Source: an uncultured Solibacteraceae bacterium (lineage in GTDB: Bacteria; Acidobacteriota; Terriglobia; Bryobacterales; Bryobacteraceae). From it: a DNA stretch of 49,714 nucleotides. Both the position numbers and the translations under genes were made by a program. The notes beneath the pieces were generated by a model that saw nothing but the letters and a program-made list of their open reading frames with translations, ran no database searches and was not told the origin of the DNA. The stretch lies in contig CAYMHP010000001.1 in assembly GCA_964390225.1 (NCBI GenBank), positions 13,609-63,322 on the forward strand, given 5' to 3'. Within the stretch, counting starts at the first letter, position 1; every line of letters starts with the position of its first letter. Positions 1-49,714 of the stretch are shown here, piece by piece.

Positions 1-744
1 TTACGGCAGGGCCGGTTTATTGCTCCTCAAGTGCTGCACGTCCTTGTTGTTTTCGGTGCAGGAGTATTCGATCAGCGCCGGCAAGCCGGGAGTGATCTTC
101 AACGGCTTGATCACGCGGTCGAGCGTCCACGGCTTGGCGTACATTTTGGGATCGTCCACGGTGTACTGATAGGCAATTGTGTCCGGCTTGCGTTCGAAGC
201 GCTCGATGACGTGAAGAGCGTCGCTATGCTGGTGCCCGGCGGTATCGAGCCAGGTCCACGGCGCGTCTTTCAGCCCAACAGTATCGACGATCAGGGTGTC
301 GCCTTCCCAGTGGCCCACCGAGTCGCCCATGAAGGTCGGCTCGGCATCTTTCAGGTGCGGCCGTCCGTCCAGCGGAATGGCCCGCCAGAGGCGCATGTAT
401 TCGAAGAGCATCACGAGGTAACCCGGCGTCTGTACGATCTGCAGTGGATACGGCGACTGCATGATGCGCGGCACGCCCGGATACCAGCAGTTCGATGTCG
501 GATCGTCTTTCGAATCGTGATTCTTGTACGCCGCGCGCCCGCGCTCGGTATAAGGGACCGTGTCCTCCTTGCCCAGCGCCATGTTGGGCACATACGGAGG
601 ATCCCAGAAACCGGAGAAATCCGGCTTGCCGTCAGCGGTGCGGGGAATCGCGCCCGCCGCGGGGGCATCCGTCTGGGCGGAGGCGGCAACGGAGCCGAGT
701 AAGGCGATTGCGGCGAATACAAAGGCGCTGAGGAACGTTTTCAC
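1..744 (-). CDS. secreted protein of unknown function (conserved hypothetical)
   Basis: ORF 1..912(-) trimmed to the in-frame GTG at 744. That GTG directly precedes a signal-peptide-like segment (VKTFLSAFVFAAIALLGSVAASAQ). The trim removes the overlap with the divergent MFS gene. Stop TAA at 1..3. No family recognised. Confidence 0.6.
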   Translation of the reverse strand: MKTFLSAFVFAAIALLGSVAASAQTDAPAAGAIPRTADGKPDFSGFWDPPYVPNMALGKEDTVPYTERGRAAYKNHDSKDDPTSNCWYPGVPRIMQSPYPLQIVQTPGYLVMLFEYMRLWRAIPLDGRPHLKDAEPTFMGDSVGHWEGDTLIVDTVGLKDAPWTWLDTAGHQHSDALHVIERFERKPDTIAYQYTVDDPKMYAKPWTLDRVIKPLKITPGLPALIEYSCTENNKDVQHLRSNKPALP

Positions 745-832
745 GGAGCCTCTCTTTCTTACACTTAGGATACCGATTCCGCGCGTGGCGGGAATGCCCA
801 ATTCGGGCCTGTGATAGAATCCGCCAATCGGT

Positions 833-2089
833 ATGCAGCCGCAGGCTCCCGGAATTGTCGGTAAATCTCTATCGCGGCAGAGCTGGGTGGCTTTGCTGGC
901 CTCTTTCACCATCCTGACGGTTGCATTCGCTTTCGGATTATTTTCGCTGCCGGCGTTTTACCCTCCGCTGGTAAAGGCATTCCACTGGAACCGGGCGACG
1001 GTCGCCGCGGGCGGCTCGATTGTCCTCTTTCTGATCGGGGTGCTCTCGCCGCCGGTCGGCTGGCTCGTGGATAAGTACTCGCCGAAAGCGGTGCTGCTGG
1101 GCGGCATGGTCGCGGTGGCTGCCGCGCTCGCGTTGTTGTCCACGACGAAATCGCTCGGACAGTACTATGCATTCTGCGTGTTGCTGGGGATTGGAACGTG
1201 CGCCGTTTCGATCATGCCGAATTCCCTGTTGATCGGGCCCTGGTTTTCCCGCGGCCGCGGCATTGCGGTAGGCTTCATTAACGCGGGCATCGGGTTGGGC
1301 GGGTACATCGCGCCGCGGCTTGCGACCGCGAAGATCGAGGCCGCCGGCTTTGCGTACGCGTTTCTGTTTCTCTCGTTCTGTCTGGCGATCCCATTCGCGC
1401 TAACCCTGATCGGAGTAAGGGGTGGAAGTTCTTCGAGCCGCGCCACGCGGCACTCGGCGTCAGCGCTGCGCGCCCCCACCGCTGGTGAACTCATGCGGAT
1501 GCCGATGTATTGGATCTTTGGAATAGGCCTGTTCTTCTCGGCGCACGCCATGCTTGCCGTGCAGCAGCACCTGATTCTCTACATGACCGGCCAGGGCGTT
1601 TCCGCCGGACGCGCGGCCGCCGCGTTGAGCACCGCTCTCGGGGTCAGCGCGCTGGGCAAGGTCCTCAGCGGCGCGATTGCCGATCGCTTCTCCGCCCGGC
1701 TCGCCATGATGCTGAGCGTGTTATGTGTCGGTTTGGGGATCGCCACGCTACTTTCGATTCCGGCGGGCTCCGACTGGATCTATCTCTTCGAGGCGCTGTT
1801 TGGACTCGGCTACGGCGGCATTTTCAATGCTTCGCCGACCATCATCTTTGAATATTTCGGGACGGAACGCGTCGGTACCTCGCTCGGCCTTCTGTACATC
1901 TTTTTCGGATTAGGGACGGCGAGCGGCGGCCTGCTGGCGGGCTATATATTCGACCAAACGCATCGTTACTCGGTCCCATTTACTGTGGACCTGACGCTTT
2001 CGTGCGTGGCGCTGCTGCTATTATTGGTGAGCGGCCGTCAAACCCGGCGCGTCTCGGTGGAAGCCAAGCCTGCCCTCTCCACCCCATGA
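833..2089 (+). CDS. MFS transporter
   Basis: 418-aa ORF with an ATG start. About 12 hydrophobic segments in a 6+6 arrangement around a central loop. Gly-rich MFS-style loops (GWLVDKYSPK). It sits 25 nt upstream of the LeuD-like operon on the same strand. Confidence 0.8.
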   Translation: MQPQAPGIVGKSLSRQSWVALLASFTILTVAFAFGLFSLPAFYPPLVKAFHWNRATVAAGGSIVLFLIGVLSPPVGWLVDKYSPKAVLLGGMVAVAAALALLSTTKSLGQYYAFCVLLGIGTCAVSIMPNSLLIGPWFSRGRGIAVGFINAGIGLGGYIAPRLATAKIEAAGFAYAFLFLSFCLAIPFALTLIGVRGGSSSSRATRHSASALRAPTAGELMRMPMYWIFGIGLFFSAHAMLAVQQHLILYMTGQGVSAGRAAAALSTALGVSALGKVLSGAIADRFSARLAMMLSVLCVGLGIATLLSIPAGSDWIYLFEALFGLGYGGIFNASPTIIFEYFGTERVGTSLGLLYIFFGLGTASGGLLAGYIFDQTHRYSVPFTVDLTLSCVALLLLLVSGRQTRRVSVEAKPALSTP

Positions 2090-2114
2090 CGGGGCAGCGG
2101 CGAGCAGCCTGATC

Positions 2115-2642
2115 ATGTCAGACAATCTGGTGTTTGAAGGAAATTGCTGGAAGTTCGGTCACAATATCCCGACGGACGCGATCACGCCCACCAAGATCAC
2201 GCTCGCCGGATTCAGCGAAATGGCCAGGCACGTTTTGGAAACGCTCAACCCCGATTTCCCCAAGCAGGTGCAGAAGGGCGACATCCTGATCGCGGGCCGC
2301 AATTTCGGCTGTTCTTCGGGACGCGCAATTGCGCCGAAGGCTCTTAAGGCGACCGGGATCAGCGCCATCGTTACGGAATTGTTCGCACGCACGTTCTACC
2401 GCAACGGGCATGAGATCGGTTTGCCGCTGCTCGAAGTCCCGGGGGTGCATGAGCTGGTGGAAACTGGAGATCGCGTTCGGGTCGATATCGGGCGCGGGTT
2501 GGTTGAGAACCTTTCCTCCGGCAAGTCTCTTCGCGGCAACCCGCCACCCCCATTTCTTCTCGAGATGGTGCGCGCCGGCGGCCTCATTCCTTTTTTGAAA
2601 TCCGGATCGCAATTCTTCGCGGAGCACGGCGTACTGCGATGA
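2115..2642 (+). CDS. aconitase-family small subunit (LeuD-like swivel domain), divergent
   Basis: 175 aa. It carries the LeuD hallmark GRNFGCSSGR...ARTFYRNGHEIGLPLLE (compare GRNFGCGSARE...ARTFYRNAINDGLPIVE in the canonical LeuD at 7067..7564). The substrate-specificity loop reads KITLA instead of RYLIY. Its stop overlaps the next start (ATGA). Confidence 0.8.
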   Translation: MSDNLVFEGNCWKFGHNIPTDAITPTKITLAGFSEMARHVLETLNPDFPKQVQKGDILIAGRNFGCSSGRAIAPKALKATGISAIVTELFARTFYRNGHEIGLPLLEVPGVHELVETGDRVRVDIGRGLVENLSSGKSLRGNPPPPFLLEMVRAGGLIPFLKSGSQFFAEHGVLR

Positions 2643-3715
2643 CGCTCTTGCTGAACAACCAGGAGGTCGAGCAGGCGCTCACGCCCGAAGACGCCATCAC
2701 GGCGACGGAGAGCATCTACCGTGAACTGGCCGAGGGCACAGCCGTCAACCGGCCGCGCAGCCAGACCTACATGCCGGTGGAATCGAAGGAGCACCCTGGC
2801 TTCCGCTATCGATTCAAATCGCAGGAAGGCAGCGGCGCTTCCTGCGGTGTTTGGGCGTTGCGCATCACTTCCGATATGGCGGGCTTCTCTTACACCGCCG
2901 GAGTGAAGCGCCGCCGTATTCTGCCGGTCGCCACGGGCAACCGGTATTGCGGGCTCGTGATCCTGTTCGACATCGAAAAAATCGAGCCGATCGCGATCAT
3001 GCCCGATGGCGTCATTCAGAAGGTTCGCGTGGCCGCATTGAGCACCGTCGGGGCCAAGTACCTCGCGCCCGCAAATCCCAGGGTGCTGGGTCTGTTTGGC
3101 AGCGGGTGGCAGGCGAGCGCGCATATCGAGTTTCTGTGCAGCCACTTTCGTTTCGAAAAGGTGAAGGTTTACAGCCCCAACCAGGAGCATTGCCGCGAAT
3201 TTTGCCGCGAGATGACTGCCAAACTCGGACAGTGCATCGAGCCCGTGGACTCACCGGAGAAAGCCGTTCAGGGCAGCGATTTCGTGCAGACCGCCACGGC
3301 CGCATGGGACCCGGTTTTCGACGGGCGTCTCGTGGAAAAGGGAATGTACATCTGCTCCATCGGCGGCGCCGACGCCAGCAACAAACGCCGCGAGATCGAC
3401 GACGAGACCATACGCCGCGCTGACCTGTATGTGGTCCATTCCAAGGAAGTCGCGCGGCTCGACCAATCGCCGGATATCTGGGAAGTCGCACAGAAGGGGA
3501 TCAAGAACTGGGATTCCATTCACGAAGTGCAAGATCTGATTGCGGGCAAGGCGCGGGGCCGCACACACCCGGATCAGATTACGGTGTTCAACAACAATAC
3601 GGGGGCCGGAACGCAATTTGCCGCCGTAGGCGCGGCGGTGCTGCAGCGTGCCCGGTCCATGGGATTAGGCCGGGAACTCCCGACCGAGTGGTTTCTGGAG
3701 GACGTCTCCCCGTAG
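2639..3715 (+). CDS. ornithine cyclodeaminase / mu-crystallin family NAD(P)-dependent enzyme
   Basis: 358 aa. Rossmann motif GLFGSGWQASAHIEF. Overall OCD/mu-crystallin layout. 4-nt overlap with the upstream gene. Confidence 0.8.
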   Translation: MTLLLNNQEVEQALTPEDAITATESIYRELAEGTAVNRPRSQTYMPVESKEHPGFRYRFKSQEGSGASCGVWALRITSDMAGFSYTAGVKRRRILPVATGNRYCGLVILFDIEKIEPIAIMPDGVIQKVRVAALSTVGAKYLAPANPRVLGLFGSGWQASAHIEFLCSHFRFEKVKVYSPNQEHCREFCREMTAKLGQCIEPVDSPEKAVQGSDFVQTATAAWDPVFDGRLVEKGMYICSIGGADASNKRREIDDETIRRADLYVVHSKEVARLDQSPDIWEVAQKGIKNWDSIHEVQDLIAGKARGRTHPDQITVFNNNTGAGTQFAAVGAAVLQRARSMGLGRELPTEWFLEDVSP

Positions 3716-3752
3716 ACGCGCGTTTGGACCGCGCTAAAATCCCGCAACCGAC

Positions 3753-4850
3753 ATGCTGAACGAAGATCGCCAGGCGCAGTTAACGAACCTCATGGCCGAG
3801 CGCGGCTGGGACCTGCTGCTTCTCTACGGTCACGGCTGGCGCAAGGATTTCTTTCGCTGCCTGGTCAACCTGAATTTCTCCGGTCCGCACGGGCTGGCCG
3901 CGCTCTTCCGCTCTGGCGAGGTGCACGCGATTGTTTCCGATCCCTGGGATGGCGAATCGCTTTCAGCGGCGCTCAATGGACGAGTCGTCATCGCCCGCAA
4001 TTTCCCCGAATCATTGAGCCGGTTCGTCGCGGGTGCGCGCGTCGGCGAAGTCGCCATCGCTGGCCTCGAGTTGATGGAGGTCCGCTTCGTTCAGGCCGTC
4101 GGAGAGGCGCTGAAAAAGCCGCCGGTCTCGGCGACCGCGGATCTGGAGGAACTGCGGCGGGTGAAGACAGCTCGCGAAATCGCGCTCCTCGAAAGAGCCG
4201 CCGAGCTTTCTGACCGCGGCTACCAGCACTTCGCCGAGGTCATCGAGCAGGGCATGACCGAATACGAGCTGGTGGCGGAGGTAGAGGCGTTTTTAAAGTG
4301 CAGCGGCGCGGAGGACAATTTCATGCTGATCGCCTCCGGCGGCACGGAGGTCACCGGCATGAAGCCGCCCACCGGCCGTAAATTTCGGGAAGGCGATTCG
4401 GTCACCACCGAACTCACTCCGCAGGTGGATGGCTACTACGCCCAGATCTGCCGGACGCTGGTGCTGGGAGAGCCGAACGCGAAGCAGTGCGAGGCTTTCG
4501 GGATTTTTGCAGAAGCACAGAAGGCAGCTGAGGATCTGCTCCGGCCCGGCGTCAACGTCGCCGATGTGGCCCGAGTGCAGAACGATGTCTTCCGCAAGTA
4601 CGGCTACGGCGAATATACAGGCCCGAAATATACACGCGTCCGCGGCCACAATCTCGGCCTGCACCCGGACGAGAATCCTTACGTTCTCGAAGACGTGGAT
4701 TATGTTGTGAAGAGAGACATGGTGCTGATCGCGCATCCGAACACGTACCTGCCGCTGTCGGGTTACATGGTCTTCGGCGACACGTTGCGGGTGACGGCGG
4801 ATGGCTGCGCGCCGCTGAACAAAACGGAAAGGAAACTCTTCCAGAAATGA
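3753..4850 (+). CDS. M24-family (pita-bread fold; creatinase/prolidase/ectoine-hydrolase-like) protein with non-canonical metal site
   Basis: 365 aa. A creatinase_N-like N-domain is followed by the M24 motifs GDSVTTELTP..GYYAQICRT, GHNLGLHPDENP, IAHPNTY and FGDTLRVT. At the five canonical D,D,H,E,E ligand positions it reads E,Q,H,H,G. Confidence 0.75.
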   Translation: MLNEDRQAQLTNLMAERGWDLLLLYGHGWRKDFFRCLVNLNFSGPHGLAALFRSGEVHAIVSDPWDGESLSAALNGRVVIARNFPESLSRFVAGARVGEVAIAGLELMEVRFVQAVGEALKKPPVSATADLEELRRVKTAREIALLERAAELSDRGYQHFAEVIEQGMTEYELVAEVEAFLKCSGAEDNFMLIASGGTEVTGMKPPTGRKFREGDSVTTELTPQVDGYYAQICRTLVLGEPNAKQCEAFGIFAEAQKAAEDLLRPGVNVADVARVQNDVFRKYGYGEYTGPKYTRVRGHNLGLHPDENPYVLEDVDYVVKRDMVLIAHPNTYLPLSGYMVFGDTLRVTADGCAPLNKTERKLFQK

Positions 4851-5779
4851 AACGCGGTTGGATCACGTGGGACAAAGCGGAACTGCATCCATCGGCGTTC
4901 GAATCGCGGCTGGAGATCGTCAGGAACGATCTCGTCGAACGGGACCTGCCCGCCCTCGTCGTTTACACGGATGTCTTTCGCTCGAACGAGGGCCGGTATT
5001 ATTCCAATTTCATGCCGTATTGGAACCGGGCGCTGCTCCTCATTCCGAGGGATGGGGCGCCGGTGCTCCTCTGCGGGCTTTCGCCGCGCGTGTACCCCTG
5101 GATCCGCTCCGTCACCATCCTCGAGGACATCAAGCCTTCTCCGAATCTCGCCCGCCAACTGCTGGAGGTGTGCGCGGCAAAGGGCTGGAACCGCATCGGC
5201 GTAATGGACCTGCTCCAAGTGCCATATGATCTCTACCAGCAGATCGGCGACGGATCTCTCGAATTAGTCGATGTTCCGTTCCGTGCGAAACCGGATACCT
5301 GGGAGATTTTGATGTATAAAGAGGCCGCTAGATTGGCGCGCGAAGGGCTTACGGAAGATCTGGCGGGCGGCATCGGAATGCTCGATCACGAATTCACGGG
5401 CCGCCTGGAGCGGAAATTCCGGAGCGCCGGAGCGGAAGACCTGGTCATCTTGTTAACGAATGGGCAGACGCCGCCGGTTCCTGCTCGCGGGGTAACGCTC
5501 GGCGAAAATTTCTCGGTGGCGCTGGCGCTCGAGTATCGGGGGCACTGGGCGAAAGTGGCGAGATCCGCGAACGGGGACTCGGCCCCGCCGGTTCCCCTCG
5601 AACCGGCGCCGAGGGACGCAAAAGTCTACGTGGAATCGTTATTGGGCTCCTACCCGTACGAACCCGGCGATCAGATGCAGGAGATCGTTGCGATTCGCAC
5701 CGAGGTGGAACGAGGAGGCCGCAGGTTGTTCCACGGAGATACCTACCTGCGCAGGGGTGGGAAGGTGGACCTGCTGTGA
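4847..5779 (+). CDS. divergent creatinase/M24-like protein (probably non-catalytic or non-metallo)
   Basis: 310 aa. The start overlaps the upstream stop (ATGA). The N-terminal half resembles the creatinase/aminopeptidase-P N-domain. The C-terminal half is short and I cannot find the M24 ligand motifs in it. Confidence 0.55.
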   Translation: MKRGWITWDKAELHPSAFESRLEIVRNDLVERDLPALVVYTDVFRSNEGRYYSNFMPYWNRALLLIPRDGAPVLLCGLSPRVYPWIRSVTILEDIKPSPNLARQLLEVCAAKGWNRIGVMDLLQVPYDLYQQIGDGSLELVDVPFRAKPDTWEILMYKEAARLAREGLTEDLAGGIGMLDHEFTGRLERKFRSAGAEDLVILLTNGQTPPVPARGVTLGENFSVALALEYRGHWAKVARSANGDSAPPVPLEPAPRDAKVYVESLLGSYPYEPGDQMQEIVAIRTEVERGGRRLFHGDTYLRRGGKVDLL

Positions 5780-7035
5780 ACATGATCGAGAAAATTCTCG
5801 CCAAGGCAAGCGGGAATCGGGAGGTCCGCCCGGGCGACGTGGTGGTGGCGAAGGTCGATCTGATGGTGATGCACGACCTCAGCTCGAACTTCGTGATGAA
5901 AGTCTTCGAGAACGAAATGGAGGCCGCTACCATCGCGGACCCCTCGCGCATCGCATTCGTCTTCGATCACAACTTCGCGCCCGCCACGCAACAGGCCGCC
6001 GAGGCCTTGGCCGCCGTCCGCAAGTTTGCCGCCAAACACCGCATTCGCAACGTCTTTGATTGCGGCAGCGGGAGCGTGCATCATGTGATTGTCGAAAGCG
6101 GCCTGTGGGCGCCCGGACAAGTGATCATCGGCTGCGATTCCCACACGCCGATTTATGGAGCGCTCGGTGTGTTTGCCACCGGCGTCGGCAACAACTCCAT
6201 GGCCGCACTCGGCTTTCAGCATGGCCTCGGTTGGGTCAAGGTTCCGGAGACCTTTCAGGTTTTCTTCCACGGCGAAACGAAGGGGTGCGTGACCCCGCGG
6301 GACGTCGCTCAGTACCTGGTGGGGCGACTGGGTGAGGATGGCGCGGTCTACAAGGCGATTGAGTATGCCGGCCCGTATATGGAGTCGCTGGCCATCGAGG
6401 ATCGCATGCTCTTTCCCTTAATGTCGATTGATGTCGGCGCGAAATGTGGTTTCGTGAATCCCGACCAAAAGACCCTCGCGTTTGCGAAATCATATTCCAA
6501 GGCAAAGTACTTCGACATGCCGGCGAACGATTCCGGTACGGCATACACGGACGTTCTCGACATCGACGTAAGCAAGCTGGGGCCGCAGGTTGCGTGCCCG
6601 CCGACAGTGGGCAACGTGAAGCCAGTGGAAGAGGTCGCTGGGGTTGCGATCAACATCGCCGAGGTGGGAGGCAGCACCGGAGGGCGTCTCTCCGACATTC
6701 GCCGCCTCGCCGAGTTCTTCCGAAACCGGCGCGTTCATCCCGATGTACGTCTCCAGGTGGTGCCAGCAACACGCGGCATTTTCCGTGAGGCCCTCCGAGA
6801 GGGCCTCTTCGATGTCCTGCACGATGCCGGCGCGAACATCTTCCCGGCGAGCGCGGGCTCCAACCAGGCCTTCAACATGGGCGCCATGGCGGAAGAGGAG
6901 GCGATGATCTCGAACCAGGCGCGCAATTTCCCAGGCCGCAATGGGCATCCGAAAGCGCGGCATTATCTCGGTTCGACGCTCACGGTGGCAGCTTCGGCGC
7001 TGCACGGCCGCATCACCGACCCACGCGCGGTCTAG
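5776..7035 (+). CDS. aconitase-family large subunit (LeuC-like) lacking the three Fe-S cysteine ligands
   Basis: 419 aa, colinear with the LeuC at 7566..8849 (MIEKILAK, GCDSHTPIYGALG, ARNFPGRNG, ITDPR). GSC becomes GGS (Ser300, nt 6673-6675). GCGAC becomes ASAGS (Ser359 and Ser362, nt 6850-6852 and 6859-6861). GTG start overlaps the upstream stop (GTGA). Alternative ATG at 5782. Confidence 0.8.
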   Translation: MNMIEKILAKASGNREVRPGDVVVAKVDLMVMHDLSSNFVMKVFENEMEAATIADPSRIAFVFDHNFAPATQQAAEALAAVRKFAAKHRIRNVFDCGSGSVHHVIVESGLWAPGQVIIGCDSHTPIYGALGVFATGVGNNSMAALGFQHGLGWVKVPETFQVFFHGETKGCVTPRDVAQYLVGRLGEDGAVYKAIEYAGPYMESLAIEDRMLFPLMSIDVGAKCGFVNPDQKTLAFAKSYSKAKYFDMPANDSGTAYTDVLDIDVSKLGPQVACPPTVGNVKPVEEVAGVAINIAEVGGSTGGRLSDIRRLAEFFRNRRVHPDVRLQVVPATRGIFREALREGLFDVLHDAGANIFPASAGSNQAFNMGAMAEEEAMISNQARNFPGRNGHPKARHYLGSTLTVAASALHGRITDPRAV

Positions 7036-7062
7036 TGGGGCAGGCCGTTGGCCTGCCCCACT
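7034..7062. terminator. bidirectional intrinsic-terminator-like hairpin between convergent operons
   Basis: Perfect 13-bp inverted repeat AGTGGGGCAGGCC-gtt-GGCCTGCCCCACT. It starts inside the stop codon of the LeuC-like gene and ends 5 nt before the leuD stop. Confidence 0.7.
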
Positions 7063-7066
7063 AAGG

Positions 7067-7564
7067 TTACGTCTGCTGCAATTGCGATTTCAGGTATTCT
7101 GCCAGGCCGCCGAGTTCTAGGATTTTCCGCACCGACTCCGGCATCTTGGGGAACGGATATTCCTTTCCCCCGTGCTCGATGAGCCCCGACGCCAGGTCGA
7201 TGCGGATCTCGTCGCCTTCCTGAACGGCCTCGTAAATCGCAGGGCATTCGACAATGGGCAGCCCGTCGTTGATGGCATTCCGATAAAACGTGCGCGCGAA
7301 CGATGCCGCGACCACGGCTTTGATGCCGAGGCCCTGAATCGCCGTCGCCGCCTGTTCGCGCGCGCTGCCGCATCCGAAATTCCGTCCGGCGACGAAGATC
7401 TCAAAATTGCGCAGCTTCGCGGGGAAGCCCTCGCCAAGCATCTCGAACGCGTGCTGGCCGAGCCGTTCGGGGTCGATGTAGATGAGATAACGGCCCGGAA
7501 TGATGATATCGGAATTGATGTTGTCGCCGAATTTGTAGATCCGGCCCTGGATCGTCGATTCCAT
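7067..7564 (-). CDS. leuD: 3-isopropylmalate dehydratase small subunit (archaeal-type LeuD)
   Basis: 165 aa. GRNFGCGSAREQA and ARTFYRNAINDGLP motifs. The specificity loop GRYLIY is of the YLVY type reported for isopropylmalate isomerase, not the YLRT type of homoaconitase. It lies 1 nt downstream of leuC. Confidence 0.8.
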   Translation of the reverse strand: MESTIQGRIYKFGDNINSDIIIPGRYLIYIDPERLGQHAFEMLGEGFPAKLRNFEIFVAGRNFGCGSAREQAATAIQGLGIKAVVAASFARTFYRNAINDGLPIVECPAIYEAVQEGDEIRIDLASGLIEHGGKEYPFPKMPESVRKILELGGLAEYLKSQLQQT

Positions 7565-7565
7565 G

Positions 7566-8825
7566 CTAGTTCTTCAGGAACTCCCTGGGGTCGGTAATCA
7601 CGCCCTCAATCGCCGACGCCGCGAGCGTGGCGGGACTCGAAAGGTAAATTTGCGACTTGTTGCTTCCCATGCGTCCCAGGAAGTTCCGGTTCGCCGTGGA
7701 GAGGCAGACCTCTCCATCGGCCAGCATCCCGCCATCCCCGGCGCACGCGCCGCAGCCGGGGTTGGTGACCATGCCGCCGCTCTCGAGAAGCGTCTGCAGC
7801 ACTCCGGAGTTCATGGCCTGCAGCATGATCTGCTTCGAACCCGGCGTGATGATCAACCGCACGCCGGGATGGACGCGGCGGCCTTTGAGAATCCGGGCGG
7901 CAATCGCCAGGTCCTCGTACTTGGCGTTGGCGCACGAACCGAGGAATGCCTGGTCGATGTGCGTTCCGGCGACCTCGCCGATCGGTTTCGTGTTCTCGAC
8001 TTCATGCGGGCAGGCGACCATCGGCTGCAGTTCCGCCAGGTCCACCTCGATGCGCCGTTCGTAGACGGCGTCGGCATCCGCATAGACGGGGTAATAGGCT
8101 TTCGAGGTCTCCAGCCGCCCCTTCAGATACTCCCCGGTCTTCTCGTCCGGGGGCACAAACACGCACTTAACCCCCATCTCCATCGCGAGATTCGCCATGG
8201 TCATCCGCTCCGAGATACTCAGCGCCGGCATGGCCGAGCCGTAGAACTCCACGGATTTGTAGCCGCATCCATCCGCGCCCAGCTTCCCGATCAAGTGGAG
8301 CATCAGGTCCTTCGAATAAACGCCGTCCCCGAACTGCCCGTTCAATACGATCGCGAAGCTCTCCGGAACCTTCATCCAGAGCTTTCCGGTGATCCACACG
8401 GAGGTCACTTCCGTGTAGCCGATACCCGTGCCCAGCGCGCCGAGGCTGCCGTAGATCGTGCAATGCGAGTCGGTGCCGACGATCAGATCGCCGGGCGCGA
8501 CGTGCCCGTGCTCCATCAGCACCAGGTGCGCAATCCCGGCGTCAACGTCATAAAATTTGCGCACGCCGTGCTGGCGCGCGAAATGGCGCGATGTCTGCTG
8601 ATCGGCCGCGTACTTTTCGGTCTTCGCTGGAGAGATGTGATCCAACACGATGGCGAGACGCTCGGGATCGTACAGCTTGGTTGCGCCCACCCGCGACATC
8701 ACGTTCACGGAACGCCACGTAGCGGTGTGGCTCATGACCAGGTCGGGGTAGGCCTCGACAATTTCTCCCGGCTGCACCCTGTCCCGGCCGGATTTCGCCG
8801 AAAGAATCTTCTCGGCTATGGTCAT
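7566..8825 (-). CDS. leuC: 3-isopropylmalate dehydratase large subunit (archaeal-type LeuC)
   Basis: The track ORF runs to the TTG at 8849. I prefer the ATG at 8825, which gives MTIAEKILSAK, the usual LeuC N-terminus. Motifs GTDSHC, FLGSCANAKYEDL and NPGCGACAGDGG retain all three cluster cysteines. The start is uncertain by 24 nt. Confidence 0.85.
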   Translation of the reverse strand: MTIAEKILSAKSGRDRVQPGEIVEAYPDLVMSHTATWRSVNVMSRVGATKLYDPERLAIVLDHISPAKTEKYAADQQTSRHFARQHGVRKFYDVDAGIAHLVLMEHGHVAPGDLIVGTDSHCTIYGSLGALGTGIGYTEVTSVWITGKLWMKVPESFAIVLNGQFGDGVYSKDLMLHLIGKLGADGCGYKSVEFYGSAMPALSISERMTMANLAMEMGVKCVFVPPDEKTGEYLKGRLETSKAYYPVYADADAVYERRIEVDLAELQPMVACPHEVENTKPIGEVAGTHIDQAFLGSCANAKYEDLAIAARILKGRRVHPGVRLIITPGSKQIMLQAMNSGVLQTLLESGGMVTNPGCGACAGDGGMLADGEVCLSTANRNFLGRMGSNKSQIYLSSPATLAASAIEGVITDPREFLKN

Positions 8826-8923
8826 TCCCACGTGGAAAACCCCTCCCAAATCGCTCTGACGCGACGTATTCAGTGTATCAAGGCCTCTGGATCGTCTATA
8901 TTGAATGGATTACGGAGCCAGCT

Positions 8924-10393
8924 TTGACCCGTTCATCCAGGACGACGCGCCGGCAGATACTCGCGACCACCGTGGCAACGCCTCTGGCCCTCCTGGCCGG
9001 TTCGAAGGAAGCCGCCGCTGCGGGGACCCAGCCCAATATTCTTTTCATCCTCGCCGATGACTTCGGCTATGCCGATCTCTCCTGCTACGGGCGTCCGGAT
9101 TACACGACCCCGAACATTGACCGATTGGCCACCGAGGGAGTGAAGTTCCTGCAGGCCTATGCCAACTCCGCAGTGTGCACGGCGAGCCGCGTGGCGATCA
9201 TCACCGGCCGGTATCAATACCGATTACCGGTTGGCTTGGAAGAGCCTCTTACTGGCCGCAACGTGGGAGTCCCTCCGGAGCATCCCACCATTCCCTCCCT
9301 GCTGAGGAAAGCCGGGTATGGCACCACGCTCATCGGCAAGTGGCATCTCGGTCCGCTTCCCAGCTACGGGCCTCTCAAGAGCGGCTACGACCACTTCTGG
9401 GGGTTTCGCGGAGGCGGCCTCGATTACTTCACGCACAAATCGGGCGGCGTGAACAGCAATACGGACGACCTCTGGGACGACGACGTCAAGATTCACCAGA
9501 CCGGCTATCTCACGGATCTGCTTGCGGAGCAGGCGATCAAGTCGATCAATGGCTACGTGAAAGAGCGCAAGCCGTTTTTTATCAGCCTGCATTTCAACGC
9601 GCCTCACTGGCCGTGGGAGGGCCCGGACGACGAGGCCGTGGCGCAGAAGTACACGAACCTCGGCGCGTTCGACGCCGGCACCATCAAGACGTACGCGCGC
9701 ATGGTCGGCGAGATGGATCTGCAGGTGGGCCGCATTCTGAAGGCGCTCGACTCTGCGGGCGCCGCGCGCAACACCATCGTCGTCTTCACCAGCGACAATG
9801 GCGGCGAGCGGTTCTCCGACACGTGGCCGTTCACCGGGAAGAAGACGGATCTCCTCGAAGGCGGATTGCGCATACCGGCGCTGGTCCGCTGGCCGGGACA
9901 CATCAAGCCGCGCACCACGACCCAGCAGGTCGCCATGGGCATGGACTGGCTGCCAACGCTGGTACCTGCTGCCGGCGCCGAGATCGATTCCGCATATCCG
10001 CCCGACGGCATCAACCTGCTTCCGATGCTCACTGGTAGTGCGCCGCCCACGCCGCGGCGCGTGTACTGGCGCTATCGCCAGAACGCCCAGCAGGCCGTGC
10101 GCGATGGCGACATGAAGTACCTGAAGATCAACGAGAACACGTTTCTGTTCAACGTAGTTGACGATCCGTTGGAGCGCGCCAATTTGAAGGATCGCCAACC
10201 CGACGTCTACAAGCGGCTCGTGGAGGACTATAAAGAATGGGAAGCGGGTATGCTGCCGCTCGATCCCGCTGCCAATACGTACGGTTTCCATCCGGACCAA
10301 CTGGCCGATCACTACAGCCCTCAACCGATTGCGCCGCCGCCGGGCAGAGGAGGGCGGGGGCCAAGGCGCGGGAATCAGTCCCAGGAGCCCTAA
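8924..10393 (+). CDS. Cys-type sulfatase (arylsulfatase family) with Tat-like signal
   Basis: Formylglycine motif CTASR within SAVCTASRVAIITGRY. N-terminal ILFILADDFGYADL. Twin-arginine-like TTRRQILA followed by a hydrophobic stretch. TTG at 8924 has GGAG 7 nt upstream. The track ORF begins at GTG 8873. Confidence 0.85.
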   Translation: MTRSSRTTRRQILATTVATPLALLAGSKEAAAAGTQPNILFILADDFGYADLSCYGRPDYTTPNIDRLATEGVKFLQAYANSAVCTASRVAIITGRYQYRLPVGLEEPLTGRNVGVPPEHPTIPSLLRKAGYGTTLIGKWHLGPLPSYGPLKSGYDHFWGFRGGGLDYFTHKSGGVNSNTDDLWDDDVKIHQTGYLTDLLAEQAIKSINGYVKERKPFFISLHFNAPHWPWEGPDDEAVAQKYTNLGAFDAGTIKTYARMVGEMDLQVGRILKALDSAGAARNTIVVFTSDNGGERFSDTWPFTGKKTDLLEGGLRIPALVRWPGHIKPRTTTQQVAMGMDWLPTLVPAAGAEIDSAYPPDGINLLPMLTGSAPPTPRRVYWRYRQNAQQAVRDGDMKYLKINENTFLFNVVDDPLERANLKDRQPDVYKRLVEDYKEWEAGMLPLDPAANTYGFHPDQLADHYSPQPIAPPPGRGGRGPRRGNQSQEP

Positions 10394-10476
10394 TCGGCCT
10401 CGCTTGACATCCACCCGCGGCCTCCTTAAAATTGGCGCTGACTGGCGCTGTGTGCGTCCGTAAGGAAGAGGCTACG

Positions 10477-10896
10477 ATGAAAACCAAGTTCGCTGTTTCA
10501 GTAGCAGGTCTGTTGCTGCTGGCTGCGGTCCCGATGGCCGCGCACCACTCGTTTGCAGCCGAGTACGACGCCAGCAAGCCGCTTACGCTAACCGGTACGG
10601 TCAGCAAGGTCGAGTTCATGAACCCGCACATCTGGGTTTACCTGGATGCCAAGGATGAGAACGGAAACGTCGTCAAATGGCAGTGCGAAGGCGGCGCGCC
10701 CAATTCTCTCCGGCGCCAGGGCTGGAGCAAGGAGTCTCTCAAAGAGGGCGATCAGGTCACCATCGAAGGGTTCCGAGCCAAAGACGGCACCAACACCTGC
10801 AACTCACGATCGGTGAAACTGCCCGACGGACGCAAGGTCTTCGCCGGCTCGGCCGAAGACGGCGGCCCCAACGCGAAAGGCGCGAAGAAGGAATAG
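10477..10896 (+). CDS. small secreted protein (DUF6152-like)
   Basis: ATG at 10477 preceded by AGGAAGAGG. Signal peptide MKTKFAVSVAGLLLLAAVPMAA followed by the HHSFAAEYD motif. Followed by a classic terminator. Confidence 0.7.
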   Translation: MKTKFAVSVAGLLLLAAVPMAAHHSFAAEYDASKPLTLTGTVSKVEFMNPHIWVYLDAKDENGNVVKWQCEGGAPNSLRRQGWSKESLKEGDQVTIEGFRAKDGTNTCNSRSVKLPDGRKVFAGSAEDGGPNAKGAKKE

Positions 10897-10932
10897 TCAG
10901 CGTCTTCGGAAGAATCACGCGTGAGACGTTTG

Positions 10933-10967
10933 AAGCCCGGGAACGCTCGTTCCCGGGCTTTTCATTT
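10933..10967 (+). terminator. rho-independent terminator
   Basis: Stem AAGCCCGGGAAC, loop gctc, stem GTTCCCGGGCTT, then TTTTCATTT. It lies 37 nt after the stop at 10896. Confidence 0.8.
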
Positions 10968-11002
10968 ATCGAGCGGCTCGGCTGGCTGCCGCGGGAGGAT
11001 TG

Positions 11003-11995
11003 ATGTCAAAGCTGCAACTGACGATGGCCTGCTGGAATTACGACCGGGCACGCCCGCTGTTAGAGGGCCGGGTTCCCATTGACGGCGTCGATCTCAACTA
11101 CCTGAACCTTCCCGTCGAAGAGACGTTTTTCCGCATGCTGCGGCACCGGGAATTCGACGTCGCGGAAATGTCGCTGTCGTCGTACACGCTTTCCCTGTTT
11201 CGAGAGAATGCGCCATTCGTTGCGATCCCCGTCTTCCCTTCGCGCATGTTCCGGCATTCGTGCATTTACGTTCACGCCGATAGCGGAATTCGCGAGCCCA
11301 AGGACCTCGCCGGCAAGCGCATCGGGAATCCCGAGTACCAGATGACAGCGCCGGTCTGGATTCGGGGCACGATGAGCGATGAGTACGGCGTGCCGGTCAC
11401 CAGCCCCACTTATCTGAGCGGCGGTGAGGAAGAGCCGGGGCGCCCGGAGAAGCTGGCTCTGTCGCTTCCCCCGCAATTCCGCGTCGAGGCGATCCCCGCG
11501 ACGAAAACGCTCTCGCAGATGATCGAGAGCGGCGAGATCGATGCGCTTTATACGGCGCGTGCTCCCTCCACCTTCACTCGGGGTTCGGGCAAGGTGCGCC
11601 GGCTCTTCCCGAACTATCAGGCGGTGGAATGTGAATATTACCGGAAGACAAGAATTTTTCCCATCATGCATACGGTCGTGATCCGGCGCGATACTTACGA
11701 AAAGCATCGCTGGGTGGCGCAGTCTCTCTACAAGGCGTTCCTTCAGGCACAGAAGGAAATTTACGCGGACCTACACGAAAGCGCCGCGCTGAAAGTCACG
11801 CTTCCCTGGCTGCTGCACTACGTCGAGGAAACCGAAAAAATGATGGGACGGGATTTCTGGCCTTATGGGCTCGACGCCAACGAGCACACGCTGAACACGT
11901 TTCTGCGGTACTCGTACGAACAGGGACTCTCCAAGCGCCAATTGGAGCCGCGCGATCTGTTTGCGCCCGAATCGCTCGAGTCATTCAAGATCTGA
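11003..11995 (+). CDS. 4,5-dihydroxyphthalate decarboxylase-like protein (periplasmic-binding-protein fold decarboxylase family)
   Basis: The N-terminus MSKLQLTMACWNYDRARPLLEGRVPIDGVDLNYLNLPVEETFFRMLRHREFDVAEMSLSSY matches what I remember for PhtD-type decarboxylases. GGGAGGA lies 5 nt upstream of the ATG. Confidence 0.65.
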   Translation: MSKLQLTMACWNYDRARPLLEGRVPIDGVDLNYLNLPVEETFFRMLRHREFDVAEMSLSSYTLSLFRENAPFVAIPVFPSRMFRHSCIYVHADSGIREPKDLAGKRIGNPEYQMTAPVWIRGTMSDEYGVPVTSPTYLSGGEEEPGRPEKLALSLPPQFRVEAIPATKTLSQMIESGEIDALYTARAPSTFTRGSGKVRRLFPNYQAVECEYYRKTRIFPIMHTVVIRRDTYEKHRWVAQSLYKAFLQAQKEIYADLHESAALKVTLPWLLHYVEETEKMMGRDFWPYGLDANEHTLNTFLRYSYEQGLSKRQLEPRDLFAPESLESFKI

Positions 11996-12010
11996 AAACG
12001 GCAACGATTG

Positions 12011-13555
12011 ATGACACCGGTAAAGACGGGCACGCCGCATCGCTGGTGGGCGCTCGATCGCGGCGACTTCGATGTGACGTTGGCGCAGGTGGGATTCAAC
12101 CTGGCGCAGATGGTGATCCCCGTATTTCTGCTGGCGCCCGTCGGGATTCCGATTGTCTTCAGCGTCACGCACCTGTTGCCCGGCTACGCGCTGGGATTCC
12201 TGGTCGGCTCGCTGGGGTTGGTCCGCCTGGCGGTGGCGCTCGCGCGCCGCGAAGGGCGGCAGAACGTTACCGCACACGTGTACGGTAACAACGTGCCCGC
12301 AATCCTTTCCTACACGCTTTCGATCATGCTGCCGGTGTATTTGCAGACGCATGACGCGAACCGCGCCTGGGCGATTGGCGCGGCGGCGGTGGCTTGGACG
12401 GGCGTAATTAAGCTGGCCGCCGCGCCGTTTGCGCGAAGGTTCCGGCTGCTGATTCCCGGGCCGGCTTCGATGACCGTTTTCGGCGCCGCAATGTACAGCT
12501 ATCTCGCGCTGGTGCTGCTCCAGCGCGTCTTCGACCAGCCCATCGTCGGCCTTGTCGCGCTGGCCATCATCGCAACGACGGTGCTCTCCAACGTGCCGAT
12601 TACGCGCTGGCGCATTCCTCCGTTTCTGGTCGCCTGGATCGTGCCCTTGATCGTGGGCGTGGCCATCGGCTACAGCCGCCCGCTGTGGCAGGGCATTTCA
12701 TTGGGCCTGCCGCTTGCCGTTCCCCCGCAGCCCGTGCGCGCCATGGTGCTGGCGTTGCCCTATCTTTCCGTCATCGTTCCCATGGCCATCTATCACGTCC
12801 TTCAGGACATCGCCTCGGTGGCCGGCGCCAGCTCGGTAGGAGACGATTACGATGTCCGTAAAATCCTCGCCTGGGATGGCCTCGGAACGCTGGTTTGCGG
12901 CATCGCTGGCAGCGTGATCGCGCCGGTCATCTACGCCATGCTTCCGCCATACAAGGCCATCGGCGCCCGCATCGCGTATGCACTGTGGACCCCGGTTCTG
13001 TTTCTCGTCATCGTGATGAGTGGACTAACGGTGTTCATCGCCCAACTCTTCCCCTGGCCGATTCTCGCCGCCATCATCGCGTATGTGTCGGTCGGAGTGG
13101 GCACCGCCACCTTGCGCCGGGTCGATGCCAGGTACACGAGCGTGGTGTTGCTCGGCTTTGTGCTGCCGGCCGGCGCGGTGGTCGCCTCGGCAGTGAATTC
13201 GGCATTGCCAGCTCTGCGGCTATCTGCCGCAAATCCGGGCGTGCAGGCGGCACTGAACCGCTCGATTTACTGGTCCTCCATTCAGGGACTCGGCAATGGA
13301 TTCCTCTTCCTCGTGTTGGTGGTGGCCTCGCTGATTACGGAGATGATCGATCGCCGGTTCACTCGCGCGGCCGCCTGGTGCCTGACGGCGGCCGTGTTCT
13401 CCTGGTTCGGGCTGATGCACTCCGCCCTGATTCGGTGGGCCGCGCAGCCCGCGTATGCCGCGGGGTGGCTCGCCGCGGCGGCAATTGTCTATTCTGCCCA
13501 GTGGTGGAGAGGCGACGCGCCGGATCCGTTGCCGAACAAACCCACGACCCGGTAG
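12011..13555 (+). CDS. multi-pass membrane permease (family not resolved)
   Basis: About 514 aa and almost entirely hydrophobic, with at least 12 helices. It starts 13 nt after the decarboxylase-like gene. Placed in the aromatic cluster by context only. Confidence 0.6.
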   Translation: MTPVKTGTPHRWWALDRGDFDVTLAQVGFNLAQMVIPVFLLAPVGIPIVFSVTHLLPGYALGFLVGSLGLVRLAVALARREGRQNVTAHVYGNNVPAILSYTLSIMLPVYLQTHDANRAWAIGAAAVAWTGVIKLAAAPFARRFRLLIPGPASMTVFGAAMYSYLALVLLQRVFDQPIVGLVALAIIATTVLSNVPITRWRIPPFLVAWIVPLIVGVAIGYSRPLWQGISLGLPLAVPPQPVRAMVLALPYLSVIVPMAIYHVLQDIASVAGASSVGDDYDVRKILAWDGLGTLVCGIAGSVIAPVIYAMLPPYKAIGARIAYALWTPVLFLVIVMSGLTVFIAQLFPWPILAAIIAYVSVGVGTATLRRVDARYTSVVLLGFVLPAGAVVASAVNSALPALRLSAANPGVQAALNRSIYWSSIQGLGNGFLFLVLVVASLITEMIDRRFTRAAAWCLTAAVFSWFGLMHSALIRWAAQPAYAAGWLAAAAIVYSAQWWRGDAPDPLPNKPTTR

Positions 13556-13571
13556 GTTAGAATCTCCGTTT

Positions 13572-14534
13572 ATGCCTAGCGAACCCATTATGGATCTGGC
13601 CCACCTCGGCCACTTGGAACTGCTCACACCGAAACCGGAAGAGAGCGTCAAATTCTTTGTCAATATCATGGGAATGACGGAAACAGGCCGGGAGGGCGAC
13701 TCAGTCTATTTGCATGCCTATGATGATTACGAGCGTCACTCCCTGAAGCTCACCGCCTCCAAGTTGCCGGGCCTCGGTCACGTAGCGTTCCGCGCGCGCA
13801 GTCCCCAGGCGCTGGAGCGGCGCGTGGCGGCACTGAAGGGTTCCGGCTTCGATATAGGATGGACGGACGGCGACCTGGCGCATGGCCCGGCGTTCGTTTG
13901 CTGCGATCCCGACGGTCATAAGATCGAGCTCTACTACGAAACGCAGTGGTACCAGGCACCGCCCGAGTTGCGACCCGCCCTGAAGAACCAGGCGCAGCGT
14001 TTCCCGGCCCGCGGGGTGAACGTGCGCCGGCTCGATCACTGGAATGGCCTGGCCGTGGATATCGAAGCGAATCGCCAGTTCTTCGAGAACTACCTCGGTT
14101 TCCGGCTTACCGAGCAGATCGTCCTCAACGACGGCAGCGAGGCCGCGATGTGGATGACCTGCACGAATAAGAGCTACGATTTTGCGTACACGCGCGACCA
14201 CACGGGCACCCGCGGCCGCTTTCACCACGTTACGTATGCCGTGAACAGCCGGGAAGAAGTATTGCTGGCGGCCGATATCTTCCTGGAAAACGGCATCCAC
14301 ATCGAAACGGGGCCGCACAAGCACGCCATTCAGCAGACCTTCTTCCTTTACGTCTACGAGCCCGGCGGAAACCGGGTCGAGGTCGCCAACGCCGGGGCGC
14401 GTTTGATCCTCGCCCCCGACTGGAAGCCGATCCGGTGGACCGAGGAGGAGCGTAAGAAGGGTCAGGCCTGGGGCCTCAAGACGATCGAATCCTTCCACAC
14501 CTACGGCACGCCACCAGTCGAAGTGAAGCACTAG
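13572..14534 (+). CDS. catechol 2,3-dioxygenase-type extradiol dioxygenase (two-domain VOC)
   Basis: The internal ATG at 13572 (M40 of the track ORF) gives MPSEPIMDLAHLGHLELL. Two VOC modules, with HVAF, HHVTY and YVYEPGGNRVE motifs typical of type I extradiol dioxygenases. Confidence 0.85.
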   Translation: MPSEPIMDLAHLGHLELLTPKPEESVKFFVNIMGMTETGREGDSVYLHAYDDYERHSLKLTASKLPGLGHVAFRARSPQALERRVAALKGSGFDIGWTDGDLAHGPAFVCCDPDGHKIELYYETQWYQAPPELRPALKNQAQRFPARGVNVRRLDHWNGLAVDIEANRQFFENYLGFRLTEQIVLNDGSEAAMWMTCTNKSYDFAYTRDHTGTRGRFHHVTYAVNSREEVLLAADIFLENGIHIETGPHKHAIQQTFFLYVYEPGGNRVEVANAGARLILAPDWKPIRWTEEERKKGQAWGLKTIESFHTYGTPPVEVKH

Positions 14535-15248
14535 ATGGCCAAACAGAACCTGCTTCTGCTTCCCGGGTTGCTTTGTGATCAGGAAGTCTGGCAGAGCCAG
14601 ATCGACGCACTGGCGGACGTCGCCGTGTGTACCTGCGCCGACTACGACCTGCTCGATACCCTTCCGGCGATGGCTGAGGCGGCCCTGCGAAAAGCGCCTC
14701 ATCGCTTTGCCGTCGCGGGGCATTCGATGGGCGGCCGTATCGCACTGGAGGTTTACCGCTTCGCGCCGGAGCGCGTTACCGGGCTGGCACTCTTCGATAC
14801 CGGCTACCAGGCGCGGCCCGCCGGTCCCGCAGGCGAGGAGGAAGAACGGGGCAGGCGCGAGTTGCTGGCGATTGCAAGATCCAGAGGCATGCGACCGATG
14901 GCGCAGAAGTGGGTTCAGGGAATGGTCGCTCCGCGCCGCCTCGCCGACGATGCGTTCCTCGAATCCATCATTCGCATGTTCGAGCGGAAGACGCCGGAAA
15001 TTTATGAAGCGCAGATCGGCGCGTTGCTGGCGCGCCCGGACGCTACTTCACTGCTGGGAGAGATTCGCTGCCCCACGCTGCTGTTGTGCGGCAGCGAAGA
15101 CGTGTGGAGCCCGCCTGCGCGCCACGCCGAAATGGCCGCGTTAATCGCCGGCAGCACGCTGGCGGTCATCTCCGATTCGGGCCACATGACCACGATGGAA
15201 CAGCCTGTGGCGGTAGCGCAGGCGATGCGGGACTGGTTGGAAAAGTAG
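14535..15248 (+). CDS. alpha/beta-fold hydrolase (meta-cleavage-product hydrolase candidate)
   Basis: 237 aa. The ATG immediately follows the dioxygenase stop. Nucleophile elbow GHSMGG. C-terminal SGHM with the catalytic His. Confidence 0.8.
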   Translation: MAKQNLLLLPGLLCDQEVWQSQIDALADVAVCTCADYDLLDTLPAMAEAALRKAPHRFAVAGHSMGGRIALEVYRFAPERVTGLALFDTGYQARPAGPAGEEEERGRRELLAIARSRGMRPMAQKWVQGMVAPRRLADDAFLESIIRMFERKTPEIYEAQIGALLARPDATSLLGEIRCPTLLLCGSEDVWSPPARHAEMAALIAGSTLAVISDSGHMTTMEQPVAVAQAMRDWLEK

Positions 15249-15249
15249 C

Positions 15250-15353
15250 GCCGGCGCTCGTAAGGCGCCGGCCGAGGGGTTGTAAATCCGCAAAGGAACC
15301 CCCGGCGTTACCGCCGGGGCTGAAAGAACATTTCAGCCGCGTCCCGTAAGGGA
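15250..15353. terminator. cluster of GC-rich hairpins in a convergent intergenic region
   Basis: Four hairpins: GCCGGCGC-tcgtaag-GCGCCGGC (15250-15272); CCCCGGCG-ttac-CGCCGGGG (15300-15319); GCTGAAA-gaaca-TTTCAGC (15319-15337); TCCC-gtaa-GGGA (15342-15353). There are no clear U-tracts, so their function as terminators is inferred. Confidence 0.5.
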
Positions 15354-15374
15354 GCGGGTCCGCACGGCGCGGGC

Positions 15375-16850
<1,476 letters not shown>

Positions 16851-17006
16851 CTAGGAGCGGGATCGGTGGATCCTCATCCGGTCGTCCGGCTGCTAGGGGT
16901 GCTCTTCTGAGAGCCGTCAGACCGCTGCTTGCCTCTGATGAGAATAGCACGGCGCGTAACGCCGGCTCTCGCCCACCCGGGTGACCGGCCGGCAAATGCG
17001 CCGCGC

Positions 17007-18290
17007 CTACTTCCCTGTGTAACTCACGCGCCAGATGACTTTGCCCGCATCATCGGTGACGTACAATGCGCCCTCTTTTCCGACGGCGACACCGACCGGC
17101 CTGCCCCAGAACTGCCCCTGATCATTTACGAAGCCGGTGAGGAAGTCCTCGTAGATCCCGCTGGCGTGACCCTGATCGAGAGGCACCCGGACTACTTCAT
17201 AGCCGGCGCGCACCGCGCGGTTCCAGGAGCCGTGCTCCGCGGCGAACAAGTCGCCCCGATACTCCTGCGGAAACTGCGTCCCTTCGTAGAACGTGATGCC
17301 CAGAGACGCATTGTGCGGTTGCAGTAGAACGTCGGGAACGATCACCTTGGCCTTCAACTCCGGGTGCGCGCCGTTCTTTCGCGGATCCGGATTGCCGCCG
17401 ATGTAGTACCACGGCCAGCCGTAAAATCCACCCTTCTGCACGTGCGTGACGTAATCCGGCACGAGGTTGTCGCCCATTTCGTCGCGCTCGTTGACAGAGC
17501 ACCACAACTCCCCGGTCGTTGGATTGAGCGCCAGCCCGACGGGGTTGCGGATACCGGAGCCGTAGATGCCGATGAATTTTCCTTCGGGCGTGTATTCGAG
17601 GATATTGGCGCGGTGCTCGTTTGGCCCCTTTTCGTCGATATTGTCCGCCGACCCGACGGCTACAAACATGCTCTTACCGTCTCTGGAAAACACCACATCC
17701 CTGGTCCAATGGAAGCCACCGACCGGAAGCTCGGGGATGATCGTCTCGGCCGCGCCGCCGGCCTTGAGCTCGCCGCTCTTATACGGGAAGCGCACCACCG
17801 AGTTGGTATTGCCCACGTATACCCATTGCGGATTGTTGCCCGGCGGATAGAAATTGATTCCGAACGGGCGGTTCAAACCAGTGGCAAATACGGAAACCTG
17901 TTCGGGCTTGCCGTCTTTATAACCGCGCGCGATCTTGATCTCCCCCATCCCGCTCTCGGTAAAAAATAGATCTCCGTTGGGGGCGGTGCGGATCTGACGC
18001 GGCTCGCCGAGACCGGTCAAGTACAATTCCACCTTGAACCCAGCCGGTGCTTGCGGCATGGCGCCCTCGGGCCGCGGAATGGGGCGGCCGAAGTTGGTGG
18101 CCGATTTAGTGGCGAACGGCTTGGGCAACGCATCCGCCGTGATCTTGTGAAATGTTCCCGGCTTAAGCGACTGTGCGTCGGCGAAGGTCTGAAGGTCTTT
18201 GGGGTCGATCTTCACTCCCGCGGCATTGAGCATCCAGGCGGCGCCTGCGAGAGACACGACTCCAGCTATCGTCCATCGAAGCTTTTTCAT
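17007..18290 (-). CDS. PQQ-dependent sugar (glucose/sorbosone) dehydrogenase, soluble beta-propeller type
   Basis: The start was moved to the ATG at 18290, giving the signal peptide MKKLRWTIAGVVSLAGAAWMLNA. Motifs GLNRPFGINF, NSVVRF, HWTRDVVF, RNPVGLA, GGFYGWPWYY and ALYVTDD are typical of the sGDH/YliI family. Confidence 0.8.
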   Translation of the reverse strand: MKKLRWTIAGVVSLAGAAWMLNAAGVKIDPKDLQTFADAQSLKPGTFHKITADALPKPFATKSATNFGRPIPRPEGAMPQAPAGFKVELYLTGLGEPRQIRTAPNGDLFFTESGMGEIKIARGYKDGKPEQVSVFATGLNRPFGINFYPPGNNPQWVYVGNTNSVVRFPYKSGELKAGGAAETIIPELPVGGFHWTRDVVFSRDGKSMFVAVGSADNIDEKGPNEHRANILEYTPEGKFIGIYGSGIRNPVGLALNPTTGELWCSVNERDEMGDNLVPDYVTHVQKGGFYGWPWYYIGGNPDPRKNGAHPELKAKVIVPDVLLQPHNASLGITFYEGTQFPQEYRGDLFAAEHGSWNRAVRAGYEVVRVPLDQGHASGIYEDFLTGFVNDQGQFWGRPVGVAVGKEGALYVTDDAGKVIWRVSYTGK

Positions 18291-18388
18291 TTTTCTCCTC
18301 CAGCACGGGACCACCGCAATTCTATCTCACGGCGGAGTTGCGGAAGAGGAACGAGCGGCGGCCGGGAAGCCGCCGCTGCGAGGACTTG

Positions 18389-19237
18389 TTACTGAACTGC
18401 GGGAAGGCTTCTCGGATCGCCCGTGTTCAGGCAGGTGGGATGGCCGAAACCGCTGCCGCTTTTGCCGGTGCCGCCATTTGGATTGGGAGTAATGTCGAAG
18501 ATGATATTGTCGGGATGCGTGGCGTCGCCGGCGAAGAGACTGGCAGGTCCCGGAACGTTCTTCAGATGGTCCAAATTGAGTATGTGACGGACCCGCCAGG
18601 CGATGAAGTGGTCCGCGCAGGAGGTGTCGCCGCTCACGCCGACTCCGCCGACAATGGTTCCGCCCGTTGCGTAAAGTCCCAGGCCACCACCGAAGACGTT
18701 GACGCCGCCGATCTTGTCGCCAACCATGGGATCGTTCGCCAACCCGTAATTCTGTGACGGTCCTCCGTAGGCCACATTCGTATCCACCGGGTTGCTCGCT
18801 TGCAATCCGTAGAGGCTGCCTCCCGGCTGAACGGCTGAATAGAGGTTCGCCGTCGAGAGCGCCAGTCCACTGGGTTGGCCGGAGCCGTTGCTGTTCGAAG
18901 AAGCGTCGAGGCTGAACGCGTTGCCAGTGTTCGCCTTCTGCGCCGAAATCACGCGGCTCCCCGGCCACTGAGCGCCGCGGTTTACGCCCGAGAACGCCAC
19001 TGCGCATACAATGCCGTCGCGGTCCACAATGGTCGCCCACATTTGGTTGTTCAAGCCGGTCGTCTCGGCAGCGGTGGCCGTAATCAGAGCAGCCTTCAAG
19101 GCCGCGTACCCCGGAAGCGACCGGCACCCGCCTGCAGTGGTGCTGATGGGTGTGACGGTCTCGTCCGCTCGGGCCGGGCCGACGATAAACGAGGCGGTCA
19201 CAGCGGCCGCCGTAACGAGTAATCGTTTCTGGAACAT
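18389..19237 (-). CDS. secreted GlcG/HbpS-like (DUF336) heme-binding-type protein, extended form
   Basis: The internal ATG at 19237 gives MFQKRLLVTAAAVTASFIVGPARA. Motifs ATIVDRDG..CAVAFSG, ISAQKANTGNAF and GGGLGLY..GTIVGGVGVSGDTSCADH match the GlcG-like fold. Confidence 0.7.
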   Translation of the reverse strand: MFQKRLLVTAAAVTASFIVGPARADETVTPISTTAGGCRSLPGYAALKAALITATAAETTGLNNQMWATIVDRDGIVCAVAFSGVNRGAQWPGSRVISAQKANTGNAFSLDASSNSNGSGQPSGLALSTANLYSAVQPGGSLYGLQASNPVDTNVAYGGPSQNYGLANDPMVGDKIGGVNVFGGGLGLYATGGTIVGGVGVSGDTSCADHFIAWRVRHILNLDHLKNVPGPASLFAGDATHPDNIIFDITPNPNGGTGKSGSGFGHPTCLNTGDPRSLPAVQ

Positions 19238-19446
19238 CCTGCCTCCCTGAATCTCGAAGTGACGCGAAGTCGAACCCGGCGCAACGAAACGGGTCCGCTT
19301 CGCCTTGGCGAGTATACAAGACTGCGCAGTTTCATCGCGGGCAATGCGTACCAACTTTCGAAAATAGAGTTCTAAAGGAAGTACCCGAGTTGCGCCGCCA
19401 CGACGCCAGCGCGCACGTACGGATTTCGCAATGCTTCACCTCCGGG

Positions 19447-19476
19447 TTGCAACCGAGCTGGGCCCGTAGGGATAAT
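19447..19476 (+). promoter_or_regulatory. sigma70-like promoter, possibly giving a leaderless mRNA
   Basis: TTGCAA (19447-19452), 18 nt, GATAAT (19471-19476). The ATG at 19483 lies only 6 nt past the -10 element. Confidence 0.35.
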
Positions 19477-19482
19477 CTAGAC

Positions 19483-20349
19483 ATGCGCGCGAGAGCCCGA
19501 GCGGTGCTAGTGCTGGGTACCGCCCTCTTGCTGTGCTTTGCGTTCCTGTTGGCGGCCCAAGACACGGTGTACGTCTGCCCGATGGATCCGGACGTGCGCT
19601 CCCACGCGCCGGGGACCTGCTCCCGTTGCGGAATGAAACTCGTGGCGAACCTGCCCGATCCGGTCGAGTATTTGATGGATCTGATGGTGACGCCGCATCC
19701 CCTCAAACCGGGGCAGCCCGCCACGATCCAGATGAGCATCAAAGATCCGTGGAAGAACCGCCCCGTCACGCATTTCCAGATCGTTCACGAGAAGCTCTTT
19801 CACATGTTTGTGGTGAGCCAGGATCTCGAATTTTTCGTGCACGACCACCCGACGTTCAATCCGCAGACCGGCGAATTCGACTACGCCATCGCCTTTCCCA
19901 AACCGGGAATGTACCGCGTTCTTGGTGACTTTTACCCTGACGGCGCCACCCCGCAATTGATCGCAAAAACCGTGATTATCCCCGGAAAGGCGCCCGCGCC
20001 CGTGGTGTTGACCCAGGACTATTCGACGAAGAAGACCGCCAATCTACAGGTGGAACTAAAGACCGACCCGCCAGAACCGATCGTCGGCCAAAAGGTGCAG
20101 ATGTATTTTCGAGTGGCCCCGGTCGACGGCCTCGAAAAATACCTGGGCGCATGGGCGCACATGCTGGCGGCCAGCGACGACCTGATCGACCTGATCCACT
20201 CGCATCCGATCCTTGCCGACGGCGGTCCACAGATTCAGTTCAGCCTCGTATTTCCCCGCGCCCGGACGTTTCGCATCTGGGTGCAATTCCAGCGGAGCGG
20301 CGTCGTGAACACCGCGCGTTTCGACGTCCCGGTTAAAGAGCTGAAGTAA
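19483..20349 (+). CDS. secreted heavy-metal-binding-domain protein with two tandem His/Met-motif beta-sandwich repeats
   Basis: ATG at 19483 (M32 of the track ORF). Signal peptide, then YVCPMDPDV..CSRCGMKL (the YxCPMHPE-type metal-binding domain seen at the N-termini of copper/silver efflux proteins). Two internal repeats follow, each with H-M-x3-S-x-D-L-x4-H-x-H-P (FHMFVVSQDLEFFVHDHP and AHMLAASDDLIDLIHSHP). Confidence 0.7.
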   Translation: MRARARAVLVLGTALLLCFAFLLAAQDTVYVCPMDPDVRSHAPGTCSRCGMKLVANLPDPVEYLMDLMVTPHPLKPGQPATIQMSIKDPWKNRPVTHFQIVHEKLFHMFVVSQDLEFFVHDHPTFNPQTGEFDYAIAFPKPGMYRVLGDFYPDGATPQLIAKTVIIPGKAPAPVVLTQDYSTKKTANLQVELKTDPPEPIVGQKVQMYFRVAPVDGLEKYLGAWAHMLAASDDLIDLIHSHPILADGGPQIQFSLVFPRARTFRIWVQFQRSGVVNTARFDVPVKELK

Positions 20350-20525
20350 CCTTCCTCACCGTGTGGCGCATGCCCAACCAAAGGAACTAAAAGTCCCATT
20401 ACTGGGGAGTACGGGTGGCCCTGTCGGCGCGGCCGTGTTTCGAGGCATGATTGCAGTTGCGGTCCCGTAACGCAGTTGGACCTGTCGCTCGGTTGTGTAA
20501 TTGGAAACGGGAGCTGCCTTCGGCC

Positions 20526-20792
20526 ATGTACATACGGATCCCTTTCGCCTGTGAATGCGGTAAGTCGCCCAGCCGGCTGCGCGAAGTTGGTTTGACCTCC
20601 GATCACCAGTTGGTGGTCTACTGGCGGTGCTCACAGTGCCGAAAGCACGTCTACATCGTGAAGCCGTTGGCGGATTACTGGCGCGAGTGCCCGGAGCATC
20701 AATCCTCGTCGCCGCAGGATGCGGAGTTGAAACCGGAAGACACCCGGTTTTTGCGCAGCGTGGGAATTCGCATGCCCGATGAACAGGCCTGA
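20526..20792 (+). CDS. small Cys4 zinc-ribbon-like hypothetical protein
   Basis: 88 aa counted from the ATG at 20526 (MYIRIPFACECGK...RCSQCRKH). CxC...CxxC spacing. No recognisable family. The coding call rests on ORF length and position only. Confidence 0.35.
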   Translation: MYIRIPFACECGKSPSRLREVGLTSDHQLVVYWRCSQCRKHVYIVKPLADYWRECPEHQSSSPQDAELKPEDTRFLRSVGIRMPDEQA

Positions 20793-20973
20793 GGCATTTT
20801 CCATTTCGGCATAAATCAGGTAGGCCGGAATTTCCTTGCTAACCTTCGTAAGTATTTGCATTAATTCGAGTTCATAGTACCAGCCAAAGCAAAAATTCGG
20901 CCCAAAGACTGCCAATTCGCAGTAAACTCAAAACCGGCCGGCCTGATCGCCAACGTTCTTCGTCAAAAAAAGA

Positions 20974-21672
20974 GTGACTGAGGCTTCGCAACCGACAATC
21001 CTGATCGTCGAGCCCCAGACCGCATTGCGCCGGCTCATGCAGCGGATGCTGGCTGGGCATGGGCTTCGTGTGCTCCAGGCGTCCACGGCTGTCGAAGGGC
21101 TGGCGATCTTTCGGGCACACCGGGCCAGTATTTCTCTCGCCATTATCGATATGATCTTGCCCGGCATGAGCGGCCTGGATCTGGCCGCGGAACTGGAGCG
21201 CCTGCGCCCGGGAATGAAGATTCTGTACACGTCGGGATACGGCTCCAGTGTGGCTATGGAAAGCATCGGCCGGCGCTCGCCCGATCACGTGCTGCTCAAG
21301 CCGTTTACCGGCAGGCTGTTGATCGACCGAATCGCTCACCTGCTCCATGCCGAACGGCCCCGGCACGCTCCCACCGACCCGATCGCCAGGCTCACCGAAT
21401 CGGGGTTTGCCTGGGACCGGCTGATGGAGGCATCCGAGGAACTGGAAGGCGCCGCTACCGAGTTGGTGAGCTATCGGGACACGGTGGCCGGTTTCGCGGT
21501 CGCGGCGGCCCACGGCGCGGCTTTGCGCGCCGCCGATGTGCCTTATGAGTTCCGGGCGGCCGGCGACGAACAGTATCCGTTCAGCCTTCTTGTCTTGGCA
21601 GAAAACGTAGCGGCCGCGCAGCGTCTCATTGGCTACGTCGGGTTAGGTGTCGATATTGCGGTAGCCGCCTAG
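20974..21672 (+). CDS. orphan response regulator: receiver domain plus about 100-aa C-terminal domain of unknown function
   Basis: REC motifs ILIVEPQ, IIDMILPGMSG, ILYTSGYG and LLKPF. The acidic pair is reduced to a single E. No DNA-binding or enzymatic output domain recognised. Confidence 0.7.
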   Translation: MTEASQPTILIVEPQTALRRLMQRMLAGHGLRVLQASTAVEGLAIFRAHRASISLAIIDMILPGMSGLDLAAELERLRPGMKILYTSGYGSSVAMESIGRRSPDHVLLKPFTGRLLIDRIAHLLHAERPRHAPTDPIARLTESGFAWDRLMEASEELEGAATELVSYRDTVAGFAVAAAHGAALRAADVPYEFRAAGDEQYPFSLLVLAENVAAAQRLIGYVGLGVDIAVAA

Positions 21673-21752
21673 GCATCGACAGACTCCCGCCTGGTACCCT
21701 TTCGCTAGTTAATTCCGATAAACAGCCCGGCAGACATGCTACACTCACCCAA

Positions 21753-22703
21753 TTGTCACTTCAACAGAGGCGGTTTCGGAGGAAAACCTTGAATCACTAT
21801 TGTGCGTTAGGGTTGACGTTTGTTGCACTGGCTTTGAGTTCAAACCCCGCTTATGCCGCATCCGACAGGTCGGAAGAGGGTAACGACCTTGCGCCCAACG
21901 GAAAGTCCATTGGAACCGAGCAGCACCCCGGCAATGCTGGAGACCATGCAGGTGCCGCCCGGCAGGCCGCTCCCGGCAGCAACGGAATCTACTACCACGG
22001 TGGGCCGGTGATGACTGGCGTCAAAAATGTTTATCTGATCTGGTACGGGAATTGGGCGAACAATACGGCTGTCTCAATTCTGCCCGATTTCCTTTCGAAC
22101 CTGGGCGGCTCGCCGTATTTCAACATCAATACGACGTACACGAACGGCAGCGGCGCGAACGTTGCCAACAGCGTGGCTCTCGGCTCAACTGCCAGCGACA
22201 ATTATTCCCAAGGGACGGCTCTCAGCGACTCGGCTGTTCAGGCAATTGTGGCAGCCCAACATCCGACGGATCCAAACGGAGTTTATTTCGTTCTGACGTC
22301 GGCCGATGTCAACGAGACCAGCGGGTTCTGCACGCAGTACTGTGGTTGGCATACCCACGCAACCATCAACGGAACGGATATCAAGTACGCGTTTGTGGGA
22401 AATCCGGACCGCTGCCCCTCGGCTTGCGAAGACCAGACGACTTCGCCGAACGGCAACGCCGGCGCCGACGGGATGGCTTCGATTATTGCCCACGAGTTAG
22501 AGGAAGCGGCGACCGATCCGGACCTAAACGCCTGGTACGACCGCCGCGGCTACGAGAACGCCGACAAATGCGCGTGGAACTTCGGGCAGACCTTTACCGC
22601 TGCGAACGGCTCCAAAGCCAACGTGCAACTCGGAAGCCGGCAGTATTTAATCCAGCAGAACTGGGTCAATGCGTCCGGCGGGTATTGCGCGCTCAAGTAC
22701 TGA
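21753..22703 (+). CDS. secreted EXORDIUM / phosphate-induced protein 1 (PHI-1) family protein
   Basis: Blocks shared with plant EXO proteins as I remember them: YHGGPVMTG..VYLIWYG, VLTSADV...GFC...CGWH, YAFVGN...CP..C, PNGN.G.DGM and RQYLIQ.NW. N-terminal signal QQRRFRRKT plus a hydrophobic core ending AYA. Alternative TTG start at 21789 with GGAGGA 5 nt upstream. Confidence 0.75.
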   Translation: MSLQQRRFRRKTLNHYCALGLTFVALALSSNPAYAASDRSEEGNDLAPNGKSIGTEQHPGNAGDHAGAARQAAPGSNGIYYHGGPVMTGVKNVYLIWYGNWANNTAVSILPDFLSNLGGSPYFNINTTYTNGSGANVANSVALGSTASDNYSQGTALSDSAVQAIVAAQHPTDPNGVYFVLTSADVNETSGFCTQYCGWHTHATINGTDIKYAFVGNPDRCPSACEDQTTSPNGNAGADGMASIIAHELEEAATDPDLNAWYDRRGYENADKCAWNFGQTFTAANGSKANVQLGSRQYLIQQNWVNASGGYCALKY

Positions 22704-22779
22704 GCACTCGCGGCGGCCATAGTCGCCCTCGTGGTTTCATGACTGTAATCCTGTCGCGGAATTCCACCGATACAGGGAT

Positions 22780-23193
22780 GTGAGCCCGTTTCTGACAGAG
22801 CTGGTGTCCTGGCTTGTCCTTCCGGTGCTGGTCGCGGTGGGGGCGGCATCCCTGGTCTGGGTGCTCATGCAAGCGCGCATCCGGGTGCTGACTGCGCATT
22901 ACCAAGCGGCCATTGCCAAGGTGGAATGTGAGTGCGGAGCGCGGCGGCCCGCTCTGGAAGAGCTTCTCTCGGAACTGCGAATGGAGAGGCGCCGGTTCGT
23001 GCGGCGCTTACCCGGAGCGAAGGGCTCGGAGATCACCCTGATCACCCAGGAGCGAATGTATCTTCGGAACGTTCCGCTGACAGGGTGGATGCAGGATGAA
23101 TTGCCTCTCGGGAACGGCGAGGAACTCGCCACCACCGAGGCGTGCCCGGTCCCGCTCATCACCCCTGCGCCCGTCCCTGGCCTCGGGGGCTAA
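22780..23193 (+). CDS. membrane-anchored hypothetical protein
   Basis: 137 aa. GTG start. One N-terminal TM helix (LVSWLVLPVLVAVGAASLVWVL), then a charged helical region. No family recognised. Confidence 0.4.
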   Translation: MSPFLTELVSWLVLPVLVAVGAASLVWVLMQARIRVLTAHYQAAIAKVECECGARRPALEELLSELRMERRRFVRRLPGAKGSEITLITQERMYLRNVPLTGWMQDELPLGNGEELATTEACPVPLITPAPVPGLGG

Positions 23194-23456
23194 CGCGTTC
23201 GGGAGGAGCGCCGACGGTGTGTTTCGCCGCTGGTTCTGAAAGACGACGCTCTCGCCAAACCGAACCGTGCCATCACTCGCCGTGGCCGAAGTTCAGGCGA
23301 TTTCAGCCGCGGCAGTCCTGCGGCGCTTCGCGTTCCCCAAAGGCTCGCCCAACCAGACCCCCGCCCTAACGGGCAGGGCTGCAGAGAGCGGCGGTCATTT
23401 CCTTCACCTTAAGCCGGTCCTTCCGTTCGCGTTATCATCCGGTGGGCGCCGGTCGT

Positions 23457-23485
23457 TTGCCCGGCCTCTCCCGCTGCTTTATACT
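23457..23485 (+). promoter_or_regulatory. sigma70-like promoter of the rpmH operon
   Basis: TTGCCC (23457-23462), 17 nt, TATACT (23480-23485). It lies 17 nt upstream of the rpmH ATG. Confidence 0.45.
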
Positions 23486-23501
23486 AGGTAATTGAACTAA
23501 A

Positions 23502-23651
23502 ATGCCGAAACGTACGTATCAACCGAACAACCGCCGGCGCGCCAAGACGCACGGTTTCCGCACGCGCATGAAAACCCAGGACGGACGCGCGGTGCTGTCG
23601 CGGCGGCGTGCTCGCGGCCGCAAGAAGCTCACGGTGAGTTCCGAAAGGTAG
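23502..23651 (+). CDS. rpmH: 50S ribosomal protein L34
   Basis: Absent from the ORF track because it is under 60 aa. ATG at 23502 translates to [49 protein letters not shown], a textbook L34. TAG at 23649-23651. Confidence 0.95.
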
Positions 23652-23656
23652 TATCC

Positions 23657-24001
23657 ATCGCTGGTTTTCCGAAACGTGTTCGTCTGCTGCGATCTCGAGA
23701 TTTCCGAAGGATCTACGATGAGGGGAAGCGAGTTTCGAATCCTCTCTTCACGGCATTTTATGTGCGGGAAACGCAGCCCGATGGTCCTCGCATCGGCTTT
23801 ACGGTTCCTCGCGCGCTCGGCAAAGCCGTTTCGCGCAATCGAATCAAGCGCCGCTTGCGGGAGGCCGTCCGCGGCTGCCTGGATCGGCTAAACCCACAGT
23901 GGTCCATCGTCATCAATCCGCGGTCCAAAGCCCTGAGTGCTCCCATGCCCGAGCTGAGGCAGCAGGTAGAACGCCTTTTTCTCCGCTGCAATGGCTCTTA
24001 G
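23657..24001 (+). CDS. rnpA: ribonuclease P protein component (start codon non-canonical / unresolved)
   Basis: The track ORF starts at GTG 23762 (79 aa). The same frame upstream encodes the conserved RnpA N-terminus [32 protein letters not shown]. The RNR motif [14 protein letters not shown] lies downstream. The frame contains no ATG, GTG or TTG between the TAA at 23498 and position 23762. ATC at 23657 has GAAAGG 8 nt upstream, so I place the 5' end there provisionally. Confidence 0.7.
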
Positions 24002-24195
24002 TCTGGCTGCTTCGGGGATACAAATGGATGCTTTCGCCGCTACTGCCGTCGGCGTGCCGGTTTTATCCGACCTGCTCGGACTACATGCGCGAGGCAGTCG
24101 AGCGCTATGGCGCGGCCAAGGGGATATGGAAAGGTATCCTCCGGTTGGCGCGTTGTCACCCTTTTCACGCCGGCGGTTTCGATCCCGTGCGGTAG
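23899..24195 (+). CDS. yidD: membrane protein insertion efficiency factor YidD
   Basis: Core motif [35 protein letters not shown]...[12 protein letters not shown]. The only canonical start upstream of the core is GTG 23899, which overlaps rnpA by 103 nt. A later near-cognate start cannot be excluded. Confidence 0.8.
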
Positions 24196-24222
24196 TGCGC
24201 GATCTTCAAAACGGAATTCAGA

Positions 24223-25950
24223 ATGGCCGAAACGGTGAACGGCGGTAATCAGAGCCCGGCGCAACCGCCAAAAGAAATGTCGATGGAAATCCGGCTGCTG
24301 CTGGCCTTCCTGCTCATGGGCGCGGTAATGTTCGTCACGCCCTATATCTTCAAGACGCCTCCTCCCGCGCCCGCAAAGAAAACGGCTGCGCAGACGGCGC
24401 AGACCCCTAACCAGAAGGCCCCCGTGGAGCAGGCTTCCGCCGTCGCGCCCGCCCAGGCGTCACCAGCCGCCCCATCCGGCCCCGTGACTCCCCAGCAGCC
24501 GCAGCCGCCGGTGATCATCGACACGGACGTGTTTCGCGTGGCCTTCAGCAACCAGGGCGCAACAGTGCGTAGCTGGCTGCTCAAGAAACACAAAGGAAAT
24601 GATAATAAGCCGCTGGAGTTGATCAACACGGCGGCGAATCTCGATTATCCTTTCGCGCTCTACTTCCCGGGCGAGAAACCCACCGCGAACGTGAACACCA
24701 GCTATTACACCGTGCACGGCGACCCGGATGGACTGGGCGCCACGTTCGAGTTTTCCGATGGGCGGACATCCGTGCGCAAGGTCTTTCGGTTCCAGAAGAA
24801 CAGCTATCAGTCGCACGTCACGACCGAGGTGAGCGTTAACGGCAAGCCGATTCCGAATGCAATCGAGTGGCGCGGCGGATTCGGCGATCTGACCATGGCC
24901 AACCCGGCCAACGCCGAGCGTGCTCTTTACTTCGATGCCGCGAACAATAAGCTGGAGGAGCAAACCGCGAAGGCCGCCAAGAACGGGCCGGTTTCCGCGA
25001 GCGGCAATTATTCGTTTGCCGGCATGGCCGACCAGTACTTTGCGGCAGTCTTCCTGCCGGAAGGGACCACCACAATGCAAGTGGTTACTTTCGGCGACAC
25101 CGTTCGTACCCCTCTCGAAGAGAAGCCCGCCGACTTTGCCGGCGTCGCTGTCTCGGACGGAGATCGGAACCGCTTCTCCTTGTTTATCGGCCCGAAAGAC
25201 CTGGACCTGCTGCGGCGCGTGAACCCGAAGGCGGTCGAGGTGGTGAATTTCGGATTCTGGGGCTTCCTCGCCAAGCCGCTGTTCCTGATGGTGAACTGGT
25301 TCAACGACGCGTTTGTACACAGCTTCGGCTGGTCCATCATCCTGGTCACCATCATCATCAACTTCATCCTGTTCCCGCTGAAGCTGTCGAACATGAAGTC
25401 GATGCGCAAAATGCAGGCGCTGCAGCCGCAGATCGCCGCCATCAACGAGAGATACAAGAACGTCGGCCTGCGCGATCCCAAGAAAGCGGAGCAGAACCAG
25501 GAGGTCATGGACCTCTACAAGAAGCATGGCGTCAACCCAATGGGTGGTTGCATGCCGATGGCGTTGCAAATTCCGATCCTGTTCGCTTTTTACCGGGTGT
25601 TCACCGTGTCGGTGGAGATGCGTGGCGCCAACTGGCTGTGGGTTACGGATCTCTCGCAACCGGAACACCTGCCCATCAAGCTTCTGCCGATCGCGATGAT
25701 TATCAGCCAGTTCGTGATGCAGAAGATGACGCCCACGGGGAATGTCGATCCCAGCCAGCAGCGCATGATGATGTTCATGCCGCTGGTTTTCGGCTTCATG
25801 TTCTACAATTTGCCCAGCGGCCTGGTGCTATACTACTTGACCAGCAATCTTGTTGCGATGGGGCAGCAGTGGTTCTTCAACCACACCGAGACGGCGCAGG
25901 AGGCGGTTCGCTCGGTGCAGCCCCCCAAAAAAAAGAACGGCAGGAAATAG
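24223..25950 (+). CDS. yidC: membrane protein insertase YidC
   Basis: 575 aa. N-terminal TM helix, a large periplasmic domain, and a C-terminal 60-kDa_IMP core (MRKMQALQPQIAAINERYK, GCMPMALQIPILFAFY, LPSGLVLYYLTSN). Canonical position after rnpA-yidD. Confidence 0.95.
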   Translation: MAETVNGGNQSPAQPPKEMSMEIRLLLAFLLMGAVMFVTPYIFKTPPPAPAKKTAAQTAQTPNQKAPVEQASAVAPAQASPAAPSGPVTPQQPQPPVIIDTDVFRVAFSNQGATVRSWLLKKHKGNDNKPLELINTAANLDYPFALYFPGEKPTANVNTSYYTVHGDPDGLGATFEFSDGRTSVRKVFRFQKNSYQSHVTTEVSVNGKPIPNAIEWRGGFGDLTMANPANAERALYFDAANNKLEEQTAKAAKNGPVSASGNYSFAGMADQYFAAVFLPEGTTTMQVVTFGDTVRTPLEEKPADFAGVAVSDGDRNRFSLFIGPKDLDLLRRVNPKAVEVVNFGFWGFLAKPLFLMVNWFNDAFVHSFGWSIILVTIIINFILFPLKLSNMKSMRKMQALQPQIAAINERYKNVGLRDPKKAEQNQEVMDLYKKHGVNPMGGCMPMALQIPILFAFYRVFTVSVEMRGANWLWVTDLSQPEHLPIKLLPIAMIISQFVMQKMTPTGNVDPSQQRMMMFMPLVFGFMFYNLPSGLVLYYLTSNLVAMGQQWFFNHTETAQEAVRSVQPPKKKNGRK

Positions 25951-25953
25951 CCT

Positions 25954-26526
25954 GTGAGTGAACGAAAGTACTCCGCGGCCTCGATCGGTTCCCGGGTAGA
26001 CGGTTTTCTCAATACGATTCTGCGGAGTGGTGGATTTCACGTGAATTACGAGATCCAGGATGCCGAGCCGGCCGCCGACGATTTCGAGACTCCGGATGTC
26101 GTAATCAAGTTCACCGGCGCCGACGTCGACCTGCTGCTGTCCAATAAGGCGGAACTGCTTCTGGCGCTCGAGCAAGTCACCATGGAAATGCTGCGCGTCC
26201 CCTCCGAGGATCACTCGCGCATTTCCTTTGATGCGAACGATTACCGCCTGCTGCGGATCGAGGAGTTGCGCCTCAGCGCCACCACGGCAGCGGAAAAAGT
26301 GAAGCGCACCGGAGTTCCCTTCCGCTTCAACCCCATGAACAGCCGCGAGCGCCGCGTGATTCACCTCGCTTTGCGGAATGAGTCCGCGGTGCGCAGCGAA
26401 AGCATTGGAACCGGTCCGACGCGCCAGGTGGTGGTCTACCCCGCCGGCATGGCCAGCCTGCCGGAACCTCCCCGGGCTCCCGAGCCGCGGCGCGGTGGTC
26501 CGCGCTCCCGTAGCGCCCGGCGCTAG
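25954..26526 (+). CDS. jag: Jag/KhpB-like RNA-binding protein (KH + R3H domains)
   Basis: 190 aa. GTG start 3 nt after the yidC stop. R3H motif region NSRERRVIHLAL. Conserved position between yidC and mnmE. Confidence 0.8.
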   Translation: MSERKYSAASIGSRVDGFLNTILRSGGFHVNYEIQDAEPAADDFETPDVVIKFTGADVDLLLSNKAELLLALEQVTMEMLRVPSEDHSRISFDANDYRLLRIEELRLSATTAAEKVKRTGVPFRFNPMNSRERRVIHLALRNESAVRSESIGTGPTRQVVVYPAGMASLPEPPRAPEPRRGGPRSRSARR

Positions 26527-26529
26527 GCG

Positions 26530-27882
26530 TTGTCCGTTTCCGATACGATTGTCGCCATTTCCACGCCGCCCGGCCGCGGCGGCCTCGGGGTGATCCGCAT
26601 CTCCGGCGATAGGGCCAGAGCGATCGCCGTTTCGATGCTCCACGTCGCGGGCTGCGGTGATTGGGAACCGCGGCGGGCGCGCCTGGCGGAAATGGTGGAC
26701 CGCGACGGCCACGCGGTCGATCAAGTAGTTGCCACATGGTTCGCCGCGCCGCATTCGTACACCGGTGAGGATGTGGTGGAGTTATCGTGCCACGGTTCTC
26801 CTGTCGTGCTTCGGTTCGCTATCGAGCGGGCGCTCGAGGCCGGAGCCCGGTTGGCCGAGCCCGGGGAATTCACGTTGCGCGCTTTTCTCAACGGGCGCAT
26901 CGATCTGCCGCAGGCCGAGGCCGTCCGAGACCTGATCGAAGCCACCACGTTATACCAGGCGCGCGTCGCGGCCCAGCAGGTCTCCGGATCGGTCTCGCGG
27001 CGGCTTGCGCCATTAAAGGAACAGTTGCTGGAGCTGATCGCGCTGATCGAAGCGGGCATCGATTTCGCCGAAGATGATGTGAGCGTGGCGCCGCCGGCCG
27101 AGATTCTCCGCCGGCTCACACCCCTGATCGATTCTGTCCGCCAATTTGCCGCCAGCTTTCAATATGGCGGCCTCGTCCGTACGGGCCTCACGCTGGCGAT
27201 TGTGGGCCGCCCCAACGTAGGCAAGAGCAGCCTCTTCAATGCGCTTCTCGAGCAGGATCGCGCCATTGTCACCGAGATCCCGGGCACGACGCGCGACCTG
27301 GTCTCCGAAACGGCAGCGATCGGCGGGATCCCCGTGAAACTGTTCGACACGGCGGGAATCCGCGAATCGGCCGAGCTTGTAGAAACGTTGGGCATCGAGC
27401 GCAGCTACCAGGCAATGGCCGACGCCGACTTGACCCTGGTGGTCCTGGACCTGTCACAGCCCACGGCTGCGAACGATCGCGAACTGATCGAGCGCGCCGC
27501 GCGACAGGGCCGCTGGCTGCTGGTGGGGAACAAATCGGATTTGCCGCGCGCTGCGAAGCTGTCGGCCGAGCCGCTCGCCGTTTCCGCGAAAACAGGGGAC
27601 GGCATCGCGCAATTGCGAGAGGCCATTCTCGAGGCTGTAGCTCCCAAAGGCGCGTGGGAGGAGGAATCGGGGTTTCTCACCAGCCTGCGCCACGAGCAAT
27701 TGCTTCGGGAATCGCTCGCGTACCTGGAGAAGGCCCGAACCGCCGTAGAATCGAACATTCCCCACGAAATGATGCTGCTCGACTTATACTCCGCGTTGCG
27801 TCCAATCGACGCGATCACAGGAGCCACGACGGCGGACGACATTTTGAACCGTATCTTCTCCACGTTCTGCATAGGGAAGTAA
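26530..27882 (+). CDS. mnmE: tRNA uridine-5-carboxymethylaminomethyl modification GTPase MnmE
   Basis: TTG start. [23 protein letters not shown]-terminus. G-domain [20 protein letters not shown] and NKSDL. C-terminal FCIGK. Confidence 0.95.
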
Positions 27883-27900
27883 GGCCCCGCGTAACCCTCC

Positions 27901-27909
27901 TGGTATAAT
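27901..27909 (+). promoter_or_regulatory. extended -10 promoter element
   Basis: TGGTATAAT (TGn + TATAAT) 75 nt upstream of the M16 peptidase ATG. No good -35 element, which is consistent with an extended -10 promoter. Confidence 0.4.
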
Positions 27910-27983
27910 TCCGTCAAAGTTATTTAGGCTTCTCGCGGTATGGAAATCCATCCGCGCCGGCCAGTTTGATCGAAAGAGGTTCT

Positions 27984-32029
<4,046 letters not shown>

Positions 32030-32180
32030 GCAGTAGGGCCGGCGGTCTTGCGCCGGGCCGCTCGCGTGAGGGTGCCGCGCAGCTAGAACCGCGCCATGAC
32101 CGGCGCGGCTGAAGCGTCGGCCGCGCCCTTCAGCCCCGGCAGTCCTGCCGCGGTTCCGCATACCGCGACGTTCTCCGCGC

Positions 32181-33353
32181 TTACGGCGTCCACTTCATCG
32201 CCAGCACCGTTACGTCGTCGGATTGCGGCGCGCCCGATGTGAATTCGCGGACCGCGCCCAGAACCGCATCGATCATCTGGGCGGGCTGCTGCCCGGCAGC
32301 GCCAGCCAGCGCCGTTTTCAAACGCCGGTCGCCGAAGAAGTGTTGCTCGGCGTCCATTGCTTCATTCACTCCATCCGTGAACAGGAAAACGGAATCGCCG
32401 GGCGCCAGCCGCATCCGGCCGGTCTCGTACTGGGCGTCGGGCAGCAGTCCGATAACGACCCCCGCTGGCTTTTCAATATCGCGCAATTCGCCCGCCGCCG
32501 AGACCACATAAGGCGGGTTGTGCCCGCCAAGGCAGAATTCCAGCTCACCGGTATGGGTGTGCAGAATCGCATAGAACACGGTTACGTATACAGCGGCTTC
32601 GCCCTGGCCGCCCAGGACCTGATTGGCGTACAGGAGGCATTCGGCAGGCGAGACCCCCTGCAACGCGGTGGCGTGTAGCAGCGTGCGGCTCACTGCCATA
32701 AACAGTGCCGCGGGCACTCCTTTTCCGGAAACGTCGCCGATCAGGAAACCCAGGCGGTGCTCGTCAATCAGGAAGAAATCGTAAAAGTCGCCGCCCACCT
32801 GGCGCGCAGGAATCATCTCGGCGCGCAAGGAAAAGTCGTGCCGGTCGGGGAAGAACTCCCGCGGTAGGATCGAGGCCTGAATGCGGGCCGCAATCTCGAG
32901 CTCCTGTTCCAGCGCCACCAGCCGCGCGCGCGCCTCTTCGCCCCGCCGTTCGAGAGCGAGCGCCTCCTGCGTGCGCCTCAGGGTCGTTTCGAAATCCTGA
33001 AAGTCTATGGGTTTGGTGAGAAAGTCGAAGGCGCCGCGGTTCATCGCCGTGCGGATGTTCTGCATGTCGCCATACGCGGAAAGGATCACGGCTTTGACGA
33101 TCCGCTGATCCAGCCCATTTAGCTTGCCGAGCAGCGCCAGACCGTCCATCACGGGCATGTTGATGTCGGTGACGACCAGGCCCAAGTTGGGATCCGCGCC
33201 CAGCCGGTCCAGCGCCTCTTTCCCGTTGCGAGCGAATAGGAATTGAAACTCGCCGTTGCGGCGCTTGAACCGCTGCCGGATCAGCTCTTCGATATCGGGC
33301 TCGTCGTCGACGATTAGAACCCGCACTGGCGCTTTTTCGTCCGAAGCCGTCAT
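32181..33353 (-). CDS. response regulator fused to PP2C/SpoIIE-type serine phosphatase (RsbU-like)
   Basis: REC motifs (VLIVDDEPD, VVTDINMPVMDG, TKP) followed by PP2C motifs (GGDFYDF, GDVSGKG, TDGVNEA, DDVTVL). The start overlaps the upstream kinase stop by 4 nt. Confidence 0.9.
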   Translation of the reverse strand: MTASDEKAPVRVLIVDDEPDIEELIRQRFKRRNGEFQFLFARNGKEALDRLGADPNLGLVVTDINMPVMDGLALLGKLNGLDQRIVKAVILSAYGDMQNIRTAMNRGAFDFLTKPIDFQDFETTLRRTQEALALERRGEEARARLVALEQELEIAARIQASILPREFFPDRHDFSLRAEMIPARQVGGDFYDFFLIDEHRLGFLIGDVSGKGVPAALFMAVSRTLLHATALQGVSPAECLLYANQVLGGQGEAAVYVTVFYAILHTHTGELEFCLGGHNPPYVVSAAGELRDIEKPAGVVIGLLPDAQYETGRMRLAPGDSVFLFTDGVNEAMDAEQHFFGDRRLKTALAGAAGQQPAQMIDAVLGAVREFTSGAPQSDDVTVLAMKWTP

Positions 33354-35077
33354 GATTGACCCAAGAACCGGCGAGGCAGCTTCAACGTGAATTCCGTCCA
33401 GTCGCCTTCGCGTGAGTCGACCTGCATTTCTCCACGATGTTCTTGCACCACGATCTCGTAACTGATCGAAAGCCCGAGCCCGGTTCCCTCGCCCGCCGCC
33501 TTCGTGGTGAAGAACGGATCGAAGATGCGATCGAGAACGGCTGACGGAATACCGACGCCGTTGTCCCAGATTCTGACCTCGACGGTCTCCCCGTAGTTTC
33601 GCGTCGTAATCCGGATTGTTGGGATATAAGCCGATTGACCGGCCTGCGACTTTTTCCGGATGGCATAGAAGGCGTTAGAGGCGATGTTCAGAAAGACGCG
33701 GCTGAGGTCCTGCGGGATAACGTCGACCATTCCCACCTCGGGATCGTACGAGCCCTGAATATCCGCCTGAAATGAGTTGTCTTGAGCGCGCATCCCGTGA
33801 AACGCCAGGTTTACGTATTCGCGGACAAGCGCATTGAGGTCGGTAGCACGCCGCTCTCCGGGTTGGCCGCGCGAGTGCGCCAGCATGGCCCGGATGATGC
33901 TGTCGGCGCGCGCTCCGTGCTCGCGCACCTTGCCGATATTCTGCTCGAGATCGCTTGCGATTTCGCGCAGCTCCTGAACTTCTTCCGGCGCAAGCTTCCC
34001 GGCGACGCGGTCGAGAATGGCGGCTTGCTCATGCACCAGGTCGGCGCAGATTTCCGAAAAGTTCATGACGAAGTTCAGCGGATTTTTGATTTCGTGCGCC
34101 ACGCCCGCCGTCAGCGCTCCCAGCGACGCCAGTTTCTCCTGGACGCTCAGTTCCTCGCGGAGCCGTTTCTTTTCCAAAAGCGCCCCGATGCGCGCTCTCA
34201 GCAGCACGGGGTCGAATGGCTTAAACAGGTAATCTTCGGCGCCGATCTGGATGGCGCGAACGACGCCCGCCATCTCATCGAGCGCCGAGATGATCACTAC
34301 CGGGATCGCGCGCATGCGGCGATCCTCTTTCATGCGAGTGAGCACTTCGAATCCATCCATGACGGGCATCATGATGTCGAGCAGGACGAGGTCGAAATGC
34401 TCGGTGGCCACCCGGTCGAGCGCCTCGCTGCCGTTGCGCGCGGAGGCCACTGCGTAGCCCTGCCGCTTCAAACGCCGGCAGAGGATGTGGCGATTCGTGG
34501 AATTATCGTCGACAACCAGCAGACGGGCGCCGGAGCCAGCCGGCTGCGCCGTAGGCGCCTCCTGCGGTTCTTCGGAAGACTCGGGCGGCCGGGTATAACT
34601 CAGTAGCGCGACAAGCGAGGTCGCCGCCGACCGGATTCGCTGCAAGTCCTGAGGCCAATCGGGCGCGGCCCAATTTTCGGGCGCCCGCCCCAGTTCGTCG
34701 AGCGAGTGGCGTATGCGCTCCACCCGGGGCCGTATGTTTTCACACAGCCGCTCCACCTCGGCGAACGCGATAGAGTCGCGGTTGGCGAGCGCCTCGTTGA
34801 TGCTGCTCAACACCGCGCGCGCCGAAAACTCGATCGTCCGCAGCAGCTCGAGCGACTGCTTTTTGCCGGCGGCCGAGGCGTCTTCGATCAGCATCTCGGC
34901 GTAGCCAAGAATGTGATTCACCGGCGTGCGCGCGTTATGCCGTAGCTCGATCAGCTCCGCGTCGCGCAGCGTGCCGGGTTCGGGTTGAGGCGCAGGTGCA
35001 GTGTCGGCGGTCACTGGGTACTTTCTTCCTGATCGGTGCCGAAACGAGCGCCGATCCGAGGCGTTTGGCCGTGGCAT
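33350..35077 (-). CDS. hybrid histidine kinase: orphan HisKA-like helix, REC, HisKA, HATPase_c
   Basis: H-box-like [21 protein letters not shown] ([23 protein letters not shown]). A second H-box AHEIKNPLN. ATPase boxes NASNAFYA, DNGVGIP and GTGLGLS. Start uncertain: ATG 35077 or GTG 35014. The track start at 35362 would overlap the divergent regulator gene. Confidence 0.85.
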
Positions 35078-35110
35078 TGCGATTGCTGCAACTTGAGGGC
35101 CAAGGAACTC

Positions 35111-35491
35111 ATGCCCAAGATCCTGATCGTCGAGGACAACGAGATGAACCGCGACATGCTCCGGCGGCGGCTCGCTCGCAAGGGTTTTGAAACAATCGTA
35201 GCGGGCGATGGTTTGGACGGAGTCGCCATGGCTGCATCCGGTCAGCCGGACCTCATCCTCATGGACATGAGCCTTCCGGCGCTCGACGGGTGGGAAGCCA
35301 CCCGTCGAATCAAAGCATCTCCCGAAACCCATTCGATTCCGGTGATCGCCCTCACTGCTCACGCAATGGCGGGCGACCGTGAACGCGCCTTGGAGGCCGG
35401 ATGTGATGATTACGACACCAAACCCATCGAGTTCCCTGTGTTATTAGAGAAAATAGAGGCGCTGCTCGCCCACAGCCAATCGCGGCATTGA
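35111..35491 (+). CDS. single-domain (CheY-like) response regulator
   Basis: ATG at 35111 gives [30 protein letters not shown], and ALTAHA...DYDTKP. Confidence 0.9.
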
Positions 35492-35510
35492 GCGGCATCG
35501 CTGCGTAATC

Positions 35511-38342
35511 ATGGCTGACACAACTGCGGACCTGGTCCCTTTCGAGGCTTTGCTGGAGTCCACTAACGAGGGTCTCTACGGCGTCGATCTGGAGGGCCGC
35601 TGCACCTTTCTGAATCGCGCCGGCGCGCGTATGCTGGGCTTCACCCGGTACGAGGTACTCGGCCGCAACATGCACCGCCTGGTGCACCATTCGCGAGAGG
35701 ACCGGACGTCGTACCCCGAGTCGGAATGCCCCATCACTCGCACCTTTCAAACGGGACAGTCGTACCGCATTGAACACGAAGTGCTCTGGCGCAAGGACGG
35801 AACATGGTTCCCGGCGGAGTACTCGGCCTCCCCGATTCTCCAAAAAGGTATAGTGCGCGGGGCCGTCGTCACTTTCATGGACATCACACTGCGGCGCCAG
35901 CAGGAGCGGCGGCTGCGGGTACAACACGATGTCAGCCGGGTAATGGCGGAACCCGTCTCGCTTATCGAGGCGCTGCCGCGTATATTGCAGGCGATTGGCG
36001 AAAATCTGGGTTGGGATCTCGGAGTCCTTTGGCTGGTGAACCGCCGCCGTGCTGTCCTTCGGCCCGAGGCCATCTGGCACTCCGCCGCAATGGGAGCGGT
36101 CGATTTTGAGAGTGTCACACGCGAGATGACCCTGGCGCGCGGCTCCGGTCTTCCCGGGCGCGTCTGGCAGGAGGGCAACCCGGTGTGGCTCCCCGCTCTG
36201 ACGGAGGATGCCGTAGTTTCTCCGGTGCAGCTGAAGGCGCTGGAACACGCGCGGGCCGTTCTGGCATTTCCGATTCGCAGCGGCCGCCGCATATCGGGCG
36301 TCATCGAATTCTTCACGCGGGAGGTCCTGGAGCCCGATGAGGAGTTGCTTCGCACTGTTAGCACGCTGGGCAGCCAGATTGGCGAGTTCATCGAGCGGGC
36401 GCTGGGAGAGGAAGAACTCCGGATCCGCGATCGGGCCATCGCCTCGAGCACAAACGGCATTGTCATTACTGACGCCACCCGGCCCGACAATCCGATCATC
36501 TACGTAAACCCGGCGTTTGAGAAGTTGACGGGATACACCGCCGAGGAAGCCATGGGGCGGAACTGCCGTTTCCTGCAGGGCCCCGCTACCGATCGCGATG
36601 CGATTGCGCGCATTCGCGCCGCCATCGAGCAACAGCAGGACGTCAACATGATTCTGCTAAACCTCCGCAAAGACGGCACACCGTTTTGGAATGACCTGAC
36701 GATCGCGCCGGTGCGCGACGACTCCGGCCGCGTCACCCACTTCGTCGGGCTGCAAAACGACGTGACCGATCGGAAGCTTGCGGAAGCCGAACTGGTGACC
36801 GCCAAGGAAGCCGCCGAAGTCGCCAGCAAGGCCAAGAGCCAATTTCTGGCGAACATGAGCCACGAGCTTCGCACACCTCTCAACGCGATCATCGGATACA
36901 GCGAAATGCTCGAGGAACAGGCGCAGGATCTCGGAATGGCGGATCTGGTGCCCGACTTGCAAAAGATCAACACCGCGGGAAAGCATCTGCTCGCGCTCAT
37001 CAACGACATCCTCGATCTCTCGAAGATCGAAGCGGGCAAGATGGATCTGTTCCTCGAGACCTTCGATGTCGACCGCATGGTGCACGAGGTGAGCACCACG
37101 ATCAAGCCGCTGATCGATCGCAAGGGCAATCGCCTCCAGGTCAGGCTGACGCCCGATCTGCCTCAGATGCATGCCGACCTGACCAAGGTCCGGCAAAGCC
37201 TTTTTAACCTGCTCTCCAACGCTTCGAAATTTACGGAGCAGGGCGATATCACGCTGGATGTGAACACCGAGCAGACAGGCGGCCAAACCTGGGTGGTGCT
37301 GCGCGTACAAGATACCGGCATCGGCATGACTCGCGAGCAGATCTCCAAACTGTTCGAGCCGTTCACACAGGCCGACCGGTCGACCACGCGAAAGTTCGGC
37401 GGGACTGGGCTTGGATTGGCGATTACCCGGCGCTTTTGCCGCATGATGGGCGGCGATGTGACGGTCGAGAGCGAGTTGGGCAAGGGGTCCACGTTCGTCA
37501 TCCGCCTCCCCGCTCTGGTCGTTCCTTCGCGGCACGACCAGGGTGAAGATATCAAACGAGCCGCGGCGAGTAACGGAAACCGTGCTGGCACCGTGCTGGT
37601 GATCGATGACGACCCCGCGGCGCGCGACCTGATGAGCCGCTTCCTCACCCGTGAAGGATTTCACTTCGTGCTAGCTACGAACGGCGAAGAGGGCCTGAAA
37701 CTGGCGCGCGAAATTCACCCGAACGTGATCACGCTCGATGTCATGATGCCCAAAATGGACGGCTGGGCAGTGCTGCAGGAGCTCAAGGCCGATCCAGAAC
37801 TGCGCACTGTCCCGGTAATTATGGTCACCATCATCGATGACAAAAACATGGGCTACACGCTGGGCGCCGCCGATTACATGACCAAGCCGATCGATCGCGA
37901 GCAGCTCAGCAGCATTCTGAACAAGTACCGCTGCCCGCAACCGCCCTGCCCGGTTCTTGTGGTGGAAGATGACGACAGCTCGCGCGAGATGATGCGTTCC
38001 ATGCTGCAGCGCGAGGGCTGGGCGGTGACCCAGGCGACCAACGGGCGCGAAGGACTGGAGTGTGTCGCCCGCGAGCGTCCCCACGTAATTCTGCTCGATT
38101 TGATGATGCCCGAAATGGACGGCTTCGAGTTCCTGGTCGAACTGCACCGGAATCCGCCGTGGCGCGACATCCCCGTCGTAGTAATCACAGCCAAGGAGCT
38201 GACCGCCGACGAGCGCGCCCGCCTGAACGGCTCCGTCGAGAAGGTATTACTCAAAGGCGCATTCAGTCGCGAGGAACTGCTGAGCCAGGTCCGCGAGCTG
38301 GTGGCGGCGTGTTTGCCCCCCGCCGATGCAGTCTCCGGCTAG
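35511..38342 (+). CDS. PAS-GAF-LOV hybrid sensor histidine kinase with two C-terminal receiver domains
   Basis: 943 aa. PAS at about aa 10-125. GAF at about aa 140-295. LOV at about aa 305-420 with GRNCRFLQG (Cys352, TGC at 36564-36566) and [26 protein letters not shown]-box [18 protein letters not shown]. HATPase DTGIGM and [11 protein letters not shown]1 [22 protein letters not shown]2 [19 protein letters not shown]. Confidence 0.92.
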
Positions 38343-38386
38343 GTGCTTTCCCGCGACACGGGACGGCCCCGGAGTAAGCTAGCAGC

Positions 38387-40417
38387 ATGAAGCTGTATTC
38401 CGCGCTGCTCTTGCTGGTCCCCGGTTTAATCGCGCAAGACCGGCCCTTGGCGTCTCTGCCCTACACTCCCAGCCTCGACACCGCGTTCATCGATCGGGCC
38501 GCCGACGCGTGCGTCGATTTCTTTCAATTTGCCTGCGGAAACTGGATCAAGCTGAATCCGATTCCCGCGGACCAGGCGCGCTGGGATGTCTACAGCAAGT
38601 TGCACGACGATAATCTGCGGCTGCTGTGGGGCATCCTCGAGGCCGCCGCGAAGCCATCACCGGACCGAACCCCGAATGAGCAAAAGATCGGCGACTACTT
38701 CGCCGCGTGCATGGACGAGACTGCGATCGATAAGACCGGAGCCGAGGCGCTCCGGCCGGAGTTGGATTCGATCGCCGCGCTGCAACGTCTCTCCGACGTG
38801 CCGCCGCTGCTTGCCCGGCTGCACCTGGAGTCGGCGCGTACCAGTCCGCTGTTCGGGTTCAGCTCGTCGCAGGACTATGCCGATTCGAGCCGCATGATTG
38901 CGTTTGCCACGGCTGGCGGCCTCGGGCTGCCCGACCGGGATTACTACGTGAAGTCCGACGCGAAATCGCAGGAGATTCGTGCGAAGTACCTGGACCACGT
39001 GGCGAACACCTTTCAGTTGCTGGGCGATGCGGCCGCTAATGCGACGGCCGAGTCCCAGGTCGTCATGGCCATCGAGACGGCCCTCGCCAAAGCGTCGCTG
39101 ACCCGCGTCGACAAGCGTGACCCCTACAAGCTGTTTCACAAGGTGAGCGGCGCCGAATTGCTGAAAATGACGCCTTCGTTCGCATGGAGTTCGTACTGGT
39201 CGGCGTTGGGGTTGCGCGCCCCCGCGCAAATCAATGTCACCGAGCCGGAATTCTTCCGCGAACTCGAGCGCCTGCTGGAAAGCCGCAGCGTCTCGGACTG
39301 GAAGACTTATCTGCGCTGGCAACTGGCGCGCGAGAAAGCGCCGTACCTTTCGTCGGCATTCGTCAATGCCGATTTCAACTTCTATCGCAAGTACCTGCGC
39401 GGCGTCGACCAGATCCAACCCCGATGGAAGCGCTGCGTCCAATATGTGGATTTTCAACTCGGGGAAGCGCTCGGCCAGGTCTTCGTGGCCAGGACGTTCA
39501 GCCCCGAGACCAAGCAGCGGGCCCTCGCCGTCACCAAGGAAATCGAGAGAGCCATGGAAGCCGACCTCCGCCAGTTGACTTGGATGGGCCCGGCGACCAA
39601 GGCGGAAGCACTCGCCAAGCTACACGCGGTCGTCAACAAAATCGGATACCCGGACAAGTGGCGCGACTACAGCGCCGTTCATATCGTGCGCGGCGATTTC
39701 GTGGGCGACGTCAACCAGGCGGTCGTCTTCGAATCCAAGCGCCAGTTGAACAAGATCGGCAAGCCTGTCGACCGCACCGAGTGGCAGATCACGCCTCCGA
39801 CGGTAAATGCCTACTACGACCCGCAGATGAACGATATGAACTTCCCGGCTGGCGTTCTGGAGCCGCCGCTGTTCGACCCGAAGATGGATGACGCGCCGAA
39901 TTACGGCAACACGGGCGCGACCATCGGGCACGAGCTGACCCACGGCTTCGACGATGAGGGCCGCCAGTTCGATGCGCGCGGCAATCTGCGCGACTGGTGG
40001 ACCAAGCAGGATTCCGCCGAGTTCGTCAAACGCGCCGCGTGCGTGTCGGACCAATACGCGCAGTACACCGTCGTGGACGATATCAAAATCAACAGCAAGC
40101 TCACTCTCGGCGAAGATGTCGCGGACCTGGGTGGAACCATCCTGGCCTACATGGCCTGGCAGGATGCGACCCGCAATGAACAACTCAAGCCGATCGACAA
40201 TTTCTCTCCCGCTCAGCGCTTCTTTATCGGGATGGCGCAGTGGGCATGCGGCGACGAGCGTCCGGAGAGCCGTAGAGCGTCGGCCATCACCGACCCGCAT
40301 TCGCCGGTGAAATACCGCATCAACGGCGTAGTCTCGAACATGCCCGAGTTCGGCCGCGCGTTCGCCTGCAAGGCCGGCCAGCCGATGGTCCGCGAGCAGG
40401 CCTGCCGCGTCTGGTAG
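38387..40417 (+). CDS. M13 family metallopeptidase (PepO / endothelin-converting-enzyme-like)
   Basis: 676 aa. Signal peptide. Motifs CVDFFQFACGNW, NAYY and HELTHGFD (HExxH), with GEDVADLGG (the ExxxD third ligand), and a C-terminal CRVW. Confidence 0.9.
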   Translation: MKLYSALLLLVPGLIAQDRPLASLPYTPSLDTAFIDRAADACVDFFQFACGNWIKLNPIPADQARWDVYSKLHDDNLRLLWGILEAAAKPSPDRTPNEQKIGDYFAACMDETAIDKTGAEALRPELDSIAALQRLSDVPPLLARLHLESARTSPLFGFSSSQDYADSSRMIAFATAGGLGLPDRDYYVKSDAKSQEIRAKYLDHVANTFQLLGDAAANATAESQVVMAIETALAKASLTRVDKRDPYKLFHKVSGAELLKMTPSFAWSSYWSALGLRAPAQINVTEPEFFRELERLLESRSVSDWKTYLRWQLAREKAPYLSSAFVNADFNFYRKYLRGVDQIQPRWKRCVQYVDFQLGEALGQVFVARTFSPETKQRALAVTKEIERAMEADLRQLTWMGPATKAEALAKLHAVVNKIGYPDKWRDYSAVHIVRGDFVGDVNQAVVFESKRQLNKIGKPVDRTEWQITPPTVNAYYDPQMNDMNFPAGVLEPPLFDPKMDDAPNYGNTGATIGHELTHGFDDEGRQFDARGNLRDWWTKQDSAEFVKRAACVSDQYAQYTVVDDIKINSKLTLGEDVADLGGTILAYMAWQDATRNEQLKPIDNFSPAQRFFIGMAQWACGDERPESRRASAITDPHSPVKYRINGVVSNMPEFGRAFACKAGQPMVREQACRVW

Positions 40418-40474
40418 CCGTCGGGTCAGCAACGCCCGCAATTCAGCCCCGCCGGTAACGGCAGGGGTTCTCCC

Positions 40475-41758
40475 TCACTCGGCCTCCCATCGAAACCGCA
40501 TCGCGGTCAGCAGCCCGAACAGCAGCGCGAAGCCCAGCAGCGCTGCTACGGGCGCAAGCGCGGCGCTGAACCCGAGCCCGCGCCAGGTCATCGCTTCCAG
40601 ACCGTCGATCGCCCACCGCGTAGGCACCGCCAGCGTCGCCTTCTGCAGCCACTGCGGCAGCAGGAAGGTCGGAAACCATGCGCCGCCGAGCATGACGATA
40701 ATCAACGTAACGAAAATAGCAAGTCCTCGCGTGGCCTCCGGTGTCTTGCCCAGCGCCGCCACGAGCAGCCCGAATGTCCCAGTCATCAGCGAAAGCGCCG
40801 CGCAGACCGCGAGGAATCCCGCCATGCTGCCTTCGATCCTGACCCCGAAGAACCACCGCGCGAAGGTGTAGTTCACCAGCAGAATGAAGAACGACAGGAT
40901 CGCTGCGCTCAGCGCGCGGCTGCCCAGCAGAGTCGCCCGCGAAAGAGGTGCGGCCCGGAAGCGCTTCCAAAGCCCCCGCTGCCGCTGTAACAGCAGTCCG
41001 ATTCCGATATCGATGCCGAAGAAAAGCACGAACTGCACCGTCATGCCGGCAAACGCGTGGCCGTAACCGTTGTACAGGACGCCCCGCCGCGCCGTGACTG
41101 CCTCGTCGTGCGTTTGAAACGGAATGCTGAGGCCGCCGGTCCGCCGCGCCGGCACTGAGCTCTGATTCCAACGCTCCACGCTGCGCAGCATGTCTTCTAG
41201 GGTTTTCTTTTCGTCCGGCTGCAAGTCCTGGCTGCGTTCGACATCGGCCAAGGCATCGTTCACGACGGCTTGTCCGCTTTCCCCCGTGAACATCTCCTGG
41301 CTCACTGCCTGCATCACATCGCCCGCGAGAATTCCTTCCACCATGCCGCGTTCGGCGGCGTGGGAGGGGTCGTAAAGAATCGTCAACTGAGGCTTCTGCC
41401 CCGACCGGAAAAACGCCCGCCCGGCATCGCTGCCGAAGTCCTTGGGAATCACGATCGCGACCGTGGCCGTACCCTTCCGTACGGCCTCGCGCCCCTCGTT
41501 GCGCGTGGCTGCTTTCACTGCCAGACTCTTCTCGTCGCTGAGGCGATGAACGATCTCCCGAGAGATTGTGCTCGAATCCTGGTCGACCGCCAGCACGGAA
41601 ATACGGCTGGTCTCGGGGTCCCCGCGGCGTCCTCCCGTGACGTATCCGATGAATGCTGCCAGAGCGATCGGAAGGGCGAAGCTCATCAATAAGGCGCGCC
41701 GGTCGGCGCGGAATAGCAGCAGGTCTTTGCGCACCAGGGCGCGTAGTGCGGTCATCAT
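40475..41758 (-). CDS. ABC-2 type transporter permease
   Basis: The start was moved to ATG 41758 (MMTALRALVRKDLLLF), which shares 1 nt with the ATPase stop (TGATG). N-terminal TM helix, a large extracytoplasmic loop, then five C-terminal TM helices, as is typical for ABC-2 permeases. Confidence 0.8.
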   Translation of the reverse strand: MMTALRALVRKDLLLFRADRRALLMSFALPIALAAFIGYVTGGRRGDPETSRISVLAVDQDSSTISREIVHRLSDEKSLAVKAATRNEGREAVRKGTATVAIVIPKDFGSDAGRAFFRSGQKPQLTILYDPSHAAERGMVEGILAGDVMQAVSQEMFTGESGQAVVNDALADVERSQDLQPDEKKTLEDMLRSVERWNQSSVPARRTGGLSIPFQTHDEAVTARRGVLYNGYGHAFAGMTVQFVLFFGIDIGIGLLLQRQRGLWKRFRAAPLSRATLLGSRALSAAILSFFILLVNYTFARWFFGVRIEGSMAGFLAVCAALSLMTGTFGLLVAALGKTPEATRGLAIFVTLIIVMLGGAWFPTFLLPQWLQKATLAVPTRWAIDGLEAMTWRGLGFSAALAPVAALLGFALLFGLLTAMRFRWEAE

Positions 41759-42696
41759 CAATCGCGCAAGCTCCTTCCCGTCATCGTGAGAAATACCGTT
41801 TCCAGATTCGGCCGCTCGCTGACTACATGCCGGTAGCGATAGCCGTGCTCCACCAGCCACTGCAAGATTCGCGGCGTCTCGGACGGCAGGTCGGAAACCC
41901 CGATCCGCAGGGCGCCGCCGCGCAACTCGGCCGACCGCACGCCCGCCAGCGCTTGGAGTTGTTCCACGCGAAACCCGTTGTTGTCGTGCTCCAGTTCGAT
42001 TTCCAAAACATTGCTTACCGGCAGCATCCGGTAAAGTCCCGCCAGCGTGTCGTTCGCGATCACTTTACCGTGATCGATAATCACGACCCGGTCGCACAGG
42101 CGCTCCGCCTCTTCCATGTAGTGCGTGGTGTAAAGAAGCGTTTTGCCGCGCTGTTTCAGCGTCTCCAGATTATCGAAAATGGCATTGCGGCTCTGCGGGT
42201 CCACTCCCACGGTAGGCTCGTCGAGCAGCAGAATCTGCGGATCGTGCAGCAGCGCGGCCGCCAGATTTAAGCGGCGCTTCATCCCGCCGCTGAAGGTCTT
42301 CACCCGCGATTTGGCGCGATCGGCGAGGCCCACCAGTTCGAGCGCCTCGGCCATCGTGCGCTTCGCGGATGCTATGTCGAGGCCGTAGAGCCCCGCGAAC
42401 AGGACGAGATTATCCCACGCCGCAAGTTCGTCATACAGCGCCAGGTCCTGCGGCACCAAGCCGATCTTTTGCTTCAGCGGATCGGTGTCGCCCGCGAGCG
42501 GGCGGCCTTCGACCAGCACTTCGCCGGAATCCGGCCGCAATAGGCCGGCAATCATCGAAACTGTGGTGGTCTTACCCGCGCCGTTGGGTCCGAGCAGGCC
42601 GATGGTGTCGCCCGCGGCCGCGCGCAACGACACGCCATCCACCGCTTTTATGGTTCCGTAGCTCTTGTTCAGGTCCCGCGCTTCGAGCATGGTCAC
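41758..42696 (-). CDS. ABC transporter ATP-binding protein (ABC-2/DrrA-like)
   Basis: Walker A GPNGAGKTT. Q-loop. Signature FSGGMKRRL. Walker B LLLDEPT. H-loop TTHYM. Confidence 0.92.
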   Translation of the reverse strand: MTMLEARDLNKSYGTIKAVDGVSLRAAAGDTIGLLGPNGAGKTTTVSMIAGLLRPDSGEVLVEGRPLAGDTDPLKQKIGLVPQDLALYDELAAWDNLVLFAGLYGLDIASAKRTMAEALELVGLADRAKSRVKTFSGGMKRRLNLAAALLHDPQILLLDEPTVGVDPQSRNAIFDNLETLKQRGKTLLYTTHYMEEAERLCDRVVIIDHGKVIANDTLAGLYRMLPVSNVLEIELEHDNNGFRVEQLQALAGVRSAELRGGALRIGVSDLPSETPRILQWLVEHGYRYRHVVSERPNLETVFLTMTGRSLRD

Positions 42697-42809
42697 TTGG
42701 GTTATTACGCTGTAGCGGAGAAAAAGTTCGCCTGCAGCCTTTCAAAATCGTACACGACCGCCGAAAGGATCCGCCGCTCCGCAGCATTTCCGCAGTGGAG
42801 GTGCACTCG

Positions 42810-43097
42810 ATGGCTCCCAAAGAATTCTTGCGCTTGACGGCCGCCGTGGCGGCGGGCTTCCTGGGAGGCGCCCTGTCACAAGGACTTCAGTCGGCATTGG
42901 CGCAGCAGCGAAATATCCCGCGCGTCCTCACCGCCGACCGTTTCGTCGCTACCGATGCAGCCGGAATGAAGCGCGCCGAAATGGGTGTGGACCGCGACGG
43001 CCACGCCGTCCTCCACCTTTATAACGACCGAGGCGTCTTGGTCTGGAGCGCTCCCGCTGGCCCGGGCAGGATTTGGCCGGCAGGCCCGGATCGCTGA
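42810..43097 (+). CDS. small secreted/anchored hypothetical protein
   Basis: Only the 3' part of track ORF 42369..43097 is plausible, because the rest is antisense to the ABC ATPase. ATG 42810 has GGAGG 9 nt upstream. The 95-aa product has a signal-like segment LRLTAAVAAGFLGGALSQGLQSALA. Confidence 0.5.
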   Translation: MAPKEFLRLTAAVAAGFLGGALSQGLQSALAQQRNIPRVLTADRFVATDAAGMKRAEMGVDRDGHAVLHLYNDRGVLVWSAPAGPGRIWPAGPDR

Positions 43098-43173
43098 TCG
43101 CGACGCGTACCGTGGGGCAGGCTGAAGTCCCATCCCACCGCGCATCCCACTGAAAACAAGCGATAAATTCCTA

Positions 43174-43218
43174 TTGATTCCAATCGCAATTTGCAATATA
43201 TTTATCACAGATTGCGAT
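43174..43218 (+). promoter_or_regulatory. near-consensus sigma70-like promoter with embedded operator-like inverted repeat
   Basis: TTGATT (43174-43179), 17 nt, TATATT (43197-43202). Inverted repeat ATCGCAAT (43183-43190) / ATTGCGAT (43211-43218), plus a third related half-site TTTGCAAT (43190-43197). It ends directly at the XRE gene ATG (43219). Confidence 0.55.
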
Positions 43219-43734
43219 ATGCGGCTCGGCGAAAAAATCCGCTACCTCCGCGAAGTGGAAGGCACGCTTCGCGGACTCAACCGCGAGTTGTCCCAACTCG
43301 AACTCGCCCGCCTCATCGAAAAAGAGCAGGGCAAGTCCATTAGCCAGAGCTATCTTTCGCAAATCGAAAGTGGCAGCCGGCCGCACCTGACCAATTCCAC
43401 GCGTATGCTGCTGGCGCGTTTCTTCAAAGTGCATCCCGGTTACCTGGTGGATGATCCCGAGGGTTTCCAGAACGAGCTGATTTCCGATGTGGGAGCGCTC
43501 GAAGACAAGCTCGATCTCTGGCTGGTGAGCGGAGCCGAGCGGTTCTGCCGCGATCCCGAGTTGCACCACGCTCTGCTCGCCGTGGCGCGGCACGCCGATT
43601 CGCGGCTCTGCCTGGTGTTGTTGGGAAAGATCCTGGAGAATCCCGGTCTGGCCGAACGGCTGATGGAAGTGCTCAGGCCCGCTGCGGCGAAAGCCCCGTC
43701 GCCGGTAGCGACCGAGGCAAGGAGGCGCGCATGA
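43219..43734 (+). CDS. XRE-family helix-turn-helix transcriptional regulator with C-terminal helical extension
   Basis: ATG 43219 (M16 of the track ORF). HTH_3-like region LSQLELARLIEKEQGKSISQSYLSQIESG. About 90-aa C-terminal domain of unknown function. The stop overlaps the nfeD start (ATGA). Confidence 0.8.
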   Translation: MRLGEKIRYLREVEGTLRGLNRELSQLELARLIEKEQGKSISQSYLSQIESGSRPHLTNSTRMLLARFFKVHPGYLVDDPEGFQNELISDVGALEDKLDLWLVSGAERFCRDPELHHALLAVARHADSRLCLVLLGKILENPGLAERLMEVLRPAAAKAPSPVATEARRRA

Positions 43735-44312
43735 CCTGGTCGGATTTCTACCTCACCTGCTTCCTGATTGGCTTCGCGCTGAGCGCGCTCGCGCTGGTGG
43801 CGGGCACGACTCATCTGCATATGCCGCACCTCCACCTCCACCATGGGATCCACACGCCGCATGGCGGCTCCGGCGTGACGGTGCCTTGGTTCAACTTCGG
43901 CTCAATTGCCGGATTCCTGGCCTGGTTCGGCGGTACCGGTTACCTGCTCGAGCGCTATTACGGCGTCTGGGTCGTTACCGCGCTGGCCCTTTCGACCCTC
44001 AGCGGGCTCGCGGCGGCTTCGGTCGTCTTCTGGTTTCTGGCCAAGGTGCTGATCGCGCGCGAAGCGTCGCTGGACCCCGCTGATTACGAGATGGCCGGAG
44101 TGCTTGGCCGCGTGAGCATCCCCATCCGCACGGGTGGAACGGGTGAAATTATCTATTCCCAGGAGGGGACGCGCCGCGTTTGTGGCGCCCGCGCCGACGA
44201 GTCGATGGCCATCCCGAAAGGCGCCGAAGTGATTGTTACCCGCTACGAAAAAGGGATTGCGTACGTGCGCCCGTGGGTTGACCCGCTGGACGAGTTGGAG
44301 AACAAAGCTTAG
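43731..44312 (+). CDS. NfeD-family membrane protein (YqiJ-like), His-rich loop
   Basis: 193 aa. Three TM helices, then a C-terminal OB-fold-type NfeD segment (GVLGRVSIPIRTGGTGEIIY...AIPKGAEVIVTRYEKGIAYVRP). It lies immediately upstream of a flotillin, the classical NfeD-SPFH pairing. Confidence 0.8.
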   Translation: MTWSDFYLTCFLIGFALSALALVAGTTHLHMPHLHLHHGIHTPHGGSGVTVPWFNFGSIAGFLAWFGGTGYLLERYYGVWVVTALALSTLSGLAAASVVFWFLAKVLIAREASLDPADYEMAGVLGRVSIPIRTGGTGEIIYSQEGTRRVCGARADESMAIPKGAEVIVTRYEKGIAYVRPWVDPLDELENKA

Positions 44313-44324
44313 GAGTGCCCGACT

Positions 44325-45761
44325 ATGTATAACCCGACGTTCGTGATTGCCGGCCTCATGGTGCTGGCGCTTGTCTTCCTGATGGCCGTGTTTGCCAAGC
44401 TGTTCCGCAAAGCAGGGCCGCACGAGGCCCTCATCGTTTACGGTTTCCGCGGCACGCGCGTGGTAAAGGGCCGGGGCACCGTGATCTTCCCCATGGTCGA
44501 AAGCTGCCGTGGCTTGTCGCTCGAACTGATGTCGTTTGATGTGGCGCCGCAGCAGGACCTGTACACGCGGCAGGGCGTAGCCGTGACGGTGGAGGCCGTG
44601 GCGCAGATCAAGGTGAAGTCCGATCCGGAATCGATCCTCACCGCCGCCGAGCAGTTCCTTACCAAGCCGCCGCAGGAGCGCGAAGGGCTGATCCGCCTGG
44701 TGATGGAAGGCCACCTGCGCGGCATCATCGGCCAGCTCACGGTGGAAGAGATCGTCAAACAGCCCGAGATGGTGGGCGAGCGTATGCGGTCCACCTGCGC
44801 CGACGATATGAACAAGATGGGGCTTGAAGTCATTTCCTTCACCATCAAGGAAGTCCGCGACAAGAACGAATACATCACCAACATGGGCCGGCCCGATGTC
44901 GCGCGCATCAAGCGCGACGCCGATGTCGCCGCCGCGGAGGCCGAGCGCGATACGGCCATTAAGCGGGCCCTCGCTGCCCGGGAAGCGGCCATCGCCAAGG
45001 CTCAGGCCGACCAGGAACGCGTGCTCGCCGAGGCGCTGTCCATGACCAAGCAGGCCGAGGCGCAGCGCGACCTCGAAGTGAAGAAGGCCGAGTACAACGA
45101 GATGGTTAAGAAACAGCAGGCCCAGGCGGACAAGGCCTACGAGATCCAGACCAACGTCATGCAACAGCAAGTGCGTGCCGAAGAGGTCACCATTCACCAG
45201 ATTGAAAAAGAGCATGAAGTGAAGGTGCAGGAGGCCGAAATCAACCGCCGCGACCGCGAGCTGACGGCCACCGTGCTCAAACAGGCCGAATTCGAGCGCA
45301 AGCGCATCGAGACCCTGGCGGAAGCCGAGCGCCAGCGCCTGGTCGTGGAGGCCGAGGGACGCGCCGCCGCCATCCGTGCGCAGGGCGAAGCCGAAGCCGA
45401 AATCATTTTCAAGAAGGGTGAGGCCGAAGCCAAAGCGATGAACGTCAAGGCCGAGGCCTACCAGGAATTCAACCAGGCCGCGATCGTAGACAAGCTGATC
45501 ACCAATATGCCGGAGGTCGTCAAAGCGCTGGCCGCGCCTCTGGCCAACGTCGACAAGATCACCGTAGTATCCACCGGAAACGGTACCTCGGCGGGATTGA
45601 ACAAGATTACGGGTGACATCACCCAAATGGCGGCGCAAATCCCCGCGCTCTTCGAAACGCTTTCCGGCATGCCCCTGAATGAGCTGTTCGCGAAGGTGCG
45701 GATGATTGGCGATAAGTCGCCTAAGCCGGAGGACAAGTCCAAGTCCGCGGGCGCGCAATAA
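44325..45761 (+). CDS. flotillin (SPFH/Band-7 domain protein, FloT/YuaG-like)
   Basis: 478 aa. N-terminal membrane hairpin. SPFH core (VEAVAQIKV, LRGIIGQLTVEEI). A long Glu/Ala-rich coiled-coil flotillin domain (AEAERDTAIKRA...EAEGRAAAIRAQGEAEAE). Confidence 0.9.
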   Translation: MYNPTFVIAGLMVLALVFLMAVFAKLFRKAGPHEALIVYGFRGTRVVKGRGTVIFPMVESCRGLSLELMSFDVAPQQDLYTRQGVAVTVEAVAQIKVKSDPESILTAAEQFLTKPPQEREGLIRLVMEGHLRGIIGQLTVEEIVKQPEMVGERMRSTCADDMNKMGLEVISFTIKEVRDKNEYITNMGRPDVARIKRDADVAAAEAERDTAIKRALAAREAAIAKAQADQERVLAEALSMTKQAEAQRDLEVKKAEYNEMVKKQQAQADKAYEIQTNVMQQQVRAEEVTIHQIEKEHEVKVQEAEINRRDRELTATVLKQAEFERKRIETLAEAERQRLVVEAEGRAAAIRAQGEAEAEIIFKKGEAEAKAMNVKAEAYQEFNQAAIVDKLITNMPEVVKALAAPLANVDKITVVSTGNGTSAGLNKITGDITQMAAQIPALFETLSGMPLNELFAKVRMIGDKSPKPEDKSKSAGAQ

Positions 45762-45840
45762 ATATTCACCCCGTTCCGGGGCAGGGAACATTCAGCCCCT
45801 CCCGTAAGGGTGGGGGTAGGGAAACCGAAGGGAGGATCCC

Positions 45841-46503
45841 ATGGCACTGTTAGAACGCGTATCCACACTGATCCGGGCCAACCTCAACGACCTCATCGAC
45901 AAGGCCGAGGACCCCGAAAAGATGATCAAGCAACTGATCCTTGACATGGAGAACCAGCTGTTGCAGGTCAAAACCCAGGTCGCGATCTCCATCGCGGACC
46001 AGCATGTGCTCGAGAAAAAGCTGCAGGAGAACCAGGAAAACGAGCGGCAATGGATCCGCCGCGCCGAACTCGCCGTCGACAAAAAAGACGACGCGCTGGC
46101 GCGGGCCGCCATCGAGCGCTCGATGAGTTACAAAGGCATGACCGAGAGCTTCCGCCAGCAGGTGGAAGATCAGAAGACACAGGTCGAAAATCTGAAGACG
46201 GCACTGCTGAAATTGCAGCAGAAACTTGCGGAAGCGCAGGCCAAGAGCGAAATGCTCATCGCCCAGCACCGCCGCTCGCGCGCGATGGGGAAAGCCACGG
46301 AGGCCGGCGCCGCCATCGGCAACGGATCCAACGCCGCCGCCTTCGATCGCATGAAGGCCAAGGTGCAGCACACGGAGGCTGCCACCCAGGCGCACTCCGA
46401 GTTGCTGAGCGATGACGTGGAAGACCGCTTCGCCGCGCTCGAGAAACAGGACGAAATCAATCGCCTATTGGAGGAACTCAAGGCCAAGCGGAGCGCCGGA
46501 TAA
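45841..46503 (+). CDS. pspA: PspA/IM30 (ESCRT-III-like) family protein, paralogue 1
   Basis: 220 aa. N-terminus MALLERVSTLIRANLNDLIDKAEDPEKMIKQLILDMENQL parallels E. coli PspA (..NANINALLEKAEDPQK..MIQEME). All-helical coiled-coil composition. GGGAGGA RBS. Confidence 0.9.
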   Translation: MALLERVSTLIRANLNDLIDKAEDPEKMIKQLILDMENQLLQVKTQVAISIADQHVLEKKLQENQENERQWIRRAELAVDKKDDALARAAIERSMSYKGMTESFRQQVEDQKTQVENLKTALLKLQQKLAEAQAKSEMLIAQHRRSRAMGKATEAGAAIGNGSNAAAFDRMKAKVQHTEAATQAHSELLSDDVEDRFAALEKQDEINRLLEELKAKRSAG

Positions 46504-46598
46504 TGGAACTTCGGCGCCGCCGGTCGCGTACTCCATTAGGTGGCGCACGCCTCCGGCTTGCGCGGGCGCGCAGCGCCTCAATCGCTTGAGCCGCGAGG

Positions 46599-46629
46599 CG
46601 CCCGGTTACAAAAACGCCCGGTTACAAAA
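46599..46629 (+). repeat. tandem direct repeat, 2 x CGCCCGGTTACAAAA (period 16 nt)
   Basis: Exact 15-nt copies at 46599-46613 and 46615-46629. They sit in the 141-nt gap between pspA-1 and the chaperone-like gene, 16 nt upstream of its ATG and 8 nt upstream of its GAGGAG RBS. Confidence 0.9.
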
Positions 46630-46644
46630 CAAATACGAGGAGCT

Positions 46645-47064
46645 ATGACACTTACAACCAGCCCACAACTCGACCAAATTCACGCCCTGCTGGCGGAGCA
46701 CGGTTACGAAGTCTCCGAGCGGGCGCCCGACACTCTTCGCATCCAGGAGGTGCAGAGCGGAGTGGCCATTCAGGCCGTGCTTCAGGGACAAATCCTGTTC
46801 CTGTCTCTGACCTGCACCACGGTGCCTCGCTCCGCGATCACGCCGGACCTCATGAACCGCATGCTCGCGGCGGATAATGGCATCTCCACTTCCCATTTTC
46901 AGCTCTATGAGCTGGGCGGCAGCCAGGTGGCCGTTACGTTGAACAATTTTTGCAAACTGCAGGATATGGGGCCCGAGGACGAAGACGACATTCTCTCGTG
47001 CGTCCATTTCCTGCTGGTGGACGTATTGAGTGCGCGCCGGCTGCTCAGCGACCTTCAATCATAA
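46645..47064 (+). CDS. YjfI/DUF2170-like protein (YbjN / CesT-type chaperone fold candidate)
   Basis: ATG 46645 (M36 of the track ORF), preceded by GAGGAG. The 139-aa acidic protein has a pattern (QAVLQGQILFLSLTC...MNRMLAADNGISTSHFQL...VAVTLNN) that resembles E. coli YjfI as I remember it. It sits directly upstream of a YjfJ-like PspA, as in yjfIJ. Confidence 0.6.
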   Translation: MTLTTSPQLDQIHALLAEHGYEVSERAPDTLRIQEVQSGVAIQAVLQGQILFLSLTCTTVPRSAITPDLMNRMLAADNGISTSHFQLYELGGSQVAVTLNNFCKLQDMGPEDEDDILSCVHFLLVDVLSARRLLSDLQS

Positions 47065-47078
47065 AAGGAGAATGAACT

Positions 47079-47867
47079 ATGTCATTTCTGAACGACTTCT
47101 TTAGCAGACTGGGCCGCGTGGCCCGCGGCCAGGCCAACCAAGGCGTGGATGTCATCGAGGATGCCACCTTCGAAGCGACCGTCAAACAGACCGTCGCCGA
47201 TATGAAGAACGAGCTGAACAACGTGGTCCGTGCCTCCGCGTCGGCCATGAGCAACTACAACCGTCTGGATGCCGAGTATCAGAAGTACGTGCGGCAGGCT
47301 CAGGAATGGAAGGATCGCGCCGGACAGGCTCTCGACGCCGGCAACGAGGATCTCGCCCGCAAGGCACTGGCGAAAAAGACCGAGTGCGACCGGCAAGCGG
47401 CTTCCATGCAACAGGGGGTCGCCTCCGCTCAGCAGGCCAGCGAAAAACTCAAGCAGCAGGTCGCCGAGTTGAAGCGTAAGATCGACGAGGGTGAGCGCAC
47501 TGCTACTACTCTGGTGGCGCGCAAGAATGCCGCGTCGGCGCAGCGCAAAGTCTCCGAAGCCATGGCGGGCGTCGGCAATGCCGACAATGCTTTCTCCGCC
47601 TTGAGCCGCTTCGAGGAATCGGTGGCGCGCGAAGAAGCCACTGCCAAGGCCTTCGATGAACTCGCCTCCACCGGCAAGGACGAAGATCTCGAAAAACAAT
47701 TCGCCGAACTCGGCGGCAAGGGGGTCGATGCCGAACTGGCAGCATTGAAACAGGAGCGGCAGCAGGGGGCATCGAAGCCCGCGGCTCCGTACCTGCCCAA
47801 AGAACTGCCTGCCGGCGGCACTTCGCTTCAAGTGGGGCAATCTGCCAGAGACAAGGCCAACGCATAG
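47079..47867 (+). CDS. PspA/IM30 family protein, paralogue 2 (YjfJ-like)
   Basis: 262 aa. AAGGAG RBS. An amphipathic N-terminus MSFLNDFFSRLGRV, a long coiled coil, and a C-terminal KDEDLEKQFAELGG block resembling the YjfJ tail (DLDEKLAEAGIGG). Confidence 0.85.
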   Translation: MSFLNDFFSRLGRVARGQANQGVDVIEDATFEATVKQTVADMKNELNNVVRASASAMSNYNRLDAEYQKYVRQAQEWKDRAGQALDAGNEDLARKALAKKTECDRQAASMQQGVASAQQASEKLKQQVAELKRKIDEGERTATTLVARKNAASAQRKVSEAMAGVGNADNAFSALSRFEESVAREEATAKAFDELASTGKDEDLEKQFAELGGKGVDAELAALKQERQQGASKPAAPYLPKELPAGGTSLQVGQSARDKANA

Positions 47868-47880
47868 CCGCTGAACCCCG

Positions 47881-48510
47881 ATGGCTACGTTCTTCATCCT
47901 GGCCATTCTGATCGTTCTGCTAGGAGTCGTGCTGATGCAACTCTTCAGGAAACCCGTCGCGAGCCCGAGACCCGCGGCCGATCTTGCGAACCTCAAGGTC
48001 ACCGACGCCCGTGCCGGAGATGTACTTTCCGTCGCGGGCGCCGGAGACGACCTGAGCGACCTCGATTTCACCGCCGATCGCTCGGTGTGGTATGACGCCG
48101 GCGGCCCGCGCTGGTTCGAACTGAGCGGCCCCTACCGCGAGCGCCGCGTGGCGCTCCGCGTCGTCGCGGGTGAAGACACCGAGGTCGCGCTACACAGCGA
48201 TCCCCGGAAGCTGATGTTGGACGATCTCGGCCTCTCCGAGCAGGATCTGGCCGACATCGACGAGCGTCAAAACCCCGCCGACTCGTTCGAATTCGACGGC
48301 AAAGTCTGGCTGTATCGCCGCAGCCGCGAGGTGAAAGCCTTCCGCGACGGCCAGCCCCAGCCCTCCGCGTTTTACTACTGGGAGTTCCAGGAAGATGGAG
48401 GCAAACGCCTGCTGGCCATTCGCAAACCCGAGGGCGAGCCATTCGCCGTCGTTCTGTATACCGGAATTCCCGAGGGAGATGTCACCGTTTACCGGCCGAC
48501 GCCGCAATAG
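47881..48510 (+). CDS. membrane-anchored DUF4178-like protein (YjfK-position)
   Basis: 209 aa. N-terminal TM helix FFILAILIVLLGVVLMQLF. Two beta-rich half-repeats (GDVLSVAG..DFTADRSVWYD..WFEL..RVALRV and FEFDGKVWLY..YYWEF..LLAIRK..AVVLYTG). The family call is tentative. Confidence 0.55.
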   Translation: MATFFILAILIVLLGVVLMQLFRKPVASPRPAADLANLKVTDARAGDVLSVAGAGDDLSDLDFTADRSVWYDAGGPRWFELSGPYRERRVALRVVAGEDTEVALHSDPRKLMLDDLGLSEQDLADIDERQNPADSFEFDGKVWLYRRSREVKAFRDGQPQPSAFYYWEFQEDGGKRLLAIRKPEGEPFAVVLYTGIPEGDVTVYRPTPQ

Positions 48511-48522
48511 GAGGCGTGTTCC

Positions 48523-49714
48523 ATGAGCCGAACCCAATTGAAAATCTCTGCCGCCGTTCTCACGACGCTGATCGTCGCCGTACTGATCAACGCGTTCGAT
48601 CATCTGCCGGGGAGCGTTCGCGCGCAGATCGATAGTGAACGCGCGGCGCTCGCCTCCGCAGGGTCGCGCGTGACCAGCGCGCAGCAAACGGTTGCTCGCG
48701 AAACCAAGGCCGACCCCGCTCTCTTCCAGACGGTCGCGGCGAGTAGCCAGTGGCCGGCCCGATTCCAGCAGTCCGCCGGAGTTCTCGATTCCGCCAAACG
48801 CGACATGGAGGAACTCTCGCGCCTCGAGAAGTCCGGCCATCACCGCGACCAGCAGCGTGCTACCACTCTGCTCGCCCACGAACGCGGCCTGCGCGAGTCG
48901 GCGTTGAACCAGGCGGCCGCCATCGAAAGCGAGGCCGCGCGTTGGACCGAGCGCAAGCAGCACCTCGCTTCCGAATTGCAGCAGATGGAGCATGATTATC
49001 AGGCGATCCGCGCCTTCGATACGGCTCCCCTCACCGCGACCATCCAGCGCGCCGAGACCGATTGGCCGGAAAAGAAGTCCGATCTCGAATCGCGCCTGGC
49101 CGCGGTTACCGGCATTCCCGCCCAGTCGGAGACGCTCTGGCAATCGAGCGCGGGGCTCCGGCATCAGGCCGCCGCGGGAGACACGAAAGATCTCGATTTC
49201 GGTGCGCTGTTCGCCACTGCCGACCAGCTAAAGGCCTCGGCCGCCGCGCTGCCCAAGCAATCCGCGGAACTCGAATCCCTCGCCGGCCAGCTATACGATT
49301 CGTGGGACAAGATCCTGGTCGATATGGACGTGCGCGGCATCGGATCCAACCGCGCCTTCGACCAGAAAATCCGCACCGTGCGTACGCACCTCGGCAACAC
49401 CACCTCGGACGAAAAATGGGTGCAGGTTTCACCGGCCACCTACGATGCCATGCGGAGCGACCTCGGCATGGCAATCGAGCACAAGCCCGCCGGCAAGTAC
49501 GATTCGGAAGCCGAGCACGTTGCGCAGCCCGCCGGCTTCGCTTACATGGCGCCGCCGTCCCAAGGCTCGAACCAATACGGTTATTGGGAGCATCGCGATG
49601 GCCAGAGCTTCTGGGTGTGGTACGGCAAGTACGCGCTCCTGCGCGATCTGCTCTTCAATCACTCCTATCGTCCGCTCCCGCAGTACGAGTGGGAGGGCTA
49701 CCGCAGCTCGCGCA
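48523..49714 (+). CDS. membrane-anchored coiled-coil protein of unknown family (3' end outside window)
   Basis: Not in the ORF track because it has no stop in the window. ATG 48523 has GGAGG 9 nt upstream. The frame stays open for 397 codons to the window edge. N-terminal TM helix ISAAVLTTLIVAVLINAF, about 250 aa of helical/coiled-coil sequence, then a Trp/Tyr-rich segment (GYWEHRDGQSFWVWYGKYALLRDLLF). Confidence 0.65.
   Translation, partial: MSRTQLKISAAVLTTLIVAVLINAFDHLPGSVRAQIDSERAALASAGSRVTSAQQTVARETKADPALFQTVAASSQWPARFQQSAGVLDSAKRDMEELSRLEKSGHHRDQQRATTLLAHERGLRESALNQAAAIESEAARWTERKQHLASELQQMEHDYQAIRAFDTAPLTATIQRAETDWPEKKSDLESRLAAVTGIPAQSETLWQSSAGLRHQAAAGDTKDLDFGALFATADQLKASAAALPKQSAELESLAGQLYDSWDKILVDMDVRGIGSNRAFDQKIRTVRTHLGNTTSDEKWVQVSPATYDAMRSDLGMAIEHKPAGKYDSEAEHVAQPAGFAYMAPPSQGSNQYGYWEHRDGQSFWVWYGKYALLRDLLFNHSYRPLPQYEWEGYRSSR

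Follow-up and report, generated by a model that had tools for sequence, protein, structure and literature searches.

In creatinase, the catalytic domain of a subunit is capped by its partner's N-domain, and members of the PrpD family act as Fe-S-independent dehydratases, decarboxylases or epimerases of polycarboxylates. Cluster-free isozymes of Fe-S dehydratases are also known, fumarase being the case described in PMC6831887. We found no published description, in the literature, of a cluster or pathway such as the one presented here, which lies in a window of 49,714 nt (the whole stretch of DNA analysed) from an uncultured Solibacteraceae bacterium. Six genes on the forward strand encode an MFS transporter (833-2089, 418 aa; PF07690 at 7e-46), which opens the operon in Acidobacteria; a LeuD-like small subunit, LeuDl (2115-2642, 175 aa; Aconitase_C, TIGR02087 LeuD/DmdB); a predicted NAD(P)-dependent imino-acid reductase or dehydrogenase of the OCD/mu-crystallin family (2639-3715, 358 aa; PF02423 at 8e-40); M24a, a full-length protein of the creatinase/prolidase fold with a remodelled active site (3753-4850, 365 aa; PF00557 at 9e-34); M24b, a degenerate, C-terminally shortened M24a paralogue recognized by a fold match (4847-5779, 310 aa); and a LeuC-like large subunit without Fe-S ligands, LeuCl (5776-7035, GTG start, 419 aa; PF00330 at 3e-70, TIGR02086/PRK00402). 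The six open reading frames and their families are exactly those given in the earlier note, as are the positions of three 4-nt overlaps, read off the sequence as ATGA (2639-2642), ATGA (4847-4850) and GTGA (5776-5779).

On the reverse strand follow LeuD2, an isopropylmalate isomerase (IPMI)-type small subunit (7067-7564, 165 aa; TIGR02087 at 180.8 bits), and LeuC2, a large subunit of the LeuC type that retains its Cys triad (7566-8849; TIGR02086 at 485.8 bits) and probably starts at the ATG at 8825. LeuCl and LeuD2 converge, and the space separating their stop codons is filled by a hairpin with a perfect 12-bp stem (GTGGGGCAGGCC gtt GGCCTGCCCCAC; 7036-7066), which was missed by a T-run-dependent terminator scan and is likely a bidirectional terminator. 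In the Pfam/NCBIfam profile comparison, no cluster enzyme reached a curated equivalog cut-off. The previous claim that the cluster is not the isomerase of leucine biosynthesis is supported.

Across 80 species-level loci from Acidobacteriota (Bryobacterales) and Steroidobacteraceae, the core five-gene order of the arrangement described earlier (LeuDl, OCD, M24a, M24b, LeuCl) is kept in 54, spanning two phyla, and a further nine keep it minus OCD. The three overlaps recur at 63/78, 61/71 and 44/58 of the corresponding junctions. This conservation of gene order and overlaps far exceeds chance, and the cluster is a real one, conserved among soil bacteria of two phyla. The MFS gene immediately precedes that for LeuDl in 43 of the 80 loci; its best NCBIfam models are L-lactate and oxalate/formate MFS, all far below cut-off, and the acidobacterial protein is predicted to be a carboxylate carrier of the oxalate/formate-lactate type. 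In Steroidobacteraceae it is replaced within the operon by an MFS resembling aromatic-acid/H+ symporters. In one such locus (L057), LeuDl-OCD-M24a-M24b-LeuCl-MFS-LeuC2-LeuD2 form a single co-directional operon behind a LysR regulator. The earlier reading of a conserved, tightly coupled, transporter-linked operon stands, and catabolism of a nitrogen-containing carboxylate is still the best guess from the protein families.

Compared with the M. jannaschii structures 4KP1/4NQY and the neighbouring LeuC2, LeuCl carries GGSTGGR in place of GSCTNGR (S300) and ASAGSN in place of CxxC (A360, N363). These ligand columns contain Ser in 70/70, Ala in 65/70 and Asn in 70/70 orthologues, so that all three cluster cysteines are missing in 65, the other five keeping just one of the three. 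Positions of the cluster shell are altered as well (N258 to L215, E262 to D219 and N446 to A382). The acid/base and carboxylate-binding residues are retained (D64, H65, H102, D121, S122, H123, R383, N384 and R388), and the identity of 65-83% kept across phyla indicates that LeuCl is under selection. Only two cysteines are invariant, C120 and C274, the former adjoining the D-S-H motif, and LeuCl could be non-catalytic or bind another metal centre. LeuDl passes the TIGR02087 cut-off (152.7 versus 108.95 bits) and falls below the LeuD equivalog threshold of NCBIfam. Its C66, S68 and R70 are invariant in 66 orthologues, with S68 and R70 being equivalent to aconitase Ser642 and Arg644, and Ala takes the place of Glu in the GSSRE motif. 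The recognition loop reads KITLA versus RYLIY in LeuD2, as previously recorded; however, it varies among orthologues and KITLA is not conserved, so it is no specificity signature. With the Fe-S ligand cysteines of LeuCl lost, a classical aconitase-type dehydratase function is impossible, and the hydratase/isomerase step formerly assigned to this pair is not supported: LeuCl is no conventional hydratase or isomerase. P0124, a Cys-less sister LeuCD, is operon-fused to a gene of the PrpD-like type.

The neighbouring pair, described in the earlier note as a canonical leuCD, is indeed a convergent LeuD/LeuC pair, but its use as an unrelated control is not supported, as it travels with the cluster in 50 of the 80 loci, within 8 kb and in four arrangements; some of the 30 loci without it inside 8 kb are short contigs. 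In Steroidobacteraceae (L057 and L060-L068), LeuC2/LeuD2 belong to the same co-directional operon, and the pair is 76-80% identical between phyla, exceeding M24a, M24b, LeuDl and LeuCl at those loci. The Cys triad of LeuC2 is complete (C/C/C) in 49/49 sequences. Both proteins fall short of the NCBIfam LeuC/LeuD equivalog cut-offs, LeuC2 scoring 455 versus 610 for the LEU2 equivalog, and there is no leuA or leuB gene near the cluster. At least 90% of 51 sequences share the GRYLIYI loop of LeuD2; the best PDB match is the small subunit of the M. jannaschii isopropylmalate/citramalate isomerase (3VBA, 2e-47), whose RYLVY it resembles, unlike the PYLRT of homoaconitase (2PKP). Most likely, LeuC2/LeuD2 is the real Fe-S hydratase of the pathway.

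In M24a, the ligands D209/D220/H284/E313/E327 of the P. furiosus prolidase (1PV9) correspond to E220/Q231/H299/H328/G342, and the protein has neither the dinuclear metal site (D, D, H, E, E) nor the His of prolidases. Among 76 sequences E220, H299 and H328 are invariant, Q231 and G342 occupy fully conserved columns, and R295 and R297, which flank H299 (RVRGH), are invariant too; in Neorhizobium, where identity is down to 43%, the E/Q/H/H/G set and both arginines of RVRGH are still present. The M24 family matches are peptidases or amidine hydrolases, and M24a itself is a putative hydrolase. M24b has no Pfam or NCBIfam match. Its assignment as M24-like is nevertheless borne out by the AF2 model (pLDDT 83), which resembles the two-domain prolidase/creatinase fold (Foldseek TM 0.67-0.74), by a profile match to the P. 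furiosus prolidase (E=1e-7) and by hhalign to M24a (98% probability), which covers residues 19-242 only and leaves the M24a ligand positions without counterparts. M24b is a truncated M24a paralogue devoid of catalytic residues. Its N-domain contains the best-kept motifs (SNFMPYWNR at 53-61, GLSPRVYPW at 77-85), and it is probably a non-catalytic partner supplying that domain; nearly all of its more than 1120 homologues are unnamed or annotated as 'hypothetical protein'. With the metal site of M24a gone and the catalytic half of M24b missing, the former DoeA/creatinase/prolidase-like reading of the pair is not supported. In Alphaproteobacteria, the M24a/M24b pair follows a caprolactamase-like HyuAB, with a PrpD-like protein directly after M24b, showing that the pair is a portable module.

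The OCD-family enzyme is the most conserved cluster member (72-85% identity) and attains no NCBIfam equivalog cut-off. The best PDB match is pyrroline-2-carboxylate reductase (6T3E), full-length alignment being obtained only with BhcD (6RQA), and all named OCD-family model matches act on C-N or C=N bonds of alpha-amino/imino acids. Its invariant basic set (R38, R40, R58, K60, R75, K90, R91, R92, R93 and R130) forms an unusually basic surface which fits a polyanionic substrate. OCD is missing from nine Steroidobacter/Lysobacterales-type loci, which share a conserved SDR and a conserved cupin-like protein of 302 aa; the OCD step is therefore dispensable or replaced.

Our preferred, though tentative, reading is that the pathway degrades an imported organic acid that is rich in carboxylates and probably contains nitrogen (in cyclic or N-substituted form), with an Fe-S-free step feeding an Fe-S LeuCD. 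Following uptake by the MFS carrier, a C-N bond of the amide, amidine or lactam type would be opened or trimmed by an M24a/M24b heterodimer, the N-domain of one subunit capping the catalytic domain of the other, creatinase-style. The OCD-family enzyme would then reduce or oxidize an alpha-imino/amino polycarboxylate, and the LeuCl/LeuDl heterodimer would carry out cluster-independent proton transfer on a di- or tricarboxylate, either double-bond (delta) isomerization or an amine elimination needing no Lewis acid. The 2-alkylmaleate-type product would be hydrated/isomerized by [4Fe-4S] LeuC2/LeuD2 to an alkylmalate, which would enter central or Leu/Ile-type metabolism. PrpD-like neighbours in the second operon type and the P0124 operon provide an analogy for Fe-S-independent chemistry.

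The loss of the cofactor ligands in LeuCl and of the whole catalytic half in M24b would also be expected if LeuCl/LeuDl and M24b were dead enzymes serving M24a, OCD and LeuC2/LeuD2 as scaffolds, as regulators, or as subunits that bind or channel substrate, and the translational coupling of M24a, M24b and LeuCl suggests a stoichiometric assembly. We consider this rather unlikely, given that the acid/base and carboxylate-binding residues of LeuCl and the Ser/Arg of LeuDl are invariant over two phyla, which a purely scaffolding role does not readily explain, that S300 and N363, which replace ligands in LeuCl, are likewise invariant, and that LeuCl is better conserved than M24b (40-67% identity).

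A nitrogen-free substrate is distinctly unlikely. The cluster would then serve lignin-derived aromatic acids as an alternative lower pathway, acting on polycarboxylates from ring cleavage such as 2-pyrone-4,6-dicarboxylate, 4-oxalomesaconate or 3-carboxymuconate, with OCD or the SDR as dehydrogenase, M24a/M24b as lactone hydrolase, LeuCl/LeuDl as an Fe-S-free tautomerase/delta-isomerase (akin to LigU/GalD) and LeuC2/LeuD2 as hydratase (akin to LigJ/GalB). Such intermediates are all di- or tricarboxylates, which suits binding by an aconitase fold as well as the basic pocket of OCD. The window encodes a LigM-type O-demethylase (15375-16787), a catechol 2,3-dioxygenase and a hydrolase; four Steroidobacteraceae loci (L064-L067) carry LigM copies, 64-65% identical, at a distance of ~2 kb from the cluster, PcaH-PcaG-LeuC2-LeuD2 share a strand in L086, an HpcH-type aldolase lies upstream in eight Steroidobacter-type loci, and the L057 operon encodes an aromatic-acid symporter/PcaK-like MFS. 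However, these links are sporadic (one to eight loci each) in soil genomes that are rich in such genes anyway, and the MFS of the Acidobacteria does not belong to the aromatic-acid type. Furthermore, the LeuD2 loop is of the hydrophobic IPMI type (YLIY), whereas a tricarboxylate would call for the Arg-containing homoaconitase type, and we know of no OCD-family enzyme for substrates lacking a C-N bond and of no M24 lactonase.

A biosynthetic or stress role, be it synthesis of an exported polycarboxylate amino acid (metallophore or osmolyte) or a backup isopropylmalate isomerase independent of iron and oxidants, appears quite improbable. MFS proteins can be exporters, OCD-family enzymes such as SbnB act in metallophore precursor synthesis, and fumarase sets a precedent for cluster-free isozymes (PMC6831887); yet, the divergent LysR regulators and the presence of importer-type carriers (PcaK-like, or NMT1 ABC for the sister operon) point to catabolism induced by a substrate, genes for a ligase, an NRPS-independent synthetase or an aminotransferase are absent from the cluster, leuA and leuB are absent nearby, and the variable LeuDl loop, unlike the YL[IV]Y of IPMI, argues against a backup enzyme. 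Finally, taking the earlier note literally, with LeuDl/LeuCl as a conventional Fe-S hydratase/isomerase beside an unrelated housekeeping leuCD, is highly improbable and already largely refuted at the sequence level: Pfam and subfamily membership, the IPMI-type LeuD2 loop and the loci without nearby LeuC2/LeuD2 agree with it, but hardly any orthologue keeps a cluster cysteine, the invariant cysteines of LeuCl are limited to C120 and C274, and LeuC2/LeuD2 is highly similar between phyla, lies inside the Steroidobacteraceae operon and scores below the LeuC/LeuD equivalogs.

Returning to the degradation of a carboxylate-rich organic acid, we infer the catabolic direction only from the LysR regulators and transporters. 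Overall, the cluster is most likely a horizontally mobile catabolic set shared by soil Acidobacteriota (Bryobacterales) and Steroidobacteraceae.

The six plus-strand genes described in the earlier note were all recovered in the ORF listing, namely, an MFS transporter gene (833-2089), LeuDl, encoding a LeuD-like small subunit (2115-2642), OCD (2639-3715), the genes for the paired M24-fold proteins M24a (3753-4850) and M24b (4847-5779), and LeuCl, encoding a LeuC-like large subunit (5776-7035). The same listing reproduced the convergent LeuCD pair on the minus strand, LeuD2 (7067-7564) and LeuC2 (7566-8849). In gene order, Pfam and NCBIfam scans assigned the six proteins to MFS_1, Aconitase_C, OCD_Mu_crystall, Peptidase_M24, no family and Aconitase; the NCBIfam models matched were TIGR02087 (LeuD/DmdB) for LeuDl and PRK00402/TIGR02086 for LeuCl, and none of the cluster's proteins reached an equivalog cut-off in these scans. 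The three 4-nt overlaps are present (ATGA, ATGA and GTGA), and the GC content is uniform, at ~0.60-0.63, over the cluster and its flanks. LeuCl and LeuD2 converge, and the 31 nt that separate their stop codons (7036-7066) are taken up exactly by an inverted repeat of 12 bp without mismatches, GTGGGGCAGGCC gtt GGCCTGCCCCAC, likely a bidirectional terminator without a T-run. Promoter and terminator scans remained at background level and yielded nothing usable inside the operon, and Rfam models detected no riboswitch or other RNA that would name a ligand in the window or in five related loci.

A scan of one genome per species identified 80 loci in Bryobacteraceae, Solibacteraceae, other Terriglobia MAGs, Steroidobacteraceae and Lysobacterales, including two cultured strains, Steroidobacter flavus and Peristeroidobacter soli. 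Synteny analysis with tblastn showed that the order LeuDl-OCD-M24a-M24b-LeuCl is preserved in 54 of these 80 loci and the same order without OCD in 9, with most of the remaining loci being cut by contig ends; the objection foreseen in the earlier note, that the arrangement is not conserved elsewhere, therefore fails. In the loci lacking OCD, an SDR and a cupin-like protein of 302 aa are conserved in its place. The 4-nt overlaps recur at 63 of 78 M24a/M24b junctions, 61 of 71 M24b/LeuCl junctions and 44 of 58 LeuDl/OCD junctions. An MFS gene is located directly upstream of the cluster in 43/80 loci, and the acidobacterial versions resemble oxalate/formate and lactate carriers.

Further out, the minus strand at 1-744 encodes a secreted protein of ~250 aa that has an evident signal peptide and matches neither Pfam nor NCBIfam; its ORF is listed from 912, which is too far upstream, and translation likely starts from the GTG at 744, which follows a GGAG motif. 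One or two paralogues of this protein (31-47% identity) are found near the cluster in ~13 acidobacterial loci (L001, L012-L014, L017-L020, L023, L026, L033, L078 and L081 in our numbering of the compared loci). On the other side, yidC and mnmE lie close together on the plus strand (24223-27882), followed by two-component sensor and M16/M13 peptidase genes; proximity of yidC and mnmE is often found near the chromosomal origin.

LeuCl is an Aconitase-domain protein over its full length (PF00330, 2.8e-70; PRK00402, 421 bits at a cut-off of 385) and matches 4NQY from end to end (E=6e-85). However, alignment to LeuC2 and to M. jannaschii 4KP1/4NQY showed that GGSTGGR replaces GSCTNGR and ASAGSN replaces the CxxC motif, with the three [4Fe-4S] ligands, Cys358, Cys421 and Cys424 of aconitase, becoming S300, A360 and N363. 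Across 70 LeuCl orthologues, the first and third of these columns are Ser and Asn without exception (70/70 each), and the second is Ala in 65 and Cys in 5; the only invariant cysteines are C120 and C274. Positions that contact the cluster in aconitase are replaced as well (Asn258 by L215, Glu262 by D219 and Asn446 by A382). The rest of the active site is retained: the equivalents of the aconitase acid/base residues and carboxylate binders Asp100-His101, His147, Asp165-Ser166-His167, Arg447 and Arg452 are invariant in LeuCl (D64 H65, H102, D121 S122 H123, R383 and R388), as are Ser68 and Arg70 of LeuDl, which correspond to Ser642 and Arg644. The earlier note missed this loss of the ligands. A structural survey found the cluster cysteines and Ser642 to be conserved throughout IRP, AcnA/B/D, IPMI and HACN (PMC8184944).

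An exact-sequence query with LeuCl of the window matched no contig. A wider search covered 1.84 billion representatives clustered at 50% identity, and the sequences with S/A/N fall into what is essentially a single cluster. P0124, a sister protein 50% identical to LeuCl, has H/T/N at the ligand positions, and at 41% identity or below, nearly all of the 150 representatives listed carry C/C/C. Full-text literature searches gave no account of a LeuC clade lacking these cysteines. LeuCl is 65-83% identical across two phyla, and is therefore a selected, functional protein. It appears unlikely that such a protein, deprived of its cluster ligands but with the acid/base and carboxylate-binding residues unchanged in every orthologue, forms with LeuDl a pseudoenzyme or scaffold. 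At locus L087 (2-6632), a P0124-type Cys-less LeuC (H/T/N) with its LeuD partner sits in an operon between an upstream PrpD/cis-aconitate-decarboxylase-like gene and a downstream SBP_bac_1-type ABC transporter. The P0124 LeuCD overlaps the PrpD-like gene, the product of which has cis-aconitate decarboxylases as its closest PDB relatives.

The M24 pair also carries a remodelled active site. M24a shows clear pita-bread homology (PF00557, 8.8e-34; 1PV9, E=2e-35), but where P. furiosus prolidase binds its two metal ions through a D, D, H, E, E set of five ligands, D209/D220/H284/E313/E327, it has E220/Q231/H299/H328/G342. Among 76 sequences, E220, H299 and H328, together with R295 and R297 flanking H299, are invariant, and Q231 and G342 occupy fully conserved columns. 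For M24b, which has no Pfam M24 match, the M24-like assignment made in the earlier note was upheld by three approaches. The AF2 model (pLDDT 83, pTM 0.82) matches two-domain prolidases and creatinases in Foldseek (E down to 8e-15, TM 0.67-0.74, 13-17% identity); the family profile matches P. furiosus prolidase 9KW9, a PDB entry for which no paper was found in the literature; and hhalign relates M24b to M24a with 98% probability, aligning residues 19-242 only. The C-terminal half of M24b is shortened and the ligand positions have no counterpart. Conservation is strongest in the N-domain (SNFMPYWNR 53-61 and GLSPRVYPW 77-85). More than 1120 homologues of M24b exist, nearly all unnamed or labelled 'hypothetical protein'.

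An architectural parallel is creatinase (1CHM, 1KP0, 7YTO), a metal-free M24 amidinohydrolase that shares with the M24 pair the two-domain fold and the loss of the dinuclear metal site, and that matches the M24b model with TM 0.71-0.74 at 13-17% identity. Each active site of the creatinase dimer is closed by the N-domain of the partner subunit, and by analogy we infer that M24a and M24b may form a heterodimer with a single active site. Creatinase, however, is a homodimer with another set of replacements, whereas M24a and M24b are diverged paralogues, one of them without the catalytic half.

The M24a/M24b pair is a portable unit that recurs in other gene contexts. Neorhizobium galegae, Chelativorans and other Alphaproteobacteria have it in a strictly conserved operon consisting of a LysR gene and HyuA-HyuB-M24a-M24b-PrpD-like-NMT1-type ABC transporter-Amidohydro_2 (L090 3077-14862, on pHAMBI540a of N. 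galegae HAMBI 540; also L091-L094), in which HyuAB is caprolactamase-like. M24a and M24b of this operon are, respectively, 43% and 30% identical to those of the window, M24a retains the E/Q/H/H/G site, and the two genes are coupled by the same ATGA; the alphaproteobacterial M24a family has more than 2380 members. In the plasmid collection, the module was found in Neorhizobium only, and no published function for the operon was found in the literature. The position after M24b is therefore taken by either an Fe-S-free LeuC or a protein of the MmgE/PrpD family, which is Fe-S-independent. The two systems have in common the M24 module followed by an Fe-S-independent polycarboxylate-enzyme fold; the alphaproteobacterial operon is LysR-regulated, and its other partners are the ATP-dependent HyuAB, the PrpD-like protein and Amidohydro_2 as opposed to OCD and two LeuCD pairs. 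The type-II PrpD-like protein of this operon has no sequence relative in the PDB and is not orthologous to that of L087, so that the PrpD link holds at the family level only. Second M24a-M24b copies without LeuDl, OCD and LeuCl were observed in L012 (6829-8984), L023 and L016 (1249-3330), all from MAGs that also hold the full cluster. Those in L012 and L023 adjoin a 1261-aa TonB-dependent-receptor-like protein and an NMT1-type binding protein, and that in L016, comprising a frameshifted M24a and M24b, abuts directly on convergent LeuD2/LeuC2.

OCD is the best-conserved member of the cluster (72-85% identity) and a bona fide representative of its family, with a PF02423 match of 137 bits, the Rossmann GxGxxA motif in the form GSGWQA, and K60 and R130 at the family positions. 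Its closest solved relative is the pyrroline-2-carboxylate reductase 6T3E, and only the iminosuccinate reductase BhcD aligns with it over the full length. Comparison with the named enzymes of the family (OCD, LhpI/Pyr2C reductase, EutC, BhcD, AlaDH and SbnB) placed it far below every cut-off, for instance, 107.6 versus 500 for BhcD, 92.8 versus 471.65 for EutC and 100.5 versus 322 for PRK06141. Beyond the family Lys/Arg binders, KRRR 90-93, R38, R58 and R75 are invariant, and the sequence thus suggests that the substrate would be polyanionic.

The pairing of an OCD-family enzyme with an M24 protein recalls ectoine/hydroxyectoine catabolism, with its EutC and DoeA/EutD (PMC3187862; 6TWK), and the dehydratase/reductase/ring-hydrolase logic of that system would apply to the cluster too. 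This reading was nevertheless rejected on score evidence, DoeA reaching 41-53 versus 575-613 and EutC 92.8 versus 471.65. The transporter types also differ, the M24 unit is heteromeric with another active-site set, and no DoeB, EutA, EutB or DoeCD turned up when the larger ORFs of the window and of several related loci were scanned against Pfam/NCBIfam.

The neighbouring LeuC2/LeuD2 pair turned out to be more than the unrelated canonical leuCD for which it had been taken. It lies within 8 kb of the cluster in 50/80 loci, in four arrangements: downstream on the same strand (18 loci), downstream convergent (13), upstream divergent (14) and upstream on the same strand (5). In L057, it is inside the operon, with eight co-directional genes, LeuDl-OCD-M24a-M24b-LeuCl-MFS-LeuC2-LeuD2, behind a divergent LysR gene, and in L060-L068 and L073, LeuC2 starts 9 to ~140 nt past LeuCl (<=18 nt in most). 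Gammaproteobacterial LeuC2 is 76-80% identical to that of the window, exceeding M24a, M24b, LeuDl and LeuCl at the same loci; this level of identity across phyla therefore indicates co-transfer and strong constraint. LeuC2 has the C/C/C triad in 49/49 sequences. LeuD2 contains the Ser/Arg motif (GCGSAREQA) of the GSxRE type and a GRYLIYI loop, in which RYLIY corresponds to RYLVY, the loop of the small subunit of isopropylmalate/citramalate isomerase from M. jannaschii (3VBA, matched at 2e-47), rather than to PYLRT of homoaconitase. In these residues, the pair looks like a genuine IPMI/citramalate isomerase, although it falls below the equivalogs (TIGR02083, 455.5 versus 610.65; TIGR02084, 159.4 versus 245.85), and neither leuA nor leuB is present within the window. 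We infer that the pathway's Fe-S hydratase or isomerase proper is LeuC2/LeuD2, and that this pair may double as IPMI.

The reading that we favour, while granting it slightly less than an even chance, is that the cluster is a catabolic route for an imported polycarboxylate, probably a nitrogen-containing one. M24a/M24b would cleave a C-N bond and OCD would handle an imino- or amino-acid intermediate. LeuCl/LeuDl would then carry out a cluster-independent proton transfer, that is, a delta-isomerisation or an amine elimination that needs no Lewis acid, and LeuC2/LeuD2 would hydrate the resulting alkylmaleate; each of these reaction assignments is putative. A precedent for such a sequence of steps is nicotinate fermentation in Eubacterium barkeri, in which ring reduction, hydrolysis of the ring C-N bond and double-bond isomerisation precede the action of dimethylmaleate hydratase DmdAB, an Fe-S enzyme of the LeuCD family that acts late. 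The proposed logical order is the same, and TIGR02087 bears the name LeuD/DmdB family, but the enzymes of the early steps bear no relation to each other (enamidase, B12 mutase and Mii versus OCD, M24a/M24b and an Fe-S-free LeuCD). The pathway logic also parallels the cis-3-hydroxyproline route (PMC5144071), in which AcnX and a pyrroline-2-carboxylate reductase provide a precedent for the joint action of an aconitase-superfamily dehydratase and an imino-acid reductase on one cyclic amino acid. AcnX, which includes cis-3-hydroxyproline and phosphomevalonate dehydratases, is a distinct subfamily of the aconitase superfamily (PMC8184944) with its own Fe-S site, whereas LeuCl/LeuDl and LeuC2/LeuD2 are true PF00330/PF00694 LeuCD types, both pairs matching only the classical Aconitase/Aconitase_C domains; moreover, AcnX clusters contain neither an M24 pair nor a second LeuCD. 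A more specific version, which we consider possible but speculative, is that LeuCl/LeuDl represents the first Fe-S-free enzyme of the aconitase superfamily, using the retained Ser/His/Asp proton transfer on a polycarboxylate (delta-isomerisation or C-N elimination) and, together with a new heteromeric non-metallo M24 hydrolase and an OCD reductase, feeding a classical Fe-S LeuCD. The whole would make up a pathway that is widespread in soil yet so far unrecognised, acting on a polycarboxylate that is heterocyclic or N-substituted and may stem from plants, lignin or humus.

A nitrogen-free pathway for a lignin-derived polycarboxylate seems improbable, the C-N precedent of the OCD and M24 families speaking against it. 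Genes for aromatic metabolism around the cluster speak for it, but these links are sporadic. The window encodes a LigM-type THF-dependent vanillate/3-O-methylgallate O-demethylase (15375-16787, minus strand; NF047885, 759 bits at a cut-off of 580), and four loci of Steroidobacteraceae, L064 (13828-15234), L065, L066 and L067, have copies with 64-65% identity at a distance of ~2 kb from the cluster. The in-operon MFS of Steroidobacteraceae resembles aromatic-acid/H+ symporters such as PcaK, below the cut-offs, and an HpcH-type aldolase is found near the cluster. In L086 (13380-16515, minus strand), protocatechuate 3,4-dioxygenase beta and alpha genes (Dioxygenase_C, 243 and 194 aa) share the strand of LeuC2-LeuD2 with gaps of 4-58 nt, suggesting that PcaHG and LeuC2D2 form one operon. 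Between the cluster and LigM, a catechol 2,3-dioxygenase (TIGR03211, 349 bits at a cut-off of 320) directly followed by an alpha/beta hydrolase (13455-15248, plus strand) looks like a small meta-cleavage module. In L081 (2049-5998) and L083 (14290-20688), an unannotated 470-aa SAM-methyltransferase-like protein is encoded with Meth_synt_2 and MTHFR-DUF5981 beside the cluster, on one side or the other, accompanied in L083 by FTHFS and FTCD_C. This module is probably methionine/C1 housekeeping; THF/C1 genes as a demethylation step were dropped from consideration, Meth_synt_2, MTHFR, FTHFS and FTCD_C being present in only 2-3 loci.

A biosynthetic role for the cluster, or one of LeuCl/LeuDl as a backup IPMI, is very doubtful. 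LeuCl/LeuDl shares with M. jannaschii LeuCD/HacAB (4KP1/4NQY, 4KP2, 3VBA, 2PKP) the two-subunit aconitase fold and the acid/base and Arg residues, but differs in the absent cluster ligands, in the lack of a leuA/leuB context and in having its genes split to the two ends of the operon. Comparison confirmed that LeuDl reads KITLA where LeuD2 has RYLIY; this loop, which lacks the YL[IV]Y pattern, varies among 66 LeuDl orthologues and is therefore not the specificity signature that it had been taken for, making a backup-IPMI role unlikely. On this evidence and on the IPMI equivalog scores (TIGR02083, 357.8 versus 610.65; TIGR02084, 146.9 versus 245.85), the backup-IPMI reading was rejected. The model of the earlier note taken literally, with LeuDl/LeuCl as a conventional hydratase/isomerase and the adjacent leuCD as an unrelated leucine enzyme, hardly fits the S/A/N ligand columns, and we give it almost no credence.

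All folds in the cluster are already known; what is new is an aconitase-fold variant that lacks the cofactor, a heteromeric M24 unit with a remodelled site, and the conserved association of the two. For the cluster, the Cys-less LeuC clade or the M24a/M24b module, we found no paper in literature searches, no curated family model and no Rfam element. Textbooks treat the [4Fe-4S] cluster of the aconitase superfamily as essential and its ligands as conserved throughout, and a strongly conserved clade without the cluster but with the rest of the active site would show how the fold is repurposed for cofactor-free chemistry. M24a/M24b would be a second case, in which an enzyme is paired with a pseudo-enzyme and the active site has been rebuilt, in a module represented by thousands of metagenomic proteins. 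The two cultured hosts, S. flavus and P. soli, make the question experimentally tractable. Bryobacterales and Steroidobacteraceae, soil bacteria that are numerous yet little understood, commonly carry the cluster, and the identity of its substrate would give these groups a function in carbon or nitrogen cycling.

Follow-up and report, generated by a model that had tools for sequence, protein, structure and literature searches.

The window (the whole stretch of DNA that was analysed, 49,714 nt) encodes SerC, an aconitase-family large subunit whose three [4Fe-4S] ligand columns all lack cysteine; Ser300, Ala360 and Asn363 are found there instead. The natural reading of this sequence would be a Fe-S-independent role. 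With a probability that we put at roughly 0.55, SerC may be the large subunit of a Fe-S-independent lyase or hydratase of an uncharacterised catabolic pathway, with the upstream-encoded LeuDs as its predicted partner.

Family membership and the cluster-ligand columns

SerC, its altered sites and the other aconitase-family subunits of the locus are located as follows.

5776..7035, + strand: SerC, Cys-less aconitase/LeuC/HacA-type large subunit, 419 aa, with Pfam and NCBIfam matches; its GTG start overlaps the M24b stop
6673..6675, + strand: Ser300 codon, ligand Cys1 column (aconitase Cys358; canC Cys306), inside the invariant GGSTGG motif
6850..6876, + strand: remodelled loop S359-A360-G361-S362-N363-Q364-A365-F366-N367, as placed by HMMER, MAFFT and hhalign
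2115..2642, + strand: LeuDs, LeuD-type small subunit, 175 aa, putative SerC partner (PF00694, TIGR02087)
7566..8849, - strand: canC, canonical Cys-containing LeuC/HacA-type large subunit, 427 aa (C306, C366, C369)
7067..7564, - strand: canD, canonical LeuD-type small subunit, 165 aa, canC partner (GRYLIY loop, GCGSAREQ motif)

Both sequence and fold place SerC in the aconitase/IPMI/homoaconitase large-subunit family. We observed matches to PF00330 (E=2.8e-70), NF001614 (421 bits, cutoff 385) and TIGR01343 (399.6 bits, cutoff 385.7), as well as a full-length BLASTP alignment to canC with 37% identity. The AF2 model (pLDDT 92, pTM 0.91) was found by Foldseek to have a TM of 0.93 to the Methanocaldococcus jannaschii IPMI and HACN large subunits (4kp1, 4kp2). 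Two more specific identities were rejected. Scores for 3-isopropylmalate dehydratase LeuC fell far below the cutoffs (TIGR02083, 357.8 bits against 610.65; TIGR00170, 138 bits against 560), and a role in leucine biosynthesis does not agree with the surroundings, a catabolic-type operon of transporter, M24 and OCD genes, not leuABCD; the database name ‘3-isopropylmalate dehydratase large subunit’ given to SerC-type proteins is probably an over-annotation. AcnX was rejected as well, as the TM to 7cnq was 0.55 with 14% identity and no AcnX Pfam family was among the matches. A plasmid search returned solely canonical LeuC-like proteins, at identity <40%.

The initial annotation of this DNA had described a clean change of all three cluster cysteines to serine, at positions 300, 359 and 362. 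The absence of all three cysteines from the ligand columns (C358, C421 and C424 in aconitase) was borne out by every alignment made, and Ser300 was placed at ligand 1 by BLASTP, HMMER, MAFFT and hhalign alike. Ser359 and Ser362, on the other hand, did not keep their places. In the HMMER alignment to the M. jannaschii IPMI and HACN structures (4nqy, 4kp2), in the MAFFT L-INS-i alignment with 138 representatives at 50% identity and in the hhalign profile-profile comparison of the SerC clade with canonical sequences, the Cys2 column is occupied by Ala360 (6853-6855) and the Cys3 column by Asn363 (6862-6864), whose codon falls just beyond the range 6673-6861 of the initial annotation. BLASTP does reproduce Ser359/Ser362, with a one-residue gap; the apparent clean Ser triad thus results from a one-residue alignment shift, and the rigorous reading is Ser/Ala/Asn. 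The loop consensus of the clade, F-P-P-S-A-G-S-N-Q, leads to the same A360/N363 assignment, as its Pro and Gly serve as anchors for the ungapped alignment; P358 is present in 131 of the 137 sequences, with A358 in SerC of the window. The flanking blocks VACP, VHP.VRL, RNF.GR.G and ITDPR, said earlier to be conserved, are indeed so in the BLASTP alignment to canC.

These substitutions are no chance event and are characteristic of the 137 aligned orthologues, where the ligand columns carry Ser (136/137), Ala (131/137, Cys being found at 360 in the other 6) and Asn (137/137). Not one of the orthologues has Cys at all three columns (0/137), nor has any of the sequences of a sister clade described below (0/120). 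Such a full set is present, by contrast, in 132 sequences among the 138 nearest full-length representatives at 50% identity. Within the loop, G361, N363, Q364 and N367 are invariant in the orthologues and S362 is present in 136/137. The surroundings of the former cluster have changed too: the columns of aconitase Asn258 and Asn446, which we take to be cluster-contacting residues, are fixed as Leu215 and Ala382 in the SerC clade, and the Glu262 column is Asp219 in SerC.

We looked for another set of cysteines that might hold a cluster. SerC has five in total (C96, C120, C171, C224 and C274). An alignment of 62 sequences from both clades contained no invariant Cys; C274 alone reached 90%, and it is also present in canonical members, where it is not a ligand. 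An alternative triad was rejected: C120, invariant in the SerC clade, is replaced by Ser in the sister clade, and C224, like C274, is found in canonical members too.

The remaining catalytic residues are in place. D64-H65, H102, D121-S122-H123, R383 and R388 of SerC are invariant in 137 + 120 sequences, and they occupy the columns of what we take to be the acid/base and carboxylate-binding residues of aconitase, D100-H101, H147, D165-S166-H167, R447 and R452 (H147 to R452 were mapped by HMMER alignment to 1aco, D100-H101 via the IPMI alignment). LeuDs carries the invariant motif NFGCSSGRA (clade consensus), with the GRYL specificity loop replaced; the Ser and Arg of this motif are taken to be the catalytic counterparts of aconitase Ser642 and Arg644. 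A small subunit with both residues is therefore present in sequence, and its association with SerC is predicted. The invariance of catalytic residues in both putative subunits favours an active enzyme over a pseudo-enzyme or binding protein.

The dN/dS of SerC is 0.07-0.16, which indicates strong purifying selection and excludes decay. The initial annotation had argued that an intact protein in a coupled operon is not a decaying one, and its argument is upheld by these values and by 4-nt start/stop overlaps at 2639/2642, 4847/4850 and 5776/5779.

The SerC superclade and its gene module

The SerC clade, represented by 137 orthologues, comes from Bryobacteraceae and Steroidobacteraceae. A large sister clade was found in cultured Actinobacteria, with His/Thr/Asn at the ligand columns in the 120 sequences considered and His in 120/120 of them at ligand 1, so that the Ser triad, proposed earlier as a possible mark of a clade, does not define one. 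Both clades have the motif FPPSxGSNQAxN; position 381 is an invariant Gln in the SerC clade and mostly His in the sister clade. The two make up a superclade marked by FPPSxGSNQAxN together with Leu215, Asp219 and GG[S/H]xGG, with a distribution across at least four bacterial phyla. One locus (L044) has an independent tandem arrangement with a Cys-poor paralogue, P0262, from which the DSH motif has also been lost.

The SerC gene is a member of a conserved module consisting of a transporter, M24a, the degenerate M24b, an OCD-family protein, the canonical LeuCD-like pair and the Cys-less pair. The further genes considered in the window are the following.

833..2089, + strand: MFS transporter (PF07690), 418 aa, encoded at the start of the operon
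2639..3715, + strand: OCD/mu-crystallin family protein, 358 aa (PF02423)
3753..4850, + strand: M24a, pita-bread M24 creatinase/prolidase-like protein, 365 aa (PF00557)
4847..5779, + strand: M24b, degenerate partner resembling M24/Creatinase_N, 310 aa, with weak similarity to prolidase 9kw9
15375..16787, - strand: GCV_T-family (aminomethyltransferase-like) protein, 470 aa (PF01571)

We observed the module in 35 Bryobacteraceae/Steroidobacteraceae loci and in five actinobacterial genomes, with orthology confirmed in two of the latter; cultured carriers belong to Amycolatopsis, Pseudonocardia, Saccharopolyspora, Geodermatophilus, Steroidobacter and Peristeroidobacter. In one locus, L041, all eight module genes are located on a single strand. 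Names in cluster records were uninformative, and tRNA and Rfam scans of the window were empty.

In Actinobacteria and in locus L042, the gene right after that of the Cys-less large subunit encodes a small subunit 52-55% identical to LeuDs; this shared adjacency in the sister clade can be counted in support of co-evolution of the Cys-less large and small subunits. In L042 a putative PrpD-like fragment, recognised by its sequence motif, is situated upstream of the sister-clade gene. The canonical pair accompanies the Cys-less one: in 20 loci canC is ≤8 kb from SerC, and in L041 and Actinobacteria it is on the same strand and in the same operon. Since canC sequences of Acidobacteriota and Gammaproteobacteria share 77-86% identity and the pair travels with the module, canCD is unlikely to be the housekeeping LeuCD.

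The transporter upstream of LeuDs is conserved as an MFS protein in Bryobacteraceae and Terriglobia loci, and its place is taken in Actinobacteria by an MFS Sugar_tr protein or an NMT1-type ABC system. The OCD-family gene is present in 24 of 36 Bryobacteraceae/Steroidobacteraceae loci and in every complete actinobacterial context examined. Its product is closest to 2-imino-acid and ketimine reductases; the nearest solved structure is delta1-pyrroline-2-carboxylate reductase 6t3e (113 bits), with true ornithine cyclodeaminase 1u7h scoring 54 bits. In Steroidobacter loci devoid of this gene, a 302-aa protein encoded downstream of canD had no family or structure match.

M24a has E/Q/H/H/G at what are presumably the five dinuclear-metal ligand positions in an alignment to Pyrococcus furiosus prolidase 1pv9, and the Amycolatopsis orthologue (L045) shows the same pattern. 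M24b is present in 36/36 loci, in each case flanked by M24a and the module gene that follows; it produced no Pfam or NCBIfam match, and its actinobacterial orthologues match Creatinase_N weakly. Homologues of the GCV_T-family protein, 64-65% identical, adjoin the cluster in four Steroidobacter loci (L022, L024, L026 and L028) and are absent near the actinobacterial modules; this gene is possibly an accessory of the module, weakly linked to it.

Possible activities of SerC and LeuDs

If SerC and LeuDs form a lyase or hydratase, they would have lost the [4Fe-4S] site and kept the remaining catalytic apparatus. Catalysis would rely on the same base (Ser alkoxide) and acid (His/Asp) as in aconitase, with the polar set Ser359, Ser362, Asn363, Gln364, Asn367, Asp219 and Ser/His300 replacing the unique Fe in binding and activation of the leaving group. 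Such an enzyme would probably be insensitive to oxygen, and its substrate would be a malate- or aspartate-like dicarboxylate. In catabolism of a nitrogen-containing carboxylate, the pair would probably be responsible for a single half-reaction, in which OH or an amine is eliminated, leaving the other step (hydration or isomerisation) to the neighbouring Fe-S paralogue. It is known that in homoaconitase systems two half-reactions can be divided between two aconitase-family enzymes, and that imine reductases of this kind pair with beta-hydroxy amino acid dehydratases (AcnX/LhpI, BhcB/BhcD).

One could speculate further, and here we are tentative, that this is a cofactor-free aconitase-fold lyase whose cluster cavity was rebuilt (SxGSNQAxN, Leu215, Asp219, Ser/His300) for direct activation of the leaving group, possibly a bulky amine; departure of an amine instead of a hydroxyl would make the enzyme a C-N lyase. 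The Fe-S paralogue, the imine reductase and a metal-poor M24 heterodimer would work in tandem with it, in an unrecognised but widespread catabolic pathway for a nitrogen-containing dicarboxylate.

Several facts count against a Fe-S-independent enzyme. To our knowledge, the cluster Fe is regarded as essential for hydroxyl activation in every characterised member of the family. The confidence of the AF2 model drops just in the remodelled loop (pLDDT 64 for residues 361-370), and such clusters do contain degenerate, presumably inactive paralogues, namely M24b and P0262. The cluster and substrate sites have been called completely conserved in non-AcnX aconitase enzymes (PMC8184944). As for the term ‘cofactor-free’, His300, His381 and Asp219 of the sister clade could make a mononuclear metal site.

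The paralogues M24b and P0262 bring up the possibility, unlikely in our judgement, that SerC and LeuDs are themselves non-catalytic, and either bind a substrate or intermediate or else scaffold or regulate the Fe-S LeuCD-like pair or the M24 pair. A cluster held essential in characterised members is gone from SerC, and most of the loci examined have a canonical pair beside the Cys-less one or not far from it. Still, >250 sequences from four phyla show no variation at any catalytic residue outside the cluster site, the two of the small subunit (Ser and Arg) included, an invariance that binding alone seldom demands; dN/dS is at an enzyme-like low level, and the replaced positions are invariant and polar, which points to a new functional site and not to relaxed selection.

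It is likewise doubtful that the enzyme uses a different inorganic cofactor, either a single metal ion (Fe2+, Mn2+, Mg2+ or Zn2+) or a cluster with ligands other than Cys, bound via Asp219, Asn363/Gln364 and Ser/His300 (plus His381 of the sister clade). Leaving-group activation would pose no problem with a Lewis acid present; His at ligand 1, the mostly His 381 and invariant Asp219 of the sister clade resemble a 2-His-1-carboxylate set, and M24a of the same module also has an unusual ligand set. However, no conserved Cys set exists, and the clade of the window has in the same module invariant Ser300 and Gln381, which are poor metal ligands. The alternation of Ser and His at ligand 1 and of Gln and His at 381 within one and the same module fits hydrogen bonding better than obligate metal ligation.

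A decaying pseudogene or a sequencing or alignment artefact, for which the missing ligand cysteines speak and nothing further, is a highly improbable explanation, refuted by the intact ORF aligning over full length to solved structures, the high-confidence fold, the low dN/dS, the sister-clade conservation and the occurrence of identical ligand-column substitutions in 137 orthologues from independent assemblies, including those of the isolates Peristeroidobacter soli JW-3 and Steroidobacter flavus.

Comparison with known systems and implications

The closest characterised relatives in fold, length and two-subunit organization are M. jannaschii IPMI/HACN (MJ0499 and MJ1003; 4kp1, 4nqy, 4kp2) with LeuD/HacB; we take the former two to be the large subunits of an archaeal-type isopropylmalate/citramalate isomerase and a homoaconitase. 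Identity to SerC is 34-36% at a TM of 0.93, and the Asp-His, His, Asp-Ser-His and Arg...Arg residues as well as the small-subunit Ser and Arg are the same. Unlike these proteins, SerC has Ser/Ala/Asn for the three Cys, the invariant loop SxGSNQAxN, Leu/Ala at the Asn258/Asn446 columns and Asp at the Glu262 column, LeuDs has no GRYL loop, and the genes are outside any amino-acid biosynthesis operon. Domains 1-3 of mitochondrial aconitase (7acn, 1aco) are homologous to SerC (TM 0.86), with H147, D165, S166, H167, R447 and R452 conserved, but SerC lacks the cluster ligands, and what is a fused domain 4 in aconitase is here a small subunit of its own.

Among proteins of the superfamily with altered cofactor sites, AcnX resembles SerC in being a divergent member with non-canonical cofactor sites; it is itself a dehydratase, and it works with an OCD-family delta1-pyrroline-2-carboxylate reductase, the enzyme to which the OCD-family protein of the module is closest. 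AcnX binds [2Fe-2S] or [3Fe-4S]/[4Fe-4S] via three Cys (PMC8184944), whereas SerC has no conserved Cys set, and AcnX is a distant branch (TM 0.55, 14% identity). IRP2 also functions without a cluster, though its structural similarity to SerC is low (TM 0.45) and, unlike this eukaryotic RNA-binding regulator, SerC retains the catalytic residues, a predicted small-subunit partner and a place in a catabolic operon.

Precedents for the chemistry may be found elsewhere. Bacterial maleate hydratase (of Pseudomonas pseudoalcaligenes, and HbzIJ of P. alcaligenes) is reportedly LeuCD-like, a hydratase of two subunits; that of P. pseudoalcaligenes is said to be colourless and to need no cofactor. Hydration of cis-dicarboxylates without a cluster would then have a biochemical precedent. 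Text searches on this enzyme gave nothing usable. Its subunits, of reportedly ∼57 and 24 kDa, are larger than SerC and LeuDs, and its context is said to be the gentisate pathway. The PrpD/MmgE family 2-methylcitrate dehydratase dehydrates a citrate-like substrate independently of any cofactor; its fold is unrelated to that of SerC, yet it demonstrates that such chemistry needs no Fe-S cluster. Literature searches returned nothing relevant on cluster-less LeuC/aconitase members, on such a clade or on the module.

Non-redox Lewis-acid catalysis by a Fe-S cluster has its textbook example in the aconitase family, and SerC may show how this fold operates minus the cluster. The three Cys ligands have been treated as universal in non-AcnX members of the family (PMC8184944). 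A cluster-less clade under purifying selection, with the other catalytic residues kept, would show the fold working, or repurposed, without its cluster, which bears on independence of oxygen and iron and on evolution of Fe-S enzymes. The SerC clade also exposes a probable systematic mis-annotation of proteins named 3-isopropylmalate dehydratase, and it draws attention to a seven-gene catabolic module, so far uncharacterised, in cultured genera, thus posing a directly testable question.

Family placement and cluster-ligand columns

SerC, the Cys-less large subunit encoded in the window, is an aconitase-family protein at full length (PF00330, E=2.8e-70). Its scores exceeded the cutoffs of both subfamily models, NF001614 and TIGR01343, and fell far under those of the LeuC/HacA equivalog models; identity to canC, the canonical Cys-containing large subunit in the window, was 37% over the entire length. 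An AlphaFold2 model (pLDDT 92, pTM 0.91; weaker only at residues 361-370, pLDDT 64, and 381-390, pLDDT 77) superposed on the large subunits of M. jannaschii isopropylmalate isomerase (IPMI) and homoaconitase (HACN) with TM 0.93. Structurally SerC belongs to the IPMI/HACN branch, with one defining feature missing, the Cys triad that holds the [4Fe-4S] cluster: none of its five Cys (96, 120, 171, 224 and 274) is at a ligand position. Given the missing triad and the sub-cutoff equivalog scores, the database label '3-isopropylmalate dehydratase large subunit' is untrustworthy.

The initial annotation, made by hand alignment, had described a clean triple Cys-to-Ser change at Ser300, Ser359 and Ser362. 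In all alignments Ser300 pairs with canC Cys306 (aconitase Cys358). BLASTP, by means of a one-residue gap, also paired ligands 2 and 3 with Ser359 and Ser362; however, Ala360 and Asn363 took these columns in the HMMER alignment to the large-subunit structures of M. jannaschii IPMI and HACN, in a MAFFT L-INS-i alignment of 138 full-length representatives (50% identity) and in an hhalign comparison of a SerC-clade profile with one of 131 canonical sequences. The clade consensus loop, F-P-P-S-A-G-S-N-Q (A358 of the window SerC is a minority state), provides Pro-to-Pro and Gly-to-Gly anchors for an ungapped alignment, and the distance between the upstream AGA block and the ligand, read from the sequences, is equal in SerC and canC. 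The pairing of ligands 2 and 3 with Ser359 and Ser362 was rejected on these three more rigorous alignments and the consensus; Cys to Ser, Ala and Asn appears to be the better description, the Asn363 codon lying 3 bases past the range first reported. No Cys is left at any ligand position; the finding is real, although mis-described in part.

Cys was present in all three columns in 132 of the 138 nearest full-length cluster representatives (50% identity); loss of the triad is thus rare, and in SerC it is clade-wide. At SerC position 360 (window 6853-6855, the ligand-2 column) a Cys occurs in 6/137 orthologues, either a reversion or a remnant affecting one ligand position only.

The 137-sequence set took in the 120 closest database proteins (at least 74% identity to SerC, for the most part from Bryobacteraceae and Terriglobia) and 15 Steroidobacteraceae orthologues from genome loci. 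Asp64-His65, His102, Asp121-Ser122-His123, Arg383 and Arg388 were invariant; they correspond to pig aconitase His147, Asp165-Ser166-His167, Arg447 and Arg452 by HMMER alignment, and to Asp100-His101 via the IPMI alignment. Ser300 and Ser362 were each found in 136 of 137 orthologues, and Gly361, Asn363, Gln364 and Asn367, as well as Leu215, Asp219 and Ala382, in 137/137. The last three replace Asn258, Glu262 and Asn446 of pig aconitase (HMMER), where Asn258 and Asn446 are cluster contacts.

The operon and the partner subunit

Genes of the SerC operon and the neighbouring canonical pair (window coordinates)
833-2089, +, MFS transporter, first operon gene
2115-2642, +, LeuDs, LeuD-type small subunit, inferred SerC partner
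2639-3715, +, ornithine cyclodeaminase (OCD)/mu-crystallin family protein, 4-nt overlap with the LeuDs stop
3753-4850, +, M24a, M24 (pita-bread) family
4847-5779, +, M24b, degenerate M24-like, 4-nt overlap with M24a
5776-7035, +, SerC, 419 aa, last operon gene, 4-nt overlap with M24b
7067..7564, -, canD, small subunit of canC, convergent toward SerC
7566..8849, -, canC, canonical paralogue, 427 aa, convergent toward SerC

As stated originally, SerC is intact (full-length PF00330 match) and lies in a coupled operon, overlapping M24b by 4 nt. The motif NFGCSSGRA is invariant in LeuDs orthologues and retains a Ser and an Arg that are taken to correspond to Ser642 and Arg644 of aconitase. These orthologues have another sequence in place of the GRYL specificity loop found in canonical LeuD/HacB; canD has a hydrophobic GRYLIY loop, as in IPMI small subunits. 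The role of such a loop is reportedly known from work on M. jannaschii HacB/LeuD.

A sulfatase-family gene (PF00884, window 8873-10393) starts 24 bp past the canC start codon on the opposite strand; it showed no conserved adjacency to the module in other loci. Two unrelated genes, for a DUF6152 protein (10432-10896) and a secreted 303-aa protein (1-912, -), are found again as paralogous pairs in several Terriglobia loci (L027, L030, L040), where they lie around the cluster.

Sister clade and conserved module

The 50%-identity clustered library contained one full-length representative of the SerC clade, P0121, and a sister, P0124 (50% identity), with next matches at ≤41%. Used as a query, P0124 brought out a large sister clade (62-72% identity to P0124) in the cultured Actinobacteria Geodermatophilus sabuli, Saccharopolyspora sp. 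K220, Pseudonocardia, Actinomadura, Amycolatopsis and Homoserinimonas, as well as in deltaproteobacterial MAGs. Its ligand columns hold His (120/120), Thr (119/120) and Asn (120/120). The Ser triad, proposed as a possible clade marker, therefore fails as such; it is the remodelled loop that defines the clade. Both clades share F-P-P-S-x-G-S-N-Q-A-x-N, Leu215, Asp219, GG[S/H]xGG and all catalytic residues. The small subunit directly 3′ of the sister-clade large subunit has 52-55% identity to LeuDs and ~39% to canD, indicating that SerC and LeuDs are a co-evolved pair.

For the superclade, a cluster held by Cys elsewhere in the protein is excluded, since a 62-sequence alignment of both clades had no invariant Cys and the only Cys to reach 90%, Cys274, is found in canonical members too.

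The order LeuDs-(OCD)-M24a-M24b-SerC is kept in 35 loci of Bryobacteraceae/Terriglobia and Steroidobacteraceae, including the isolates Peristeroidobacter soli JW-3 and Steroidobacter flavus. The canC/canD pair lies ≤8 kb away in 20 of the 35, with 77-86% identity between the two phyla, Acidobacteriota and Gammaproteobacteria; in many Steroidobacteraceae loci it follows directly, in the same orientation, and a 3.8-Mb Terriglobia contig carries canC-canD-MFS-LeuDs-OCD-M24a-M24b-SerC, all eight genes on one strand. The module of five actinobacterial genomes comprises a MarR regulator, a transporter (MFS Sugar_tr or NMT1-type ABC system), M24a, M24b and OCD, canonical small and large subunits (D1-C1) and a Cys-less large subunit with its own small subunit (C2-D2). 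Orthology was confirmed in two of the five, Amycolatopsis (L045) and Geodermatophilus (L047): C1 has 58-59% identity to canC, with all three Cys, C2 has 51-53% to SerC, M24a 44-46% and OCD 48-51% to their window counterparts. Such co-occurrence and orthology indicate that the canonical pair is a module member rather than a housekeeping LeuCD adjacent by chance.

The regulators (LysR in Gammaproteobacteria, MarR in Actinobacteria) and importers suggest that a carboxylate is taken up and catabolised. L048 has a TctC-type binding protein.

Three further genes were seen near modules. A GCV_T-family (aminomethyltransferase/demethylase-like) protein is encoded in the window (15375-16787, -), with homologues of 64-65% identity beside the module in Steroidobacteraceae (L022 13044-14438, L024, L026, L028) and none near the actinobacterial modules; an identity this high is unusual between phyla and hints at (de)methylation as an accessory step. 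In OCD-less Steroidobacter-type clusters (L022 11195-12103, with orthologues in 8 Steroidobacteraceae loci) a conserved ~302-aa protein, which had no match in family and structure searches, is encoded 3′ of canD and may stand in for OCD. A thiamine-diphosphate enzyme directly adjoins the module in Geodermatophilus (L047 10929-12710) and Homoserinimonas (L049 10835-14073), in the latter beside an aldehyde dehydrogenase; it may catalyse a downstream 2-oxo acid decarboxylation.

Possible function and alternatives

Aligned to P. furiosus prolidase, M24a has Glu/Gln/His/His/Gly at the five putative dinuclear-metal ligand positions, which we take to be D209, D220, H284, E313 and E327. The pattern is repeated in the Amycolatopsis orthologue, making a standard dinuclear metallopeptidase unlikely. 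Within M24, the creatinase and ectoine-hydrolase branches work without metal and are C-N hydrolases. M24b, which had no Pfam match, is a degenerate M24/Creatinase_N-like partner; being always adjacent and translationally coupled, the two suggest a heterodimer in which an atypical enzyme is joined to a pseudo-enzyme.

Among solved structures, the OCD protein best matched delta1-pyrroline-2-carboxylate reductase (113 bits), followed by archaeal alanine dehydrogenase, iminosuccinate reductase and ketimine reductases; the score for true ornithine cyclodeaminase was far lower (54 bits). Imine reductases of this kind act downstream of beta-hydroxy amino acid dehydratases, as BhcD does with BhcB in the beta-hydroxyaspartate cycle. 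AcnX and LhpI of cis-3-hydroxyproline catabolism are another such pair (PMC8184944, PMC5144071).

SerC lacks the cluster ligands and the Asn at putative cluster-proximal positions; every other catalytic residue is retained in both subunits, a new invariant polar loop fills the ligand region, and the gene is under strong selection. We propose that SerC and LeuDs would form an Fe-S-independent lyase/hydratase for a malate- or aspartate-like dicarboxylate, with a Ser base and a His/Asp acid, where a newly formed Ser/Asn/Gln/Asp network would substitute for the unique Fe in gripping the leaving group. In most of the loci examined a canonical Fe-S paralogue accompanies the Cys-less pair. Lysine biosynthesis offers a precedent for two aconitase-type enzymes in one pathway, aconitase and homoaconitase dividing dehydration and rehydration between them. 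One could speculate that the cluster-free enzyme expels a better leaving group, e.g. an amine, into an enlarged pocket, and that the Fe-S paralogue next hydrates the cis-enoate formed.

A mononuclear metal could operate in the actinobacterial sister clade (P0124, P0271-P0389; e.g. L045 9001-10257), where the ligand-1 column is invariantly His and position 381 mostly His; together with invariant Asp219 this pair could make a 2-His-1-carboxylate site, in that clade only. The window clade has Ser300 and Gln381 there, and such Ser/His and Gln/His interchange between clades with the same module fits hydrogen bonding better than an obligate metal site. It is also possible that SerC is non-catalytic, with a binding or scaffolding role: degenerate copies do occur (M24b, and P0262 of locus L044, which lacks Asp-Ser-His), but in SerC every catalytic residue is invariant. 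That SerC is a pseudogene or artefact is excluded by pairwise dN/dS of 0.07-0.16 against nine orthologues and by catalytic residues invariant across the 137 sequences, in agreement with the original argument against decay.

Locus L044 (158-3831) is an independent tandem in which a canonical LeuCD-like pair is followed by a second pair; in the large subunit of the second pair, P0262, the ligand columns hold Cys/Val/Glu. Degenerate aconitase-family paralogues thus arise repeatedly beside canonical ones.

According to the AcnX structure paper, the other aconitase enzymes have completely conserved cluster and substrate sites (PMC8184944). Our literature text searches turned up no account of either a cluster-less LeuC-type clade or the present module. 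Still, the two-subunit maleate hydratase of Pseudomonas pseudoalcaligenes, said to be 'colourless, no cofactor', and HbzIJ, reportedly LeuCD-like, are possible precedents for a cluster-free SerC; if HbzI is without the cysteines, the biochemical novelty of SerC shrinks. As judged from sequence, the gene encodes a conserved, cluster-ligand-free, catalytically equipped aconitase-fold subunit, and its module is widespread, uncharacterised and probably catabolic.

Follow-up and report, generated by a model that had tools for sequence, protein, structure and literature searches.

The segment at positions 36423–36770 (forward strand) of the window, that is, of the whole 49,714-nucleotide stretch of DNA that was analyzed, was confirmed from its sequence to encode an intact LOV domain with all seven mapped flavin contacts. 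Its most probable role, to which a probability of roughly 0.8 is assigned, is that of the photosensory domain of a soluble, presumably dimeric, blue-light-regulated hybrid histidine kinase, which probably relays to a PP2C phosphatase. The LOV kinase is an ordinary member of a well-known receptor family. What is new here is its four-gene neighbourhood, composed of genes for a CheY-like protein, the LOV kinase, a second histidine kinase (HK2) and a REC-PP2C protein, which was syntenic in three other genera. These neighbours suggest that the LOV kinase feeds a protein-phosphatase stress switch.

LOV core and flavin contacts

The LOV kinase gene and the parts of its product were located as follows.

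35511–38342, +: gene of the LOV hybrid histidine kinase, a soluble protein of 943 aa (ORF and translation)
35553–35900, +: N-terminal PAS, residues 15–130 (Pfam PAS_4, E = 1e-23)
35958–36395, +: GAF domain, residues 150–295 (Pfam GAF_2, E = 5e-15)
36339–36443, +: predicted continuous GAF-to-LOV helix, residues 277–311, A'alpha-type connector (AlphaFold2 model)
36429–36770, +: LOV core, residues 307–420 (PF00989 PAS fold 307–418; PAS_9 315–420)
36564–36566, +: Cys352 codon TGC, predicted flavin-C4a adduct cysteine (direct sequence reading)
36753–36755, +: Gln415 codon, conserved I-beta signalling glutamine (aligned with YtvA/YF1 Q123)
36768–36860, +: J-alpha/coiled-coil linker, residues 420–450 (AlphaFold2 model and orthologue alignment)
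36861–36863, +: His451 codon, predicted phospho-accepting His of the SHELRTP H-box, invariant (Pfam HisKA 441–509)
37176–37514, +: HATPase_c, residues 556–668, with N, G1, F and G2 boxes (Pfam, E = 2e-29)
37593–37919, +: receiver 1, residues 695–803, phospho-Asp D743 (Pfam Response_reg)
37950–38300, +: receiver 2, residues about 814–930, phospho-Asp D863 (second Response_reg stretch)

The coordinates given for the LOV domain in an earlier note on this DNA were reproduced, as the segment was translated without stops into the sequence quoted there, corresponding to residues 305–420 of ORF 35511–38342. Its reading of the LOV signature also held, with residues 349–357 forming the canonical motif GRNCRFLQG and the TGC codon of Cys352 lying within ATG GGG CGG AAC TGC CGT TTC CTG CAG GGC. 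When the LOV segment was compared with PDB sequences using phmmer, the best match was 9vf7 (E = 6.6e-44), and aureochrome, phototropin LOV1/LOV2, YtvA and the Brucella LOV kinase were matched with E values of 1e-35 to 1e-29. The top NCBIfam models for the LOV fragment were YtvA_fam (E = 3e-46) and BluLightHisKinLov (E = 2e-42). Moreover, PAS_9 of Pfam matched the whole protein with E = 1e-39, the best stretch being residues 315–420. The AlphaFold2 model showed the PAS alpha/beta fold, with pLDDT values of 87–93 along most of the LOV core, and the Foldseek matches for the model included the LOV kinases YF1, SB2F1, EL346 and Brucella LOV-HK.

The flavin contacts were mapped via the gap-free part of the alignment with YF1. 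In this mapping, C62, R63, Q66, R79, N94, N104 and Q123 of YtvA/YF1 corresponded to C352, R353, Q356, R369, N384, N394 and Q415, respectively. In the case of YtvA, R63, Q66, R79, N94 and N104 are flavin contacts. The role of Q123 as the flavin-contacting glutamine of strand I-beta has been described (PMC6798134). The earlier note had raised the question of whether flavin contacts besides the Cys were missing, and R353, Q356, R369, N384, N394 and Q415 were all found to be present.

Kinase modules, linker and proposed mechanism

The domain order of the 943-aa protein was determined as PAS-GAF-LOV-HisKA-HATPase-REC-REC using Pfam, and this order, together with intact receiver residues, bore out the proposal of a PAS-GAF-LOV hybrid kinase with two C-terminal receivers. 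For comparison, 28 orthologues with 61–73% identity were aligned; those with names belong to Bryobacteraceae, and the 27 full-length ones start at an identical N-terminus. In this alignment, C31, H55, H59, H60 and D64 of the N-terminal PAS domain were invariant. Comparison of this domain with PDB sequences gave weak generic PAS matches and no ligand assignment. Similarly, the nearest solved sequences for the GAF domain were the Nlh1/Nlh2 GAF domains, which were weak generic matches, and no ligand assignment was obtained from the PDB sequences. A phytochrome-like reading of the PAS-GAF-(LOV) array was considered and rejected: neither PAS_2 nor PHY of Pfam matched the protein, a search of the genome for PHY domains was negative, and the Foldseek TM-scores to phytochromes were only about 0.2.

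In the predicted GAF-to-LOV helix, the motif R304-x-R306-D307-R308-A309 was invariant among the orthologues. On the C-terminal side, a single helix spanning residues 419–474 in the AlphaFold2 model joins the LOV core to H451. T419, which ends the DVT motif, is separated from H451 by 31 residues; this stretch showed zero indels in the 28 orthologues, and the same LOV-to-His spacing was found in all 43 of 43 direct LOV-HisKA relatives. Moreover, the heptad a/d positions of the linker (L428, A431, A435, A438, K442, F445 and M449) were invariant. The corresponding distance from the D(I/V)T motif to the His is 33 residues in YF1, and its linker variants fall into a light-repressed class (7n) and a light-activated class (7n+1) (PMC6798134). 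Deriving the sign of the light response from the linker length was rejected, because YF1 minus two residues fits neither 7n nor 7n+1; the linker being two residues shorter, the sign rule of YF1 is not transferable.

In the kinase core, N566, N570, D601, G603, G605 and G630–G635 of HATPase_c were invariant among the orthologues. The features of a dimeric HisKA-type LOV kinase, namely, a coiled-coil linker running into the H-box His and a complete CA domain, were both found. In receiver 1, D699, D700, D743 and K792 were invariant and T773 was at least 90% conserved, while D820, D821, D863, T893 and K915 were invariant in receiver 2. Both receivers of this hybrid kinase keep the acidic pair, phospho-Asp, Thr and Lys. 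The model of receiver 2 contained strands and helices over residues 814–934, with low pLDDT toward the C-terminal end (AlphaFold2).

The following light mechanism is inferred by analogy with what is established for LOV domains and YF1. The LOV domain would bind FMN non-covalently, and blue or UV-A light would generate an adduct between Cys352 and the flavin C4a. Protonation of flavin N5 would then flip Gln415 on strand I-beta, and the flip would alter the packing and twist of J-alpha, which is predicted to continue unbroken into DHp helix 1. This change would shift the kinase/phosphatase balance at His451, from which phosphoryl groups would be passed to the protein's own receivers at D743 and D863. 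The output could also be modulated by ligands of the PAS and GAF domains, which are located N-terminally on the same predicted helical spine.

Gene neighbourhood, proposed output and light

The genes next to the LOV kinase gene were as follows.

35111–35491, +: CheY-like single-domain response regulator, 126 aa (Pfam Response_reg, E = 3e-26; start taken from sequence)
33350–35014, −: REC-controlled histidine kinase HK2, 554 aa (Pfam; start GTG at 35014 taken from sequence)
32181–33353, −: REC-PP2C (SpoIIE-type) phosphatase response regulator (Pfam Response_reg and SpoIIE, E = 5e-52)

The CheY-like gene stops 19 nt ahead of the LOV kinase start. HK2 is divergent to the LOV kinase and comprises a CA-less H-box segment, REC, HisKA and HATPase, and the REC-PP2C gene overlaps the HK2 stop by 4 nt. 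The same divergent arrangement of HK2 and REC-PP2C relative to the LOV kinase was found in three genomes (G005, G029 and G049) with different outer flanks, and REC-PP2C adjoined HK2 in three of three. The CheY-like gene was syntenic in G029 and G049, and none was found at the locus in G005. Across 80 sampled genera, full-length HK2 orthologues occurred in exactly the three genomes with LOV-kinase orthologues; since the three syntenic genomes are kin, both synteny and co-occurrence are weak statistics. No Hpt domain was found within the cluster, no STAS or RsbW-type partner-switching genes were linked to it, and a promoter/terminator scan of 34900–38500 gave nothing exceeding shuffle expectation. 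Genes for STAS proteins lie on contigs C80 and C75.

Based on the conserved gene order and co-occurrence, the LOV kinase may signal to two targets, namely, the CheY-like protein, presumably co-transcribed with it, and the HK2 receiver, and HK2 may phosphorylate REC-PP2C, giving a partner-switching-type output. This route is regarded as nearly an even proposition, leaning slightly to the doubtful side. A precedent for it is that LOV kinases control general stress responses (PMC4438053, bioRxiv 10.1101/641647). The Leptospira Lvr relay runs from LvrA (hybrid kinase) to LvrB (REC-DHp-CA) and on to LvrC (REC and anti-sigma) (PMC13269768), and a light-gated, Lvr-like hybrid of relay and partner switch, running from the LOV kinase through HK2 and REC-PP2C to an unlinked STAS/anti-sigma switch, is a possibility put forward only tentatively. 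In such a relay, the CA-less H-box of HK2 could serve as a built-in His-phosphotransfer step.

Alternatively, the light-regulated kinase would signal via an unlinked Hpt protein and a response regulator, with HK2 and REC-PP2C forming a separate, co-travelling pathway. Hybrid kinases normally require an Hpt step, and Hpt is their usual relay; five Hpt matches were found elsewhere in the genome, one of which lies on contig C79 in an open frame of 172 aa, possibly coding for an Hpt protein that stands alone, and the synteny is based on only three related genomes. However, the cluster is kept although its outer flanks change, and, among the 80 sampled genera, HK2 orthologues occurred only in genomes with the LOV kinase. 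LvrA/LvrB also provide a precedent for a hybrid kinase that passes phosphoryl groups directly to a REC-controlled one (PMC13269768), and the LOV-PP2C fusions seen within this family suggest that PP2C is the usual light output of the lineage. This alternative is considered rather unlikely.

Such fusions, in which LOV is joined directly to PP2C, were found in 8 other genera of Bryobacteraceae and also in other Acidobacteriota. LOV-like domains occurred in 25 of 299 sampled high-quality Acidobacteriota genomes. A contig search with generic HisKA peptides gave unrelated hybrid kinases, and the sole LOV locus among them (L010) was without PP2C nearby.

The organism is known only as a soil MAG, and thus its exposure to light is an assumption. 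It was also considered that, in dark soil, the LOV flavin is mainly a redox (or oxygen) sensor and that chemical reduction, not the photo-adduct, switches the kinase. Certain LOV receptors are reducible under physiological conditions and may sense redox (PMC6798134), and the sequencing runs listed as containing the locus were DNA runs of soil metagenomes, with no RNA run among them. Moreover, searches of the genome (80.6% complete) for photolyase, phytochrome PHY and BLUF found none, so that nothing else in it pointed to a light-adapted lifestyle. However, the adduct Cys, needed only for canonical photochemistry, was kept in 27 of the 28 aligned orthologues and the signalling Gln (Gln415) in 26, which argues for selection on photochemistry. 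A mainly redox-sensing role is accordingly judged improbable. Redox sensing and photosensing by a LOV domain are not mutually exclusive.

That the domain is a LOV-derived PAS relic without flavin binding or signalling is very improbable. Such decay was seen among the orthologues: the metagenomic P0039 has GKGWDFLQG, with Cys replaced by Trp and the signalling Gln by Met, the likewise metagenomic P0043 has GKNPKFLQG instead of the Cys motif, and in P0037 the signalling Gln is replaced by Leu. However, the window's own protein retains each mapped flavin contact, the Cys and the Gln.

As a blue-light-regulated kinase that is well preserved and probably photoactive, the protein would be an addition to the LOV kinases of Acidobacteriota, a dominant yet poorly studied soil phylum. 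Since the receptor class is textbook, the value of this addition is incremental. One family contains two arrangements: in the first, LOV is fused to PP2C, and in the second, the genes for a LOV kinase, a REC-kinase and REC-PP2C stand together. With this natural design pair, control of a partner-switching phosphatase by light within one protein can be compared with control through a phosphorelay. If the Lvr-like relay were true, the cluster would be a "split" counterpart of the Bryobacteraceae LOV-PP2C fusions.

Comparison with known systems

Histidine kinases are the commonest effector of prokaryotic LOV receptors (PMC6798134). A close architectural comparison is with YF1, which consists of the LOV domain of B. 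subtilis YtvA fused to the B. japonicum FixL kinase (PDB 4gcz), and with the related SB2F1 chimeras (8a3u). These share with the LOV kinase the LOV domain, a coiled-coil J-alpha running into a HisKA-type DHp, and the CA domain, and YF1 and SB2F1 were among the top Foldseek matches of the LOV kinase model. Residues 314–669 aligned end to end with YF1 (E = 1e-45), with all flavin contacts in common. However, YF1 is engineered and has two modules, whereas the LOV kinase adds PAS and GAF before the LOV domain and two receivers after the kinase. The nearest LOV sequences were those of 9vf7/9vf8, annotated "histidine kinase" (E = 7e-44), and of 6rhg and its kin, annotated "Multi-sensor hybrid histidine kinase" (E = 3e-35). 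Both are kinases of the same general class that were solved as isolated LOV domains only, and a literature search found no paper describing PDB 9vf7.

Brucella LOVHK, Erythrobacter EL346/EL368 and Caulobacter LovK with LovR resemble the present system in that a LOV domain controls a histidine kinase. The alphaproteobacterial LOV kinases have a single-domain response regulator as partner and feed a general stress response of the partner-switching type (PMC4438053; bioRxiv 10.1101/641647; PMC5964349), and the operon of cheY followed by the LOV kinase resembles this pairing. However, they are HWE/HisKA_2-type, non-hybrid kinases acting via PhyR/NepR/EcfG, whereas the LOV kinase described here is HisKA-type with two receivers. 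Against the BluLightHisKinLov family (NCBIfam NF052306), it scored 145 bits, below the cut-off of 450, with only the LOV part matching. Similarly, its score against the YtvA family (NF052652, LOV and STAS) was 173 bits, below the cut-off of 250, and covered only model positions 4–130.

The likeness to the Lvr relay is that a hybrid kinase adjoins a REC-controlled kinase feeding a REC-fused partner-switching component, and HK2 aligned with positions 5–376 of the 377 of the LvrB model. However, this likeness is an architectural analogy only, as HK2 scored 115 against a cut-off of 500 (LvrB, NF047466) and the LOV kinase 234 against 1200 (LvrA, NF047465). Unlike Lvr, the present cluster has a LOV input, a PP2C output instead of a Bergerat-fold anti-sigma factor, and an extra N-terminal H-box segment in HK2. 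Finally, the LOV-PP2C (LOV-SpoIIE) fusions share the presumed logic of the cluster, in which light controls a PP2C phosphatase. In contrast to those fusions, LOV and PP2C are here on separate proteins, linked at most by a phosphorelay, and the PP2C domains of the fusions and of REC-PP2C are only about 30% identical.

Gene, domains and flavin-contact residues of the LOV kinase

The earlier note had placed a LOV domain at 36423-36770, within a PAS-GAF-LOV hybrid histidine kinase with two receivers. The stop-free translation of this segment (+ strand) agreed with the sequence quoted there and corresponded to residues 305-420 of a 943-aa ORF (35511-38342). The cysteine named as adduct-forming, Cys352, was found at TGC 36564-36566, within ATG GGG CGG AAC TGC CGT TTC CTG CAG GGC (36552-36581), and the Pfam domain set matched the proposed layout. 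The protein is a HisKA-type hybrid LOV kinase.

Pfam domains of the LOV kinase (+ strand)
Residues 15-130, +: PAS_4
Residues 150-295, +: GAF_2
Residues 315-420, +: PAS_9
Residues 441-509, +: HisKA
Residues 556-668, +: HATPase_c
Two further stretches, +: Response_reg

As its N-terminus was common to 27 aligned orthologues, ATG 35511 was supported as the start. Moreover, no transmembrane segment was found in the sequence or in the AlphaFold2 model, and the kinase was thus considered soluble.

The best match of the 116-residue fragment among solved LOV structures was 9vf7 (E = 6.6e-44), and aureochrome, phototropin LOV1/LOV2, YtvA, Pseudomonas short-LOV and Brucella LOV-HK were matched at E = 1e-35 to 1e-29. 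The NCBIfam models YtvA_fam and BluLightHisKinLov scored highest, with generic PAS models far below. YF1 (4gcz) was aligned end to end with kinase residues 314-669 (E = 1e-45), and therefore a residue-by-residue test was possible. C352, R353, Q356, R369, N384, N394 and Q415 corresponded to YtvA C62, R63, Q66, R79, N94, N104 and Q123, which we take to be flavin-contact, adduct or signalling positions. Because all seven were present, the objection raised in advance, that flavin contacts besides the cysteine might be missing, does not apply. In the rest of the genome (470-contig MAG, 80.6% complete), no second LOV domain was found, the next-best matches being generic PAS domains at 30% identity. 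The sequence-based assignment of the segment as a LOV domain was confirmed by these four lines of evidence.

Orthologues and the linker to the kinase core

A search of 5.8 billion proteins yielded approximately 35 full-length orthologues (61-73% identity, 930-950 aa), and the named hits came from Bryobacteraceae MAGs. Among 28 aligned sequences, Cys352 was kept in 27, Asn384 in 27, Gln415 in 26 and Asn394 in 25, and His451, Asp743 and Asp863 were kept in all. In the metagenomic orthologue P0039, the cysteine motif reads GKGWDFLQG and Met occupies the Gln415 position; P0043 carries GKNPKFLQG, and P0037 has Leu in place of Gln415. Judged from the alignment, these three are cases of natural decay of the residues for LOV photochemistry. 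A fourth orthologue, P0014, has likewise lost a residue of this set and reads GRNCGFLQG; all four come from metagenomes, and in each the overall architecture and linker length were unchanged. Leu385 (36663-36665, +) of the present protein is Tyr in the other 27 aligned orthologues (LLNYRKDG).

In the N-terminal PAS domain (35553-35900, +), C31, H55, H59, H60 and D64 were invariant across 28 orthologues, and Y68, C73 and P74 nearly so (motif [14 protein letters not shown]...YPxxECP). This conservation suggests a putative binding site for a cofactor, a metal or a ligand. Matches to this domain among PDB sequences were weak, generic PAS hits, including the heme PAS of DosP (E = 1e-3).

The AlphaFold2 model was built from the orthologue alignment, with a mean pLDDT of 75.5 and values of 87-93 over most of the LOV core. 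Foldseek matched it to YF1, SB2F1 chimeras, EL346 and Brucella LOV-HK. Three connecting helices were predicted, forming a helical spine.

Helices in the AlphaFold2 model
Residues 126-146: PAS to GAF
Residues 277-311: GAF to LOV
Residues 419-474: DVT motif through His451 into the DHp

The spacing from T419 to H451 was exactly 31 residues, with no indels in 28 orthologues, and was the same in all 43 relatives with LOV directly before HisKA. The invariant 3-4 heptad core (L428, A431, A435, A438, K442, F445 and M449) is the hallmark of a coiled-coil transducer of the kind known from YF1 (PMC6798134). The same interval in YF1 has 33 residues. YF1 variants with linkers of class 7n are light-repressed and those of class 7n+1 light-activated (PMC6798134); since 31 residues, against 33 in YF1, fall in neither class, the sign of the light response was left unpredicted.

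Conserved neighbouring genes and PP2C phosphatases

Genes beside the LOV kinase
35111-35491, +: CheY-like gene, 126 aa, ending 19 nt before the LOV kinase start
35014 (GTG) to 33350, -: HK2, REC-controlled histidine kinase, 554 aa, 96-nt gap from the CheY-like gene
33353-32181, -: REC-PP2C (SpoIIE) gene, 4-nt overlap with HK2
34877-34969, -: HisKA-like H-box ([16 protein letters not shown]) opening HK2, without its own CA

In HK2, the CA-less H-box segment is followed by REC, HisKA and HATPase. The H-box motif and its His were kept in the three orthologues, and this segment might supply the hybrid LOV kinase with a His-phosphotransfer step inside HK2. The REC-DHp-CA layout is shared with Leptospira LvrB, whose model aligned with HK2 over nearly its full length at a score far under the cut-off.

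When one genome per genus was sampled from 80 other genera of the family, PAS-GAF-LOV orthologues (67-71% identity) were found in three, G005, G029 and G049. HK2 and REC-PP2C divergently adjoined the kinase in all three, and a separate search detected full-length HK2 orthologues (62-64%) in exactly these genomes. Since the three are kin, the co-occurrence hints at a real association but is not statistical evidence for it. None of the genes on either side of the cluster in the window (M16, PLP-enzyme, M13 and ABC) was present at the three loci. The CheY-like gene was present in two of them; in G005, none was found in the 178 nt between the HK2 and LOV kinase matches, and the single-domain regulator is therefore not obligatory.

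LOV-like domains occurred in 25 of 299 sampled high-quality genomes of the phylum. All eight 'short' LOV ORFs of other genera in the family encoded PP2C within approximately 25 codons after LOV, and this fusion was the commonest LOV architecture in the family sample. The LOV-PP2C (SpoIIE) fusions, of about 400-500 aa, came from eight genera (L090-L097); Pfam assigned PAS_9 (75-170) and SpoIIE (240-445) to one, and the fusion also occurred in other families of the phylum (L139, L140). The commonest LOV partner in this lineage is thus a PP2C phosphatase, which makes the neighbouring REC-PP2C a plausible end point of the LOV kinase. In G029, which also carries the kinase cluster, a LOV part (132-aa ORF) and a PP2C part (266-aa ORF) of the LOV-PP2C type lie adjacent (L101:662-1893, -); a split gene, a frameshift or an error of assembly could account for this. 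Longer LOV hybrid kinases occur in another family of the phylum, with open frames of approximately 1070-1310 aa (L133-L135, L143, L144), with LOV about 400 residues upstream of HisKA, two receivers at the end and a further receiver-like match approximately 800 nt downstream.

Proposed signalling and place among known LOV systems

The domain set, the catalytic and flavin-contact residues, the predicted fixed helical linker and the conserved cluster are established here from sequence. The protein is probably a blue-light-regulated hybrid kinase (probability roughly 0.85-0.9). Following the LOV/YF1 paradigm (PMC6798134), the domain would bind FMN, blue light would form a Cys352-C4a adduct, and a Gln415 flip would change J-alpha supercoiling, shifting kinase versus phosphatase activity at His451, from which phosphate would pass to D743 and D863. 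From gene context and the LvrA-LvrB-LvrC system (PMC13269768), the signal may then reach the CheY-like protein, as sink or connector, and the HK2 receiver, and HK2 may act through REC-PP2C on a partner switch. This relay is tentative, at slightly less than even odds. The CheY role would resemble that of single-domain regulators partnered with alphaproteobacterial LOV kinases, which act as sink or connector (PMC5964349, PMC4438053).

A route by way of an Hpt protein and a response regulator encoded elsewhere, which opposes the relay only, is rather unlikely, and the conserved neighbours stand on the side of the relay. The genome does contain Hpt domains, as well as STAS-type antagonists and RsbW-like kinases, all unlinked to the cluster. 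A mainly redox-sensing LOV flavin is improbable and not exclusive with light sensing. Searches of the genome for photolyase, PHY and BLUF domains found none, a negative weakened by its 80.6% completeness. A dead LOV relic, such as the decayed orthologues might suggest, is highly improbable with the mapped flavin contacts intact here. Blue-light regulation of the hybrid kinase is retained as the main reading, and the interpretation given in the earlier note is supported.

In prokaryotic LOV receptors the effector is most often a histidine kinase (PMC6798134), LOV domains of multi-sensor hybrid kinases were already among the PDB matches, and a 2014 census includes Acidobacteria in its plot of phyla examined for LOV or BLUF proteins (PMC4844311). 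On the YtvA and alphaproteobacterial LOV-HK equivalog models, the present kinase scored below the curated cut-offs because the match is confined to its LOV part. Thus, it adds a member to an already known receptor class, with modest added interest in its conserved association with the REC-controlled kinase and the REC-PP2C.

Follow-up and report, generated by a model that had tools for sequence, protein, structure and literature searches.

A Bryobacterales locus that probably joins two separately conserved PspA operons end to end

The described systems closest to the locus analyzed here come from two comparative studies, in which both of its gene contexts were catalogued in silico. Popp et al. 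(2022, mSystems, PMC9239133) found HTH, NfeD, Band7/FloT and PspA proteins together in Acidobacteriota; the sections of that article concerned with this network give domain-level neighbourhood statistics only. Ravi et al. (2024, mSystems, PMC11237479) described dyads of a CesT/Tir protein and PspA together with DUF4178, flotillin and YuaF. Their group 1 combines the dyad with TM-Band7-flotillin, YqiJ/YuaF and an AAA+ ATPase, and their group 2 combines it with DUF4178, YjfL/DUF350, a Ctha_1186 lipoprotein and a 7TM spermine synthase.

The only CesT/Tir-PspA dyad that has been studied experimentally is the bac operon of P. aeruginosa, which encodes BacA (PA3732/PA14_16140, DUF2170) and BacB (PA3731, a PspA). 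BacA forms a dimer and acts as a negative regulator of the operon, and the system shows biofilm and osmotic-stress phenotypes; an interaction between BacA and BacB is mentioned by the authors as an unpublished result (PMC10948618). In B. subtilis, the sigma-W regulon contains pspA-ydjGHI, yuaF-floT-yuaI and ydbST, so that one ECF sigma factor has a PspA operon, an NfeD-flotillin operon and membrane proteins with bPH domains under its joint control (PMC3498285), and an SPFH protein is described as tethering PspA to the membrane (PMC8581546). Two further points of comparison are E. coli yjfIJKLMC, in which the CesT/Tir-fold protein YjfI is followed by the PspA paralogue YjfJ, and mycobacterial clgR-pspA-pspM-pspN, which is headed by a Cro/XRE-type HTH regulator.

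The locus, which belongs to a soil acidobacterium, consists of eight genes (g1 to g8), all on the + strand, which extend from position 43219 to the end, at 49714, of the window (the whole 49.7-kb stretch of DNA under analysis). A first-pass annotation had reported the same eight genes and had read them as a fusion of three modules into an undescribed system. We find two modules instead. With a probability of roughly 0.7, the locus represents two independently conserved four-gene PspA/IM30 envelope-stress operons of Bryobacterales, whose end-to-end joining is rare, and not a new kind of system. The annotation was right that the classical Psp regulators are absent (no PspF, PspBC or LiaFSR is present), and its statement that no experimentally characterized system has such a composition appears correct; "undescribed", on the other hand, is an overstatement in view of the two catalogues cited above.

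Module A comprises an XRE/Cro-type HTH regulator (g1, 43219-43734, 171 aa), an NfeD-family membrane protein (g2, 43731-44312), a FloT-like flotillin (g3, 44325-45761, 478 aa) and PspA-1 (g4, 45841-46503, 220 aa). The g1 reading frame had been started at a TTG at 43174; the gene is present, but that TTG opens a -35 box, and the true start codon is an ATG at 43219 that relatives also have. The overlap of g1 stop and g2 start (ATGA) and the 12-nt spacing of g2 and g3 were described correctly. The same is true of the 79-nt gap between g3 and g4; the hairpins in this gap and in the one between g4 and g5, however, do not exceed those of shuffled sequence in strength (z = -0.04 and -1.29).

The initial family calls are all upheld, on evidence of varying strength. 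An HTH_3 domain was found in g1 (E = 5e-6), followed by a conserved C-terminal domain of about 90 aa with no assigned fold; the nearest solved relative is EspR, matched in the HTH region only (E = 2e-4), and identity over 80 metagenome loci is 80-91%. The exact g2 protein and all 120 of its best relatives carry a precomputed PF25842 (NfeD_TM) match, and the relatives are labelled "NfeD family protein" by NCBI, while the PF01957 score of g2 falls under the cut-off. A g2 family profile matched YuaF (2k14) as its sole PDB hit (E = 0.0078). The protein is of the YuaF/YqiJ type, with three apparent transmembrane segments (judged by eye), a His-rich loop between the first and the second, and an OB-like soluble domain at the C-terminus. 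Band_7 (E = 1e-28) and Flot (E = 3e-8) matches identify g3 as a flotillin, and the NCBIfam FloT model covers it nearly full length (E = 5e-100), with 335.8 bits against an equivalog cut-off of 700. Both PspA proteins of the locus match PspA_IM30, scoring 134 and 139 bits where the gathering cut-off is 33.9. In g4, PF04012 matches over the full length (E = 9e-39), and TIGR02977 (E = 1e-38) stays under its equivalog cut-off.

The order g1-g2-g3-g4 was found in 80/80 metagenome loci, as far as the contigs reach. The XRE gene is thus a native member of an NfeD-flotillin-PspA operon, and not part of a grafted clgR-pspA unit as had been proposed. As in mycobacteria, the regulator heads a PspA operon, but NfeD and flotillin genes stand between regulator and PspA, PspM and PspN are missing from the window, and g1 has the additional domain of about 90 aa; among solved structures, the nearest relative of g1 is EspR and not ClgR. 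Module A has the same four components as the network of Popp et al., in the same phylum, and can be regarded as one instance of it. Its operator, its link to a second PspA module, and the bPH_4 and Pro_CA_2 genes that frequently lie 3' of PspA-1 in relatives are not among the features reported in the sections on that network.

Module B comprises a small CesT/Tir-superfamily protein (g5, 46645-47064, 139 aa), PspA-2 (g6, 47079-47867, 262 aa), a DUF4178-like membrane-anchored protein (g7, 47881-48510, 209 aa) and a membrane-anchored protein of about 510 aa (g8), which starts at 48523 and runs beyond 49714, with 397 aa visible. As previously noted, these genes are tightly packed, with gaps of 14, 13 and 12 nt. 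PspA-2 (PF04012, E = 3e-40) shares 29% identity with PspA-1.

By sequence, g5 has no Pfam or PDB match. Its AlphaFold2 model (pLDDT 88.8, pTM 0.81) found BacA (8q8o, a DUF2170 protein) as the best Foldseek hit (E = 3e-5, TM 0.71), followed by YbjN, ExsC and CesT, and on the strength of this model g5 is a CesT/Tir-superfamily protein with a YjfI/BacA-like fold. The earlier label "YjfI-like" therefore holds at the level of fold, but not of sequence. The proposed E. coli yjf module shares with module B the order of a CesT/Tir-fold protein and a PspA paralogue, but g5, g6 and g7 have no detectable sequence similarity to YjfI, YjfJ and YjfK, and the DUF2491, DUF350, DUF1190 and ATP-grasp ligase genes of that operon are absent from the window. 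BacA, like g5, is encoded directly 5' of a PspA homologue, but sequence identity between the two is 12-13%, sigma-54 dependence has been proposed for the bac operon, and its downstream partners are unlike those of module B.

The g7 protein itself matches DUF4178 under the cut-off (E = 0.0023), but 7 of 28 family members match, the best with E = 2.7e-6, in support of the original assignment. In g8, an N-terminal transmembrane anchor is followed by a helical bundle, modelled with confidence from about aa 30 to 256, and by a conserved domain rich in beta structure, from about aa 260 to 397; a low-complexity G/S/Y/R tail is additionally present in full-length relatives. The C-terminal domain model is of low confidence (pLDDT 30-60), and g8 has no Pfam match and no significant PDB fold match. 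Its family counts 839 cluster representatives. Judged by described architecture and neighbours, g8 is probably the lipoprotein of Ravi et al. that is characterized by a lipoprotein signal, Ctha_1186 and a low-complexity region. Their dyads resemble module B in that a CesT/Tir-fold protein lies directly 5' of PspA and DUF4178 follows, and group 1 resembles the window in having a flotillin and a YuaF-type NfeD nearby. In contrast, g5 cannot be recognized as DUF2170 from its sequence, genes for an AAA+ ATPase, DUF350, a spermine synthase and RHH are all missing from the window, and the flotillin module comes with a PspA and an XRE regulator of its own.

Distant relatives of g8 lead to a different view of module B. 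Locus L168 has the order g7-like, g8-like, DUF350, Spermine_synth; in L170, a DUF4178::g8 fusion precedes DUF350 and Spermine_synth; in L171, the order is PspA, DUF4178, g8-like, DUF350; and L169 has a g8::DUF350 fusion. The two types of Rosetta-stone fusion thus occur in distant lineages. The g7 counterpart in L171 has a weak precomputed PF13785 match, the L170 fusion protein bears PF13785, and hhalign ties g7 to the counterparts in L168 and L169. Module B could accordingly be primarily a polyamine-linked or other envelope-modification system and not a stress-repair system, with g7-g8 as an ancestral core acting with DUF350 and spermine-synthase-like enzymes, with PspA-2 and g5 as accessories, and with partners of the Bryobacterales version encoded elsewhere. 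Ravi et al. report the same association and propose polyamine monitoring. We consider this unlikely for the locus at hand: neither the window nor any of 160 Bryobacterales-type loci contains a DUF350 or spermine-synthase gene, the g5-PspA-2 pair is invariant within Bryobacterales, and domain and fold searches detected no enzyme domain in g7 or g8.

Module B is conserved as a unit of its own. The order g5-g6-g7-g8 was found at every locus with enough flank among 80 species-level genome loci. No conserved gene was found 3' of g8 in 75 related loci, and the earlier suggestion that the locus may be larger is therefore unlikely to hold.

The arrangement of the two modules is a different matter. Module A was upstream of module B in 0/62 loci anchored on B, and B was downstream of A in 0/27 loci anchored on A, so that the eight-gene order is not syntenic elsewhere. 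In 8/80 species, module A lies 0.6-7 kb downstream of B (by a rough estimate, chance alone would place A within 10 kb of B in well under 1% of several-Mb genomes), but there the order is B then A, and the intervening genes are sometimes on the opposite strand. In the MAG GCA_003175985.1, the modules are on separate contigs. Because of this synteny, the idea that the eight genes are one obligate, undescribed composite machine, co-encoded and co-transcribed from a single promoter, is largely refuted, and we regard it as improbable. It draws on the common strand and tight spacing, on the lack of any terminator-like site on the + strand in the g3-g4 and g4-g5 gaps, on the proximity of A and B in about 10% of species, on the recovery of the A/B junction in a sequencing-run contig and on an operator cassette common to both modules (both discussed below).

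An arrangement unique among about 90 comparable loci could also be an assembly chimera, in which two loci of a single genome, or of two related ones, were joined, since metagenome mis-joins can arise at similar sequences and PspA-1 and PspA-2 are paralogues. However, their 29% protein identity is far too little for a mis-join, and GC content is even across the junction. A 1328-nt contig assembled from the public run SRR36607662, whose source sample may be that of the window itself, matches positions 45896-47223 with 100% identity, a stretch that reaches from g4 through the gap and g5 into the first part of g6. An ECF-type motif (see below) begins 2 nt after the g4 stop, which gives the junction the look of a clean fusion of biological origin. 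A chimera is thus very improbable; the g4/g5 junction is real.

The XRE gene is preceded by a sigma-70-type promoter on the + strand (TTGATT-17-TATATT, 43174-43202, 9/12 consensus positions), which overlaps a candidate XRE operator, an imperfect palindrome of ATCGCAATTTGCAATA (43183-43198) and TATCACAGATTGCGAT (43203-43218). This 16-nt inverted repeat is 81% complementary, and the last base of the predicted operator directly precedes the g1 ATG. The resulting cassette (43174..43218) is kept 5' of every g1 homologue examined and of many stand-alone copies of module B, with the consensus TTGACA.CaATCGCAAtTTGCAATATa.TaATcACAgATTGCgAT from 75 sites. A strict pattern had 31 matches in 3.1 Mb, counting both strands, and all 31 were on the + strand and directly 5' of g1 or g5. 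In GCA_003175985.1, the cassette precedes each of the separated modules. As far as can be told, it is new that the 44-nt cassette of the XRE gene is also present 5' of module B where that module stands alone, namely in about 40% of species (30/75 loci). Based on these sites, modules A and B appear to share one regulator; the frequent presence of an operator at module B suggests that both belong to one XRE regulon and are functionally related, whereas the count of only 30/75 indicates that membership is not universal.

The first-pass annotation took this promoter/operator to head all eight genes. It is present, but it is not the sole conserved promoter-like element. An ECF-sigma-type motif, GGAACT-N16-CGTA, lies at 46505..46530 in the g4-g5 gap, and this internal element also speaks against co-transcription from a single promoter. 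It is the sole + strand match across the window. GAAC-N16/17-CGTA was found 5' of g5 in 73/75 unique loci versus 1.6% of random 150-nt segments, with the consensus cGGAACt-N-gCGTAt and a spacer fixed at 16/17 nt. As far as can be told, the occurrence of GGAAC-N16/17-CGTA before module B in 73/75 species, and its retention in the g4-g5 gap, are also new. The motif resembles the sigma-W promoter TGAAAC-N16-CGTA.

The distance from the motif to the g5 ATG is 114 nt in the window versus a median of 26 nt among relatives. The 141-nt g4-g5 gap contains a tandem repeat, as had been described: CGCCCGGTTACAAAAA (46599..46629, + strand, 1.9 copies, 100% match) lies within the g5 5' leader, which is about 88 nt longer than among relatives, and was not seen at other module B loci compared. 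No conserved ECF sigma gene adjoins module B (one is present in only 2 lineages), and tblastn found none in the window at E <= 1e-8. The motif could in principle also be a leader RNA element transcribed from an upstream promoter. The Bacillus sigma-W regulon differs in that it belongs to another phylum, has PspA and flotillin in separate operons and involves no XRE repressor or CesT-like protein, while in the window the ECF-type motif precedes module B only.

The discovery of PspA as a phage-shock protein, and the frequency of XRE-headed operons in defence islands, might suggest that the locus employs membrane-remodelling proteins for anti-phage defence or abortive infection. We find this extremely improbable: PADLOC gave no significant match (one marginal coiled-coil match, E = 7e-4), the genes on either side have housekeeping and signalling functions and do not form a defence island, and both modules are kept throughout the order, at differing positions in the genome and with no hallmarks of mobile elements.

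Together, the above observations are consistent with two joined PspA operons, which may work as follows. Module A would be transcribed from the strong sigma-70-type promoter, whose -10 region lies within the palindromic operator, and its own XRE regulator most likely binds there, resulting in autoregulation. It would provide an NfeD-flotillin membrane scaffold and PspA-1. Module B would provide the second, distantly related PspA-2, with g5 as a CesT/Tir-fold partner or chaperone that may bind it, g7 as a DUF4178 anchor predicted to face the cytoplasm, and g8 as a membrane-anchored protein with its bulk predicted outward (by the positive-inside rule, applied by eye). Elsewhere, module B usually occupies another genomic site, often with its own copy of the cassette, which would place both modules in one XRE regulon if the regulator binds these operators, and an ECF sigma factor may use its near-universal ECF-type promoter. 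In the window, module B has lost its own cassette; its expression would depend on the retained ECF-type promoter and on transcription that continues from module A. The physiological role would be membrane protection and repair, with flotillin assisting the recruitment of PspA-1, and g5, g7 and g8 that of PspA-2.

The locus comprises eight plus-strand genes, g1 to g8 from 5' to 3'. The first four, which we call module A, encode an XRE regulator (g1, 43219-43734), an NfeD protein (g2, 43731-44312), a FloT-like flotillin (g3, 44325-45761) and a first PspA protein, PspA-1 (g4, 45841-46503). The last four, module B, encode a CesT/Tir-fold protein (g5, 46645-47064), a second PspA protein, PspA-2 (g6, 47079-47867), a DUF4178-like protein (g7, 47881-48510) and a membrane-anchored protein (g8, which starts at 48523 and runs off the window after 397 aa). 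The strand and spacing reported by the first-pass annotation were reproduced, with an ATGA overlap between g1 and g2, gaps of 12, 79 and 141 nt up to g5, and gaps of 14, 13 and 12 nt between the last four genes. The nfeD gene lies directly 5' of the SPFH gene on the same strand, 12 nt away, as in NfeD-SPFH operons. The first-pass annotation had read the locus as three fused modules forming an undescribed system. We found two modules instead, both already catalogued (Popp et al., 2022; Ravi et al., 2024), and regard the locus as a tandem fusion of two known types of PspA-centred envelope-stress operon.

Both PspA assignments were confirmed. The g4 and g6 proteins match PF04012 (PspA_IM30) over its full length and well above the gathering score of 33.9 bits, with 133.7 bits for g4 (E = 9e-39, profile positions 2-218 of 220) and 138.6 bits for g6 (E = 3e-40, positions 3-219). 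Against the equivalog models for PspA (TIGR02977, NF007974) and LiaH (NF045984), the best scores were 133.2 bits for g4 and 87.5 bits for g6, below the cut-off of 242.95. The two proteins are members of the PspA/IM30 family, and neither is an ortholog of E. coli PspA or LiaH. Since they share just 29% identity, they are old paralogues.

The g1 protein has an HTH_3 domain and a conserved C-terminal domain (~90 aa). Among solved structures EspR comes closest to it, with a match confined to the HTH region. For g2, direct profile scans gave weak NfeD matches (PF01957, 14-16 bits versus a cut-off of 29.1). The NfeD assignment nevertheless holds, because precomputed matches to PF25842 (NfeD_TM) are present on the exact g2 protein and on all of its 120 best relatives, and because the g2 family profile has a sole match in the PDB, to the whole soluble domain of B. 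subtilis YuaF (2k14, E = 0.0078). The YuaF/YqiJ type is defined by an NfeD transmembrane region joined to a C-terminal OB-fold domain that binds partners, and g2 fits this type; NCBI annotates relatives of g2 as NfeD family. Between the first two transmembrane segments of g2 is a conserved His-rich loop, HLHMPHLHLHHGIHTPHG (residues ~28-45, window 43812-43865), with eight histidines invariant across six homologues, possibly a site for metal binding or pH sensing. The flotillin call for g3 was upheld by an N-terminal Band_7 domain (100.9 bits, cut-off 23.6) and a C-terminal Flot domain (34.0 bits, cut-off 27). Its match to the FloT equivalog NF058507 spans positions 3-474 of 477 (E = 5e-100), but at 335.8 bits stays under the cut-off of 700; g3 is FloT-like in its architecture and not a FloT equivalog.

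The proteins specific to module B were harder to place. No Pfam match was found for g5 even at E <= 10, and PDB searches, whether by single sequence or by family profile, returned only noise, the profile also failing to find BacA, so g5 was resolved by structure prediction alone. The AlphaFold2 model (pLDDT 88.8, pTM 0.81) shows a type III chaperone-like fold. Its secondary structure elements follow the order helix, four strands, helix, two strands, helix, similar to the published CesT/Tir topology plus one extra strand. In Foldseek searches with this model, the best PDB match was BacA/PA14_16140 of the DUF2170/YjfI family (8q8o, E = 3e-5, TM 0.71), followed by YbjN (TM 0.68), ExsC, SycN, SicP and CesT, all with probability 1.00. 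The model places g5 in the CesT/Tir (type III chaperone-like) superfamily. An earlier description of g5 as YjfI-like is supported at the level of the fold by the BacA match and fails at the level of sequence, where hhalign of the g5 family with E. coli YjfI gave a probability of 0.2% and membership of DUF2170/YjfI (PF09938) found no support. For g7, the evidence on DUF4178 is divided. The window protein itself scores 18.5 bits against PF13785 (E = 0.0023), under the gathering score of 25 bits, while 7 of 28 family members match DUF4178 (best E = 2.7e-6) and a distant counterpart in locus L171 carries a weak precomputed PF13785 match. At the family level, g7 is a predicted divergent member of DUF4178.

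The g8 family (about 510 aa; 839 representatives at the 50% identity cluster level) starts with an N-terminal transmembrane helix. A helical bundle (aa 30-256), modelled with confidence, comes next, then a beta-rich domain (aa 260-397) that is conserved but poorly modelled; full-length relatives end in a low-complexity G/S/Y/R tail. No Pfam match was obtained, and Foldseek of the model against the PDB gave nothing significant. The best match, to COMMD proteins (E = 0.025, TM below 0.2), was rejected as a chance resemblance. The tail of about 110 aa (residues ~400-505 in the full-length relative P0002) has a high content of Gly, Ser, Tyr and Arg, contains several (S/G)GxxRDSxYAS motifs and closes with GRRFGRRR. 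Such a composition is uncommon for a domain whose predicted orientation is outward; the window stops just before the tail.

Gene order in related genomes separates the two modules. In a survey anchored on g8 (one genome per species; 80 loci, nearly all from Bryobacterales, Solibacteraceae or Terriglobia MAGs), the order g5-g6-g7-g8 was kept wherever the flank sufficed, and no conserved gene was found 3' of g8. Module A was upstream of g5 in none of the 62 loci whose upstream flank reaches 6 kb or more. It was found downstream of module B, at a distance of 0.6-7 kb and sometimes with opposite-strand genes in between, in 8 species. A second survey, anchored on g1 in metagenomes, yielded at least 544 relatives, of which 80 loci were kept. 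All 80 preserve the order g1-g2-g3-g4 up to the end of each contig, and none of the 27 that extend at least 1.5 kb past g4 has module B there. The eight-gene order is hence not a conserved one. In the window, two operons are joined head to tail, an arrangement that is rare and possibly unique. The modules are otherwise separate, yet lie near each other more often than chance predicts.

In the relatives, PspA-1 is usually followed by a gene for a bPH_4 membrane protein (~132 aa; for example L114:13286-13681), a Pro_CA_2 putative carbonic anhydrase (~136 aa; for example L172:7735-8148), or both; tblastn at E <= 1e-6 detected bPH_4 in 23 and Pro_CA_2 in 27 loci. Both genes are absent from the window. 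In locus L066, a Pro_CA_2 gene (11916-12317) sits 3' of g8. This hints at a possible insertion of module B between PspA-1 and the bPH_4/Pro_CA_2 genes.

The join between g4 and g5 is no obvious assembly artefact, as a contig of 1328 nt, assembled from run SRR36607662, matches window positions 45896-47223 at 100% identity and spans the central junction, covering g4, the g4-g5 gap, g5 and the beginning of g6. An exact-sequence look-up of g7, meant to lengthen the window, gave no match, and that of g5 returned only this 1.3-kb contig. The tandem repeat noted in the 141-nt gap is present (CGCCCGGTTACAAAAA, 1.9 copies, 46599-46629). Hairpins in the g3-g4 and g4-g5 gaps were considered as terminators or structured RNAs and rejected; predicted folds of the two gaps are no more stable than those of shuffled sequence (z = -0.04 and -1.29), and neither gap contains a terminator-like site on the plus strand. 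An Rfam search also gave no matches.

Just 5' of the g1 promoter is a plus-strand ORF (42369-43097) whose final ~95 aa open with a stretch that resembles a signal peptide, MAPKEFLRLTAAVAAGFLGGALS...; no Pfam match was found for the last 73 aa, and the ORF is not conserved beside module A in other loci. Directly upstream, on the minus strand, is an ABC-2-type transporter pair (40475-42696; ATPase 41758-42696, permease 40475-41860), and past it come genes for an M13 peptidase and for PAS/GAF histidine kinases. None of these genes is conserved beside either module elsewhere.

Although the modules are usually unlinked, they have a regulatory element in common. The g1 promoter (TTGATT-17-TATATT, 43174-43202, plus strand) is overlaid by a 16-nt inverted repeat (43183-43198 and 43203-43218, 81% complementary) that spans the -10 box and ends at the base preceding the ATG. 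This promoter/operator is conserved in all module A copies, with the consensus cTcTTGACA.CaATCGCAAtTTGCAATATa.TaATcACAgATTGCgAT followed by ATG. The same 44-nt cassette occurs 67-277 nt 5' of g5 in many stand-alone module B loci, and at least two operator half-sites were found in 30 of 75 unique module B loci versus 1.1% of random segments. A strict cassette pattern occurred 31 times in 3.1 Mb with both strands counted, and all 31 matches were on the plus strand directly 5' of g1 or g5. In one MAG (GCA_003175985.1), the two modules sit on separate contigs (module B on PSRJ01000078), each with its own cassette. The simplest reading of these sequences is that the XRE protein would control both operons. 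A cassette common to both modules even when unlinked appears to be new; the parts of the PspA-operon surveys available to us do not report it.

Module B has a second conserved upstream element. The motif cGGAACt-N16/17-gCGTAt was found in 73 of 75 module B loci (background 1.6% per 150 nt), with a spacer of 17 nt in 66 loci and 16 nt in 7, at a median distance of 26 nt from the g5 ATG. An AAC -35 element and a CGT -10 element at a fixed spacing of 16-17 nt are the classic pattern of ECF-sigma promoters, and by this pattern the motif is a candidate promoter. Its near-universal presence ahead of module B likewise appears new, to the extent that the accessible sections of the PspA-operon surveys cover it.

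In the window, the motif starts 2 nt past the g4 stop (46505-46530) and is the only match on the plus strand. The leader from the motif to the g5 start (46531-46644) is 114 nt long (median in 72 other species, 26 nt). The extra ~88 nt, which hold the 16-nt tandem repeat, lack a counterpart in relatives and are not predicted to form any significant structure. As module B's own XRE cassette has been lost in the window, its expression would come from read-through of the promoter of module A plus its own ECF-type promoter. A GAAC...CGTA-like string in the g3-g4 gap was rejected as a further promoter (13-nt spacer; this gap is only ~25-35 nt in relatives). The sole other GGAAC-N17-CGTA match in the window, on the minus strand (35411-35435), lies ~50 nt 5' of a minus-strand hybrid histidine kinase/response regulator gene (33350-35362), after which comes a response-regulator-SpoIIE phosphatase gene (32181-33353). 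This match may belong to the same ECF regulon or may be due to chance.

A dedicated ECF sigma/anti-sigma pair next to module B was considered as the source of this control. Such genes turned up in only two lineages: in L004 (6163-7830, minus strand) and L035, genes for an ECF sigma factor (165 aa) and for 100-aa and 294-aa proteins run divergently from module B, and they are candidates for the cognate sigma/anti-sigma set of GGAAC-N17-CGTA. The set is not conserved elsewhere, no ECF sigma gene being conserved near module B, and we rejected an adjacent pair as a general feature.

Comparison with published operons relates each module to a known type. Module A matches the acidobacterial in-silico network of HTH regulator, NfeD, Band7/FloT and PspA described by Popp et al. 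(2022; PMC9239133), who found a Band7_Flot protein adjoining 11 of 19 acidobacterial PspAs. Ravi et al. (2024; PMC11237479) described the CesT/Tir-PspA dyad and its links to DUF4178, flotillin and YuaF/YqiJ. Distant g8 homologues suggest how module B fits this scheme. Locus L168 contains g7-like (hhalign 97.5%), g8-like, DUF350 and Spermine_synth genes, and L169 contains g5-like (100%), PspA and g7-like (99.9%) genes, a g8::DUF350 fusion (6001-8094, 697 aa) and a further DUF350 gene beside it. In L170, a PF13785-carrying DUF4178::g8 fusion (2933-5686, 917 aa) has DUF350 and Spermine_synth genes beside it, and L171 has HTH_17, PspA, DUF4178, g8-like and DUF350 genes. By these neighbourhoods, module B is probably a reduced version of the CesT/Tir-PspA operons that Ravi et al. 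place in their 'second group'. The CesT/Tir-PspA-DUF4178 core of that group is present in the window, whereas its DUF350 and 7TM spermine synthase are absent; tblastn found DUF350 neither in the window nor in 160 related loci, and spermine synthase is missing from the window and across the Bryobacterales loci. In architecture and neighbours, g8 fits the 'lipoprotein signal + Ctha_1186 + low-complexity' component of the same group. The two fusions speak for a joint function of g7 and g8, and they fit a topology in which DUF4178 lies on the cytoplasmic side and the body of g8 points outward, as predicted by our own reading of the positive-inside rule.

Other known systems fit less well. The first-pass annotation had seen a yjf-type module, but module B has only the fold-level dyad in common with E. 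coli yjfIJKLMC. Neither hhalign nor BLASTP revealed similarity of g5, g7, g6 or g4 to YjfI, YjfK or YjfJ, and DUF2491, DUF350, DUF1190 and ATP-grasp domains were not found by Pfam in the window genes. Orthology with the yjf operon was rejected for lack of sequence similarity and of the accessory genes. A proposed clgR-pspA-type unit did not stand either. In contrast to clgR-pspA-pspM-pspN, the window has no PspM-like (Rv2743c) membrane protein and no DUF3046 (PspN) Pfam match, and it has NfeD and flotillin genes between the regulator and PspA; identity with clgR-pspAMN was rejected on the absence of PspM and PspN. PADLOC found no significant defence-system matches, and we also rejected a known defence system. 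The only experimentally studied CesT/Tir-PspA dyad is BacA-BacB of P. aeruginosa (PMC10948618). The sigma-W regulon of B. subtilis, which co-regulates PspA and NfeD-flotillin (PMC3498285), is the best functional analogue for such co-regulation, and a B. subtilis SPFH protein is reported to tether PspA to the membrane (PMC8581546).

Homology and gene context suggest that two IM30 polymers, each with its own recruiters, would protect the membrane under XRE autoregulation and ECF induction. A bolder reading goes further: in Bryobacterales, one XRE repressor and one ECF sigma factor would together control a two-branch IM30 system. In its first branch, PspA-1 would be recruited by the flotillin/NfeD scaffold. 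In the second, the cytoplasmic DUF4178 protein g7 and the outward-facing g8, with its helical bundle, beta domain and disordered tail, would form a trans-membrane sensor pair, which would recruit PspA-2 after its release from the CesT-like holder. The window would then catch both branches being welded into a single transcription unit. We give a probability of roughly 0.3 to this bolder reading and consider it tentative. If true, g7 and g8 would make up a novel type of envelope sensor serving ESCRT-III-like polymers, and the polyamine-linked PspA operons of other phyla would share it.

PspA/IM30/Vipp1 proteins are bacterial relatives of ESCRT-III. To our knowledge, the targeting of IM30 proteins to damaged membranes, and their regulation outside Proteobacteria and Firmicutes, are still poorly understood. 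The locus does not represent a new class of system; its value is that of a well-delimited variant with regulatory hypotheses. Together with its relatives it provides a compact test system, with two divergent PspA paralogues that each have their own candidate recruiter, the flotillin/NfeD scaffold for one and the CesT-like protein with the DUF4178 and g8 anchors for the other. From the DUF4178::g8 and g8::DUF350 fusions follow specific hypotheses on how three families of unknown function interact. An ECF-type promoter is part of the system as well. Finally, a clearly defined operator common to unlinked operons offers a direct experimental handle on a regulon in abundant, little-studied soil Acidobacteriota.

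Follow-up and report, generated by a model that had tools for sequence, protein, structure and literature searches.

Within the window, i.e., the whole stretch of 49,714 nt that was analysed, three open reading frames of 220, 139 and 262 aa were confirmed in position and length. They had been described in a first-pass annotation as two divergent PspA/IM30 paralogues, here PspA-1 and PspA-2, that bracket a gene for a small acidic protein with a chaperone fold. Together with their neighbors they fall into two blocks, which we refer to as modules A and B (Table 1). Among the eight genes of both modules, no pspF, pspB or pspC was found beside either paralogue.

Table 1. Features of modules A and B in the window
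Feature	Position	Strand	Basis and remarks
Module A	43174-46503	+	XRE-HTH, NfeD-like, flotillin, PspA-1
Module A promoter, sigma-70-like TTGATT-17-TATATT	43174..43218	+	promoter scan
Palindromic operator ATCGCAATTTGCAAT	43183-43197	+	overlaps module A promoter
Palindromic operator ATCACAGATTGCGAT	43204-43218	+	overlaps module A promoter; abuts HTH start codon
XRE-type HTH regulator	43219..43734	+	Pfam HTH_3 E 6e-06, above cut-off
NfeD/YuaF/YqiJ-like membrane protein	43731..44312	+	weak sequence support; position conserved
Flotillin (SPFH/Band_7 + Flot)	44325..45761	+	Pfam Band_7 1e-28, Flot 3e-08
PspA-1	45841..46503	+	PF04012 E 9e-39; 220 aa; last gene of module A
Module B	46505 to beyond 49714	+	139-aa protein, PspA-2, DUF4178-like, TM/coiled-coil protein
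ECF-sigma-like candidate promoter GGAAC-N17-CGTA	46505..46530	+	pattern match; putative function
Tandem direct repeat CGCCCGGTTACAAAA x2	46599-46613 + 46615-46629	+	read from sequence; module B leader
139-aa acidic protein, YbjN/DUF2170/CesT-like fold (predicted)	46645..47064	+	first gene of module B
PspA-2	47079..47867	+	PF04012 E 3e-40; 262 aa; 14 nt after 139-aa gene
DUF4178-like protein, N-terminal TM segment	47881..48510	+	Pfam DUF4178 E 0.002, below cut-off
Protein with N-terminal TM, coiled coil and conserved C-terminal domain	48523..49714 (runs off window)	+	fourth gene, module B

The assignment of both PspA proteins to the PspA/IM30 family holds. Against the Pfam PspA_IM30 model (PF04012, cut-off 33.9 bits), PspA-1 scored 133.7 bits and PspA-2 138.6 bits, and both aligned over their full length with solved Vipp1/PspA chains (best E 1.4e-36 and 6e-27, respectively). 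PspA-1 additionally matched TIGR02977 (1e-38) and, over residues 1-145, E. coli PspA (E 4e-17). The two proteins share 29% identity over 205 residues, and each has its own orthologues in other Bryobacterales at 65-90% identity. They are therefore old paralogues and not the product of a recent duplication, which agrees with the first-pass annotation. A small NJ tree separated PspA-1 and E. coli PspA from the PspA-2 type and E. coli YjfJ (bootstrap 75/100). PspA-1 has the classical N-terminus noted earlier and shares the N-terminal DLIDKAEDPEKMI motif with PspA of the E. coli PspF-PspABC system. By the hydrophobic moment of residues 2-19, both proteins have an N-terminal amphipathic helix of the PspA/IM30 alpha-0 type, with a putative role in membrane binding. 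The helix of PspA-2 differs from that of PspA-1, as the first description had noted; it is more amphipathic (muH 0.56 vs 0.42) and net positive. The "YjfJ-like tail" of PspA-2 could not be upheld: BLASTP against E. coli YjfJ gave E 2.9, and the Pro-rich tail of 35-45 aa with its PP(Y)LPKEL motif is specific for Bryobacterales and absent from distant orthologues.

In module A, the four-gene block of HTH, NfeD-like protein, flotillin and PspA-1 was kept in all of 80 metagenome loci, each time with PspA-1 as the terminal gene. The flotillin further matched NCBIfam FloT (5e-100) and flotillin-1 9l3g (E 1.8e-82). The NfeD-like protein gave weak matches to Pfam NfeD (E 0.062) and B. subtilis YuaF 2k14 (E 0.82); its gene lies upstream of the flotillin gene in all loci, and its start overlaps the HTH stop codon by 4 nt. 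Module A may resemble B. subtilis yuaF-floT, with a putative NfeD/YuaF-like membrane protein in front of a FloT-like flotillin. Unlike yuaF-floT and the flotillin-PspA associations described previously (PMC11237479), it starts with a putatively autoregulated XRE-HTH gene and ends with PspA.

Upstream of the HTH gene, the two palindromic operators are spaced 21 nt apart, and the architecture of promoter and operator pair recurred in 26/30 related loci. Strict matches to the palindrome in the 49.7-kb window were confined to this pair, with one looser match at 19976 on the minus strand. A TTG at 43174 was rejected as the HTH start; the ATG at 43219 (MRLGEKIRYL...) and the promoter alignment are conserved across loci L084-L153, and the HTH mRNA is nearly leaderless. 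Module A would be an autoregulated XRE-HTH operon, read from a sigma-70-type promoter with two palindromic operators. In about a quarter of related loci (20/78, e.g., L013), the XRE operator of module A was also found at module B, and modules A and B may therefore be co-regulated.

All 80 of 80 Bryobacterales genome loci carried the four-gene block of module B, as did six family members of other lineages with 29-50% identity (6/6 loci that were judged, a seventh contig being too short); all four products are orthologous across these distant loci. The 139-aa gene, which starts with an ATG preceded by GAGGAG, was followed after 14-90 nt by a PspA-2-type gene in the 80 genome loci and in 6/6 distant loci. 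The PspAs paired with the distant family members share 35-52% identity with PspA-2 vs 25-33% with PspA-1. Gene order and partner identity thus support the 139-aa protein as the dedicated genomic partner of the PspA-2-type IM30 paralogue. The DUF4178-like gene follows PspA-2 after 13 nt, and its orthologues in distant loci are annotated as PF13785 (28-36% identity). Identity of its product with E. coli YjfK (DUF2491) was rejected, as no similarity was found. The fourth gene is cut off by the end of the window; a full-length orthologue (L007) has 517 aa and no Pfam match, and orthologues of 471-484 aa occupy the same position in distant loci. No type-III secretion genes or effector accompany the 139-aa gene, its neighbors in all loci being PspA, DUF4178 and the TM/coiled-coil protein.

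ECF promoters are composed of a GGAAC element at -35 and a CGT(A) element at -10, with a fixed spacing of about 16-17 nt. A candidate of this type begins 2 nt after the PspA-1 stop codon. GGAAC-N17-CGTA-type motifs occurred upstream of the 139-aa gene in 67/79 genome loci vs 84/6944 background windows (1.2%), and 65 of these 67 loci share with the window a spacer of exactly 17 nt. Taken by itself, the window shows no significant excess of the pattern (2 matches vs 0.83 expected); the second match (35411-35435, minus strand) is located inside a response-regulator coding region and was taken as chance. The motif was absent from five distant loci (L164-L166, L168, L170). From its position and its recurrence, we infer that module B has its own ECF-sigma-type promoter.

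The 139-aa protein is indeed small and acidic (pI 4.49; 17 D+E vs 7 K+R), and it is confidently predicted to have the fold shared by YbjN, the DUF2170 protein BacA and type-III chaperones. Its AlphaFold2 model (pLDDT 93.1, pTM 0.84) shows an a-b-b-b-b-a-b-b-a topology. With Foldseek, the model matched the DUF2170 protein BacA/PA14_16140 (8q8o; TM 0.69-0.71, E 4e-04, 139-141 aligned columns), YbjN (6vu7; TM 0.66-0.69) and AmyR (5fr7; TM 0.64). Matches to type-III chaperones (SycN/YscB, ExsC 3kxy, SicP, CesT) were weaker (TM 0.5-0.64); the ExsC structure among them is a complex with its ligand. According to the model, the protein fits the traits of class I type-III chaperones, which are small, acidic and have an alpha-beta-beta-beta-alpha-beta-beta-alpha fold. 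This agrees with the earlier description as a YbjN/CesT-type chaperone-fold gene.

The resemblance to YjfI/DUF2170 that had also been suggested stood for fold and gene context and failed for sequence. BLASTP found no match to YjfI, and the Pfam search gave nothing even at E 10, including DUF2170 (PF09938), YbjN and CesT; nor did 22 members of the family match these three models at E<=1. NCBIfam returned no link to YjfI/DUF2170, YbjN or CesT, a profile search of the PDB with the family profile gave no sequence match, and hhalign of the family against YjfI alone and YjfI+BacA yielded probabilities of 0.1-0.4. 8q8o, by comparison, is a true YjfI homologue (E 1e-16). Direct sequence kinship to YjfI/DUF2170, YbjN or CesT was thus rejected, as every search was negative. 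An assignment of the middle gene to the PspAA domain of Ravi et al. was weighed and rejected as well. Because the family has no detectable DUF2170, YbjN or CesT sequence homology, the analogy to BacA is limited to fold and gene order. Clustering at 50% identity gave 94 clusters, so that the family is a small one; its alignment features the motif ADNGISTSxFQL...TLNNFCKLQ...DDILSC.

Beyond PspF and Lia, control of PspA/IM30, the bacterial ESCRT-III, is largely uncharacterised. The most widespread of the arrangements still to be characterised is the chaperone-fold/PspA dyad; examples are E. coli yjfIJ, for which a link with heat tolerance was reported recently (PMC12492005), and the bac operon of P. 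aeruginosa. CesT/Tir-PspA dyad operons were described by Ravi et al. (2024, mSystems, PMC11237479). Their second group is CesT_Tir(DUF2170)-PspA-DUF4178 with DUF350 and spermine synthase, exemplified by Shewanella oneidensis SO_3765; an association with band-7/flotillin and YqiJ/YuaF genes is described there as well. Module B follows the SO_3765 context string in its order of chaperone-fold protein, PspA and DUF4178 (46645-48510). Like the published operons, distant loci of the 139-aa family go on to DUF350 and spermine synthase (L166 and L172) and a K+ channel (L166). Unlike them, the chaperone-fold protein escapes the DUF2170 and CesT Pfam models, and the Bryobacterales version is a four-gene core without polyamine genes, which includes a conserved TM/coiled-coil protein of 470-520 aa without Pfam family. 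In L007, DUF350 and spermine-synthase genes are absent and a convergent gene follows the fourth gene. As judged from gene order, module B belongs to the published CesT/Tir-PspA-DUF4178 operon type, probably as a shorter version of the form that extends to DUF350 and spermine synthase, and the locus is a further member of a type already described.

In P. aeruginosa, the bac operon encodes BacA (PA3732/PA14_16140, DUF2170, 8q8o) and BacB (PA3731, PspA-like); its E. coli counterpart is yjfI-yjfJ-yjfK-yjfL. As in these operons, the gene for a divergent PspA paralogue directly follows that of a small protein with a (predicted) YbjN/CesT fold, and PspA-2 is found on the YjfJ side of the NJ tree. Unlike in these operons, the 139-aa protein lacks sequence similarity to YjfI/BacA, PspA-2 is hardly similar to YjfJ by BLASTP, the third gene of module B encodes DUF4178 and not DUF2491, and the host phylum is Acidobacteriota. 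Negative regulation and a BacA-BacB interaction have been proposed for P. aeruginosa: a bacA mutant accumulates Bac proteins, and a strong interaction of BacA with BacB was mentioned as unpublished work (PMC10948618), with an AlphaFold2 interaction probability of 0.981 (PMC13092808). Binding or regulation of a PspA by its chaperone-fold partner has hence been put forward before for BacA-BacB (PMC10948618). Compared with E. coli PspF-PspABC, control would depend on XRE-HTH and operators in module A and on an ECF-like promoter in module B. A regulatory logic unlike PspA-PspF, as the first-pass annotation had proposed, is however not new, since both the CesT/Tir-PspA dyad (PMC11237479) and a regulator role of DUF2170 proteins (PMC10948618) are published. 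The ExsC-ExsE-ExsD-ExsA cascade of P. aeruginosa type-III secretion provides an analogy of mechanism only, in that ligand occupancy of the chaperone-fold protein ExsC controls transcription; unlike there, the window locus revealed neither a secretion system nor a partner of the ExsD or AraC type.

The explanation that we prefer, with slightly better than even confidence in it as a whole, is that the window contains two separate envelope-stress transcription units, modules A and B, in tandem, and that the 139-aa protein is a partner of PspA-2 only, with a holdase and a feedback function. What the analysis shows is the gene content, the fold prediction, the conserved synteny and the sequence motifs. 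Beyond this, we infer that the 139-aa protein would bind non-polymerised PspA-2, in the manner of a type-III chaperone with its effector, and keep it assembly-incompetent. Once PspA-2 is drawn onto a damaged membrane, the 139-aa protein would be released. In the likeliest version, its free or bound state would feed back on operon transcription, resembling the partner switching of ExsC and the case of BacA in P. aeruginosa. That the protein has a regulatory or holding role is made plausible by analogy with BacA/BacB (PMC10948618, PMC13092808) and ExsC and in view of a natural gene fusion: in one of the 94 clusters (P0132), an HTH_17 domain (E 7e-11) is fused to the 139-aa-type domain and heads the same operon type. 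This fusion and the XRE operator common to modules A and B in 20/78 loci lend mild support to a regulatory role.

Alternatively, the 139-aa protein might be a pure assembly chaperone, i.e., a holdase of PspA-2 without any transcriptional role. We regard this as rather unlikely, though it is the strongest of the alternatives. It would suit a small, acidic protein with a predicted type-III-chaperone-like fold, and most family members have no DNA-binding domain; moreover, the 139-aa gene directly precedes PspA-2, and the gap of 14 nt suggests coupled, stoichiometric synthesis. However, the closest structural matches, YbjN, AmyR and BacA, are described as regulators, deletion of bacA raises the levels of the operon proteins (PMC10948618), and one family member is the HTH_17 fusion. 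A further reading is more speculative still: the 139-aa family could be a PspA-2-sensing partner switch and thus a PspF-independent IM30 feedback loop, tied in Bryobacterales to the flotillin-PspA-1 operon via the XRE operator. Polymerisation of PspA-2 on a damaged membrane would free the 139-aa protein to act on the ECF-type promoter from which its own operon is read, and the HTH_17-fused variant would bind DNA directly. If so, two parts of a regulon would be physically joined in the window.

It appears distinctly unlikely that the 139-aa protein does not bind PspA-2 and instead targets DUF4178 or the TM/coiled-coil protein, or regulates stress responses in general, like YbjN. These two proteins are co-conserved as strictly as PspA-2, and the roles of the YbjN family are pleiotropic and poorly defined (PMC10948618). 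Yet the 139-aa gene is always immediately beside a PspA gene, binding of the PspA-like neighbor has been both predicted and reported for the analogous DUF2170 protein, and in E. coli the yjfI-yjfJ dyad keeps this order although another gene (DUF2491) comes third. The locus adds a sequence-divergent family of chaperone-fold partners currently without a Pfam model, candidate promoter and operator elements, and an HTH fusion of natural origin that hints at regulation. With these, there are concrete handles on the question of a holding, delivering or sensing role of the partner towards its IM30.

PspA-1 and the 139-aa gene are separated by 141 nt vs gaps of 12-14 nt inside module B. Their adjacency in the order A then B occurred in 0/160 other loci: PspA-1 was upstream of the 139-aa gene in none of the 80 module-B loci from Bryobacterales genomes, and the 139-aa gene was downstream of PspA-1 in none of the 80 module-A loci from metagenomes. 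No gene upstream of the 139-aa gene was common to more than 8/80 related genome loci. The idea that the two PspA genes meaningfully bracket the 139-aa gene was therefore abandoned; by this comparison the bracketing is incidental and without special meaning, and two independently conserved operons merely abut here. A search of the plus strand between PspA-1 and the 139-aa gene found no intrinsic terminator, and read-through from module A into module B may hence occur in this genome. The junction also has no unusually stable RNA structure (folding z-score -1.16).

That the trio is a functional unit, in which the 139-aa protein serves both IM30 paralogues by bridging PspA-1/PspA-2 polymers or by holding either, is highly improbable. 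In its favor, the genes of the trio follow one another on the same strand without a recognisable terminator, the XRE operator recurs at module B in 20/78 related loci, and the modules are neighbors in two other loci (L075 and L086). Against it, the order in these two loci is reversed, B then A, the arrangement of the window is found in none of the 160 other loci, distant family members pair with PspA-2-type proteins only, and the conserved module-B promoter motif sits between PspA-1 and the 139-aa gene. With PspA-1 in a separate operon and no pairing in either set of 80 loci, the bridging of two polymers suggested by the first-pass annotation was dropped. When the 141-nt junction was compared with the flanks of both modules in the 160 loci in search of a rearrangement scar, short chance matches only were obtained; the junction is without homologue in these loci. 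The leader of module B is unusually long in the window, with 140 nt from the promoter motif to the start codon vs 40-58 nt in related loci, and its CGCCCGGTTACAAAA repeat is window-specific.

From position 43174 to the window end, eight tightly packed genes lie on one strand. The first-pass annotation had read their centre as two PspA paralogues bracketing a chaperone-fold gene, the product of which (139 aa) would hold one of them or bridge both. Our surveys showed that the arrangement represents two operons and not one unit: module A, with an XRE-type HTH regulator, an NfeD-like gene, flotillin and PspA-1, and module B, with the 139-aa gene, PspA-2, a DUF4178-like gene and a fourth gene. Intergenic gaps measure 12-14 nt within module B; within module A, neighbouring genes overlap by 4 nt at the closest and stand 79 nt apart at the widest. 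The largest gap, 141 nt, coincides exactly with the A/B boundary. We took 80 genome loci that contain relatives of the 139-aa protein and mapped all eight window proteins on them. The closely spaced module B order was kept in 80/80, and in 0/80 were PspA-1, flotillin, NfeD-like or HTH genes found within 6 kb upstream of the 139-aa gene; a conserved upstream gene of any kind was not found in these loci either. In 80 metagenome loci around PspA-1 relatives, the module A order was seen wherever the contig allowed, always with PspA-1 last and never with the 139-aa gene after it. The modules adjoin in two related loci (L075, L086) and probably also in L011, where the HTH match alone was seen; in these the order is B then A. 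The window's arrangement recurs only in L082, a 1328-nt contig from independent short reads (Logan SRR36607662) that matches window positions 45896-47223 at 100% identity, which makes an assembly artefact at the PspA-1/139-aa junction unlikely. No intrinsic terminator was detected at this junction, so that read-through across it is conceivable in the window's genome. Bracketing or bridging of two PspAs nevertheless finds no support, since the modules are independently conserved and PspA-1 never lies upstream in the surveyed genomes.

Features of modules A and B in the window, and related loci that carry the module A cassette
Feature	Position	Strand	Evidence or remark
Module A promoter with two palindromes, and HTH start	43174-43221		15 nt each, ending at the HTH start codon
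XRE-type HTH regulator, module A gene 1	ATG 43219	+	Pfam HTH_3 E 6e-06
NfeD/YuaF-like membrane protein, 193 aa, module A gene 2		+	weak: NfeD E 0.062; YuaF 2k14 E 0.82
Flotillin, module A gene 3		+	Pfam Band_7 1e-28, Flot 3e-08; NCBIfam FloT 5e-100; flotillin-1 E 1.8e-82
GC-rich hairpin CACCCCG-TTC-CGGGGCA	45767-45783		directly 3' of flotillin stop codon, inside 79-nt gap before PspA-1
PspA-1, 220 aa	45841-46503	+	PF04012 E 9e-39
ECF-like motif GGAACTTCGGCGCCGCCGGTCGCGTA	46505-46530		17-nt spacer; starts 2 nt past PspA-1 stop codon
Tandem direct repeat CGCCCGGTTACAAAA x2	46599-46629		period 16; in extended leader of 139-aa gene
139-aa ORF	46645-47064	+	GAGGAG ahead of ATG
PspA-2, 262 aa	47079-47867	+	PF04012 E 3e-40
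Pro-rich C-terminal extension of PspA-2	47775-47867		residues about 233-262
TM + DUF4178-like protein	47881-48510	+	DUF4178 E 0.002, below cut-off
Module B fourth gene	48523-49714, runs off window	+	ORF; L007 orthologue at 7909-9462
Loci with cassette ahead of module B: L003, L009, L013, L020, L024, L027, L029, L043, L044, L052, L054, L056, L058	about 70-180 nt ahead of the 139-aa gene (at 6001 or equivalent)		

The closest relatives of the window are Bryobacterales/Solibacteraceae MAGs (Acidobacteriota), yet module B reaches further. Among family members from other lineages, 29-50% identical to the 139-aa protein, six loci were long enough to judge, and in 6/6 a PspA_IM30 gene directly follows the 139-aa-family gene. 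DUF4178 comes after PspA in L166, L168, L170 and L172, followed in L166, L168 and L172 by a 471-484 aa protein without Pfam family; contigs L164, L165 and L170 stop short of this position. L166 and L172 extend the operon by DUF350 and spermine synthase, with a K+ channel next in L166. Each of the four core products has its orthologue in the window, and the partner PspAs share 35-52% identity with PspA-2 versus 25-33% with PspA-1. The 139-aa gene is hence strictly and deeply co-inherited with a PspA-2-type gene, independently of PspA-1. In one 6.45-Mb genome, the operon of PspA, DUF4178, a 478-aa protein, DUF350 and spermine synthase is headed by a protein (P0132; L172, 5001-5642) in which an N-terminal HTH_17 (E 7e-11) is fused to the 139-aa domain. 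The fourth gene is kept as strictly as PspA and DUF4178; its product (470-520 aa, without Pfam family) features an N-terminal TM segment, a long coiled coil, a conserved C-terminal domain (...YGxWExxDGxSFWVxYGxYALLRDLLF...) and a low-complexity tail.

The 139-aa protein is acidic (pI 4.49) and gave zero matches in Pfam even at E 10, in NCBIfam and in PDB sequences. Its family is real but small: clustering at 90% gives 2504 proteins and clustering at 50% identity no more than 94 clusters. The members share a conserved motif, ADNGISTSxFQL...TLNNFCKLQxLGxDDxDDILSC. An AlphaFold2 model built from 22 diverse members was confident (pLDDT 93.1, pTM 0.84) and in Foldseek matched YbjN 6vu7 (TM 0.66-0.69) and 8q8o (TM 0.69-0.71), furthermore AmyR and the type-III chaperones SycN/YscB, ExsC, SicP and CesT. 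By this predicted model, the chaperone-type fold proposed at first reading is correct. The structure 8q8o, which was deposited as a DUF2170 protein, is that of BacA (P. aeruginosa PA14_16140), and its sequence is homologous to E. coli YjfI (E 1e-16); the proposed resemblance of the 139-aa protein itself to YjfI was not visible in direct sequence comparisons. A protein of 1106 aa without Pfam domain (P0200) has three stretches matching the family and might contain repeats of the domain.

Both flanking genes encode genuine PspA/IM30 proteins, each matching solved Vipp1/PspA chains full-length, and at 29% identity they are as clearly divergent as first assumed. PspA-1 is more similar to E. coli PspA (4e-17) than PspA-2 is (3e-07); both N-termini are amphipathic, that of PspA-2 more so and with net positive charge. 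In a small neighbour-joining tree, the PspA-1 clade with E. coli PspA split from PspA-2-type proteins with E. coli YjfJ (bootstrap 75/100); a direct comparison of PspA-2 with YjfJ was not significant. By this split and the partner PspA identities, PspA-2 belongs to the YjfJ side of IM30, in an old lineage that is associated with chaperones. A YjfJ-like tail of PspA-2, as once suggested, is not supported: its Pro-rich extension is Bryobacterales-specific, with a PP(Y)(L/I)PKEL motif in 40/48 Bryobacterales orthologues, and is missing from distant ones. It may act as a short linear motif for docking.

ExsC works by partner switching. From this structural match, the HTH_17 fusion and the BacA-BacB data, we propose that the 139-aa protein would bind non-polymerised PspA-2 and restrain its assembly, and that its free or bound state might feed back on transcription. 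For BacA and its PspA-like neighbour BacB, a strong interaction was mentioned as unpublished work, and other Bac proteins accumulate in a bacA mutant (PMC10948618); their AlphaFold2 interaction probability is 0.981 (PMC13092808). A holding function is plausible for PspA-2 only, and the idea is already in the literature. CesT/Tir-PspA dyads have been described, also combined with band-7/flotillin and YqiJ/YuaF genes, and one group with DUF4178, DUF350 and spermine synthase has DUF2170 as its chaperone-fold protein (Shewanella SO_3765) (Ravi et al. 2024, PMC11237479). Module B belongs to this kind of operon; its chaperone-fold protein is sequence-divergent and the Bryobacterales version is a trimmed four-gene form. 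The enterobacterial relative is E. coli yjfIJKL, for which a recent paper reports a link to heat tolerance (PMC12492005). Module A corresponds to a flotillin/NfeD operon with a regulator and a classical PspA added to it. Mildly new are the unannotated 139-aa family, the HTH_17 fusion and the ECF-like promoter, as well as an operator common to both PspA modules in some species.

Ahead of module B, 67/79 loci (background windows, 84/6944) have a GGAAC-N-CGTA motif at a distance of 40-58 nt from the 139-aa start codon, with a spacer of exactly 17 nt in 65/67. GGAAC-N17-CGTA is the form of ECF-sigma promoters, and we regard the motif as a putative ECF-sigma-like promoter. In the window it sits 140 nt from the ATG, in keeping with a leader about 85 nt longer than that of relatives; the tandem repeat therein is window-specific, being missing from all related loci. 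The hairpin behind flotillin was terminator-like on the minus strand only. Upstream of module A, two palindromes of the form ATYRCAR-N-TTGCNAT, spaced by 21 nt, overlap a sigma-70-like promoter, and at least one such palindrome occurs in 26/30 module A loci. The palindromes end at ATG 43219, so that this codon and not an upstream TTG is the true HTH start; the mRNA would be nearly leaderless. The operator layout implies probable autorepression by the XRE-HTH protein. In 20/78 Bryobacterales loci, a second copy of this cassette (TTGACA and a ATTGCAAT-type palindrome pair) precedes module B, immediately 5' of the ECF-like motif. The full pair is present in 13 of these 20, compared with 26/8276 background windows. 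The common cassette suggests that in some species one XRE regulator may control both PspA modules.
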